Source: Callorhinchus milii
Lineage: Eukaryota
Direction: 5' to 3'
Length of the DNA: 64,000 nt
NCBI RefSeq assembly: GCF_018977255.1
Contig: NW_024704742.1
Location: 48,486,001 to 48,550,000, forward strand
Part shown: positions 1 through 64,000 of the stretch, piece by piece
How positions within the stretch are numbered: the first letter of the stretch is position 1
How the letters are laid out: each line of letters opens with the position of its first letter
Position numbers and translations under genes: made by a program
The notes under the pieces: model-generated
The model's database searches: none
Seen by the model: the letters and a program-made list of their open reading frames with translations, nothing else
What the model was told of the DNA's origin: nothing

Positions 1-3000
1 TGTATCCTCGCTGTGGATCCCCAAGGGCAAATAGCACAGCTTTGCTGCAGGCAACGTTCCTGTCACACAAATACAATTATCTATACGTTTGTAATCCTGG
101 AAAACAATATAAAAATAATCTCCTACTGAAGTGTTCAAAACCACAATGCCAAGGATTTTCACAGCCGAAACCAATGTTATTTGAGGTTGAATCCTCAGAC
201 AGGGAATTGAAAATGCACACACTATGCTGTAGAAGCTCTTTTTCTTGCGTGAAAGAAGACAGTAGAGTTGGGCTACAGGAGAGCAGGCTGCTGCTGTGTC
301 TGCACAGTGAATCGCTGGTTTAGTGAATGCCTCTCTAAACAGCTGATAACCTCAGGCAAAACTCCTCTGTTTTACACATTTTTAAAATTTTATTAAAAAA
401 TATTATTCAAAGCTTGTTGCACAGTTGCATGGTACCAGTATACCCAGGCTGACAAGAACCTGGATAATTGGGCTTCTGAGAGGCCTTTAACAAGGCATCT
501 TTGTTGTTCTCATAATGAATCCTTCCAGAGCAATGATTACAATGCTTACATTGAAAGGGGAATCCAAAGCAACAAGGACACAACTGGGCAAGTGAGGACA
601 CAGGCATGTAGTCAATGCACTGTCGCGAGCTGTGACATTTATTTCTACTCATATATCTTCCTTGATCCCTAGCCGTTGGTGTAAACTTTCAGGGCTAGCC
701 TACAGAGGTGGGCTGATACCTCAGGGCCCCCTGGCCAGAAAAACACAAAAGCCAACGTTCCATTTCTCTTACTGTCCTGGGTGCTGTTGCCTAGGGAAGT
801 GGAATGAAGACCCACTCTGGGACTTGGAGATAAATGCCTCCAGAGACCAGATTTCAGCCAGCAGCAACGCTGCAATATAAACTTGGTGTTAACTATCAGC
901 ACTGCATAATGGGAGTTCCTATAGGAGACGTTAATGTTGTGTCCCAAAGGTGGGTCTTCTGTTCACTTTCTTAGGCATCACTGTATAGTGGGAATTCCTG
1001 TATCAATATATACAGAAATTATTCTTATCCATTAAATGCATAATATTAATGTCAATAGTTCATCATAAAAACATTCACTGGCTAGGTAAACATAACGAAC
1101 ACTGATGCAGAGCTTGCTGAAACGTCCTGAGACGTGGAAGAGATAAAGTGGTTGTCAAATTTGTCCCATTTGCTCTGCAGATGTTCCTGAAGGCTTTCGT
1201 TTTTGTGTGTGGAGGAGAACAGCAGGCACATTCTTAACTCTGTGAATACCACGTTTAAATTAATATTTATTTGTCAGTGCAACAGTTGAAGCACCCAATG
1301 TTCCTCCAAACCGCATGATTGTACCTAGAAAAATGTCAGATATTTGCACAAACAGCAGTCAGATCCACTGCATTTGCATCAGGTATTCCTTTCACTGCCT
1401 TTCACATCGGGCGAACAAGCTGCCCTGGTAAAAGAGTCAAGCAGCTACCCTTCCTACTCTGACAAAAAGGCTCCATAACATGCCCCCTCAGCATGCACAC
1501 GCACACACACACACACACAGACCCAGTGTAATGGTTGTGTCTAGAGATTCTTGTGTTGCCATTGCTGTTTTAGATCTTTGATCACATAACTGAATGTGAG
1601 AAATGAGTCAACCCTTTTGTCTGGGCCTTGAGCCAGGCAGGTCCTCCAAATCACTGCTGATGACAGACAATTCAGTATGGCTTGTCAGTAGGATTTGGAA
1701 AGGGCAAACTAGTCAATGGAGCAAGGATTCTTCCCATCCAGTTCCTGTTAACCCTGCAAGCCAAAGCCCTAACAGCTAGAATGGTCCAAACTGGACAAGC
1801 AACAGGATGCTTGCCAGTCAAAGCTTTCACTGGCAAGTTGTGTGTTTTTAGCTGGCTAAACAACACATATTTGGGGTCCATAAGCCTTGGTTCTTGCAAT
1901 CTGCATCTAATACTTTCGAGGGCAAGCAGGGTACATCCTCTCCAGAGAGACTGCTCATTTAATTTCCAGCCACAGGGACATTTCCACGTATAGGTGGCAT
2001 ATACACAGTATGTGAAACTTTCAGTCTGATTTGGATACTCTTAAGGGTATAATTCTGTACATTTTTTTTGAAATATGGCTCATGTATTTTTTAAAAAGGT
2101 GTGGCAGTAGTTGTAGTCATTGTAAATTCTTCCACTTCACCATTGATCACTTTTACTTTGGGTCCTAGGAACAAGTGAATAGGTAACAGGAGCCGCTTCA
2201 TTTCAAACGTACATCAAGTCACCAGTTCAATGACTCCAGTGCCATTTTTACTGTTGTCGCGTCAACTGTCCTTCGAGGAAGAAGCCTGGAAGCTGCCAAC
2301 CTTGAGATTAATGCTCAGCTGGGAAATTCAGTTTGTATTGAAATCTCGATAGTACTTCCACGCTGTTTTTCCTTACAGACCGAATTAGAATAATCATGTA
2401 CTTCTTTTCAAATGAAAGTAGAGTAAATTTAAGGGACAAAGAGGAAACACTATGTGTGGCTTAGCTCAAGCTTACACTATAATCATTTGTACTCAGTGAA
2501 ACCTCTTTCCGAAGCATTGCTTTGTGTTCCATAATAAAGGACAGACACAACTCAGGCTCACCCTCCAATCCAATTCACCTCTTTAGCTGCCACCCATATA
2601 CCCTTCAAACTTCAGGGCCCTAAGGCATGCCTTAGTTGATTTATTGGTTAATCTGTCCCTGTCAACTGATAGGTCATTCAAGTTGAACTGTTTGTTTGGA
2701 GGATAGCTCCAGTTATCATCTTTGTAAAATAACTTGAAACTGAACAGTTAGAATGAATAATTCTTTAAGATAATAATCAAATCCTTTCATTTGATATAGA
2801 GTCTTTCACATCAGGGTAATATCTCAAAGCGGATCACAGGATTTCCCTGTAAAGAGTAGTGACTGTATTTTGTAGACAGAAACAACGTTTAGAAGGAAAT
2901 TCTATTGGCAAAAAGCCTACATCTACTCTATGTCATCCTATATCCAAGTTGCTCTCTCTAGCTCCTCTTGAGAAAGTAGTGTTTTATTGCTGGTATCAGC

Positions 3001-6000
3001 AGTTCCATAGTAATTCAACAGTTCCAAAGGAACTAGTACCATTCGATACTTTGCCAAAGTGACTTCTCTTTGTGTCTGATCCTAAACAGTGAGTACAACC
3101 GAGCTATTTGACTGTGAAGTGATCACAGTCAAACCCGATCCTGTTTTCTGCTGACATTCACACACATTCACTTTCCAGTGTTGAGGAGGAAGTCATTGGG
3201 AATCGGAGCAGGTAGCTTGGCTTATTTTTACTCTGCATAATCCAGTGGACCATGCCAATTCCAGATGTCCCTTTCTCCACTGCTAAGAATTCACCCAAGC
3301 CAGGGATCTAAGTCTCTTGATCTGGAATGCTTAATATAACATCAGACTGTTCGTTTACCTACATATCAGAGGGCTCTTATTTGTCCAATTTCTGAAAGGT
3401 GTCAGCCTGGCTCAGTGGCAACACTGTACATCAGTCACAAGGTTCAAGCCACAGGTCAATACTTTGAACTCACAGTCTGGGCTGATATTCCAAAACATGG
3501 CCATTTACTTCATGGCTGTTTCTGGGACATTGCTGTGCACATATTGGCTGCTGCCTCGCTTACAAAATCACTTCACCACCTTTCACAGTAAATCTTATGA
3601 AGTGCTTTGAGACACCCTCCTGACATGAAAGATGTTATATCAAAGGCAAACATTATTAATATAATGGATTTCCTTAACAAGCAATCTGACTCAACAGTGT
3701 CTGCTTCCGATAAGCAGAAGTATGTCATGGCAACCTGGGGAAACTCCATGCTGACCTTTAAGCATGCAGGATAAGAATTGTGATTTTTAAATATTAACTT
3801 AATGTAAATGCTGCTTAGTTATTGTGTCCATTCTGACTCTTTCCTATTGCAATTAAACAAAATTAGTACACCACACTACATAAACACACACACACAAACA
3901 CACATAAAACACTCCTTGTATCTGTGTTAGTAATTTAGAAGCAAGCCGGATCTGACGCTTTTACTAAGCATATGGCAGGACTGGAAATAAAGGGGTGTGA
4001 TCTTTGGGAACTGAGTATCATCTGGAAATAGGCCAGGAACACAAAAACAAGCAAAAGGAACAAGGCCTTCAGGGACTGGCATCGGGCCCATTCATTGTAC
4101 TGAATGTCACTGTGGCAGGACTGAAACAGTACTTAAGTAATAGGACACTCATCTCATTCCTAATATACCACCCACAGCAGTGAGGAATCTCATTTGTAGT
4201 TAGTCAGGCTGACATAACAAAGCACGAAAGAGAAAAGGTTATTAGGCCCATTAATCGTGCTCCTACTCCTTCACAGACTCTGTCCAGCTCATTTAATCCA
4301 CCAAGGATAAGATCTGTAAAAAATTCTCTCAGATCTCATCAAAAGTAAAGCAACCAACATTCCAGCATTTCTAACCTTATATCCTGCTTTGATCATTCTT
4401 CACTACTTTGCCTTGGTTCCATCACCTCAAGAAAAATCATGTAGCTGAGAGTAATTCATCACCTCAATCCATACATCTCTCTATGAACTTCATTCCCATT
4501 CTTAACCAAGAGATTTCTCCAGCATTTGTTTCAAAGGTGTTAATTGACACAGTTCAAGGTCAATCTACATCTACATTCATAACAGTCAAAATAAAATATT
4601 TTGAATGTTTTAAATCTTATTTTGCTCCACACAAATTCCTCTATTCCTCCTCAGTCACTTAATTGCTTAGAATTCATTCACTGGCCTCTTTTTTAGCCTT
4701 TTAATGTTGTCTGCCTTCAAAGAGGTGTAAAATGTGTAAAAAGTGTAACACACACTTTTAAGATGCTGCATAATTATAAATTATGAACATTGCTCAAGTA
4801 TCACTATTTGAAAAGAGAAGGGAGTTTCTCCCAGAATTCCAACCAACAATCCTCCAGGGAAATTGTTTATTCCCCTCACTTCTGTTCGTGAAACATTGCT
4901 GTGTGTAAATACAGTCACTACACTTAACAGTAATTTCTTGTGAAGCTCTTTTGAGACATTTCGACCTGATAAGGTGCCATAAAAATGCAAGGTTCTCTCC
5001 TTTCAACTCATCTTGTCACAAGTAGGTTTGCCATCAACAGGACCCATAATGAACAGAGAGCAACAGTGATGTCAGTCACAAGTCAGAACAGTGCTGGCAA
5101 ACAGGCATCAGAGAGACCCACTGTAAAGTAAGTCCACATCACATGCTCAACTTATATCTTCAAAAAATAAGGGTGCAAATTATACACTGCTGCAAAACGA
5201 CAGGATTTAACTACAATGAAATACAAACAGAGTGAGACCTATACACCCCAGATCAAAAATGTTTCCAAGTAAACAACACAGCCTTTGTTTGCCCGCTCCG
5301 AACATTCAACAACAAGTTACATTTATATATAAATTTTCTTCTTTAATAAATATATCAAAGAGCTTTACAAGAACAACATATATTTATTTAACCCCCTTCA
5401 CATAGGATAACATCTTGGAACATTTCACAAAGATGGAGTCAGGCATTGAGCAACAAAGAATAAGGAGATAACTGTGGGTCCAGTCGAAAATATAGGTTTT
5501 TGACAGCATTTAAAGGCAGATAGAGGGAGGCCAAGATAGAGGGGTAAAGGGAAGACGTTCCTGTGCTTAGGGGTGCAGTTGCTGAAGATCTGGTCACCGA
5601 TAGCAGGCGCAAATTATTTAATTACAGAGTAAAACTAATTGGAATTGAAGGGAATGTTACTATGTGGGCATAGTTCCACCAGTAACTTCCTATGAGACGT
5701 TTGTTGGATGGGCTGTGTTTAAGCCCTGAACAGAATCTTGCCTCAACAGCACTAGTTTGATTTTATTCCCATATTCCCTCATGTTAGTACAGCAACAACA
5801 TTTTTGGCAAATTAATTTTTAACACTTGTCAACACTGTCAAATTTCCACCCATGCCTGAGTTGTGGAGGGCACTGGAAAGGGGAGTCTTTCAGCCGTGGC
5901 TAACAAGGGCAGGCTTCAAGTCCAGAGAGAGATTTGTCAGGAACATGAAGTAACCATCTAAAGGTTTGATCAGCTAGTTCTTTAGATAACTTGTAACCTT

Positions 6001-7334
6001 GTCTAATATGCAGCGGGAGAAAGATGTCTGAGCGCGATTCCACGGACTGAGTGCTGATAAAAGCTTTTTGCTGTTCCTTGCACTGCACTCAGCGGCAGAT
6101 TTCGCTTTCGTAAGTTCCAAACTTCTCAATATGTCAGATTGCATTGCTGATCACTCTCTTGGCATGTTGGCCTGAAAAGAATAACAAAACTTCCAATAGC
6201 GCTGAACAGCCATAAGAATCAGGCTATGCACTGCACTGTACTCCTGTGAATTATATATGTTCTGTTGCACTCATATATTAGGTTTGCTGGGCTGGGAAGC
6301 GATGGACATAGTTGCGCTAATAAAGTGCTCAGATAGGAACATGATGTGTACATAGTGGAAGCTCCAAAAAGCACATCTTGGGACATCTCTTGCAAGGAAT
6401 CCTATGTGCACCAGGCCAACTCGAGCAAATTCTACTCTGAGTGCCTCTTCAACCCCATTCTCATACATATCAAGTTCAATAATAATGAAAATGTAATAAT
6501 ATAAAAATATAATAATAATAATTATATAAAAATGTACACCATTAAGCATTATTTTTTTAAAAGTTAGCGTATAAGCAGCAAGCAAGATGGATTTCATATA
6601 ATTTCTAACACCTAGATCAGTCTGACCGAGACTGAACAACCTGTTTGAAGTTTGGCTGGTACAGGTGAGCAGCTTTATAATCAGAAAAATGTCTTGCTGT
6701 TAATCTGTTAAATGACGACGTGAAATCACTATGTATATGAAAACACACTGCTCAAAACCCAGTGATATGAGGCCGAGATAGTAAAGCCATTGACCTCACA
6801 TCTGCATTCAGTTATCCCGTGCAGCAACTTGACTCGAAGCATAACTACCTGTCTCTTTCCAAACAATGAGCCAAACTGAGAGTAGTACTTTATGCACCAT
6901 TTACACAGGGCTTTGCTTGGCTTATGAAACATGTAGTGAATAAAACAGTGCGTGACCTTAAAGTGAGTTCAGCTTCTGGGGCAATCAGTCCCAGGCATGG
7001 ATTTGCATTGCATTTGCACAGGATTGTGAATCAATTCAAGCTCTGCTCAGAAAAGGATCAATCCATGTGAAAATATATGTGGCACAACTTTTAAGGTATT
7101 TAATTGATCACTTAAATGTCCTTAAAGTGCTGAACATTCTCTTTAAAAATATCATGCAAGTGCCAGACAATGGAACAGCTCCTCAGAGCAGGTGGAAGTG
7201 CTAATTGTAACCCAATATTCTCCATGTCTGGAAGCAAACCTGTTTATAACCAGAGCTCAAAGTCAGTTACTGTGATGGAAATATAGTATTTTTTAATTCT
7301 ATTTTAATAGTTGCAGATAAAACCTCAATTTAAC

Positions 7335-7530
7335 AGTATAATATCACACCAGAGCACAGGCCTACCCCAATGCTATAATAGTACAGCAGAAAGCAGAACA
7401 TAACCCAATGATATTACACTACACCAGAACACAAAACTCAATGATATCATACTCCAGAACATAGAACATAACCTAATAGTATCATACTCTTGAACTCAGA
7501 ACCCAATGAGATGACGCTATATCTGAACAT
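7335..7530. repeat. Degenerate minisatellite, about 30-37 bp unit (ccagaaca.agaacataacccaatgatatcatact)
   Basis: About 5-6 imperfect tandem units read directly. Confidence 0.7.
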
Positions 7531-7552
7531 CAAATCTCTGAAAAAAACTTAC

Positions 7553-7680
7553 CGACCGTTGTCACGGCCGACACCCCAGACACGAATGCTCACAATTGGT
7601 TGAGAGTGAAGAATGGTGCGGTCCATTGGGTCGATTAGATCCAACATATTGTTCTCCAGGATGAGGTACATATCCTTGCC
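7553..7680 (-). CDS. APBB2: APBB2 exon, PTB1 middle
   Basis: GKDMYLILENNMLDLIDPMDRTILHSQPIVSIRVWGVGRDNG(R). Acceptor accag|GGC, donor CG|gtaagt; 128 nt, phase 0/2. The next exon (DFAYVARD...) was not found in the window. Confidence 0.95.
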
Positions 7681-8064
7681 CTGGTGTTTGACAAGAGAAT
7701 AAGTCAGGTCACCATCCACTCAACATTCTTCAGGCTGTTCAGTCTATGTGGAAACTTTCATATTTCATTAGGGAACAAGTTGTGTTTATATTAAGTTAGT
7801 ATTTGCAGCACAGAAACGGCACAGAATAATAATTTGAAGAGCACAATACTGTTATTGGAATCATTAAATGGGCTGAACTTCCTCTTGTAGCAGATGACAC
7901 AAGATTCCCTGCTCTCTTGCTGACAGAAAACTGCAAGAGTTAATTCGCATTGAAAGTGATTTTATTAGAACTCTGCTGGATATGGTCATGTAGAGGGTAA
8001 AGCACCACCTGCTGCAACACTAGGCTATACTGACTAAGGTTGCAGGTACATGTTAGGTTAGTGG

Positions 8065-8381
8065 ATAATAATAATAATCCTTGCATTTGATATAGTGCTT
8101 TTCAGGTCTTCTAGACGTCTCAAAGCGCTTCACAGAATATATTGTAAAGTGAATTGATTGTATATTTGTGGGCGAAACGCGGCAGCCAATTGCACACAGC
8201 AGTGTCCCACAAACAGTCGTGGATTGAAAATGACCAATTTATTATTGTTTTGTTTTGGAGCGATTATTATTAGGCCTGTGGAGTAAGGAAATTTGCCCAA
8301 GGTTTCGCCCTGCCTGGAATTGAACCACAGGTGTCTCGCTTGTAAGGCAAGTGCTCTAACCACTGAGCTACAGAACTCCAC
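8065..8381 (-). mobile_element. Same tRNA-SINE family, short variant, full length
   Basis: Head, Deu-like core and (ATT)n tail are all present on the minus strand. Confidence 0.9.
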
Positions 8382-10344
8382 ACTCTCAGCTCCCTATGTT
8401 TAAATAATCTTCTGCACTCACTGTCAAGATACTGAGAATAGTGCCACAGGGAGTGGGGGTAGTGGGGTCCCTCACATATTATTCCCAATCATTACATTAA
8501 ACCATGTGTTATATCTCGATGGCCAAGAGAAATCCTGAACACACCTGGAATCCCTCCATTCCAGCACTGGCACTGATCACTCTGGACATGCTAAGGATTC
8601 AGTAAATCAAACCATTAAGAAGGACAGAGGACAAAGTGACTTTTGGACTGTGACGGTCAGGTTAACTCCCTTTTTTTAAAAACGTAATAATCGGACAGGT
8701 AGTTGATAATAAAATCACATTAGCAATTCTGCTGTTCACACAACCTGCCCAAGGCATATTAATTCATTAAAGTCTCTATTTAACAACACCCTCTGATGAG
8801 ACAACATTCCTTAAATGTCAGGATCCATTTCCAAACAAAACCTAAATGTCAACTTCCCATTGGGCTTTCAATTTTAAACAACTATTGAGAGAAGTTTTAA
8901 GAGTCATAGGGACATACAGAGTTTGAGGACTGGGAAAGGGCATTGCAACTGGTTTACCTGGATGATCCCAAAGCAAATAATAACTATGGTAACTCATTTA
9001 TTACCCTGTCCCACAGTCCCCAATCGAATTCCTTCCTAAATAGCCATCTAATTCCCTCCTAAATTTCCTGATAAAATCTGCCCCCATAAATCTGACCCCC
9101 ACCCCGCCTGGTCTCACTGGCTCCCCATCCGCTTCGCCTTTAAAGTCCTCCACAGACTTGTTCTGCCCTATCTTTATGACTCCTAAAATCCTACCAACCT
9201 ATCCACTCCCTCTGCTTGGCAGGTACTCACCTGCTCTACATTCCTGTCAGCTCCTTTTAGCCTTTCTGCACCCACCCTCTAGAACTCCGTTCTGGCGTCC
9301 CTCCGCCTTGCCCCCTCCTTTGCCTCCATCAAGGCTCTTCTCAAGACCTTTCTCTTCAACCACGCCTTCGGTCACCTTCCCACCACCACCACCCTTGCCC
9401 TACACCCTCTTGACTCCAGTCCGCAGCTCAGGTGCAAACCCTTAACTGTACAGCACCTACTGACATCCTACCAACGTGATAGGCACTATATAGATGCAAT
9501 TTTTTTATGTTATTGTTGCCTCTACCATCCAATTAATATATGCACCACTTTGTGCACAGCACTCAAATCTATATTGTCCTTTCACAGCTTTAATTATAAT
9601 TTCTATGAATTTTTCAAAGATGTATTTCGTTCGCTTGGGTTTTGCTTCTGTAGTTTCCTACTGGCCTCCAAAGCACCAATTTACATCAATCAAATCATAT
9701 CCGCTCCAAAATCCTGTTAAGTGAATTCTTTTATCACTCAACTTACAGATGTTAGTTACTGAAGCTTGAATCACAAGTCTGTGAAAATGCTGCTGGGTTT
9801 CTCTTTTAGTGATCAAACACAAGGAAGAGCATTCTTACTCTGGAACTGTTATCCATTAGAAATAAATGTATGCAAGAAAGTGGGAAACAGATGGCAAAGA
9901 ATTCAGTGTGCATTTTTGACAAACAGCTGTGGTGAGCAGCAGACTGCTCACTGTGCAATGTGCTTCACTACAATGAAGGGTTTGACCAAGAAACAATGCT
10001 ATCCATGGCGGGGGAAAAACACAGTTGAAGAATCACTTTATTTTAGTGGGATTCACCAATAGGGACTCAGTGTTCCTAAAGGTGAATTCTACACACAATA
10101 CATCACTGCCAATTGCCAGGATCTCTGCTCCGAAGCATTGGAAGTAGATGGTATGTTGTGCAGATCCTGTGAGTCGCTATGATGGACTGCCAATAACCGG
10201 CAGGATTTCCTGTTGTGATGTACTTTCGCTGACCCTGAGGACACTCTGGGCCCTGTTAGTGTATCTTGCTGTGAATCCTAATTATTTGCCGTCCGGCATG
10301 GAGGGTGCTATATAAATCCAAGTTGTTGTTGTTGTTGTTCTTAC

Positions 10345-10491
10345 CTCTCCCCAAATCCCAACTGTGTCCCTGATATCATTCTTGCAGTAGGACAGTTGCC
10401 GGATGCAGTTGTTCACAGCTACACTGCTCTTGCCAGGTGCTAGATCTTCTTCTGCCATTTCCACCCAGCCCAAGGAGCGCACAGCAAAGCA
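10345..10491 (-). CDS. APBB2: APBB2 exon, start of PTB1/PID1 domain
   Basis: [49 protein letters not shown]. Acceptor tttcag|TGC, donor GAG|gtaaga; 147 nt, phase 0/0. Confidence 0.96.
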
Positions 10492-13400
10492 CTGAAATTC
10501 ACAGAACAATCAGGTATTAAAATCCAAACACAGCACAAGGTCTTATTTGGTCACTCAATCCACGACTGTTTGTGGGACACTGCAAGGTCCAATTGTCAAT
10601 TCACTTTACAATATATTCTGTGAAGCGGTTTCAGATATCTCAACGATGTGATGAGGTGCTTTATCAAATGCAACGATTATTATTATTATTAAAACATTTG
10701 AGCAGCATAATTAAAATGTATTTTTGTTCAAAAAGGTATATTTTTAACCTATTCAAGAAATATGTTTTGAAATGATGCAAACGGCAGTACAGTATCTTGA
10801 TCATGTACAGCACAGTGGGATACAGATTACCAATAGCTTTCTGTTGAGCAATTCCATATTGTACTCAAGACTTAAACCTGTTTTAAAAGGTCATCTAAAG
10901 TCAGTGTAAAAGAACCATCAGAGACTGGCTTAACTACATATGTAAATAGCAGTCACTATACCCCTAAGCTCCTGATTAAAACATGGTAAAAATGTATTAA
11001 TGAACGTCAGTAAAAAAAATCCAACTGACTCAGTTTACTAATGGGATAGAATCACAGTTTCTCAGAACAGTCCTTATGTCTAAACTACATCCTCCTCCTC
11101 CCTTGCTGCTCTGATTCCATTATAGATTGAAACGTGAAGACAGAGTTACTGTATTTTCTATCAAGTACAATCTGATCTTGTTATAGGAACGCAGGAACAG
11201 GAGTAGGTCGAGCCTGTTCTGTTATTTTCATAAATCATTGCTGATCAGTAACTTAATACCATTTGCCTGTTTTTCTTTAGATAGTCTTACTCACTAACTA
11301 TTTATCTACTTCCTTCTTAAACATTCCCACTGATTTCTTTGCAGCAGTGAATTTCACAATCCCACAACTATTTGAGTAAATAAATCTCTTCTGACATCAC
11401 TACTAGCAGGTCTAGATCATTTTTTAAAAAAAGATTATGTTCGCTTGTTCTGGACTCTACAACCGTAACAATGAGTCTCTTATTTATCCAATCCGCCAAT
11501 TCCCTTTACAATCTTTAACACTTTGATCAGATCATCTCTCAACCTCCTTTGTTCAAGGGAGTTGCAGCCCCAGTTTACCCCATTCTATCCTAACTAAAGA
11601 CCCTTCAATTCAGGTATCATTCAGGTGAATCTACCTTGCGTGGGCTCCAAGAACAACACGTCACAATATGCTAATCACCATTAGCTTTCACCTTAATGTT
11701 TACAATATCAACTTGTTAGCTTCTTCTCAATGGCTATTATTTTCTTGTTCTGGCTCCACTCGCTTTTTCACTGTCCTGTAAAAAAGGCCTCTCTACTCAG
11801 TGATACCAGCTTTGACAGAAGTGTCTAACTCGAAACAAATCATTTATCTATTTCTAACTTTGATCGCCCTTTTGTGGCTATCAGCCCCTTACTGTTTTAT
11901 TTCAGATGTAAGGAAGGGTCTTTAGAATTTACTGAGGGCTGGATTGTGACGTGAAAGGACTATGCTGCCCTCAGGTGGCTATTTGTTGCCATTAATATTT
12001 AACATTATTTAACATTTAACATTTAAATATTAATAAGTCCTTCCACAAATACCATTTACTTTCCATCTTAGACATCTTCATCCTCAGACCAAATCTTTGC
12101 AAATTATCATCGTCCCTGTTCACAGCAGCAACGTCACTATAACAGAGATTAACTATACAATCATAAACCACTGCACATGGAATAAACTTTCAATTATTTC
12201 TGTACATGCTGCCACACTGACAAAAAAGGAGCTTGAAATTGAAATTGTTCTTTGGAATCATTTTCATTGTAAATGGTCCAGGCGCCATAAGGGGGTTGGT
12301 CAAGAATAACCTTGTGATCAATTTGTCAATCAAATGTTATTTAAATGAAAGAAAGATCCATGGGTGTCTTAATAGTGAATGTAAGTGGGATTCAAAGGAT
12401 TGCTCTTAAAAGGACCAGCACAGACACAATGAGCTGAATGGCCTGTCAATTTCTGGCTGTCGTAGGATTCTGTTAATAAATGAACAAGAAAGTTTAAGTG
12501 GATATTCAGGTCACATTATAAAAAGGAAACGTACCTTGCAGAAAAAATAAAAGCCAAGTAAATACAGTATATAGTTATAAGTATGTATGAAAAAAGTGCC
12601 CTTTGGTATTTCTAAACACACAAAGATGCTGAGTGTTAGTTATCGAATTGTTATTACAGATTCAAAATTCAACATATATTCCAATGGGAATTACCAAACA
12701 AGGACTTGCCACAACAAAACCTTCTGATTTGTGATGATCTTGTGAAAAGGATCACCTTGACACTGTTGTTTCATGATACAAAGTCAATTTTAAGCATCTG
12801 AACTCCAGTCTGACTCAACTCTCCCAAAGCAAAGGCTTGAACCAGCACAATTGGTCACTTACTCAGCATTTTGCTGACCTCGGCAATGCTGAAAGCATCT
12901 TGTATCTGATAACATAATCACAAGAAGTTTAGCACTCATGGTATTTGAGGCAGTTAAAGTGACCCCAGCTCTTCACAAGGGCATTGAAGCTGGAAAACAG
13001 CTCTAGAACGATTTCCCCAAATAAGTACTTTGTGAGCCTTTAATTTCAATTTTATCCAAAACTTGGCCGTTCAAATTCTTTCGCTCACTATACTCCATAT
13101 ATCCTTTACCCTCAACCAAGCACTTCAATTGATCTACTTTAAGATTATTTCCCTCCCTATCAATGCAATTGCCTCCAGCTCTCTATGTCTGACTATACTT
13201 CCACATTGTAATACTGGTCTATTATTCACTCCCATTCCTTCCACCCCACCACCATTCATTCAGCTGTTCATGCTCCTTATCCTCTGAAACTCTCTTCCTG
13301 AACCAACAAGAGTGTTAAACTGTAAATCTGAGCCCAGGCTGTGAAAGTTAAACAAAGCCAACATCTTAACAAAAGCAGATTGCAAAATCCATACCAACAG

Positions 13401-14635
13401 CCAACCATTTTGTATGGTTTCTAAGACTTATGATGCCTTCAAAATTTAATCAGCAGCTCTCACCTCCTTCCTACATGAACTGTTTGTGAATTTGACATTA
13501 AAGAGTTATTACCCCAAATGTACATATTGTTATTACTAATATCCACCCTACTGTCCTCCCATCCTAGTTTAACATCAAGCAGAGTTCAGCATGCTGGTCT
13601 CAGCCAGGATTCCTGATAACCTGTTTTAGTCATTAATTACCCTTTGGGTAAAGAAATATTTCCTGGTGTCTGGCTGAAATTTGTACCCCTAAAGCTTGTT
13701 CTGATGTCTTGGCTCATCCGAAAGTAAAGATGTGGGCTTACTTTCTCGATCTCATTTAAAACCACAATCTTAAAAGTCTCAAGTGTCCAGCTTGTTTAGC
13801 TTACTCAATATTTTAATAACGAAACATACTCACTGAAGGAAGAAAACTGATTCTTTCTCCAGTGGATTTCCTTAGCGAGTTTAAATAGAGGTCATTTCCT
13901 CTAGGTGCTGCATTATTTATCTACTGTCAAATGTTGTCAGAAAATGAATATTCAGCAAGGTTTTGGAATCCACTCTGTAAATTGCTCCTGCAAGAATATG
14001 CATTGCTGTACGCATTGGGGCATTAATTACCAGGCATTAGGAGACATTTCATACATTGTGTAAAATCTACATATTGAAACTGGAAGTCTGGAAGTAGAGT
14101 TATGCTTTGTCTTTCAAACTAAATTTAATGGAGGTTTTACAAGTAAGGATTCATAGATAATGACATTACAGCTAATCCCTGCATACCTGCTGCAACAATT
14201 ATTTTTCCAATAAAAGTATTCCAACATCCAGAGGGCAATAAATCATTGGACAAACAACAGCAGAGACCAACCAGAATGATAGATTACAGGAATTTCTTAA
14301 AGGGGAAATTCCTAACAGGTAGATCTAATCCTATGCTGTATGGAGGATGTGAGAATGAAGAAAACCTCAGTGCAATAAAAATGGTAATCCAAATAATTCA
14401 GGGATTAACATGTGAGAACATTAGATCAGGGATTCCCAAACTAGGGTCTGTGTACTGCATGGGGGCCACAAGATGGTTTTAGGAGGGGCCGTGGAGCCGG
14501 GAGACACACTGTAATTGCAAAGGCTATGGAAGTCTAGTTGGAGTATGGAAAACCGTGCAACCCAAGGAAAGAATGAGAAAGGCACGTTCCTATTGTTCCA
14601 GTGCAAGGTATTTCAGGGCCGCCTTTTGTGGAGGC

Positions 14636-14690
14636 TGGAAGGAAGGGAGGGAGGGAGGGAGGGAGGGAGGAAGGGAGGGAGGAAGGGAGG
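14636..14690. repeat. (GGAR)n polypurine microsatellite; similar tract about 24660-24765
   Basis: Seen directly. Confidence 0.85.
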
Positions 14691-15574
14691 ACTCATCCAC
14701 AGGATGTCGGCACAGCCCGATGGATGGTCCTCAGTCAGGATACCTAATGACCTGGGGGCCTGGAGCCCAGAATATTTGGGGACCCCTGCATTAGATGAAG
14801 CAAAGCCAGGAAAGGAGCTGGTCTATGAAACATTGAACACAAGAGCCTCGCGAATAAGGGTGCAATTTATTTTGGTAACAGGATTTAAGGTCCTCCAATG
14901 TTCTCTTGATCTCAGATGTTGTACAGTATTATTTACATTCATACAGTCTTTCACGTCAGGAAGACATTTCAAAGAGCTTTAACAGAGCTGCATTTTATGG
15001 TGGGGGTCAGGGAAACAACCTCACCCACACCTATATCACTTGTGAAACGTTTCGTTAAAAATTGGAAGTGCGTTATAATAAATAAAACGCCGTGACCTTG
15101 GAACTTTTGATAAAAATAACTACTTAAATTTTTAAAAATCTCTTGCAACATTTTCTTTTTAAGTAAAATGCACTCACGTCCAAGTGCTGCATTATTTATC
15201 TGCAATCCTTTTTACTTCCACAGCAATGAACGCGTTTTAATGCTCTGACTGGCACTTGGCCAAAGCTCTGCTGCAGATGTCCCAAACTCGTGTCAAGTTA
15301 AGTCAATGCGGTGCTTGGCAGCAACCAAACACCCAACAGTGAGCTGGCAGTGACACGGACACTTAGTCCCATGGCGATCAGAAAAATTGGACTCGTCTTT
15401 CTTGCACCACTCTCCACATGCACAAAATAAAAATTCCAAAGAATTGGCAGGGAAATTGCTTTTGCTCCTCTATTAGAGGAGAGCACTGCTAATGGTACCA
15501 ATATTCTCCGATCACTGTATTTACGGATCTGTTAACATAGAAATGGGTTTACATTAATCCACTTTCGGCCTTCC

Positions 15575-16130
15575 CAACTCTTCCCTTCACAAGCTGCAGA
15601 TCATCCCAAACTCTGTAGCTCGTGTACTCTTGCGCACCAGGCTCCGTGACCCCATCACTCCCACCCTCACCTGACTCCACTGGCTCCCCATCCCCCAGAG
15701 GATCGAGTTCAAGATCCTCGTCCTCACTTTCAAGGCCATCCATGGCCTTGTCCCCTCCTACCTCTCTGACCTGCTAACTCTCTACCAACTTGCCCGCTCC
15801 CTCCGTTCAGCGGGCTCTGGCCTGCTCCATGTCTCCCACCCGACCCACCCTACCATCGGTGGCCGGGCTATTAGCCTCTCTGCCCCCACACTCTGGATCT
15901 CCATCCCACAGTCCCTTCACCTCGCTTCCTCCCTTGCCTTCTTCAAGGCCGGTCTCAAGACCCTCCCCTTCGATCGTGCGTTCAGTCTCTCTTCCACCTC
16001 TCTGCCTTTCCTCACCCCTACCCCACCCCTTCCCCATGCTCAGGTCCTGATCCCTGACTGTCCAGCGCCTTAGGACGTACTCCCGACGTGAAAGGTGCTC
16101 TGTAAATGTAATTTTGCTGTTGTTGTTGTA
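15575..16130 (+). mobile_element. L2 LINE 3' end
   Basis: ORF2 C-terminal motifs LHWLPIPQRIEFKIL...IGGRA, pyrimidine-rich 3'UTR, tail ggacgt...gacgtgaaaggtgct...(TGT)n. Confidence 0.88.
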
Positions 16131-16856
16131 CATGAAGGCCCATGTCACATATCCCAACATATAATAATAATAATCCCAGCATTTGATAATCGTTGAAACG
16201 TCTCATGGATTACATTGTAAAGTGGATTGACAGTGTATTTTGTGAGCAAAACATATAGCATGTGGAGAGAAAACAGTTGGGGAAAGACTCATTGCTGTTG
16301 AGAAATGTACAATCTGCGTATGAAGAAGTCATATACATGAGATGAAGTATGTTTCAGTTTACATTAGTAAAAAAGAAATTCCTTAAAATCTGTTAAAAGT
16401 CCAACAAGCCTGCAGTAATGAGTTTAAATGCAAAAAACACGTACCTCTCCCAGTGGAGTTTTTGGCGGATGGGCTTTATACATAATGAATCATTTAGAGT
16501 TAGGTGAACGTGGGCACTGGTACGGAATGACCTAAATACAAGTTGGGCTTGTGCACATTAAACATAATGTCGATATGTCGCAGTGCTTTACACAAAAATA
16601 CATGGATTATCCAAATTAAAAAAAAATGTTTTATTAGAGTTTTAGATTACAGGAATCGATGCCAAGATCTATATAACATTTAAGACTTTAAACAATGCTG
16701 TTATTTATTGAAAAACAGACCATTAAAGCAGGAAAAGGTTGAAAATGCGAGTTAATCAGCAAATTGCAGCCCAGACTAGTTGATAATTTTTACATAGAAT
16801 TACAGTGATACAGCACGGAAACGTGGCTTACGGCCCAACAATTCTGGGCCAGGAGA

Positions 16857-16893
16857 AATATATATATCTATATTATATATATATATATATATA
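16857..16893. repeat. (TA)n microsatellite; (CA)n also at about 1495-1519
   Basis: Seen directly. Confidence 0.9.
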
Positions 16894-18513
16894 GCAGGAC
16901 CAAATTCTGTTCCTCAGTGCAAATTAGCTGCACCCTTGGAATTCAGTTCCTTTCTAACAGAGTCATCTCACTCACAAGCTAGAAGCATGATTGGAATATG
17001 AGCAATGGAAATATCACACTGTAGGGGCCGCTTTAAGGTTGCGATTAGTTTCTCAGTGAGTTGTTCCTCATAAACCTATTTATTAAGGCCAATCACCTAA
17101 CCATGTTGTGGCCCATCTGGTTTCGCCACGACTCATTCCATCATGACAGTGCCCTGCTCCACTTGTCCCAGCTATTCACTTAACTCCTCACTTCATTAAA
17201 AAATGGTTCAGGAAAAAAACAGAAGAGAACTGAAGGTGCGATGTTCCTTTAGTTTATAGTATTAAGAACAATATCAGCAAACTGACCAGTTCTTGAAAAG
17301 TGAAAATGGTTTGAATCTTGTCAGGAAGGCTGACTGAGGATAGCACATTGAACTCATTTTAAAAAAAAACAGTTTGATGCTAATGATGGGAGGATAGGAG
17401 GATGGTATTCAGGAAGGATGAGATCAGATGGATTGAAGGGCATTTTTTTTTAATCTTGTGAACCCTAGAACCATAGAATTTTACAACACAGAAGGCTTTT
17501 TGACCCGCCCATTCCTGAACTCCTGCAAATGATTTCCTCTCTAGATAACTATCTGAAGATCCTAGATTCTATAAATATAAAGTGATCGTGTTTTAGTTGC
17601 ACTTCCACAGATGTGATGTACAGTGACACGAACTGAGAGGTGGGCGTACTGAAGTGTTATAAAGAGAGACAGAAGCTCATAAATAAAACCTGACATTTAT
17701 TTTAAAATTAGATCTGCCAAGCCAAACAGAATTTATTTCCTCACGGCCTTATTTAAATAATGGAAAATAAGTACATTGCATCATGCAGCACAACATTTAA
17801 TGCATCATTATGCAAGTTGACTGTCTGTTGCTTTGTGTGTCAGCCTGGCTGAGTTGGTAGCACTATCTTTTCAAGCCCCATGTCAGAAATTTGAACCCAC
17901 AAGTCTAGACTGACATTCTAATGAATAATAATATTAATCCTTGCATTTGGTATAGCGCCTTATTACATTTTTGAGACGTCTCAAAGCGCTTCACAGAATA
18001 TACTGTAAAGTGAATTGACTGTATATTTTGTGGGTGAAATAAAGTGCTGGGGTAATGCTGCATTGATGGAGATTCCATTCTTCAAGCGAGACATTAAACG
18101 TAAGACCTTAGACTGCCTGATCAGATGGACTTTAAAGATCCTGTGGCCCTATTCAAAAAGAGAAGGGAGTTTCTCCTGGTGTCTTGGCTACCAATCCTCC
18201 AGATAAAATTGGTCATTCACTTTGTGGCTGCTGTAGCACATTGCTGTGTGAAAATTGACTGCCATGTTTGCCTACAAAATACAGTCACTACAATTTACAG
18301 TAAGTCCTGTGAAGTGCTTTGAGGTGTCCTCCTGACATGTTTAAGAGCTCACTGCAGATAGTAATGTTCAATGCAGATGTTAGCCAGTCAGGAGAGACAA
18401 AAAACAGGATGTGTAGAATTATATAGACTGTACAGCACGGAAACAGGTTATTTAGCCCAACCGTGCCAATGTTTATATGCCACATGAGCCTGTACTTCTC
18501 ATGATCCACTATC

Positions 18514-18837
18514 AATAATAATAATAATAATAATCCTTGCATTTGATATAGCGTTTTTCACGTCAGGAGGACGTCCCAAAGCGCTTCACAGAACACACTG
18601 TAAAGTGAATTGACTGTATATTTGTGGGCGAACGCGGCAGCCAATTGCGCAGAGCAATGTCCCACAAACAGTCGTAGATTGAAAATGACCGATTTTATTA
18701 TTGTTTTTGGAGGGATTATTATTAGGCTCTGTGTGGAGTAAGGAAACTTGCCCAAGGTTTCGCCCTCTGCCTGGAATTGAACTCAGGTCACTCGCTTGCA
18801 AAGCGAGTGCTCTAACCACTGAGCTACAGGACTCCAC
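18514..18837 (-). mobile_element. Same tRNA-SINE family, short variant, full length
   Basis: Reverse complement aligns along its length with 29848-30176. Confidence 0.9.
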
Positions 18838-19936
18838 TCCATCAAATACCCTTCTATTTCCTTCTCCCTCATGTGTGCACCAAGTTTCCTCTTAAATATG
18901 TCGACAATTTCTGCTTTAACCAGTGTTCAGAGAGAGGGAATAGAGAAGCATAGATGAGGGGAAAAGGAGCTGTGGTTGGGGGCTTATGGGATGTACTGTA
19001 TAAACAGCAGTACACTAGTGTTTAGCCAAATGGTCTGTATCAGGGTTGTATCACTATGTAGTGAGTCCTACGTTGTCACCGTCCTAATATCCTCATTCAA
19101 TTGGATATTGCCTTCCGTGCCTGTTCTAACTCGGTTACTCGGCACTGAGGTCAGTTTTGTGTTACTGTGTTGTTATCAATGCTGTATAATATATATCACT
19201 TTCACAAGCCTCAGCGTGTTGAATATGTACCAATCGAGGCACTTACACAGATGACAATGGAGCAGTTATTAATTTATGTTCCTTCTGGTGAAGGAAACCA
19301 GCTATCCATCCAAGATTGGTTTCACCTATGCAAAGGAACACGGGCAACGAGAGCGGAACAATGATGGATTGTATGACAACCAGAAAGGGATGTAATAAAA
19401 GAGGAATGCAGTGCACTGATTACTATCTATGCATAAAATATGCACACAAGTTACTGCCAGGGAAATCTTACAGGTAATGGTGCTACCTTGTTAGAAATGC
19501 CGTCCATCTTTTCAATGAGACATTAAACAGAGCTCTTATTCACCTGTTCAGATGGATGTTAAAGATCCCATTCGCACTATTCAAAAAGAGAAGGGAGTTT
19601 CTCCCAGTATGCTGGGCAACAATTGTCCAGATAAAATTGGTCATTCACTTCATGGCCGTTTCATGGGATATTGAGTGTGCAAATTGCCTGTTGGGGTTGC
19701 CTACAAAATATACAGTCTGACTGTACTTTGCAGTAAAATTCTGTGAGAATTTTCAACAGCATAATAAAGTGCCATAACATATGCATGGATTATTATTATC
19801 CAACATCATCAGTCTCCAGGTTGTTAACACTGATTGGTGATTTCCTAAAGAGCTACAAACACGCAAATTGTCTAGAGTACAATTTGTAAGGATCAGCAAT
19901 TTCTACGATCGTATAAAAATATTAATATCAAAAGGC

Positions 19937-20245
19937 AATAACAATAATCCTTGCATTTGATATAGTGCCTTATCACGTTGTTGAGACCTCTCAAAGCACT
20001 TCACAGAATATCCTGCAAAGTGACCGTATATTTTGTGGGCGAAACAAGGCAGCCAATTGCGCACAATAATGTCCTGGGAAAAGGGATCCATGAATCGACT
20101 AATAACCAAGTTCCTATTCAATGCTAGGTAAACAGAGGCGTGTGGAGTAAGGAAAATTGCGTTAGGTTTTGCCCTGCTCACTAATCATACCCGGTCATCT
20201 TGCTTGCAAGGCAAGTGCTCTAACTGATACTCTATAGGGCTCCAC
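19937..20245 (-). mobile_element. Same tRNA-SINE family, long variant
   Basis: Head plus extra segment gcctctgtttacctagc...ttagtcga plus tail. Confidence 0.85.
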
Positions 20246-20659
20246 CAGTCAAATGAGCTTTCTAAAGTTAATAGAAATCTTTAATATCGAATATATTCTG
20301 TGTTGCTTCTGTTCATTTTATCTTCTCAACTATGCACCAGCCCTGTGAACGTAAAAAAATGGACTGTATTCAGAGCCAGGTGATGCCCCCAAGTGGCTGG
20401 ATTTTACTGGAAGTGCTGTACACAAAACATTACTGTGTAATGACAGTAGAAACCCAGCAGGTGGAACCAGCATTCTGAGCTTGTGTATTATCAAGACATC
20501 TCAGCCTTTTCTGCCTCCATCACATTATTTTGTTTCCCAATTACTGTTGCCCAGTGGTTTGTGTGTGTTTGAGCAGTGGCCAGATTGTCCCACTGTTGCT
20601 GAGACAGTCAGCCATTCCTGATAGTACCCCTATGGAACAATATTTTAAGATAATCTTCA

Positions 20660-21005
20660 GAAGGGGGATGATGAGAATTTTTTTTTAACGGTGTTACGGT
20701 CTGGAATGCACTGCCTGAAAGAGTGGTGGAAGCAGATTCAATAATGACTTTCAAAAGGGAATTGGATAGATAATAAAAAGGGAAAATCTGCAGGGCTATG
20801 GGGAAAGCGGGCGAGTGGGACTAGTTGATAGCTCTTTCAAAGAGGCACGATGGGCCGAATGGCCTCCTCCTTGGAATCATAGAATCATACAGAAGGAGGC
20901 CATTCAGACCACTGTGCCCAGGCCGGCTCTTTGAAAGAGTAATCCAAATTAATCCTACTCCCCGATCTCTCCCCATAGCCCAGCAAATTTGTCTCCCTAA
21001 ATATC
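20660..21005. mobile_element. Two CR1 3' ends joined tail-to-tail (+ copy about 20660-20872, - copy about 20875-21005); other CR1 pieces near 11185-11660(-), 31515-31655, 34560-35000, 45680-45892, 50825-50985(-), 61370-61550
   Basis: gggccgaatggcctcct tail motif and its reverse complement aggaggccattc lie adjacent. Confidence 0.8.
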
Positions 21006-21380
21006 TATGATTCGATAAGGAAATTCTAAATTCGGAGTCAACACAAAGGAGGGCAATGTGGGGACTATTCTGATGTTACAATCCCAATCAGATCTTCAGA
21101 GAACAGCCAGGAAGGTGCACAAGTAGAAAATAAACTGTCTGAGCAGTAGTATTGCCATGGTTACTGTGCATCCCAACCTGTGCAGTGTAACCATGGCACA
21201 TCCCACAGCACCAGAGACTGCATAGACTTCAATGGGAATGAACTTACTAGATAGCAGTTAGAAATATAAAACAAAGAACTTGATTTTAAATGGCCTTATC
21301 ACGCTGCTGTATGTGATGGTACGCAGCTTTCTGTGGCTGCCTAACGTATGTTTAGAGGTGGAAGTTTAGAGAGGACTGAC

Positions 21381-21441
21381 CTTGGCTTCGGGGTCACTGT
21401 TGATGGTACAGGAATCATCTTCCTCAGCTTGCAGTGGGGTT
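21381..21441 (-). CDS. APBB2: APBB2 exon preceding PTB1
   Basis: (R)TPLQAEEDDSCTINSDPEAK. Acceptor cttcatag|A, donor AAG|gtcagt; 61 nt, phase 2/0. Confidence 0.93.
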
Positions 21442-21551
21442 CTATGAAGATAAAGCAAGAGTCTGTATTTCATCAGGAAAAGATTGCAGAACAAACAAAA
21501 AGATGGGACTGGATTGAAAACTGTTCAATATTGAACTGCATTAGTGTTTAC

Positions 21552-21637
21552 CTCAGTTTCAGAGAAGCGTAGCGAAGTGTTGCTCCCTCAAACTCCTTCA
21601 GACTGGGGTCCGGGTTCTCTGTAGCAGCATGCAGGTC
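21552..21637 (-). CDS. APBB2: APBB2 exon (WW-PTB1 linker)
   Basis: DLHAATENPDPSLKEFEGATLRYASLKL(R). Acceptor ttgcag|GAC, donor AG|gtaaac; 86 nt, phase 0/2. Confidence 0.95.
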
Positions 21638-23518
21638 CTGCAACAACACAATTGCCACTTAGGTTGAAGAAACATTCAAGTCATATTTCTTAAAAGATTC
21701 AAACTATCACCAGTGGGAAGCAGGGTGCTTGGATGATGACGAATGTCACTGTTGTGACATTCCTCATCTTTGGATGAAACATTAAGGTGGCTGAGCAATC
21801 TGGGATGCCACCCTATGCAAGAGGCGTTATATAAATGCAAGTTGTTGTTGTAGGAAAAGAGGTTTGGGAGAGGGGATTAGGTAGGGTAAAAGTTGGGGGT
21901 TCAAGCCTCAAATCAAGACTTTGGGATCTCTCAGCGGGGTACCTCAAAGAGAGCGTCTCTCTGCAGAGAGGTTTAAACAGCTCCTACTGGCTCATCCTCA
22001 CCGAAATGAAGTCTGCTTCCCGTGGAATGGAAAGATCTGCCTTCCCTTTCGCCCTTTATACAATCTCGAAATCCCAGGATGCTCTTCAATGAATACCAGG
22101 ATTTGGGGAGCACCATTTCCAAACGGTTCTTGGGATTTAAATTCCTGGGATTGAGTGCGCAACCCTTACAGCGATGTCCCACAAACAGCATGAAGTGATG
22201 GACTAGTTTTATCTGGTGGATTTTTGGCCAGGACAATGGAAGAAACTCTTTGCTCTTCTAGAACAGTGATGATACGGGATCTTTAACAACCAGACAAAAC
22301 CTCAGGTCAATGTCATACAAAGCACAGTACCTCAGACAGAGAGGCAAAGCCTCAGCATTACACTGAAGTGTCATCCTAGACTATGAGATGAAGTCCCAAC
22401 GTGAGGTTTGAACCCACAATCTTCTGACTCAGAAGTGAGAGTCAGGCTGACAACCTGTCTACTACTTTGGATGAGTGTGTTATAGCCACATGCTCATACT
22501 TTACATTGAGCCATTACCCACTGCCACAAATGTTGAGTCTTTAAACCTACAATTCCATTTCTTCACTAGCTTTGATTTTCAGAACTGGTCATAAGGAGAC
22601 TCTAGTGGGCCATTAGAACACATAAAACACTCAGCTGTCAACTCCAACTGTGGAATAACACTAAGGTATCAATACCAACGGTTTGCAAGCAATCCCTGTT
22701 GAGCCCTTCCAGCAAAACCAGTTCATCGTAAGCTCACAGCACAAAAGGAGGCATTCGGCTCACTGTGTCTATGCTCGTGCAAGCTCTCTCATGTGATCTA
22801 TCTGGCCCATGCTATTCCTCAGTTTAATATTATTTCAATTAATATTATTATTTTTCATCAAGCATGTGTCTGATTCCCTTTTAATGCTGTTATGGACTCA
22901 TCTTCAATAGGCCATTATGGAGAAGCATTCCGCAGTTTAGCATAGTTAACATTAAAAAATTCTTCAAATCAACCTATTTTTTCTTCTGGTGATAATTCAA
23001 TTGGTGCTTTGAGAGTCCTCCCAACATGAAAGACTTTATACAAATATAATTTGTTGCTGTTGTTGTTGTTACTACTCAATGATTAGTGGAAATAGTCTCT
23101 CTCTATTTATCCTGATCAAAACTATTCAGAATCTTATGAACTTCATTAAGAAATCTAATTGAGTGGTTCCATGCTGGGCAAAGTAGCCCAGCAACTGCCT
23201 TCATAACATATGTTGAATGTTTAAATTACAGACAGAAATTGACTGGGAAAAACACATCTGAAATGTTTTTTTTCCCGACACTGGATGACATCTCACTGCA
23301 TTCATGAAACAATTCCAAAAAAATCCGACATTGATTTGAAGTAAATACAGTACTTTGGAATGTTTTCTTTCCTTAGAAATAATATCCTTTTGATTATGCA
23401 TCAGACTGTACTTGCCTTCTACCCAGTACGTGCATTCGAATAAATGCAGATATTAAATGGGATTGGCTTGATTTATGATATGCTATTTGGTTAATACAAT
23501 ATTTCACAAAATACTTGC

Positions 23519-23578
23519 CTTCCAAATGTCACTATTAATCTTTCCACCATTCAGCACAGCAAAGTCAGTCCACGGTTT
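23519..23578 (-). CDS. APBB2: APBB2 60-nt linker exon with GC donor
   Basis: KPWTDFAVLNGGKINSDIWK matches recalled KQPWSDFAVLNGGKINSDIWK. Acceptor atccag|AAA, donor AAG|gcaagt; phase 0/0. Confidence 0.9.
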
Positions 23579-24024
23579 CTGGATACATAATTATTCATGG
23601 ACATAGAGACATATCCAGAGATGTGAAAGAAACACAAGACACTGCTGTTAGCACACTGGACTAATTAGTGAGACAACATTGTACAGTTTCCAAATTCTAC
23701 AGCAAACATATTACAAACTACTTACTCTCTAAAAAGTTTGTGGCTGAGGTTTCCATCAGAGTATGACACAATCTAATGCAACAAGGGTTAATGCTGCTGG
23801 AGAAGAGCTTGCATTTCTGTTTGTAATATTTTATCTGGTAGCAGAGCTGAGCAATTCTAGGTCACACAGCATGTGTCAGCAATAATCTGAAACTTCCTCT
23901 CCTTTTCCCCTCACACATCTTTATACAAACACTGAATTGAGGTCTGTTTAATCTGAGGAACACTCACAGTTCCTGCAAGTAGAACAACACCGATGTCTTG
24001 AATGTATACTAGAAATAGGTTATT

Positions 24025-24365
24025 GGGGCAGCCCCAGTGGTGAAGTAGCCAGAGCTACAGCTTACAGTCCAAGAGCTCACAGTTTTGAATTCTTGTCCAT
24101 GCTGAGTTTGCTGGTCTAACTAAGCTGAAGCTGTGTGGAGAGGATAAATTGGTCCCTGCCTTCCCCTAGAGAAGGGTAAACCAGCCAGGATCTCAGTTGC
24201 TGGTGTTGGTTTTGCGTGTGTATGGCAGTCAGGTGAGGCGAGGTCAGGCTCATCTAAAGTATCCACTACAGTGGAATGACTGACCAATCCCCAACTCTGC
24301 ATAAAAATCAGCCATTTGGATGGAGCACCAGAAAGCAACCAGTGACTGTGGAACTACCCCCAGAT
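24025..24365 (+). mobile_element. Ancient degenerate SINE, AmnSINE2-like (related copies about 3040-3370(-) and 33010-33330(-))
   Basis: Shared motifs gctgagtttgctggtct...ccagccagg...gcgtgtgt...gtcaggtgagg...ggtcaggctc across three diverged copies. The family name is from memory. Confidence 0.5.
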
Positions 24366-25007
24366 TGAGGAGACCAGAGAGGCAACATAAACAGTATAGG
24401 TAGCACAGTAATGCAAGCTCAGGTACACCACACTGACATTGCTTAATAATAAACCCATCATTCATCAAGTTCAGCCCAGACCCTGGGACACTTGGACATC
24501 AACACTGTATACAGAGAGCCCCGATTCCCACAAACAGAGAACATTTAACTTTATAATTTGAAAGATATTTTTGGATTCGAGTTGGGCCTTTCAACATTGA
24601 TATAAGAAGCAGTTTACACTTCGTCACTAAAAGCAAAATGAATAGGAAATCAGTTACTCTGAGGGAGCAAAAAAGGAGGGCAGGAAGTTGGGAAGGACAG
24701 AAGGCAGGAAGGAGTGGAGGGAAGGAGGAGTGGAGGGAGGGAAGGAGGGAGGGAGGAAAAGGAAAGCTGAATTTCCCTGTACCATCCTAGCTGAGGAGCA
24801 ATAGAAGCAGAGTGGTAAGTACCCACTCTTACCCAGGACACCTTATGCAATGCACAAGCCCAAGGATGGTTGAGAGAGAGAAAGGAAAGATTAATTATCT
24901 TAATGCAATGTAGCAAGAACTCGCAGGTGCTCACAGAGAATGTACACATTATGATTAGGAAACACTAACCAAATGAGATTTCAAATCAAACATTCAGAAG
25001 GATTTAC

Positions 25008-25216
25008 CTCACTTTCTGGAGTGGGAGATGGGGTGATGGAGCTCAGTGAGCCCTTTCTTTCCTCCAGGACCTGTGCTGTGGGAGAGATGGGGCGTTCCCA
25101 CTGAGTGGTGCCTGTTGGTATGTGCCAGTAATAGGTGCCGGCAACATCGTTGATTTTCTTCCATCCTGGCGGGAGGTCTGGGTCAGTCTGAAAGGATTGG
25201 TCGCTCCATATGTCTG
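25008..25216 (-). CDS. APBB2: APBB2 exon encoding the WW domain
   Basis: (A)[42 protein letters not shown]...[17 protein letters not shown]. Acceptor ttctcag|CAG, donor GAG|gtaaat; 209 nt, phase 1/0. Confidence 0.96.
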
Positions 25217-27992
25217 CTGAGAAACAGAATTTCAAAAAATATTAAAACAGATGCAAAGTATTGGTTTGATTCCTTCATGCACCAGATAGAAGAGGCTGAA
25301 GCTTTGTAGAACAGTTAGTTAATGGGGCCTGGGCTTGAATGCAGCTGATTATTACATTTGGTATAGTGCCTTTCATGTCAGGAGGTCATCCCAACGCTTC
25401 ACAGGATACACTATATAGTACAGTGTCTGTATTTTACGGGCAAATGCAGCAGCCAATTTTGCGGTCGGTAACGCCCCATAAACAGCCACATTACCACCTC
25501 TTCTTAGATGGGCACCAAAGATTTTATAAGTCTGGGAAGAATCAGCTGGCTTTCAAGCAGGTACAAAGCCACAGTTAAAGACAAAAGCTCTCAATAAATC
25601 AGCTGGAAATTCTTCCATCAAAAAATGTTAAGATGCAAAAACATTAAGATGAGATAAAATGTCATAAATAAATAAGAAGTGTAAATATTGTGATTTCTAA
25701 ACCCCTGAACTGATATAAACCTGGATAATAGTTGGAAAGACCATTTCTCATTTCGTACCTCATATGTTCCAACTCTATTTTGCCACAGAGTAGAGTAAAA
25801 ATGGACTATTTTTACGAAATGCAAGGAATATCATTATTATTATTTATTGCAGTTACCTGTTAATAATTATAATAATCCTTGCATTTGACATAGCACCTTT
25901 CACGTCATCGAGATGTCTCAAAGCGCTTCACAAGATATACTATAAACCTTCTGACTCAGAGGCCATGATAAAATTAGTTATTAACTTCAAGGTTGTTTGT
26001 GGGACATTACTGTGCCAAATTCGCTGCTGCATTTGCTCACAAAAATAGTCACTCCACTTTACAATATACCCTGTGAAGCTCTTTGTGATATTCTCCCGAC
26101 ATGAAAGATGCTATACCAATGTAAGGATAAGTATATTATGACTATGTTCTTGCTTCAAGCACTGTTTTGATAGGGCATTCCACGACCTAATGACCTGCTG
26201 TAAATTTCTCTGAACCACTCCCCAAGTTGTTTGGTAATGTTCTTATATTTATACCCTCTGGTTACTGACTCATCAATGGGTGGATGTAGTATCATGGACT
26301 GGGAGTATGTCAGGAGTATGTCATACTGTGTACTCACCTGGTTGGAATAGTGTAGTCTAGTAGTCAGACTCCGAAATATGCACACATTGGAGTCTCACTG
26401 TCTATCTGGGTGCTGCCTGTCTCACATTCACTCCCTTTGTCCCCTAACTACCCAATGAGGTACCTAATGGGTTTAGAAGTCTCCCACACAAAAGCATTCA
26501 CTACTCGACAATGATGTACATTTATTATCACATTTTCCGGAGTTACGTTAGTCACCCATGCTTAAAGTTACACCACAATTTTTCTCCTTCGCAACAAACA
26601 CGCTGTCATAGGAACAGGAGACAAATATTTGTCCTATAGAAGCGAATCCTCCTTTTTATTAGATGATGGCAGCTCCTTATCTTCTTACCCTATTTCCTAT
26701 TTTTTTCCAAGTACATCTCTGTCTTACACCTCAATTGATTCTACATCTATGGTCTATGAGGTATAGCATAACACATTCTCTCAACACTTTAGAATAAATA
26801 TTTCATTTAATGCTAGGTGCATTGTCTTTGCTGAGGTCAAACACAAATGACCTCAGCAAAGACAGTACGCGTAGCATTGTCTACCTCTCGACCTACCTCT
26901 GCGACCTACGAATCCCTTTACCAATCGTCCCGTTCCTTCCGCTCCGCGGACACTGGCCTCTCCACGTCACCTGCCCCACCATTGGCCGGAGAACCTTCAG
27001 GCTTTCTGCCTCCACCTTCTGGAATTCCATCCCGGAGTCCCTTCACCTCGCCCCCTCCCTTGCCACCTTCAAAGCCTGTCTCAAAACCTTCCTCTTTGAC
27101 TGTGCCTTCAGTCATCTACCCACACTCACCCCCTTTGCACTCCAACCCTCTGGATTTTAACCCCCAGCTCAGGTGCAGATTGATTGTCCAGCACCTTAGG
27201 ATGTCCTCCCAATGTGAAAGGCACAATGTAAATGCAACAAATTGCAATTATATTGTGCCTTTCACATCGGGAGGGCCTTCAGTATAACCTTCAAAAGCAT
27301 AAGCAGCGTAACTGAGAGCATTTTTATTTTAGGGGCTCAATTCCTTAATACTGTTTATTTTGGGGAGGGGCAAAATAAAGCAGAGTACCAATACTGAACT
27401 ATGTTTCAACCAAAGCAGTCGTGCTTTGCGAGGGTTCAAATACATTTCGGGTGGGTCTGCGTCCTTGCTGTTGAAGCTTCCACTATTTTGAATGTGGCTA
27501 CACTTCTAATAGACCACAACTGCACTTTCCCAGCCACCTGGAGCATGGACCCAATCTCCAAGCAGCTCTGGCTCAATCCTAGAACAGGCGTAGTATTGTT
27601 TCCAGTATTTGAACTGAACCAGAGGATCAAATGAGTCAGGATCTGGCAGGCAGGATTAGTGTATTGATTCGCACATTTAAGGGAAGTAAAATAAATTAAA
27701 AATACTTTTATTTTCCAAAAGTTAAAGCTGAAAAGTATCCTTTGAACATTTAAAAAAAATGCTGTTATTTCTTTGCTATTCTGGCCAAAAGCAGCAATAT
27801 GAATCAATATGTTCCAGAATCTTTTCAAAGTATTTATTTTTCTGACAATTAAGCAAAATGAACTGTTTTGTTAATGCTGTCATGCTTTCACAAAACTACA
27901 AGTTATGTTAGTCTAATGTGAAACCAGGGCCAAAAAGAAGCACAAAGCTTATGGTTGAATTATAGTCACACTGATGTCCAATCTAAGTTAGG

Positions 27993-28338
27993 TGTCAGCC
28001 AGACTGTGTTGGTAACACTCTTGAGTCAGAAAACTGAATTCAAGCTTCACATCAGGACTTTGACCTCATGTAGTGCTGCATTTTGGATGACACATTAAAC
28101 AAAAATCCCATCCACCTATACAGGTAGATGTTAAAGATCCCATGGCACTAATCAAAAAGAAAAGGGAATTTCAATCATTCACTTCATGGCTGTTTGTGGG
28201 ATATTGCTGTGCACAGATTGGCTGCTGCGTTCACCTACGGAATGCGCAGTCACTACACTTTGCAGTAAATCTTGAGAAATGCTTTGAGATGTCCTCCTAA
28301 CATGAAAAGCGTTATATCAAATGTGAGGATTATTATTT
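27993..28338 (+). mobile_element. SacSINE1/DeuSINE-like SINE (further copies near 3400-3660, 17838-18340, 19490-19800, 22160-22452(-), 32590-32935, 42552-42835, 59892-60475)
   Basis: Same head, aaagatcccatggcacta motif, Deu core and tail. Confidence 0.75.
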
Positions 28339-29734
28339 GTAGAATTATGTATGTGGACTTTAGCCTTGAACAGAGTAAATGCAGTATTAAATAGCTCAGT
28401 TGTTTTTTATTTGAACTTATCCACTCTATCCCCTCTTGAGTCTCCACATTAGCTGGTCATTCACCCCATTTGACCGCTCTGACGCACAACAGCTGTCAGT
28501 TTTGCCTACAAAAAACAATAAATACACTTGAAGATAATTACTTGTGAAGCACTTTGCGATATTTCAATATGATAAGGCACTGTAAAAATGTGAGTTCTTT
28601 CTTTGAACTTATGTATGCTGTTCACTTCATTGGCTTTCCCGGGTAATACATTCTATGTCTGTTAGCTGCCGTATGAACAATCCTGCCCAAATTACAAGCC
28701 GACCTCCGAGAGGACCAACATTCTCAACAGTGGAAACAAACATGTTCTGCATAGGAGGGAGCCCTTCTGCTCCTTGTGTTTGTGTCACTGCCACCTATTT
28801 TGCTAAATTGTCCTTTTATAATCTATCCCACTTTTTAGCTCTTTCCCTCTTCAAACTTATCATGCTTCTGAAAACCTCTGTAAGATCATATCACTACTTT
28901 TCCAGAGAGAGCAAAGTTTAGCCCTCTTTAAACCTTTCCTCATACCTTAGATTCCTGAGCGCTGGGATAATTCCATTTTGGTTTACATTGCACCCTACAA
29001 AAGGAAGTAATATCCTCCCCAAGGTCTGGAACCAATGCAACATGTAGCTCTCCAGAAATGTCTCCCCAGTGGTTTACAGTCATGGTATCAGTTCTAGTGA
29101 TTTATATTTCCTGCTAATGCAATCTAGCACCTTACATTTCTTTCTCTTCATTATTTCCTCCAAAGATGGTTCCATACCATATATGGTTATCAGATTACTG
29201 GCTTTCGAACTTTCAGTTCACGTTCAGATTAAATCATTACTTGGCAGAATTGGCTGATAATTTGCTATGCTTGTTGAGTTCTGTATTGCGAAACCATCGA
29301 CAGGCACTCACAGAAATGTGAGATCAAACCAAACAAGGCAGATGTGCGTTAGAGCCTAGTTAAACTGAGCAAAGGACAGCTAAGGCTGACAGCTCCTTGA
29401 GTTACACAACTGTATCCAGTTTAAATCGTTCACGTTAGCCGCTCCTCATTCCCAGTCTCAATGTCCTCATGAGTCACAAATATTTCAATGAATAGATCAT
29501 CAGAGAACTTAAAAGCGTAATTTACTAAATTTGTTTTAATCACCCAAAACTGACAAAACAGACTTACTTGTTTGCTGGTTCTGGAGCAAGTAAACTATCC
29601 CTAGGCTGAGGGGAGGTAGGGTGGGGATGGAGAAAAGAGAGAGAACATACCCAACATGCTGCCTATATCTGGAGAATACAGAAGTGGATTGACAGATCCA
29701 AGGCATTATTTTTGTAAGTAGGATGTCTGACACA

Positions 29735-30770
29735 TGTGGAGAAATGCGATCTGATACATTTTGGGAGGAAGAATGAGGAGAGGCAATATAAGCTGATGGT
29801 ACAATCTTAAAGGGGGTGAAGGAACAGAGAGACCTGGGGGTTCATTTGTGGAGTCCTGTAGCTCAGTGATTAGAGCACTCGCTTTGCAAGCGAGAGACCT
29901 GAGTTCAATTCCAGACAGGGCGAAACCTTGGACAAGTTTCCTTACTCCACACACCTAATAATAATCCCTCCAAAACCAAAAACAATAATAAATTGGTCAT
30001 TTTCAATCTACGACTGTTTGTGGGACATTGCTGTGCACAATTGGCTGCTGCGTTCGCCCACACAAAAAAATATACAGTCAATTCACTTTACAGTGTGTTC
30101 TGTGAAGCGTTTTGGGACGTCCTCCCGACGTGAAAAGCGCTATATCAAATGTAAGGATTATTATTATTATTATTATATAAGCAAATCTTTGAAGGTGGCA
30201 GGACAGGTAGATAGAGCTGTTAAAAAAGCATACGGGTAACTAGTCTTTATAAATAGGGGCATAGAAAGGTCAGGAAGTTATGACGAATCTTTATGAATCA
30301 CTGGTTAGGCCTCAGCTCGAGTACTGTGTTCAGTTCTGGGCCCCACACTTTAGGAAGGATGTCAAGGCATTGTAGAGGGTGCAAAGGAGATTTACCAGGA
30401 TGGTACCAGGAATGAGAGGCTTCAGTTATGAGGAGAGGCTAGAGAAACTGGGATTATTCTCCTTGCAGCAGAGAAGGTTAAGGGGAGATTTAAAAAAAGG
30501 TGTTCAAAATAAAAAAACAAAGGGGAGATGAGGAGAAATTTTTTCACACAGTGAGTTGTTCGGATCTGCAATGCATTGCCTGAAAGGGTGATAGGAACAG
30601 ATTCGATAACAACTTTCAAGTAGAAGTGGATAGATATTTGGCGAGGACAAATTTGCAAAGGAGAGCGGGGTAGTGGGATTAATTTGGATAGCTCTTTCAA
30701 AGAGCCAGTACAGGCACGATGGACAGAATGGCCTTCTTCTGAGCTGTATAATTCTATGATTCGATGATTC
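29735..30770 (+). mobile_element. CR1 LINE 3' fragment interrupted by a SINE
   Basis: ORF2 C-terminal motifs [33 protein letters not shown]; tail gaatggccttcttctgagctgtataattctatgattc. Confidence 0.88.
29848..30176 (+). mobile_element. Young full-length tRNA-derived SINE (short variant), Deu-like core, L2-like tail, (ATT)n end; inserted in a CR1 fragment
   Basis: tRNA-like head with A box (TAGCTCAGTGA) and B box (GTTCAATTCC), arm CTCGC-TTTGCAA-GCGAG, core gactgtttgtgggacattgctgtgcacaattggctgc, tail gacgtcctcccgacgtgaaaagcgctatatcaaatg. Many copies in the window. Confidence 0.9.
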
Positions 30771-33700
30771 TAACATGCAGAAACCCATCACCATGCTTAA
30801 GAGTATCCAAACCAAACTGAAAATTCAATGCATCCCATCTACACATGGAAATCCAGGAGATAGATTATTGGAATGGAATGTCCTGGAGGGATGTATTCTA
30901 CTTACCTAATTCCAGAAAGTATTAGGTACAAATGGATGGGATGAAAGCAGGTTAGTGTTCTGGAAGGAAACTCAGAAGTTCATGGTAACCTGGACTGAGA
31001 CCCTTGACCCTTTGGTGAAAAAGTAATCACATCAGCAACTATACTACATTACTGGGTTCCCATTCCAATTTGTTACAAATAACCCTTGCATCCAATATAG
31101 TAACTTTCACAATAGGAGGACGCCTCAAAGCACTGGTTAGGGTGACCTTCATCCTGTCACAGTAGAAGTCTCAAGTTATGCTTTGCAGTCACTGCTTTGT
31201 GATTCCTTGAAAGAATAGAATATGTTAGACCCTCAGGCAAAGTTTGATAAACTGCTCGTAAGTATGTAGCAAGAATGGCCAGAGGCTCTGCCATTTATAT
31301 CAGGGAAGCACTGAGTATGTATTACAATACTTTTGTATTGCTTTCATCCTCTGTGTGAACATTAGATACTGCGATTTGTAAGAGAACTCTTTCCTAAGAA
31401 TATTTATTGCAACTTATTAGATAGAATAAGTATTTTCTACTGTGATAATTTTTTGCTCAAATAAATATTACAGGACTATTGTACCATCAACTATTTAAGT
31501 AGCTAAATAATTATCTGGGGAGGAGATGTTTGCAGGGCTATGAGGGGAGAGTGGGGGAGTGGGATTGATTTGGGTGGCTCTTTTCATAGAGCTAGCATAG
31601 ACACGATGGGCCGAATGGCCTCCTTCTAAGCTGTATAATTCTATGATTCTATGATCTAAGTTCATTATACTATGACCATAGCTAGAATCCGCCTTGCAAT
31701 CTAAATAGTCATTGCTGTTTGTGAGACAATACTATGCACTAATTTGCCATCACATTTACTTATAAAATACAATCACTCGTCTCTACAGTAAATCTTGGGA
31801 AGCGCTTTGAGACGTTTCAAAGATATGATAAGGCATTATACCAACTGCAAGGATTATTTTTCCCTAGATGCAATGAGGCCAAGTATCTAACGCCCAATGC
31901 AGCTGAAACCCTCATTCACACTTTCGTGACCACCCTCCTTGCTTTTTCCAATGCTCTCCTCGCCAGTATCCCAGGTCCACCACCTACAAAATCCAACTGA
32001 TCCACCCATTTTCACCCATACCAGGCTCCGCACCCCTAATATCTTAGTCCTTGCCAGGCTTTACTTGCCCCATATTGCAGAACTGATCAATTTCAAGATC
32101 CTCACCCTTACTTACAAATCAATTCACAACCTAGCTCCTCCCTGTCTCTCTGACGTCCTTACACCCCACTCGCCCCTTCGCTCAACTAACTCCAGCCTTC
32201 TACAAGTCCCTCATCCCCTTCACTCCACCAACAGCAATCATGCTTTCAGCCACTACACCCCAAATTCAGGAACTCTGCTTCAATCCCTCCACCTCTTGCC
32301 CCTTAAAGATCTACTTTCCTCTTTGATCATCCCTACGGTCACCACCCGTCTCTCCCCAATTTCATTTCAAGTTCCACCACAGTTTGAATTGCTTCAAAAT
32401 TTGCTGGAATCAGCACCTCTAATGGCTATCTTTGACGCAAATTATTTTAGGCCATGGTGAGTAATGTTTATGTTTAGCTCTGTTCTGACCACAAAACCGT
32501 TTTGAGGATTTTGTTCCCAAAACAATTATGTTGGTGTATTTTTGTTGTATCCTGAATAATTCTCATTCTTGGCACCGTGCTTTAATACTTAGTAGCACTC
32601 TCGCCTGAGTCAGAAGAATGTGAGTTCAAGGCCCAAGTAGGGACTTTAAGCTCAAAGTACAGGTTTAAACTTGAAGTTCAGCACCTCCAATAATATTGAG
32701 TACAGGCAAACTTTAAACATCGCGTGACACAACTCAAAAAGAAAATGGAGTTTCTCCCGGTTTCCTGGTGAAAAATCCCCCAGATAAAAATTGGGCAGTT
32801 GCTTCAGTGGGACAAACGCAAGCACAGATTGGCTGTGTGTTCGCCTACAAAATACATAGTCACTACACTTAATAGTATATCCTGTGAAACTCTTTAAATG
32901 TCCTCCCAATGTGAAAGGAGCTATATCAAATGTAAAAAAATTACATGATTTTTCTTCTCACCAATTTTCTTCACTTTTTTACAATCGCATTTAACTTATC
33001 TTTCCTTCTACTGAGGTACAGTCCATGAATACTCCAATATTTTGTCTGAGCTGGCTTTATTCAAGCATGAACCTCAACAGTATGTGTTGGTTGGGGTAGG
33101 AAAGAGAACATCACAGTTGAGTCCACCTACTTACGCACACAAACACACACACATAACACAGGAATTCTAGAAAGTGATCAGGAATGGGAACCCTGGCAAT
33201 ATGTTTCCCTTCAAAACCAGGGACACTAAAGCCGAACTCCAAATGAGATCAACCAACTCAACACAGACCTAGGGTAAAACATTGGCTGTCCAGCTGACTC
33301 ATTAACTCACTGAATAAACTCTCCAACCCATCAGAAAAGTGTGATTTTTGGCAAAGTTTAATAAAGCTTTCAGTCCACATAAAGCCATCCCTTAATTTCA
33401 GTCACATTGCAGGATAAGGAACGAGCTAGAAATCAGGAAAACAGATTGCCCTTTATGGCTCTTCAATAATCTCCAGTTATTATAATTCATGCACGTATTA
33501 AACAACACCACTACACATTAGATCTGAAAAGCATTTGACTAATACACCCAAATAGATCATTATGGTTTCTTGGCAGACGTGCTCAAAGGGAGGAATGATT
33601 GCTTCAGGCTGAGAATGGAAATGTTTTTCAAATGCAAACACAAAGCACCTCTTTCACTGTACCGTCAATGCTCTGAAACACACTTTTTACTGTATCTACA

Positions 33701-36700
33701 CACAATTCACTCCAGTTGGCCAATTCTGCTGCTGCTCAGCAATGCATATGGTACAGCTCCGAACTCAGGATTCTCCACCTGCTATTGCAGCAAATCCACA
33801 GAGGGCTTGACAAAGTGCTCAAACAGCTAAACCATCTCATCAGTTGTGCATTGTGATGGGGGAAAAAAAGCTGTACGATGCAAACTTTATTCTGTGGTTT
33901 TCTAAGGAGATCTCAGGGTGGTGGTAGCTCAATTGACTGCTGCGTTTCGCCACAAATATACAGTCAATTCACTTTACAGTATATTTAGTGAAGCACTTTG
34001 AGACCTCTAAAAGACGTGAAAAGCGCTATATCAAATACAAGGATTATTATTATTATTACTATTATCACTACAGAGAACAATGTCAATGTTGACTGTTAAT
34101 GGGGAGGTAAGAATAATGTTTTTTCAAACAGAGAGTTATTTGAACATGGAATGTTTATTTACATTCCATGTAACTGGCTATTGATGCTAAGATCGTGACA
34201 ACTTTGAAAAGGAAACTGAATACATATTTGAACATTGGGGAAATGTGATTGATATACATCTGTATATACAGGGTGACCAAAACATCATCATAACTACCCT
34301 ATTATCTAAAAAAAATCATCATTTCTTTAAGACTTATTAGATATTGTAATAGTATCACAACGTTTTGGTTACCCTGTAGTTGTTCCAGTGATGGAGCTTG
34401 CATATAGGTTGCAATAGGCTGAATGGCCTCCCTCTATGATTCTACATAGAAACTCCACATTCAATAAAAAAAGGAAGGCTACAAAAAGCATTGAATCGAT
34501 GAAGGATTTCAGCTCTCCACTCAAAATGGTACTCTCTTCTGTCCTGACTTGCCTTCCAATACTGAGGATGATATCAGGGATGAAAGGATATGATGACAAG
34601 CTGAAAATCTGAGGGTGTATTCACTGGATTAGAGAAGGTTAAGAGGGGATCTAACTGAAGCATTCAAAATTACAAAAGGGTTTGAGAAAGATAAACACTG
34701 AAAGATTATTCCACTGTTCGGTGAATCGTCAACGAGATTATCACCAGAAGCATAAAGATGGAGCTTAGTTAGAGGAGGTTTTTTACACAAAGCATTATTA
34801 TGAGGTAATAATCAGGAGCATTATACAAGTGTTTTTTGAAGCAGAATCACTAAATTAAACAACACTTGAATAATTACAATATAAAAGATCATGGGGAAAC
34901 AGCAGGTAAATAGGATTAGAGTAAATAGCTCTCGTGGGGAATTAGAAGAGCACAGACCCAATGGGCCAAGTGGCCTTCTATGCTGAAATGTCTATGATTA
35001 GGAGTTAAATCAGGGAACTGAATTGCAATGAAGTGAGTGAACTAAATCTTTAAATAAGTTATGCAAATAAGCTGTCATTTACATTATATTACAGAGCAGG
35101 TTTTGAAAGATGTGGCAAAAACAAGAAGCGATGTATTAATTTGGTAAATTTATACAATCATCTCTTAGTTCTTCACTGATACGGTTTAGACTTTCAACTC
35201 ATCGTTCAGGGAAAGCCTAAGAGCAGATATTTTGGGTAGACAAGTGACCATTTAGACAAGGACAATGAACTGCGGGTAATTTGAAACCATTAACCATAAA
35301 AGTATCTTCTACCATTTACGATCACATGAAAATTCAACGGAACATTCATCCTCTTAATATAACTGAGGTGCTAAAAATGTCAAATGCCTATAAGGAGACC
35401 ACTGCCTATTGACCTACCCTTCATCTTGCAATTTAGGCTTATTTATGCTTTCCAACTGCTGCCACAGTCCATTTTCCATTTCAAATGTCCTTAAAAAGGC
35501 TAATCTACACCATATATTTTCGCCCACAAAATATACGGCCAATTCACTTTACAGTATATTCTGTAAAGTGCTTTGAGATGTCTCGAAGATGTAATAAGGT
35601 GCTATGTGCAAATGCAAGGATTATTCTTCTATCTGTTCCAGGCTCTTTCCAATCAGCAAGCCCACGAGCTTAGCACAGGATTAACAGGCTAGTGCACCAG
35701 CATCTGTTTACCTTTAACATTTAGGAAGATGTAGTACTTCAGTAAATACCCTTCTAAATAAAGTGGCACTCAAAACAGTTTGGGGGAAATCAAGGTGTGT
35801 GATATTATCGCCAGTGATACTTATTAAATCAAACAGAAAATGCAGTCAAATCAATCAATTGATATTGGCCTCATGATGGAACACTCCCAATTCCAAGGCC
35901 AGTGATAACTTCTGACCACAGTTCTTGTTGGTATGATACTATCACTTACTGCGNTTTTTTCTTAGTGGAGTGACAATAAGCAAGGCACATTTCAGCACCA
36001 ATGAGTGAGATCATCCCTGTGATATCCAATTATGCGGCAAAACCCCATTCTTATTTTTTCCATATAGGAAGCTGTTTCCTCACAGGGTGAAACTAAAAAC
36101 AAGTAGCGTCAGATTGCTCTCAATCACTTTCCCTCCACGGTCTTGCTCTTCATTACCTCTATCACCTCCTTAAACCTTACCAACCTGTCTGCTACCTCCC
36201 CTCCCCGGGTACTGGCCTGCTCCATGTCCCTCCACCCTGCCAAAATCCTTTACATTGGAGGTTGGGCCTTTAGCCTTTCTGTACCAACCTTCTGGAACTC
36301 TATCCCGGAGCCACTCCACCTAGTCTCCATCCTTGCCTCCTTCAAGACCCAGCTCAAGAACTTTCTCTTCGACTGTGCCTTTGGTCATCTTCCCACCACT
36401 AACCCCCTCTTGCCCTCCACATCTTGGGACGTCCTCACGACATGAAAGGAGCTGTATAAATGCAATTTGTTGTTGTTTCTAGCAACCTGCTCAAAATCAG
36501 TAATCTTACAGGCAAAGGCACTTGCATAAGTTGCAGCCCACCACATTTAACCAACAGAATGTATGTATTCCTTTTGCTAAGAATGTGACTAGTATCTACG
36601 GCTGAGGGGCAACTCTCTGAAATTAACTCATCAGACGTTAAAGTAATTTGCATTTATATCGAACCTTGCGTCTTGATATCCTTTACAAAATATAACTAAT

Positions 36701-39496
36701 GGAAATCATGGACAGAGTGCCTGTAACGTCAAAATGTCTCAAAGTGCTTCACTTAGGAATTGCTATCTAGGATAATGATTATATTTGTAGGCAAACACAT
36801 CAGCTGGGAACAAGAAAAACCCTGCAAACATTTACGAAGTGAGTAACAACAACACATTTCATTTGTGTAGTGCCTTTCAGGTCAGAAGTACATCCCAAAG
36901 TGCTGGACAGTCAGGGATCCGCACCCGAGCTGGTGGTTGTGGGACCAATTTTATCCAGAGGATTCTTGTCAGGACACGAGAAGAAACTCTCTTCTCTTTT
37001 AGGGGACCTTTAATGATAATCTGGAAAGGCGGATAGGTCTTTGGTTTAGCATGTCATCTGAAGGACAGCAGCAATGCAATGCTGTACTCTCCACCTAGCA
37101 TTGCACTGGAGATAACCCCTGGCCTTCATTAAAGTGAGAGTAGATATGATCTAAGCAAATGTGGCAGTTAATCAACGCCAGCAACATCACATGATGTGCA
37201 ACATGAGTAACCAATTAATTTGAAGTTGGGGTCCATTTTGGTTCCGGTAGATACGGTAGTGCCCCAGAGGAAAAATAATTGACATTTTGTTTCAAGAAAG
37301 GAAAACTTGTGGGCTTTGAAACAATGGTTAAAATTGCTCCCTGAGGCTTACAAAAGATGATATAGTGCGAGGAATGATGCTGGACACAGTATTATGCCAC
37401 ATTAAAACCTCTTGCATTTGGAGGTAATATTATAATGCTGCTCTCCGTAACTGATCCCATTGCCCCCATAGAGGAAAAAATAGCTATCTGTGCAAAGTAA
37501 TACTGCACTTGATTTGATCCTAAAGTGAGTCCAACACATGGATTGACTATTTTCTCCACAAAGCATCTTTATAGCGTTAAACACTTTCAAGAGTTTCGTT
37601 GTTAAGACTTCACTCACTTTATTCACCCTGGGGAGGTACATGGGAATGCACAGGACTTGAAAAGATCATTGTGGTTCATTTAGCCATTCTCCAACATAGT
37701 AATAATAATATAAAATCCTATGTTACACAAACAACAACTTGCGCTTGAATTGTGAACTTTGATGCATAAAAATAACTTCAAATCCCTTCATGGAGACAGA
37801 ATGGGAGTCTGAGGTAGTGGTGTGAACTGAAGGCTAAGAGGGTTCTTTGAAAGTGCAGACAAAGAGAAAAAAAAATTCTAGATGGGTTTGGCAAGTAGAG
37901 AGGGAGGGTGCGAGGTGGGTGGATTTAGGAAGTATTCCAGAGAGTGGGGGCAAAGTGGTTGAAAGCTCATCATTGACCGGGGTGGGGGATATGGGGGAAC
38001 TCCTTTATATAGCTCATGTATCTCTCATACTCCTCAATGACTTCTTCTTCATATAGCTGTCAAATTCACTCTCTAAATAAGGGAGGGAGGAGAAGCAGGG
38101 CCTCCTTGGAGATGAGCTGGCTCCAAGGTGATGTGATTGGCAACAGAATGTCAGAAATAAGTCAACCATCTTTGATGGTTTCCTTAGTCCGGATCCTGAG
38201 CCAGGAGAATGCACAGTATTCTAGGCCATTGCTGATGACAGACCAGCAAGCCTGGCTTGTCGGAAGGATTTGGAGAGATAAGCTGATCACTGGAGCGGCA
38301 GAGATTCTTCCCACTTAGCTCATGTTTTCCTTGCAAGTCAAAGCCCTAGCCGGAGAGAGGTCCTAGATAGATATGCAGCAGGAAGTTTGATAGATAGTGG
38401 TCTAATACAAGTTATGTACAGTGGTAAGGTATGCAGAAATTTCCATGCTTAGGTGGTATACCTATGTGGAACTCTTCGTTTGGTTTGGATACTCTTAAAT
38501 ATGGTGATGGGTTCCTACTTGTCTCAGGAAATGTGGCGTTTCTCTTGGTATCCTGGCCAACAATCTTTCAGCTAAAAATGGCCATTCACTTCATGGCTAT
38601 TTCTGTGTACAAATTGGTTGCAATGTTCACCTAAAAATACACAATCTCTATAACTGTAAAATCCTGTGAAACGCCTTGAGATGTTTTGACAATATGATAA
38701 GGTGTTATATTAAATGCAAGGATTATTATTATCTAATCCTTTCTTAAAAACTAATATGGAATCTGTTGGAACCACAGTTCCAAGTAGGGCATCATATCCT
38801 GAGTGTAAAAAAAAATCCCCTATCTAAAATTTTCTGAAATCTATGCCCTCTAGTTACTGACTCACTGATCCGTGGAAATAATTTCTCCCTGTTTACATTA
38901 TTGAAACTGCTCAGAATTTTAAAAACGGTATCAGATCTCTCAAACTTCTCTCTTTTCAGGAAATTAACCTAAATTCTCCAATCTTTTCTCACAAGTAAAA
39001 CCTCTCTTCCCCGGTTTATGTCTACAAACCCATTGAACTCTTTCAATATACACAACTACACACATTTTAACGACTCATTATTGTTTATTGTCAGTTCCAA
39101 ATAGCAATGAAAGAGCATCTGCTCCATCTCCATGTACAATCTTTATTCACACTTAGCAACGTATGGGAAACTCTGAAATGATCTGGAAAATGATAATGTG
39201 GCACTTGTTCCTTATTGAGTTATTATATCTGTTGTGTGCAATTGGCTGCTGCATTTCGCCCATAATCAATTCACTTTACAGTATATTCTGTGAAGCGCTT
39301 TGAGACGGCTTAACGACGTGATAAGGCGCTATATCAAATACAAGGATTATTATATTCAAACAGTCAAACCAAGGTCTCGAGTGACTATTCACTGTTTTTT
39401 ATTCAGTTGGAATATGGTGCTATTTTATGCCCAACACCTATTTTTAATAAACATGCCTCGCTTCTATAAGACTGCTACGTCTAATTTAAATGCACA

Positions 39497-39918
39497 CCTA
39501 CAAGGCCTCACCTACAAGGCCATTCACGGCCTCACTCCCTCCTACCTCTCCGACCTACTATCCCCCTACCTACCTGCCCGTACCCTCCGTTCCTCTGGCT
39601 CCGGTCTGCTCCACATCCCCCGCCCCAACCGCCCTACCATCGGTGGCCGGGCCTTCAGCCTCTCAGCCCCTCTATCTCCCAGTGCCTTCGCCGCCTCCTC
39701 CCTTTCCTCCTTCAAGACCGGTCTCAAGACCTTTCTCTTTGACCGTGCCTTCAGCTTCCCTCTCGACTCTCTACCCCCTCCTCGCTCCCTCCCTTCCCTC
39801 CCCTCACCCTGACCATTTCCCCCCTGCTCGGGTCCTGACCCAACTGTACAGCGCCTTGGGACGTCCTCCCGACGTGAAAGGCGCTCAATAAATGGAATCT
39901 TGTTGTTGTTGTTGTTGT
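39497..39918 (+). mobile_element. L2 LINE 3' end (young)
   Basis: LTYKAIHGLTPSYLSDLL...RTLRSS...TIGGRAFS; tail gggacgtcctcccgacgtgaaaggcgct...(TGT)n. Confidence 0.9.
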
Positions 39919-41226
39919 ATTGTAGGCAAGCTTTTCAGTATGTAGAAACAGCGTCTCAAAGATAGTACCTCTGACAATGCTGAGCTCCAAAATCACTGCA
40001 GTGCCAGGTTAGACTGTGAGCTTAAAGTCCCAACAATAGCCGTGAACCCTACACCTTGTGGCTCAGCCGAGAATGCTACCAACTGAACCAGGCTGATCTG
40101 AGATAACGAAGAAGAAAATTTAACAAGCACAAACACCATGAAAGAATATATTTGCTCAGCAAAATACCATATTTGCTTAAATCTAAGGCACATTTCTTTC
40201 ATCAAATGTAACTCCAAAATCAAGTTGCAACCTAAAATAAATGACATTTTATAATGTCAATACATTTATCTCCCTCATCTCCCAAACCTGCCAAACTTTT
40301 CCTGCATCTCAGATCCAGGGGCACCTTAGATTCAAGTAAATCCAGAATTACAATTGTGATATATCTGCCATACAAATCTCTTTTTGGCGAGTGTGAATAA
40401 ATATAGGTGTTCACCTATAATATATGCAATGAATCCTATGAAGCATTTTGCGATGTCCTCCAGCCGTGTGAAAGACACCATATCAAATGTAAGAATTATT
40501 ATTATTATATGGATGTTAGTTCACTAGTCTTGTTTCAGTCTTTAATAAATGATTGCACGGCTGGCAGACACAAGTAACTCTAATCATTGATTTCTGGCAT
40601 CATCTATTGAGTTGGAGGTTCTATCAGGATTGTTTGGAGCCATGGAATGGTCTGGGGCGGAGTGGGCTGAATAACCTTCTCTGTTCCTAAATAACAATGC
40701 TCCTAGTGAATCTCTGCTGTATTATTTCCAGGACTTTCTTTAACAGGGTGCCCAAACAGGATGCAATGCATCTAACCAATATCTTGTTCAAATTTAATAT
40801 TGCCTCCTTGCTCTTGTATTCAAAGCAGCTACTGACATTTCCATTTGCTAACAGGCAACGAAAGTTCTGCTCACTCCTCGGAATACACTGCACAGATTTT
40901 CAATATGAATATTTACAGCTGCGATCAAGAGTATATGTGAATGCACAGGAAGACTCCAGGAACATGGAAGAAAAGCCTACAGACAGTAACAAGGCGAGTT
41001 TCCTTTGAAAGGGGGGAAAAAAGCAAACACTACTAACTTTATATAGTCCCAGCTAGGGCCTCCACTATACTGAGGAGCGAAAAAAAGTACATTTTAGATT
41101 CTCACCTGCATAAATACTGCCCCCACCACATACTCCCAGAGTGTTGCTGGCAGCTTGGCATGAGCTCAGCTTGTGTCACTAATTTTTTAAAGGACTGATG
41201 ATTTTCGCTCTCTTATTTTCTTTTCT

Positions 41227-41589
41227 GTGAAGTCCTGTACTGTAGTGGTTAGCATGCTAGCCTCGCAAGTGAGACGATCCGGGTTCGATTCCCAGGCAGG
41301 GTGAAACCTGAGGCAAGTTTCCTTATTCCACATCCATGTTTACCTAGCAGTTAAGTAGGAACCTGGTTGTTGGTCGATTGGCAGATGGCTTTCCAGGGTA
41401 ATAATCCCTCCCCGCACCAAAAAAAATTGTGGTCACTCAATCAGCGACTGTTTGTGGGACACTGCTGTGCCCAATTGGCTGCCATGTTTCGCCCACAAAA
41501 TATACAGTCAATTCACTTTACAATATATTCTGTGAAGCGCTTTGAAGACATGATGAAGCGCTACATGAAATGCAAGGATTATTATTATT
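41227..41589 (+). mobile_element. Same tRNA-SINE family, long variant
   Basis: Head GTTCGATTCC, extra internal segment, Deu-like core and (ATT)n tail. Confidence 0.88.
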
Positions 41590-41814
41590 AACAAATGTAC
41601 ACACAAATCCGTGGTAGTTTCACAGTCTTAAGCTTTTCCACTCTGATTACGTGTAACTGGTTAAATTCCATGGATCACCCCCTTCCCCATTCCCCCTCTC
41701 CCTCCCGCTCAGCAATCAATATTATTTCAATGCTTCTCTATAAACAACCTGTGTTTGTTTTAAACAATGAAAGTATGGATCGTTGTGTGTACAGATGCCT
41801 GAAGTTTTACCTAC

Positions 41815-41875
41815 CCTCACAATTCACCACAATGATGGCCAGCATGTAATCGTTCCCCAGCATCATCGTACGCAT
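41815..41875 (-). CDS. APBB2: Alternative first coding exon of APBB2 encoding an APBB3/Fe65L2-like N-terminus (MRTM)MLGNDYMLAIIVVNCE
   Basis: In-frame ATGs at 41875, 41866 and 41863. Donor GAGG|gtaggt at 41815 is phase 1, compatible with the WW exon. 13/16 identity to the recalled APBB3 N-terminus [16 protein letters not shown]. Confidence 0.85.
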
Positions 41876-42345
41876 GCATACACAGTCACACACAAAAAAA
41901 GAATTCTCCCAGGCAGTTTTAGCTAAAAATAAACTGGCTGTGAAATGCGACCTGATCAGACTGAAATATTCAGAGCCCAGACTTGCTCGGCAAAGTCTGG
42001 GGAGTCCTGTTCATCCCTAATAAGATTAATAAACAGGACAGATCATTTGGTGCATTCTGTCTTCTCCTTCCTCTCAGCACGTCGTGTTGTTATGACAACC
42101 GCTAGGATGGGTTTCTCAGCAAAGCAGTCACGTGGCTGAAGAGATACAGAAGTGGGAGGCAATTTCTTTTTATCGATTTATAAGGTGTACAATTAAAACG
42201 GGCTCAAAAGGTACAAGCTTAAGATGCACACCACTCAAATATGCGAGGGTAAAACGTCTCATCTGGCATAGGGGAGGAGCGAGACAGAAGGTTAAATCCC
42301 TTCTGCGACATTGTCTGCACTGCAGCACAGAGAGTCAATCCCTTA
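41876..42345 (-). promoter_or_regulatory. Candidate internal promoter/5'UTR for the short APBB2 isoform
   Basis: Non-repetitive sequence with retained CpGs, directly upstream of the alternative first exon. Contains X-box-like GTTGTTATGACAAC (42086-42099) and E-box GTCACGTG (42127-42134). Confidence 0.55.
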
Positions 42346-42361
42346 CTGAAGTCATTGTTAT

Positions 42362-42545
42362 ATAATAATAATCCTTGCATTTGATATAATGCCTTATCAC
42401 GTCTTTGAGACGTCTCAAAGCGCTTCACAGAATATACTGAAAACTGAATTGACCGTATATTTTGTGGGTGAAAAGCAGCAGCCAATTGCGCACAGCAGTG
42501 TCCCACAAACAGTCGTTGATTGAGTGACCAAATTATTATTTTTAT
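42362..42545 (-). mobile_element. 5'-truncated copy of the tRNA-SINE (other 3' fragments near 10545-10690, 33925-34065, 35510-35625, 39230-39353, 45915-46035)
   Basis: Core and tail only. Confidence 0.8.
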
Positions 42546-45500
42546 TTTAAGTGTCAGCTTGACTCAGTTGGTAGCACTCTCACCCCCTGGTTCAGAAAGT
42601 TCTCAGTTCGAGACCCATGTCAGGGACTCTGAGCTCACAGTCTAGGCTGATACACTAGGGGAGAGCTGGTTGTCCTTTAGATTAAACATTAAACCATGGT
42701 CCCATTTGCCTGTTCAGGTGGACGTTAAAGAAACCAAGGACATTATTTGAAAAGGGAAGTCTCCTAGCCATCAATCTCTCATTCTTCCTACACGTTAAAC
42801 TATGTGAAGGGCAGTATGTAAATGTAAGTTGTTGTTATACACGCATGGGCTAAACTATTCATCTCTGTCCTGCTGAATTTAAAATCCAGCATCTGTAAAC
42901 ATGAGCTGTACTGTGGGCGGGAATTTGGCCCCGTGTTACTCAGAGAAGTAATGTTTACCAAGAGCATGATGAGGGCTTGTTCCCTTACCCCAGCACTGAA
43001 CTACCATCCTTCCTGAGAAAGCCTCAGCAGGTGTCACATTTTATCAGCAAGCATTCAGTAAAAGCTGTGTCAGATATTTAATTACCAGTAATGTTACTTT
43101 TGTCAGCTTGACTCAGTTGGTAGCATTCTCACCCCTGGTTCAGAAAGTTCTGGGTTTGAGACCCATGTCCTCCCGAAGTGAAAGGCGCTATACAAATGTA
43201 ATTTTATATTGCACTTTCATTTGATGTAGCACCCTATCTCCTAAAAGTATCTCAAAAGTGCTTCCCACAAGTACTTACTCTGAAGTGTAGTAATTGTTAT
43301 TATGGGTATAAATGCAAACACAGGAGCTAATGTCCATTAAGCAGTAATGAGGTGGATGGTCAATTAATCCATTCTTTTGGGGAATCAAATGAGAGAAATA
43401 TTGGCCAAGACGCTGGCAATCCTGGTTAGCATCCCGATTCCGAAATGGCTCACGGTCAAAATTGCAGCATCAGACTGAATTGCTTGATCCAGATACTGAA
43501 AGAAATGCATTTAAACTCGGGAACTGATGCAGTTGTTGTAAATCTTACCAGAAGTCTTAAATTTGTGTAAAATAATGGAGGGCTGGGTGAATTATGGATA
43601 CATATGCAATCCTGAGATGGTTTTTGGCTCTTAATCAATCGTGCTCATAAAAAGACCATTACTGGTTACAATTCATTCCCGGTTATTGAGTGTGGATGAT
43701 CCAGGGACCTATTTTTCTGACCTGTTTGGGTGTTGCCTGCCCAAAATTGCAGAGAATTGTTGAACCTTCTTAAATTCAGACTTAATTTGGAAGAAGATTC
43801 TTAGAAAAGGAAATGAATTCCCCCCAATTCTGCATGCCACCTTAAATTGTATGACAAAATGGTTTTACAGGCTAAGACTTGGAATTTCAGGCCTGTGATG
43901 TTGAAAACTATCGTTGACAGTAGAATCCTATTATAACTCGCTTGTTCACTTATAGGGTTATTGGGATGTGGACGCCAATATTTTCTTCGCAAAAAATCAA
44001 AAATGTGTGCAGAAACCTTGCCTCAGATCACATTGTCTTGTTTCAAAGTTATTTTGCAGCCTCCCATGTGCTACAAAATGTCAATTTCTGGATCATAAGG
44101 TTGCCGCCAACATCTCTTCCAGTGGGCTGCGCTGTGTAGCAAGCAGGAAGTGACACCATCAGTGACCCAATTACCTTGAAATTCACCATTTTTAGCGCAG
44201 GAAGTCGGTCCATGCATGGGGGTTGGTCAGCCTTCTGCACACGTGCACAGAGAAGGGAAAAGGCTGATGAGCGATCGTGTCTCGTTTTAAGGTTAGATAT
44301 TATAATAATCCTTTCAATTAATATAGCACTTTTCATGTTGCGAGGCATCTCCAAGCACTTCACAGGATACACTGTAAAGTGTAGTGACTGAATTTGTAGG
44401 TGAATGCAGCAGCTAATTTGCACAAAACAATGTCCCACAAATCCCATGGTTGGGATTGTATAGACATCTCCCCATCCCCCACCCCCGCTCCACTGTAATT
44501 ACGCATTTGTGGCTTGTCTTCTCAAAATCATCTACTCCCACAATATCATCAGAACAATCCGGACACTGATCTCCAGGAGACAGACAACACAGCTCGTGGT
44601 ACTCACTGCTAAGAAGCCTTCCCTCCTTCCCTCTAGGTATATGTGCTTACCCACAGTTTGCAGTTAAGCACCAGTTCAGAGACCTCAAATTGCATTGACG
44701 ATAGAAATTACATTTTTGACGACGCAACATTGAGCTTCAATAAGTGTTTACATCCCACTGGACCTGGGTTGAATCTGTCTGGGTATTTTCAGGACATCGC
44801 CATGCAGCTGACTGAGCAGCACATTTCACAAGCAGTTTGTGGGAAGGCAATTTGAAGAATTTGTTGGCAAGGAAACTTGAAAGGCACAGAAATAGCAATA
44901 TTAATGCTCCTCTCATTGCCTATGTAAAGGAACAAAATAAAAAATGCAACCAATTTAAAAAGTACAAAATTAGAAATGGTTTGGGGATGGACACGCAGTA
45001 AATTTAATATCAGTCAGTTGGGTTGCATTGGTTATGTTACCAGATGTTCAATTTCCCAGCAAGGATCCCGTTGTTTATAGGAAGGGAAACAGTGCTTCAA
45101 AAGGCACATGTCTGAATGCACAAACAATAGTCTTCCTAATGCATCCTCCCCTCATCAAAATAGTTCCCACTCCAAATAGCATTGATGTGCAACATTTGAT
45201 AGATTTATATAACCATAGAATGTTACAATATAAAAATGACCAGTTTGTGCTCGTATTTTTCCTCCACAAGCTTCCTAATCTACACAGTTACTCACTTATC
45301 TGTGAAGTACTTTGAGATAGTTCAGATGCTATATTATTATAATTATTATTTTTACAATCTAATCCCCCTCTCCTGCTCTTTTCACTTCTTTTAATATTTC
45401 TGCTCTTCAAGCATCGATCTACTTACCTTTAAAAATAATTTAAGAACTCATCTTCAACAAAGATTTGTGGTGGAGAACTTCACATTCCACTACCCTCTGC

Positions 45501-46767
45501 ATTAAGAAATGTTTTCTCACCTCACCCTTAATTACATTTGTGATCATCTTCAATTGTGCCCTTTTGTAACTGAGTCTCTGACTAGTAGAAATAATCTATT
45601 AATATTTATCCTGTCATATTCCATTGTAATGTGTGTCAGGCTGGCTTAGTTTGTAGCGTTCTCACCTCAGCTCAGTAATTCTATGGGACAGGCTCCCTCG
45701 GGAGACTGTGGAAGCAGAAAGTGTTGATTCTTTCAAATACAAATTAGATAGATTTCTTTTAGGAAATAATATTTTGCATAGAGTATGTATGAGTAGTTCA
45801 AGACATGATACATGTATGTGACTGCCAGGATGATGGAAGGCAAACTGAATAGACCTTGGTCTTTTTTCCTCTAGCATTCCTCTGTTCCTATTTTCAGTGA
45901 ATTCAGAAGTTGGGTATGCACTGCATTTTGCCCACAAATATATAGACAATTCACTTTACAGTCTATTCTGTGAAGCGCTTTGAGACGTCTAGAAGACGTG
46001 AAAAGCGCTATATCAAATGTAAGAATTATTATTATTGTTGGAGATGCCATCCTTCGGTTGAGATGTTGACCGAAGTTCTGCCTTCCTGTTCAAGTGAATG
46101 GTAAAGATCCTAAGGCCCTACTCAAAAAGAAAGGGGAGTTTCTCTTGGTTGTCCTGGCCAACAATCCCTCAGATGATATTGGTCATTCCCTTCATCGCTG
46201 TTTGCAGAAATGTCCCCAAACTCAAACGCATCATAAAAGTGCTCAAATACTTGGACATTATCCCAGTCAATCTAATTACTGAGCTGCTGTAGTTACGTAG
46301 ATGAAATACAAAAGATTTGATTAGAAAGTCACCAATTTTAATCCTAAAATTGTATCAGGCTAATACTATAAAATGCACTTCCATTAAAAACAAAGAATAG
46401 CCAACAGCAATGTTAACTTAATCCCATCTGAGATATACAAAACATTACAAAACTACCACATGCCTTTAGCCTATACGAAATAGAGCAAATTAGAGGAATG
46501 CATACTTTAATTGTCCATTAATGAGATGATTTCATACTTTGATAGGTCAAATCCTGGCTTGTTTGGGGGCACGATAGGTCTTAGATCTCGAACAAAAAGA
46601 TTGTGAACCCATTAAAGCCACTTAAAATGTAACTCGAGCCTAGGGTCTGTTACAACGATAAATAAAGCTGTTTTCAAACAATTTTTTTTCAATTTTAAAC
46701 AGGTTGACAGCTATCCATTTCGAACAATTTCATCCTCACAATGATATCTAAGTTATTTTTAAGTTAG

Positions 46768-47180
46768 GTGTGAGACTGGCTCAGTTGATATTACTCTTGT
46801 CTCTGAATCAGAAGATTGTGGCTTCAAGTCCTAGACTTGGAGCACTAAATCTAAGATGATACTCCATTGCAATTTTGGGGGAATGTTCCGTCCTTTGAAA
46901 TAGATGTTAACTGAGGTCCCGTCTGCCTACACAGATGGATATTAAACATCCCTTGACACTATGTAAAAGAGTTTCTCTTGATGTCCTGGGAGAAACAATC
47001 TTCCAGATAAAAATAAGCATTTGCATATGGCTGTTTATGGGACATTGCTATGCGCAAATTGATTATGTTTGCCTAAAAATATATGGTCACTACATTTCAT
47101 AGTAAAGCCTGTGCAGCTCTTTGAGATGTTTTTAATCACACGATAAGGTGCTATATCAAATATAAGGATTATTATTACTA
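46768..47180 (+). mobile_element. Older SacSINE1/DeuSINE-like tRNA SINE
   Basis: ggctcagttg...ctctgaatcagaagattgtggcttcaagtc head, then gatgttaa...aggtcccgtctgcc...gatggatattaaacatccc, Deu core ggctgtttatgggacattgct, L2-like tail. Confidence 0.75.
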
Positions 47181-48823
47181 TTTCCTCACATAAATTTCCG
47201 TGAGAAGGGAAAACGCATAAATGCGAATAAACCAGTACTTTGAATTGTTTTTGACTTTGTTGCTCACCCATCAACAGACTTTCCACTCAAGAAAGAGAAC
47301 TGATTTTAAATACAACTGCAATGTTTGGAAAATAAGTTTTAGCCTCAGAAGAATGCAAGTTCCATTCAAATTCCCAAGCATTAACTTCTAAATCTATTTG
47401 GACAGTTAATGATCTCGTGATACACAGTAAACATGCATGGATCCGGACAAAGTCAGTATTTATACTGAATTTCAATTCAAACTTCAATGGTTCAGCAGGA
47501 CTAAACTCATCTCAAAAGCTAGCACTGTCTTGTGCTCAACTTATCAGCGAGATCCATCACTACATCATTTGTGACTAGTGTAGGGTCTGCACACTGAAAA
47601 ATTAAGCACCAGCCCAAACAAAATCCAATTGATGTCAATACCAAAAATACTTTTCAATTAAAATGATCACAGGAAATGTATGCTTAGAGATATTTTGGGA
47701 TACAGTATATAGTTTGGGACATGATAACATGTGCAGAAGTGTTCGCCTTCCACCATCCTGGCAGACTGCCAGGATGGTGGAAGGCGAACCGGATAGACCT
47801 TGGTCTTCTGTCGTCCAGCAATTCTTATGTTCTTAAGGTCCTCGTTCTCACTTATCAATCCTGCCACACCATAGCACCTCCCTATCTTTGTGAGCTCAGT
47901 TCAGAGGATTGTTGCCCATTATATTCAGTGTTTCTATTTGATCATTCAGCATTAGCAAATTTACTATCAAAAATGCTAAAATAACAGAGCCTTTTTAATG
48001 AAGCAGTGTGTATTAGAACTTAGTCTTCAAAACATAAAAGTTGCGTGACTGACACTTACTACCCAGAATGGCATAATTTATCAATCCATATCTAGGCAAT
48101 TTAGAAAGACCCTTCCTGTGTTAGATGGCATTCAAATGTGGTGATTTTTAATGGGCTTTAATAAGCACTCAAGAGCAGCATTGTAGCCGTCCTCTGGTTA
48201 TCACTCTGACCAGTGGAACCTGGACCCTGACACCATCTGCTTCTGGGGTTTGACGCAGATTAGGTCACGGAGGGTATCCCCACTTGTGACAGGAATCCTA
48301 TTAGAAATCACCATGATTTAGACACCAATGACTTCAAATATCAAATCTATAGCAGGCATTCTATCAGAGCCTGCAACTTAAACAACATGGTTGCTATCAC
48401 CATGAAGGTTTGTCCCAGGACTTAAAATAAAAGACCTTTTTAATCAACCTCATATTGACGATCTTTCACAATCTGCCACTGTAGATTATACTGCAGACAA
48501 CATGTACAGACAAACTACCAGAAGTCCTCCTTTAGATAACTAGTCTCATCGTTCTCTCCCCGAGGCAGTTAAATTATCCAACTGTCACAGATATTTTTAA
48601 AATTGAAACTAATACACATCTTTTCCCAAGAAAAAACAGAGTCTTTGCTAGTTTCCCATTTGCTGCCCTTTTATTGTCTTCTGACTCATTAAACAACTTT
48701 ACACTCTCATTAGTTTCTGTTGTATTATAGCTGTCTTTTCCTCAACAACAAGCTTAATGTCGCCACCAGAGATTTGATCGTTTACAAGATTTTCCATTAT
48801 AATATTTAATCTCGATAGAATGT

Positions 48824-49180
48824 TTGGAGTCCTGTAGCTTAGCAAGCGAGAGAAGTCATTCAATTTCCGGGCAGGGTGAAATGTTGAGCACGTTTCCTTC
48901 CTTCACACGCCTCTGTTCACCTAGCACTAAGTAGGAACCCGGTTGTTAGTCGATTAGCGGATCACATTTATGGGGTAATCATTCAAATTTTTAAAAAAAT
49001 AATAATTCGGTCACTCAATCCGCGACCGTTTGTGGGACACTGCTGTGTGCAATTGGCTGCCACGTTTCGCCCACAAAATATACAGTCAATTCACTTTACA
49101 GTATATTCTGTGAAGTGCTTTGAGATGTCGCGAAGACGCGATAAGGTGCTATATTAAATGAAACGATTATTATTATTATT
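48824..49180 (+). mobile_element. Same tRNA-SINE family, long variant
   Basis: Same structure as 41227-41589, head partly deleted. Confidence 0.88.
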
Positions 49181-51324
49181 GTGTAATCTATTTGAAAAGT
49201 AAAGGAAGTTTCTCCCAATTTCCCGGTTAACAATCCCCCAAATAAAATGAGTCATTCACTTCATCACAATATGTGGGACATTGCTGTGCACAAATGGGAT
49301 ACCATGTTTGTCTACAAAAATACAGTCATTGCATTTTACAGTAAATCCTGCAAAGCGTTTTGAGACTTTTCTTGGCGTGAAAGGCTCTATTACACTATTA
49401 ATCCTTATTATATTATTACATTATTATAAAACAGGGTGTTGAAAGTCAACATTTTGTTTTGCAATATTAGCTGACTGTACTGAAGGAGTCAGTGGGAAAG
49501 AATGCACCTCATGGATCTAGAGTCAATCAACAGTTATGGACAAGTCTGCAATCGAGAGGAGGGAGGGAAAGGGGAAAAAACATAGTAGAAGGCAGGGCTC
49601 ATTGAAAAAGTCAGTGCTCTACTTACTGTTATCAGCTGCTTCTCTGCACTTCAGCTTTTGCTGATCTACTACCAGCATTCTCCAAACTAAAGGCACTCAT
49701 TTTCCAGCAGCTTCATACTCTCACCCTCCACCACCAACATCACCAGCACCATCAACACCACTAGCACCATCAACAAATCCCCTGTCGCCAGCAGAATGCA
49801 ACAAGCAATCGCTTAACTAACATTACACAGAAACGTCCTGCACACCATTGCTCGCTGCCAGCGTTTGCAGCAGCCCAGGCTCCTGCAAGAAGGGCATGCT
49901 CACAATATTAATGCAGGTCCACTCTAATAAGCCAGACACAAGACAGCCATAAAGAAATTACAGCAGCACAAGCATACATTGCAGTCATCGACTCAGCCTG
50001 GCAGGACAATGATGTAGTTACAATCTGACTCCCGTTTTGGAGTTGACGTTTGGAAAATTGTACATTTTGACTGGTAGCATTCAATTATCAGTCCTTTGCC
50101 ATAGATTTCCATGTAAATGAGTGCTTTCCAGCAGCAAAGAATACTTGCAGCTTGCTCTTAAAGACACTTAAATCAAATGGAATAATGAAGGAATCAGCTA
50201 AATTACTTAGAGAATGCTAACCACTAATCTTACAGGGTAAAATGCTGTTTGGGTTTCTAACCTTCAGCTCCCTGTAGGTGCACTGCCGCTCTGGCATAAA
50301 TTGATTTAGTGGGAGACTTCTATTAGCTAGAGTGCTTCTCTCACCACCAAGACCCTCCCTGCCATCCAGTCGATAATTCAAACTGAACCCAAGAGTAATG
50401 TCAATCACCCCAAACTAACCAATCAGCCCTGTGGTGGAATGTGTCTCCAGTGATTGACTGCAAGTCTTTAACACAGAAGAACTATTATTATTATTATTAA
50501 TTACTTTGCACAAGGACTGGCGGCTAGTATCGGAGGTCAGTGGCCGAATGCTTCTCATCCTAGTTGGTGCAGGCCTGAGAGGTGTTTAACATTACTCACT
50601 GTAAAAAAAGCACACACGGCCAATAATTAAGAGTGAAGTGCTACAATCTTTGTTCTGTTTAAGGAGCAGTAAGTTGGATCTCTGAGATGAATACTTCGGC
50701 ATAACCAGAAAACAACACATTAACACTGGTTATATAGCCTACCACTCAGTAGAGGAGAAAAGTACAATAAATATAGCCACCCACAGAGGTTATAGTGTAT
50801 CTTGTCATCATGTTAAGCAATGATTGTCCACCACAGCTCTTTGCAAGAGCTATCAAATGAGTTCCCCACCCCCCTCTTTCCCCATACCAATGCAATTTTT
50901 TCCTTTTCAAGTACCTATCTAATTCCGTTTTGAAAATTGTTATTGAATCGGTTTCCACCACCATTTCAGGCAGTGCATTCCAGACGGTGTATTAGCTATA
51001 TAATGCCTACAACTACAGTCACTCAACTTTACAGTAGATCCTGTGAAGTGATATATGTCCTTTTGACATATCAAATTGCAAGAATTATGATTATTGATTA
51101 TTATAATGCAATTAATATTAACACTATTATGGAGTAACCTTGTGATATTTCATAACAAATTAAATTTGATATTATCATATATAAATCATTATGCAAATCT
51201 ATTATGAAATATCATAAACTTCACATCTAGATTACATTCTGATCATTACCCCTGAACTTTATACTCTCCTGTGGTAAACTGAAGTGGAACTTAGACAAAG
51301 CATCTACATGAAGAATAGTTGATA

Positions 51325-51895
51325 CACTGGCACCATTCCCACCCCTTTAAAAACGGCCATCATCACTCCTATCCTTAAAAAACCCTCCGTGGACCCATCC
51401 CAGCTCTCAAATTACCACCCAATCTCCAACCTCCCTTTCCTTTTCAAGGTCCTGGAACAAATCATTGTTCCCAGCTTCGCTCCTTCCTCTCCCACCACTT
51501 CCTCTATGAACCCCTTCAATCGGGTTTCTGTGCCACCTCAACCTTCACAGTTCTGTCTTTGAATGGTTCAGATCCTACCTCTCACACCGTCTCCACTTCA
51601 TCTCCACAAACAGCTTCTCCTCTAGCCCCCGCACCATCTCGTGTGGCGTTCCTCAGGGCTCTTTCCTTGGTCCCCTCCTCTTCAATATCTATATGCTCCC
51701 TCTTGGTAACAGCATCCGAAGACATGGGGGTCAACTTCCACATGTATTCGGATGACGCCCAACTCTATCTCTCTTCCTCCACACTTGACTCCAGGACCAC
51801 TGCTGTCCTGATGTCAGACATCAAGTCCTGGATGAGAGCCAACTTTCTACATTTGGATGTCTACAAGACTGAGGCTCTCCTGATTGGCTCCCATT
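51325..51895 (+). mobile_element. L2 LINE reverse-transcriptase fragment (decayed)
   Basis: Frameshifted peptides KTAIITPILKKPSVDPSQLSNYHPISNLPFLFKVLE, GVPQGSFLGPLLFNIY and FHMYSDDAQLY (YADD-box variant). Confidence 0.9.
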
Positions 51896-52917
51896 AAATA
51901 TTCTATGGCACTATTTGAAAAGAGAAGGGAATATTTTCTGGTGTCCTGGCTAATAAACCCCCAGATAAAGTTGATTGTTCATTTCTTAGCTGTTTGTGGG
52001 ACATTGCTGGACCCAAATTGGCTGTTGTGTTCTACAAAATACACAGCTACAATGTTTCATAGTAAATCATGTAAAGCAGATGTCCTTCAGACATCTCAAA
52101 TGCCAGGATTCTTAAAATATATTTTATTTTGCTTTGGAACTGGCTAGATGGCCCGCAGTGGTCTTTCCTGGTCCTATGCATTCTCATGTATATTCATCTC
52201 CAAACAGCTAAATTAACTTACTGACATTAAACTCATCACCATTCATCACCATTTGAGGGACATTATCTACTGGCCCAGATATCAAGCATATAAGCCTTCT
52301 GTTGAAACTATACTCTGTCATTTACAGAGGCTTCCATTCCCCTATAGCACATATTTTATTTAGTTTTTTTAAAAATATTAAATACAGCTGAAGAATTTTG
52401 AGTTCACTGATTCCTCCTGAGCCCACCCCTGGCTCGTGGAGAGGAGTGCGATAGTGAAACTACCATGTCAACGCTTGACATGCAGGTGAGGAAACTGGGT
52501 AGGCAGGAGTGAGTGGCCAGCCTATTTGGCACACTCATGTTAGACACAAGCATCCTGTCAGCACAGGAGGCATCAGCCTGCAATCTGAGCAGCTTGATGG
52601 ACAGAGCTACCAACACAGATCAGGCTAATGTACTAGTACTTTACATAGAAATACACTGTAAGATGTAACCCACAATGCAAGTTTTTAGAAGTGACCGGTG
52701 CTGATACATTTTTAGCTTCCAACATTATCTACTGGCCCAGATATCAAGCATATAACTGTTGAGGGTAGTGGGATCTCTCGTGAGCTGATATGATACACTT
52801 CAGCTTCTCGCCCCAGTGAGTGTTATTCCCGAATGCTGACATCTCTAAGACCAGCTAAGTTGGCACACAGTGCAAAACAGAGACGATAAGACACAGAAAA
52901 GTGGGTAATGTCAGTAC

Positions 52918-53692
52918 CTGTTTCATCAGGTGAAGCAGTCAATGACACACTGTCTTGTGACAGAGTTGTCCAGCTCGAATCTTCATCACTGGGAATCAGG
53001 TTCTGCATTTTGCTCAACGCAAAGTCTGCCCTTCCTCCTGGCCTGGGCGGGTCTTTCTTGCCTTCAGGACTGGAGGAAATGGTGGCCATTTGGCAATCTT
53101 CAGGAGTGGCAGAAGCACTTTCTTCACTGGCCAGAACTTCATCGCTGGATGCAGATTCAGTGTGTGACTGTGTAGCCCTCTCCTCACTGGTGGTGGGGCT
53201 ATTGCTCTGATTCTGCACTAACTCCTGAGTGGCTGACTCCAGGTCTACATAGTAATTCAGAAAGCTCTTACTCTTCCTTGGCTGTGATGCCACGGCCTCA
53301 GTGCTGGGGACATCTTGCGGATTTGCCTCCTTGCCCTCCAACTTTTCCGAGATGATATTTTTAACAACGTTCCCACTGATGTTCCTGTTCATGTCCTGCT
53401 GGCCCTGCTCTGCTGCCTTGCGCAGCTGGTTTTCCCCATTCTTGGCCAGTTTGGAGTTTGCGGAGTTGTTTACTGGGACCGGTGGGGGAGGCATGTCGCC
53501 CAGGCCCATGGCGGCCTCGATGTTAGTCAGGGCGTATTTCTTCCTGCATTTTGGAGGGGTGCTATTCTTGATTTCAGCATTCACCAATTCATTGTGTGAG
53601 GAGCGAAGGTTGAGAGTGTTGGGCGGGGTGGATGAGCCGTTGCGATTTGCCACATCTGTCTGACCGTTGCTGGTTGCGAGGAACACGGACAT
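52918..53692 (-). CDS. APBB2: APBB2 large N-terminal coding exon (exon 53712-52918; first in-frame ATG at 53692)
   Basis: Translation MSVFLATSNGQTDVANRNGSSTPPNTLNLRSSHNEL...NSTPPKCRKKYALTNIEAAMGL...KNGENQLRKAAEQGQQD...KSFLNYY...SDEDSSWTTLSQDS...SPDET matches the Fe65L1 N-terminus. Acceptor ttcgcag|TT at 53712, donor ACAG|gtactg at 52918; 795 nt, phase 1/1. Confidence 0.95.
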
Positions 53693-55053
53693 ACTGTCCA
53701 ATGTGGAGTCAACTGCGAAGAGCAGAATAAGCCAAAACTAAGTCAAATACAAGAGTATTAACAATGACAACACGGTTACTTCAAAACTCTGATAAAACAT
53801 GCACTTTTTAAAAATGTATCCAATGGTGTATTTACAACGAATAAAGACTATGCTATCAGCACATGTGTTCAGATTCATTAATGCCTAACTTGGTGTTGGG
53901 TGATTTATGTGGTGGTGGCAGGAATGATGGATTTTAGAGCAAGCTGGCAATGCTTACACTATGGAAATTCAAATAGCTCCAGTGGGAGCTAGACCCAGCA
54001 CAGATCTGATGAAGCGAAAGGTTAACCTATGAATCTACAAAAGCCCTAATCTGGGACCAATAAAAATTGGGGCAACTTTTATTCCTGGAACAAGAAGCCC
54101 TTTCACTTCCCTATTAATGAACACTCAAGATTTAAACAAATAAAACAAGAGAGCTATGATAGGATTGCTCAGTTTTAAACCAGATTCAGCAGCCAAACCT
54201 TCTCATATTCTCCTTTCCATGATCATGCTGAATTTCTGAAAATTCTTAAATTCAGTTTCAATTTGTAAACTGGTTTTACATAGTTCTTTTGGGTATGTTG
54301 TCGAGAATCAGTCACCAAGTTAAGAGTGTATTTAAGACCCTTTGTTAAAATTATGCATAATTTTAAATTTTAAGGCAATAGTCTTAAGGCTAAGAACAGG
54401 AGATGTTACATGCACAAGCCTACAAGGTGTTAAATCCTCCTTCAGGGAAACAGTCATCGCCACAGTGGTGGTACAATTCATCAACTCTACATAGGCCGTA
54501 ATAAACATGGAGTTCCCTACATAGTCTGTAATGCACACGACCGTGTTGGGAACAATTATGGTCTAGGATTGAAATGAAGTTATTGACCTTCTGACTCTTT
54601 TGAACATTTGTATAAAGAATTACTTTGGTTGTCTTGCAATCTGAGATGGAGTCCCAGCTCTAAGTAGGAGAATTACTGCGTAGATTTGCTACAAATGGAA
54701 GTTTGAATGCCCACAGGAAAGAAATGAGAATGCAGCCTTTAGGGTCTTGCTACAAAAACCTCAGTGAAATATCTGTGTGTGCCAGCAAACTAAAAACTCA
54801 CCAATGTGAACTGAAAAATAAAAATAAATGAAACCCTCAAGGTTGCCAAAGCATTTTGTTTGACTATAGATTTCGTAAAATTTAAACTGCTTTCAATAGT
54901 TTCTTCACCTCGGCAATCAATTCAAATTCTGTTTAAAATTAAAGACTTGTATCTTGTTTTCAATCTGTTTGTATTTTGCAATTTTAATTTTGAAGCTGTA
55001 TAACTTCATTAAAGACTCTTGGCTGTAGAATTTCTGAAATATCATCCATTCTA

Positions 55054-55401
55054 CAGCACAGCCCTGTTATAACATGGTGCTTGGGATCCATAAAATCTCA
55101 CTGCGTGTCACGGCGAGGAGCGATAGCAGGTTTGACTGTGCAAGCGCTCTCTCCATGCTAAAAGCAAAAATGTCCGCCTTCTGAATCATCAGGTCTCTGC
55201 AATATCATCTCCTGTTGATGCGCGTGTGCAAAGCAGGAAGTGAAGTTGAACAAGAAATGAACAAGAAATTGGTCGTTTTAGCACGAGAATCCGGTCTGCC
55301 GCAGGTACTGAGCCAGCCAGCAGCATGAATGTGCAATGAAGCGCAACCGGGCTATAGGAGAACTTGAGCTATGGAGAGGCATGTCGTACCGGGGCTGTAC
55401 T
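55054..55401. mobile_element. Degenerate Tigger/pogo-like MITE
   Basis: Left end TA|CAGCACAGCCCTGTTATAACAT; right end ATGTCGTACCGGGGCTGTACT|TA (15/20 inverted match). Confidence 0.55.
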
Positions 55402-56076
55402 TAGGTTGAAAATTCAAAGAACAGCACAATAAGGTAGCAACATTGCAACAAATTAAAATTGATGCAAGAAGTGAAGCTTAACAAGGTGAGGAGCACAGAA
55501 CATTAGGCATGGGATTATACCTGCCATTCACGACATGGAGCAGGTACTTAAGAGAAAGCAGTTTCCTTGCAGTGAGGCCAAGTGACCATAAGTAACTGAT
55601 GTGCCTTCCCATGACCGCAGGCAGAGCAACATTGACAACATACTAAATGTGGCGGGTTAGTCTGATCCCAGTCAATTAGGGTATGGAGATTGGGGAACAA
55701 GCCAACGAATACTACTTGTGAAAATACAACAACAACTTGCACTTATATAGCACCCTCCACATAGGGTAGTATCTCAGAGCACTTAACAAGGGCAGAGCAT
55801 AAGCACGGTCGAATAGGAAATTCTTTAGGCGGGACTTGAAAGAGGGAGAGTGGGGCAATGCGGGGGATTGAACACGAGTGTGAGGATCTTGAAGTCGATC
55901 CATTCAGTAATGGGGAGCCAGTGGAGCCTGGCCAGAACTGGTGAGATGTGGCTACGGGGCTTGGTTCGGGTGAGTATGCAGGCAGCAGAGTTTTGAATGA
56001 GCTGGATCTTGTGAATGGTGGAGCTGGGGAGACCGGTGAAAAAATGAAAGCTATTAAAAAGAAATCACAAAAACTG

Positions 56077-56331
56077 CAGTGGGATCTTGTGATAATTCAG
56101 TGGTTTGGGTCCATCAAATCAAACTATAAAGGTGAATTAAAATATGCTGGTCACCACTAACGTCCTTCTTATTGATATGTGTGCAGGAAGTGCCCAAGTT
56201 ACTTCCTGCATGTTGTTCATGCTATTTGCAGGAAGCTGGGCAGCCAGTGCTGGAAGCCAGATATGTACCACCTTGTGGTATATGGTGTGTCCATAAGTAG
56301 ACCTGTGATATGTTATAACAGGGTCCAACTG
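56077..56331. mobile_element. Degenerate Tigger/pogo-like MITE
   Basis: Left CAGTGGGATCTTGTGATAA versus right TTATAACAGGGTCCAACTG|TA (15/19 inverted match); subterminal ggtccat motifs shared with 55054-55401. Confidence 0.55.
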
Positions 56332-56633
56332 TAGAGGCAAGGAAACTGGTGATCGTGATGGAGAGAGAATGAGAGAAATGCAGGTAGCAGCAACATGGAA
56401 GCATAACAGTCAAGAAAGGCCCGTCACAAAAGAAAAGCCAAGCAGGGACGTGCTCAGTGCTACACGTTTAAAAGAAAGAACATTTATATTTACAGCTAAC
56501 ATTCTAGGGAGCCTTTATTGATTCCCACAAGTCATACATCATATTTGCTCTCTATTTAAGAGGCAGGCCTGAGAATTTACAGTGTAGAACATTTCTGGTT
56601 TAAATACTCTCAAAAAGGGAGTCTTACTTTGAC

Positions 56634-56703
56634 CTGGAAGCACTTCTGATAGGGATCACAGGGCTTCAACAATGAGGATACTGGAGTATAGGTTATATGA
56701 AAT
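56634..56703 (-). other. APBB2: Probable 5' exon of the long APBB2 isoform (homolog of the mammalian MSEVLP start exon, apparently non-coding here)
   Basis: Acceptor ccctctttccag|ATT. The exon ends TGA TCC CTA TCA GAA GTG CTT CCA G|gtcaaa (xSEVLP, phase 1, in frame with the large exon). An alternative donor AAA|gtaaga at 56628 has the same phase. Confidence 0.75.
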
Positions 56704-59700
56704 CTGGAAAGAGGGATCATTTAATTAAACAAAAACAATACAAAAAATAAATACAGGAACAAAGAATGCAAAATAAGCATCAAATAACAGCAACATCTGG
56801 GGAAAATGCAAAATTAGTGGAACGTATTATGCAGACAATTAAGACCAAGGGTTCTGATCAAGGTATTTTGCACTTAAATTAAGGCACAGGATTTTGCAAA
56901 TCATACCATCTTATCAAGGGCAACAACATTAGGTGTTATCATGCAAGTTGTTGCAATCTGAAAACCTGCTGGGGTGTAACTCAGTCTTGCACCAGTGCAA
57001 TATTGATTCTTTTGCAGTGCAAAAACAGAGGGAGACCAATGCACTGATGCAAATCTGTGTAATGGTAAAGGAATGCAGCACGAGACTGCAATGTTTGGAT
57101 ATGTCAATTTAGAGTGGTCAGTCCAGTAAATATATTGCACACTGGATATTGCACAATCCAATTCACAAAATCACAAGATTGGTTTGGATAAAGATCAGTT
57201 GTTTCAGAGAGCCAGCACATGCATGGTGAGACGAGCTTCTGATGCCATGTGTATTGGGTGCATTGCGTTGTGCACTGAAAAGAGTGAGTGAACTACAAAC
57301 GGCCTGTCATACACCAGGCCCATCAATCCAAAGTTACAATAATAACGTAGATCATCCTTGTTGACTTTGAAAGCCAATCTGTACTGGATTTATTCATTAT
57401 AAATTGGGACCACCCACTGTGCAATTCATATGAACAAAAAATGAATTATTCAAATGCTTTAGTAGCAAATGGGTTTCTGAATCACAAACAAATTACTTTC
57501 TCGCTTGTAGAGATGTTACATATAATTTCAATGTTTGCAAAAGGCTTGGTTATTACTGCCTAAAAAAATGGCTATTTCTGCTTAGTTTACCACTTTTAAA
57601 GGCATATGCAATAACAATGGTAAATCAGTAGTCATCTAGTTTATGCCATTGGCATATGATGACCCTACCCCTTTACGTAACCATATTACTGTGATTCACC
57701 AAGTAGAATAACCTTGAAAGGACCTTCCATTGTAAGTTTAAGTTCAATTCATATCTTGGTTTGCTATGTAGAAAGGTGTTATTCTCTTCTCCCTCACATA
57801 CCGGGATTACTAGGCAAGACGACACCAACTTTCTGATAACCAGACCACCCGCCTCCCCTTCGCAAGCTGCAGAACTTGTAGCCAGAATTCTGCAGCTCGT
57901 GTCTTTTCCCACATTAGGCTCTGCAAGCCTATCACCCCCATCCTCATCTGGCTCCACATCCCCTAACGTATTGAGTTCAATGTCTTACTTTTAAATCCCT
58001 CCATGATCTTGCCTCATCCTACCTCTACGACCTCCTGAAACCCCACCAACTCGGTTGATCCCTTGTCTGCTTCACGTCCTACAAACAAAAGGTCCAGAAT
58101 TCAATCTTGTTTGAGGGAGGAGGGAGAACTGCTGGCCAGGACTCCGGGAGAACACTATGCAGTGCCGAGAGGGAATTGGATTATTTTAGAGGTTGAAGGG
58201 GCTCAACAACAACAACAAATAACACCTGTGTAGCTAGCCCTTTCACATCAGGAGCATCTCTTAAGGCGCTGGTTAGTCAGGGATTTGGACCCGAGCAGGC
58301 AGTTGGGATCAGAAGAGGTGGAGGGCAGGGAGGGTAGGGATAGGAGGGTGGTCAAAGGTGCAGTCGAAGAGGAGTAGAACAAGAGAGTAGAAGATGGAGT
58401 TTAATGGTCTTTTCTGGTCCTGGCCAATCCAACAATAATAATAATCCTTGCATTTGATATAACACCTTATCACATCATCGCAACACCTCAAAGTGCTTCA
58501 CAGGATGTAAAGCACATTTTATTGTGTATTCTAGTGGGTGAAACACAGTAGCTAGTTTTTGCGCAGCAATGTCCCGCAAACAGCCAGGGGGTGAGAATGA
58601 AAGAAGTGCGTTTATGTCAGACTCTGATTATTATCCTGTTTACTGTTATAATTTCAAGATAGATTCAAACTTACAGAGTACACCGAATGCGTAAGCTTGA
58701 AAAACATCTGCACTTCCACAGAATTACTTCAAATTAAAGAACTCAGCAATGAGTTTACAGTACTTTCCTGTTGCAAAGTGCAGGAAATAAAACTAACAAT
58801 GCTTTAATTGAAACTGACGAGCAAACTGCTGTTACAACTATAATAAAGGAATGGCTGCATCAGGGACCCAAAATCAAGACGAACGTCTGGTTTCCTCATA
58901 ACTGCTCAGCAATGTTACCTCAGAGGAGCATAAAATCAACTAGGTCCACTGTTAGCGAGTTGGACACTGACATTGCCAATTTATGTCTTTACCTCACCAC
59001 TACTGCTGCTGAAGTCCTCATTCATGCCATTCATATCTTTGCGCTATCCTCACTCTCTAAACGTAGCTCACAACAATTCAAATCTGTTTCACCTACACCC
59101 GCAATCTCATACTGTAATTGGATTTGATCAGCTCACTACGGATTCAACACAGAGGACAGTGCAGCTGGTGCTGTGCAATTTAAACAACATAAATGATTCA
59201 GTTCCTTTCGGATGAGGCAGAGTAATTGAGTAATGCTGATTAGAACAATCCAGGAAGGGCAGATACAAGTTCCCTTTAGTTAGGTTGTTGATTCCGTCTA
59301 GCATTAAAAGGGGCCTGTGGGAGATCAAATCCCGCCCATGTGCTCTGATGAAGAGGGACTGACAAGGATCAGACAGGAACACACTTCCTGTATGAATGTT
59401 CAAGACCATTACGATCGCTTTGGCCGTTTTCCATTTCATGAACCATCTCTCTTCAATCTCACTTATTCCCAGTCCCCTTCGTCCTCAAATGTTTAATTCC
59501 CTCTCAGCAATGCTGCTCACGCTATTATTTTTAAAAGGAAAAACAAGAAGTTCTTCCAGCAACCTGGCCAATATTCCTCCCTCATCCAATTCAATGCAAA
59601 CCAAATTAAAATCTCCACATTCTATTTGTGGGAAAATTCATAGTACAGTTTAAGTGTCAATTTTGCCACCATAACTATAGTTATTGTGCTTTAAAGTAAC

Positions 59701-60724
59701 TATTTGCAGTTGAACAGGCTCAATGGTCAAAGTGACAGAAAATGCACCTCTGAAGTAAACTCTTCATTAAAGGAAATCCCTGTATGTTACCCAATTCATA
59801 AGATTTCGATCCAAGATCTCATCGGAGCAGAAGTCTTGCAAGTCAATGTCTTGTACAGAGACTTCCTTGAGAAAACAAAATTTACCATCAATGTCAGCCT
59901 GGCTCAGTTGGCAGCACTCTCCCCTCTGAGTCAGAAGGTTGTGCAATCAAGCCCCACGTTTGGATTTTGAGCTCATAGTCTCGGCTAATACAAGTGCAGT
60001 GTTGGGGGAGCACTGTATAGTCCTTTGGATGAAAAATTCAGGTTTTACGTGGATGTTGAAGATCCCATGGAACTATTCAAATAAAGACAAGGGAGCCTCC
60101 TTATAGCTCTTTGTGGGACATTGATGTGCACAGATCTGCTGCTATGTTCGCCAACAAAATAGGCAGTCATTACACTTTACAGTAAATCCTGCAAAGAGCT
60201 TGTCAACATCCTCCTGACATGAAAGACGCTCTATCAAATTAAAGGATTATTGTTATTATGAGATCGTAAACCTAGGTCTTGTCTGCCTGTTGAGGTGGAT
60301 GTTAAAGATCCCATGGCACCACCCAAAAAGAGAAGAGTTTCTCCTGGTGTGCTGTCCAACAAGCTCCCAGATATACAATACAGTCCCTACACTTTACAGT
60401 AAAATCCTGTGAAGTGCTTTAAGACTTTTGGATGCTATAAGGTGCTATTTTAACACAAGTATTATTATTATTATAGATGTTTTTCTGCCAATTATGATGT
60501 CCAAGCGCTTCTCCAACTTCATTGTGTGAAACGCTTTCAGACATTTCAACAGGATAAGGCATGACGTCATGGGTAAGTATTATTATTAGCAATTTAATTA
60601 TTAATTTCCCTGCAAAGCACATCCTGTCTGAAGTGCATATGTGAAAACTTCTAGTTAAGTTCTGGAAGGAATGGTTACGACATAGACAATGCAGGGAAAT
60701 TCCCTGATGAGCTCAGTCCTAGGA

Positions 60725-61025
60725 CAACAACAAATTACATTTGTAAAGCGCCTTTCACATCATGAGGAAGTCCCAAGGCACTGGACAATCAGTGTTTCAG
60801 ACCTCAGCTGGGGGTCAGGATCGAGGAGGGTGGAGGGCAGGAGGGAAGGAGGGCGATTGAAGGTGCGGTCGAAGAGGAGGATCTTGAGATGGGTCTTGAA
60901 GGAGGCAAGGGAGGGGGCGAGGAGGAGGGACTGTGGGATGGAGTTCCAGAGGGTGGGGGCAGAGAGGCTGAAGGCCCGCCCGCCAATGATGGGGCGAACA
61001 AGACGGGATATGTGGAGCAGGCTGG
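60725..61025 (-). mobile_element. L2 LINE 3' end (other fragments about 5310-5610(-), 9100-9515, 26880-27250, 31870-32340, 36110-36480, 55725-56040(-), 58205-58380(-))
   Basis: Reverse complement matches 39497-39918 and 15575-16130. Confidence 0.85.
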
Positions 61026-63150
61026 AGCTATACAGTCCACTGCTGTCTATGACTACAGTTTATTGGTCTGGTGGATACCCACCACCAACAGCAAAGACCA
61101 GTCCTGGCAAGAGCATTGGTCAGATCTGGACGACGGTGAGAGAATCTAGACCAGCGAATCCAATGACAAGTTGTGCAGGTTGGGCAAAAAACATGTCCCC
61201 TAGTATAAAACGCTACATCAAATGCAAGGATTATTATCCAGCCATATGCTTATGGGATCAAAACGGATGTCTGTCTGTTGGATGTCTGGGCCCAGTGTTT
61301 ATTGTGACAATCCAGACCCTAATTGATCACTGCTGTAGTTTGTGATGTGAACACTAAATTAAGTGGAGGCATGATTAGCTTTCAAAAGGGAACTAGAAAA
61401 ATGTCTAAAAAGGAGTAAATTACAGGGGAACGGTGGAAAGACAAGTAAATAGGATCGAAAGGATTTCTCTTTAAAAGAGCCAGCACAGACACGATGAGCC
61501 AAATTGCCCTCTTATGTGCTGTAAATTTCTATGGTTCCGTAGTTCTATGATAAATCTTCTACGGTCCATCTAACTTAGCCTCTACTGGGGATTGCTTATG
61601 TCCAATGTGCATTACTACATTAAAAGAAAACTGGAGAGCAGATAGCAGGGCAAACCAACAAAACATCAAGAAAAAGAAATTTGAGAAAATCTGGAGTAAT
61701 AGCTCTATTTGCAGCGTATTTATACCCAGGATAATAACTGGCCCATTTTGAACATATCCAAAGAATAATACTTCTTGCATTGGATATATCACCTTCCATG
61801 TTGGGAAGAGGCCTCAAAGCTCTTTGCAGAATTTACTGTAAAGTGTAGTGACTGTGTCTTTTGTAGGCGAATGCGGAAATTGGGCACTGCAGAATTGAGT
61901 GCTTTTTCAACAGCAAAGAGTTAATTTAAAGTACAGTAACTGTAGTTATAGAAGCAAATAAGAGTTAAACAGCACCGAGAATACCATCAGAAGAAAGAGA
62001 GACGAGTTTTGAATATTTATATTTTATACACAAAGTTGTCAGAATGTAGTATGTCGTGTCACAAATGACTATTGGAGTGAAGCTTATAACAGCATATAAA
62101 AGAGGAACTGGAGAAATATTATTAACAGTTACGGAGAAAGAGCAAGGGAAATGGCATTGTGATAGGGAATGGGAATGAGGTCCAGCATCAGCACAAACAA
62201 GGTGGGCTGACTAGGCTGCAAATGTTCTCTGAAGTGTCATATCTGGTGCTTGACAGTGGTACCAGGTCAGTGATGGGCACAGCCTTCGACATGTGACCAA
62301 CATTAGGATGAACAGAGCAAAGCACTTTAAAAAAACGTAAATTGTGTTTTTATTTAGTAGTTCACAGTGAGAATTACAGCAGGTAAGAAGTTACAGCTGT
62401 AATATTAAAGGGGTCTTACGTACAGAGTGATCAGCCCACGGAGGTATGGGTTTGTGAAGACTTGCCTAGAGCAGACCTGAGACAAAATGACAACTCCATT
62501 TCACAGTTCGCAAAAATTTTCCATCCTTGCTAAGGTCCTATTAACAGCTAAGAGACAATTTACAAGATCAAGGTTTTTAAATTAAGTTGTAACAGGTATT
62601 TACTAAGAGTTTCATGAACAATTTCATGTATAACTTTCCTTGTACAGTCCTACTAGTCAGGAACCTATTGTTCCATGTATCTGAAGGAAGCAATTCCTAG
62701 TCGCAGGGTTTGGTCCTTTGCTGTAAAACCATCAAGTAAACAGGTTTTGATGAAATCAATAAATGTGTCAGTTGTATTCAAGCTTGGCAATAATCGATTT
62801 GGTTTCTTAGTAAGCATTACAATTTCAGTGATAAATACAGCAACAAAATATATTACCTTTGCCACCGGTGATTTATTTAAATCTATTTGTTCACAGAAAC
62901 AATAATTTGATCGTAGCAACATTTTATATTTATGCTTCAGTTTCCTTATTCTCTACTACTCAATTAATGGGTTGTCAAACTGTGACGGCATTAGAAATTC
63001 ATGGATTTTTTTAAAAAACATTCCTTAGCTGAATTTGCTGCCTTACTTTGCCTGTCCTGGTCTGCAATGATTCCTTTTAGACACTTTTGGTATTGTTTGG
63101 TATCAGTTTGTGTTCTCTCTTGTTAGTTTTTTCCCAATTTCTCAATCAAC

Positions 63151-63501
63151 GTAGCTCAGTGGTTAGAGCAACTCGCCTCGCAAACGAGAGACATGGGTTC
63201 GATTCCTAGCAGGGTGAAATGTTTGGCAAGTTTCCTTACTCTACACGCCTCTGTTTACCTAGTAGTAAGTAGGAACCCGGTTGTTAGTCGATTGACGGAT
63301 TGCTTTTCCGGGGGTAATAATTCCTTCCACAAAAAAATAATAATAAATTGGTCACTCAATCCACGACTGTACGCAATTAGCTGCCATGTTTCGCCCACAA
63401 AATATATAGTCAATTCACTTTACAGTATATTCTGTGAAGCGCTTTGAGACATCGCAAAGATATGATAAGGCGCTATATCAAATGCAAGGATTATCATTAT
63501 T
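63151..63501 (+). mobile_element. Same tRNA-SINE family, long variant
   Basis: gtagctcagtggttagagc...gttcgattcc head, internal segment and tail. Confidence 0.88.
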
Positions 63502-64000
63502 AACAGTCCCCAGATTAAAATTGTTCGTTCATTTTGCACCTGTTTTGCTGCGTTTGCCTACAAAATACAAAGGCATTACATTTAAAATTACTATAAAATG
63601 CCCCCTGACACGAATGGTACTATATCAAATGTAAGGAGTATTAATGATAATTTTTTTCCAATCAATTTTCTTCCCTTACTTCATCATTTGCTTCAGGTGT
63701 CAAAGTGGAGTACAATCCCAAAATTTACAGACCATTGGCACATGGCACATGCTTAATCAGCCAGTCCACTGCAAAGAGCCTCTTTTTCCCTCTCGAGAAC
63801 ATTGCCCATTTACACACTTACTTCACCCGTTCTGCTGTTGGAATCTTTGTTCAATTCTCTGTCATCGAGATATACTGCTCCACTCCCTGACCCACTTTCC
63901 TGATTATATCATCCATAAGCACCAACTCATAACAAACCTCTGAAGCCGGTATGATCTCCACACGCCCATTACTACCAGCACTGAATCAGGACCCACACAT

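What the first reader, a model, noticed from the sequence alone, without database searches (positions are those of the whole stretch)
41815..41875. Hidden APBB3-type first exon inside APBB2: one gene may make both a long Fe65L1 and a short Fe65L2-like protein
Seen: in the 27.7-kb intron, the minus strand reads ATG CTG GGG AAC GAT TAC ATG CTG GCC ATC ATT GTG GTG AAT TGT GAG G|gtaggt. It is too short for the ORF track. The phase-1 donor joins the WW exon to give [35 protein letters not shown]. Knowledge (recalled): human APBB3 starts [35 protein letters not shown], an ungapped match with 13/16 identity in this exon. Inference: the pre-duplication Fe65 gene had two alternative first exons. APBB3 kept only the short one, while this APBB2 keeps both. 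The conserved hydrophobic MLAII(L/V)VNC motif may be an uncharacterised targeting or binding element.
Basis: partly seen in the sequence, partly recalled or inferred. Interest (0 to 1): 0.85.

Follow-up and report, generated by a model that had tools for sequence, protein, structure and literature searches.

The report
APBB2 alternative first exon, APBB3-like
A tiny conserved exon inside the elephant-shark APBB2 gene should let it make a short, APBB3-like adaptor protein as well as the long one; the same short form is already annotated in other fishes, frogs and a turtle, so it is real but not a new kind of thing.

Summary
On the minus strand, ATG ATG CTG ... GAG G|GTAGGT (41866-41815, donor 41814-41813) encodes MMLGNDYMLAIIVVNCE. 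Its phase-1 donor fits the WW-exon acceptor at 25216/25213. The window is Callorhinchus milii APBB2 (100% match to XP_042197477.1).

The match is far beyond chance: score 64-69, against 27 for the next best site in the window and 40 at most in 100 shuffles.

Short APBB2 isoforms starting with the orthologous peptide are already annotated in two catsharks, several teleosts, Xenopus, a poison frog and a turtle. None was found for C. milii.

In the same genome, the first coding exon of APBB3 ends at the same codon position and phase. Differences are mostly synonymous (pS 0.68, pN 0.12), and the flanks are unrelated.

So this is a conserved alternative first coding exon, paralogous to APBB3 exon 1. 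Its use in C. milii RNA could not be shown because the read data were swamped by repeats. The role of the 16-residue peptide is unknown.

The finding is solid, but its novelty is modest.

The parts
41815..41866 (-). Coding part of the alternative 5' exon of APBB2: ATG ATG ... GAG G, encoding MMLGNDYMLAIIVVNCE plus the first base of the next codon (phase 1). The 5' end of the exon (transcription start or acceptor) is not known.
   Evidence: 13 of 17 residues identical to catshark XP_038647257.1 (P0112). Paralogous to C. milii APBB3 exon 1.
41813..41814 (-). GT of the 5' splice site (AGG|GTAGGT).
   Evidence: It sits at the same position and phase as the APBB3 donor GAT G|GTGAGA.
41873..41875 (-). 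Further in-frame ATG three codons upstream (would add MRT). It has T at -3 and is not matched in the orthologues. An out-of-frame ATG lies at 41879-41877.
   Evidence: Read directly from the sequence.
41923..41924 (-). AG behind a T-rich tract (tttatttttAG|CT). This is a possible acceptor that would make a 108-base, frame-preserving exon (41922-41815), or join an untranslated upstream exon. Hypothetical.
   Evidence: frame open from 41935; 108 = 36 x 3. The residues upstream of MM are not conserved in other species' models.
25008..25216 (-). WW-domain exon of APBB2, entered in phase 1. It has a tandem (NAGNAG) acceptor giving exon starts at 25216 or 25213.
   Evidence: Pfam WW, 36 bits. 100% identical to C. 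milii APBB2 X4 and X1, which differ by the extra A.
52918..53710 (-). Large N-terminal coding exon of the long isoforms (residues ~17-280 of XP_042197477.1). Its donor is ACA G|GT at 52918|52917. The short isoform would leave this exon out. The 5' end is approximate.
7552..23581 (-). Downstream APBB2 exons shared by both isoforms, including the start of PTB1: 23581-23519, 21646-21551, ~21470-21381, 10500-10345, 7683-7552.
   Evidence: tblastn of P0004 and P0112 on the window.

Best explanation
This is a genuine, anciently conserved alternative 5' coding exon of APBB2 (Fe65L1). It lies 16.6 kb upstream of the WW-domain exon, inside the 27.7-kb intron that follows the large N-terminal exon. It carries its own start codon (a conserved double ATG), 17 codons and a phase-1 donor.

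Transcripts that begin at or pass through it and skip the large exon would encode a protein of about 500 residues: MMLGNDYMLAIIVVNCE-(A)DIWSD..., followed by WW, PTB1 and PTB2. That is the architecture of APBB3 (Fe65L2). It lacks the ~280-residue N-terminal region of the long form.

The exon is the paralogue of the first coding exon of APBB3, so the two-start design predates the APBB2/APBB3 duplication.

Shown here: the sequence, the frame and phase fit, orthology to annotated short isoforms, paralogy with APBB3 including exon boundary and phase, and coding-type constraint.

Inferred: that C. milii actually transcribes and splices it, that it is a first exon driven by its own promoter, and that the 16-residue peptide has a function of its own.
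For: (1) Sequence and phase fit.

(2) The window is C. milii APBB2. The WW exon and large exon match XP_042197477.1 (P0004) at 100% and 99.6%.

(3) Beyond chance: score 64-69, against 27 for the next best site and at most 40 in 100 shuffles.

(4) Orthologous annotated isoforms. In one search, 12 of the 120 listed clusters (281 candidates) match the N-terminal 40 residues of catshark X9 at E <= 2.5e-11. Models that start at the Met are S. canicula X8/X9 (XP_038647256.1/57.1), S. torazame X5, five teleost clusters, Xenopus laevis X14/X15, Ranitomeya X8 and a Platysternon model.

(5) Same genome, APBB3. The exon ATG CTG GGG AAA GAC ... TAT GAT G|gtgaga joins cag|AC AAC CTG TGG, with an identical boundary and phase.

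(6) Nei-Gojobori over 16 codons, APBB2 versus APBB3 exon: 6.5 synonymous differences on 9.5 sites (pS 0.68) against 4.5 on 38.5 (pN 0.12). Exon identity is 38 of 49 bases, while the flanks show 13 of 40 and 10 of 40.

(7) Only these two loci in the 991-Mb assembly match a degenerate GKDYMLAI pattern at 0-1 mismatch.

(8) Domain layout WW + 2 PID in the short catshark isoform and in C. milii APBB3.
Against: No RNA evidence from C. milii. No listed run is on record as RNA. In the laid contigs, repeat-derived joints filled the 15 rows shown out of 1,078, and none of those rows is the 41815>25216 joint.

All 12 C. milii APBB2 proteins seen in the collection are long forms: 10 full-length cluster members of 733-762 aa and one 52-aa piece, plus P0003 at 686 aa. 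No protein of 71-2000 aa matched the peptide.

There is no CpG island or recognisable promoter upstream. CpG observed/expected is 0.52-0.58 against a window mean of 0.34, at GC 0.43.

An out-of-frame ATG lies 13 bases upstream of the start codon.

The donor matches 7 of 9 consensus positions (consensus recalled).

The dN/dS figure sums both paralogue lineages over only 16 codons.
Confidence: 0.8

Rival explanations
1. Relic exon. The sequence descends from the ancestral short-isoform exon but is no longer used in the elephant shark, which would make only long APBB2.
For: No short isoform among the C. milii APBB2 proteins seen. No RNA support was obtained. Y>C and K>N changes occur at otherwise well-kept positions. 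In a pigeon ab initio model the corresponding segment is degenerate (P0147), so loss does happen in some lineages.
Against: The start codons, the open frame and the GT donor in the right phase are all intact. 13 of 17 residues are identical to the catshark peptide. Changes against the APBB3 paralogue are mostly synonymous, while the flanks are at random-level identity. A long-unused 52-base piece of intron would not stay like this.
Confidence: 0.1
2. Internal exon rather than first exon. Using the AG at 41924-41923, it would be a 108-base, frame-preserving cassette between the large exon and the WW exon, inserting 36 residues into the long protein. Alternatively it would be a second exon behind an untranslated first exon.
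For: The frame is open from 41935. 108 is a multiple of 3, and both neighbouring junctions are phase 1. Three non-RefSeq gene models (Aldrovandia P0140, Acipenser P0142, Danionella P0143) place the peptide inside a long protein.
Against: The residues upstream of the double Met are unrelated between species. The 11 models listed under evidence point 4 of the best explanation, plus the Platysternon model, start at the Met. The double ATG is conserved, which only matters for a start codon. The three internal placements come from ab initio models that may simply have chained exons.
Confidence: 0.08
3. Chance open frame with a chance GT, unrelated to Fe65 genes.
For: The frame is short (17 codons), and hydrophobic peptides are common.
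Against. It is a unique top hit in the window, well beyond all shuffles. It has the same exon boundary and phase as APBB3. Only two such loci exist in the genome, both in Fe65-family genes directly upstream of their WW exons.
Confidence: 0.01

Closest known systems
Annotated short APBB2 isoforms of other vertebrates, e.g. Scyliorhinus canicula X8/X9 (XP_038647256.1, XP_038647257.1), Xenopus laevis X14/X15 (XP_041444534.1, XP_041444537.1), Sander X12 (XP_031141587.1)
   Same: Same gene (orthologues). Same N-terminal peptide: [17 protein letters not shown] in catshark and [17 protein letters not shown] in teleosts. Same junction to the WW exon, including both NAGNAG forms (E-DIW and EA-DIW). About 500 residues with WW + PTB1 + PTB2.
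   Different: Those are computed RefSeq or other gene models in other species. For C. milii no such isoform was found in the collection. The C. milii peptide has N for K/R at position 5 and C for Y at position 16.
First coding exon of APBB3 (Fe65L2), e.g. C. milii XP_007900143.1 / V9KHZ5 (P0408, P0409), duck and whale-shark APBB3
   Same: 12-13 of 16 residues identical. The exon ends after the first base of codon 17 with a GT donor. It joins the WW exon in phase 1, at the same distance from the LPPGW motif.
   Different: In APBB3 this is the only N-terminus in most models, and no large N-terminal exon is known (review PMC8304848, passages read). In APBB2 it is an alternative to a ~280-residue N-terminal region. 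It is a paralogue, not an orthologue. APBB3 has DN[LI]W after the junction, and APBB2 has (A)DIW.
Short N-terminal isoforms of APBB1 (Fe65): UniProt isoforms 3, 5 and 6 and p60Fe65
   Same: The review PMC8304848 (passages read) says isoforms 3, 5 and 6 lack 240 N-terminal residues and carry 6-20 other residues from alternative starts. This is the same design: a long acidic N-terminus or a short one, ahead of the WW domain. A turtle APBB1-type fragment (P0366) reads GRGTDWALPIIVTGAPD-ASW in the same register.
   Different: I did not see the human APBB1 isoform sequences, so homology of their short N-termini to this exon is untested. p60Fe65 is described as coming from the same transcript (PMC4899880, passages read), not from an alternative exon.

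Membership tests
Fe65/APBB adaptor family (gene identity of the window: APBB2) | WW domain followed by two PTB/PID domains | tested here: met
   The WW exon in the window scores 36 bits against Pfam WW. P0004 (C. milii APBB2) and P0112 have WW + 2 PID stretches. The best solved-structure matches are the Fe65 and Fe65L2 WW domains. The window itself holds only the WW exon and the first PTB1 exons.
Fe65/APBB adaptor family (gene identity of the window: APBB2) | Orthology to APBB2 rather than APBB1 or APBB3 | tested here: met
   100% and 99.6% identity of window exons to XP_042197477.1, named APBB2. APBB3 lies on another contig, C13.
Short APBB2 isoform with APBB3-type N-terminus (as annotated in catsharks, teleosts, frogs) | Exon with a start codon encoding M(M)LG[KRN][DE][YC]xL[AT]I[IV][IV][VL]N[YC][EDQ] | tested here: met
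Short APBB2 isoform with APBB3-type N-terminus (as annotated in catsharks, teleosts, frogs) | Phase-1 donor compatible with the WW-exon acceptor, and a position in the intron just upstream of the WW exon | tested here: met
   The joined reading frame gives the same junction residues (E-(A)DIWSD) as in the annotated orthologues.
Short APBB2 isoform with APBB3-type N-terminus (as annotated in catsharks, teleosts, frogs) | Spliced transcript joining the exon to the WW exon in this species | tested here: inconclusive
   No run is on record as RNA. The contig joints shown were repeat-derived, and 1,063 further joints were not shown.
Short APBB2 isoform with APBB3-type N-terminus (as annotated in catsharks, teleosts, frogs) | Own promoter or transcription start (first exon in the strict sense) | not testable with these tools
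   No CAGE or 5' end data. There is only a mild CpG rise and no island.
Paralogy with APBB3 exon 1 | Same exon boundary and phase, coding-type divergence, unrelated flanks | tested here: met
   (pS 0.68, pN 0.12; exon 38 of 49 identical, flanks 13 of 40 and 10 of 40).

The most novel reading that the evidence does not exclude
The 16-residue peptide [16 protein letters not shown]/E is an old, separately selected functional module of 'short Fe65' proteins. It could be a docking strand, degron or localisation element. It would have existed as an alternative N-terminus before the vertebrate genome duplications. It would survive as the only start of APBB3, as an alternative start of APBB2 in cartilaginous fishes, ray-finned fishes, frogs and turtles, and as a decayed trace in APBB1. 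No annotated mammalian or intact avian APBB2 form appeared. If so, the long/short switch is an ancestral regulatory feature of the whole Fe65 family, and APBB3 is a gene-sized fixation of one isoform.
Probability: 0.4. Interest if true: 0.5.

Novelty: new member of a known kind. Interest (0 to 1): 0.3.

Why it matters
Fe65-family adaptors link the amyloid precursor protein to actin, trafficking and nuclear signalling. Their long N-terminal region carries partner sites that APBB3 lacks. ELMO1 binding is described for Fe65 (review PMC8304848, passages read).

A conserved internal start that turns APBB2 into an APBB3-like protein has three consequences:
- The long/short choice is an old, regulated feature of the family.
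- Knock-outs or antibodies aimed at the APBB2 N-terminus could leave a short form untouched in species that have it.
- APBB3 can be read as the short isoform made permanent after gene duplication.

For genome annotation, the practical point is that the C. milii gene models appear to miss this isoform. None of this is a new kind of biology, because alternative first exons are common and this one is already in other species' annotations.

Tried and rejected
It was repeated as with the limit value.

(2) searched with the 40-residue read-through of the exon, at lengths 'longer'. Two candidates came back and none scored E <= 10. I use this only as a weak sign that no C. milii short isoform is in the collection.

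(3) RNA evidence. No RNA holder was listed. Laying X1, X6, X7 and X8 on 24900-42400 gave depth and joints dominated by interspersed repeats. 15 of 1,078 joints were shown, and none is 41815>25216. No conclusion either way.

(4) AlphaFold2 of catshark X9 with a 31-row alignment. Mean pLDDT was 58. Residues 1-25 were below 50, with a 3-residue strand at 10-12. This gave no usable structural hint for the peptide. I did not run a complex prediction because I make no binding claim.

(5) Search for a third copy in the genome with a degenerate pattern. The total was 47 hits at up to 3 mismatches, against 29 for the reversed control. The four loci inspected (L020-L023) have no start codon, frame or donor, so I rejected them.

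(6) Search for an APBB1 locus in the assembly with an APBB1-type protein. All 12 matches lie on the APBB2 and APBB3 loci, so the APBB1 intron could not be examined in this species.

(7) Promoter signs. There is no CpG island.

(8) Literature. 'APBB2' + 'alternative promoter' gave 6 papers, none relevant by title or abstract. 'Fe65L1' + 'Fe65L2' + 'isoform' gave 23 papers, of which I read passages from two. 'APBB2' + 'alternative first exon' gave 0. The peptide string gave 0. 'Fe65L1' + 'N-terminally truncated' gave 1, the same review. Tanahashi & Tabira 2002 (PMC1222940) is not held.

(9) (a slow script) timed out and was rewritten.

(10) Earlier scan notes held nothing on this gene.

Full report
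What is there.

On the minus strand the window reads ...gcgtacg ATG ATG CTG GGG AAC GAT TAC ATG CTG GCC ATC ATT GTG GTG AAT TGT GAG G|gtaggtaaa.
- The two ATGs are at 41866 and 41863.
- A further in-frame ATG is at 41875.
- The last exon base is 41815.
- The GT donor is at 41814-41813.

The translation is MMLGNDYMLAIIVVNCE. The donor leaves one base of the next codon (phase 1).

The WW-domain exon lies 16.6 kb downstream at 25216-25008. It has a tandem acceptor, tctcAGcAG.

Which gene.

The WW exon is 100% identical to Callorhinchus milii APBB2 isoforms (P0003, and P0004 = XP_042197477.1). tblastn places P0004 residues 16-280 on the large exon at 53713-52919, and further exons at 23581, 21646, 10500 and 7683. 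The large exon ends ACA G|GT at 52918. Both NAGNAG forms are annotated in C. milii long isoforms: X1 has ...PDETADIWSD and X4 has ...PDETDIWSD.

More than chance.

I scanned all six frames of the window with the 17-residue N-termini of annotated short APBB2 isoforms.
- The site at 41866-41816(-) scored 64 (catshark) and 69 (cichlid).
- The next best site in the window scored 27.
- The best site in each of 100 shuffled windows scored 22-40.

Already annotated elsewhere.

Among the 120 best of 1,557 matches to the WW exon, two proteins had the WW motif within 40 residues of the N-terminus and began with the homologous peptide:
- catshark APBB2 isoform X9 (P0112, 498 aa): [22 protein letters not shown]...
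- a mis-named Platysternon protein (P0070): MLLAMMLGRDYVLTIVIVNYE-ADIWSD...

A search scored on residues 1-40 of P0112 listed 12 clusters at E <= 2.5e-11, out of 281 candidates (120 listed). The clusters and their members comprise:
- S. canicula X8 and X9, and S. torazame X5.
- Teleosts: Simochromis X6, Acanthopagrus, Corythoichthys X4, Lates, Vanacampus X4 and Sander X12.
- Xenopus laevis X14 and X15, and Ranitomeya X8.
- Three ab initio models (Aldrovandia, Acipenser ruthenus, Danionella) in which the peptide sits inside a longer protein.

The next row is a pigeon model with a degenerate segment (P0147, 45 bits). Every row after it covers only the WW part. No mammalian short form appeared, and no bird form other than this degenerate pigeon segment. 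That holds only for this collection and for lengths of 273-872 residues.

For C. milii itself, the 90% cluster around P0004 holds 10 named or Ensembl-type isoforms of 733-762 aa and one 52-aa piece. P0003 is 686 aa. None is short. A search with the read-through translation of the exon found no protein of 71-2000 aa. The exon therefore seems to be missing from the C. milii annotation, although I cannot exclude a record outside what these calls showed.

Relation to APBB3.

A search of 1.84 billion cluster representatives with P0112 returned proteins with [11 protein letters not shown][IL]VN[YC]D-DN[LI]W directly ahead of the WW motif. An exact look-up names them APBB3:
- whale shark (P0277)
- duck (P0350: [16 protein letters not shown]...)
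- Syngnathoides (P0300)
- Acanthochromis
- Lampris
- C. milii itself (P0407, P0408 = XP_007900143.1, P0409 = V9KHZ5): [35 protein letters not shown]

I did not see the human record.

The window's own assembly is held. There, APBB3 lies on contig C13. Its first coding exon reads ATG CTG GGG AAA GAC TAC ATG TTG GCG ATT ATT ATT GTC AAC TAT GAT G|gtgagagt. Its WW exon starts ...ttaccag|AC AAC CTG TGG. The exon end, the donor and the phase are exactly those of the APBB2 mini-exon.

Over the 16 shared codons there are 6.5 synonymous differences on 9.5 sites and 4.5 non-synonymous on 38.5 sites (pS 0.68, pN 0.12). The exon is 38 of 49 bases identical, while 40 bases on either side are 13 and 10 of 40 identical. 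This is the signature of two coding exons kept by selection since an old duplication. The figure sums both lineages and rests on few sites.

A degenerate pattern for GKDYMLAI found only these two loci at 0-1 mismatch in 991 Mb. Weaker hits were at the level of the reversed control, and the four I inspected lacked exon features.

APBB1.

An APBB1-type query found no third locus in this assembly (12 of 12 matches lie on the APBB2 and APBB3 loci). The point could therefore not be tested in C. milii.

One turtle fragment (P0366) is APBB1-type by its best solved-structure matches. It reads GRGTDWALPIIVTGAPD-ASW in the same register. Against five of six reference peptides, 0-1 of 20,000 composition-preserving shuffles reached its score. 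Against the sixth, 8 did.

The review PMC8304848 (passages read) states that Fe65 isoforms 3, 5 and 6 replace 240 N-terminal residues by 6-20 residues from alternative starts, and that the long N-terminal region is missing in Fe65L2. It does not mention an APBB3-like start in Fe65L1. Together this makes an origin before the split of all three paralogues plausible but not proven.

How it most likely works.

An alternative start in the intron gives an mRNA that lacks the large N-terminal exon. The mRNA encodes the 16-17-residue peptide fused to WW-PTB1-PTB2, which is the domain set found in the catshark short isoform and in APBB3. The short form would keep the WW and PTB partners but lose whatever binds the long N-terminus.

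Whether the exon has its own promoter is not known. There is only a mild CpG rise (0.52-0.58 against 0.34) and no island. An AG behind a T-tract at 41924-41923 could instead receive an upstream exon. That would even give a frame-preserving 108-base cassette. However, the residues ahead of the double Met are not conserved, so I give this low weight.

The peptide's own role is unknown. Its conservation in two paralogues argues for one. The AlphaFold2 model gives pLDDT below 50 for residues 1-25.

What could not be shown.

Use of the exon in C. milii RNA was not demonstrated. No run is on record as RNA. The contigs laid on 24900-42400 were dominated by interspersed repeats.

Literature.

Five full-text searches found no paper describing this isoform or the paralogy. 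Subscription papers and database records were not searchable.

Verdict.

This is a real, conserved alternative 5' coding exon of APBB2, paralogous to APBB3 exon 1. It is apparently unannotated in the elephant shark but public in many other vertebrates' gene models. It is a sound catch of modest novelty.

Noticed in passing
window 25213-25219 (-): The WW exon has a NAGNAG tandem acceptor (tcAGcAG). Both products are annotated: C. milii X1 (...ETADIW) and X4 (...ETDIW), and likewise catshark X8/X9 and Xenopus X14/X15 in the short isoform. This one-residue choice is kept from chimaera to frog.
   Followed up: partly
own genome G000: An APBB1-type protein query matched only the APBB2 (C1) and APBB3 (C13) loci (12 of 12 matches). 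No APBB1 locus was detected in this assembly. This could be gene loss, an assembly gap or a limit of the first-look filter.
   Followed up: no
P0136 (Scyliorhinus canicula APBB2 isoform X10): This is a second route to a short APBB2. The MGRRYPG... first exon is joined directly to the WW exon (MGRRYPGEYHRPNIIS-DIWSD), skipping the large exon, to give 497 aa.
   Followed up: no
P0366 (Terrapene, APBB1-type fragment): It carries GRGTDWALPIIVTGAPD-ASW ahead of the WW motif, a degenerate look-alike of the mini-exon in the same register. This is a possible trace of the same alternative exon in APBB1.
   Followed up: partly
L010 nt ~1450-1777 (G000:C13, APBB3 first coding exon): The frame upstream of the APBB3 start MLGKDY is open for about 90 codons. 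RefSeq XP_042196040.1 (531 aa) starts there (MLRAAVAGYQ...), so C. milii APBB3 may itself have a longer N-terminal variant. An Ensembl-type model (P0273) has yet another N-terminus.
   Followed up: no
window, e.g. 8130-8393(-), 18586-18891(-), 29874-30239(+), 41355-41591(+), 42219-42563(-), 48888-49157(+), 63127-63447(+): Many copies of one interspersed repeat have an open frame reading ...[34 protein letters not shown]... They are very abundant in the laid contigs (depth up to 4e5). They are what made the read-laying uninformative.
   Followed up: no
P0372 (127 aa, teleost-like APBB2 paralogue) and P0147 (Columba guinea model): These are divergent or decayed versions of the peptide (MLAILLRTIRY-DIW and ...HSCSFIVAIYQK-ADIW). 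They suggest lineage-specific erosion of the exon.
   Followed up: no
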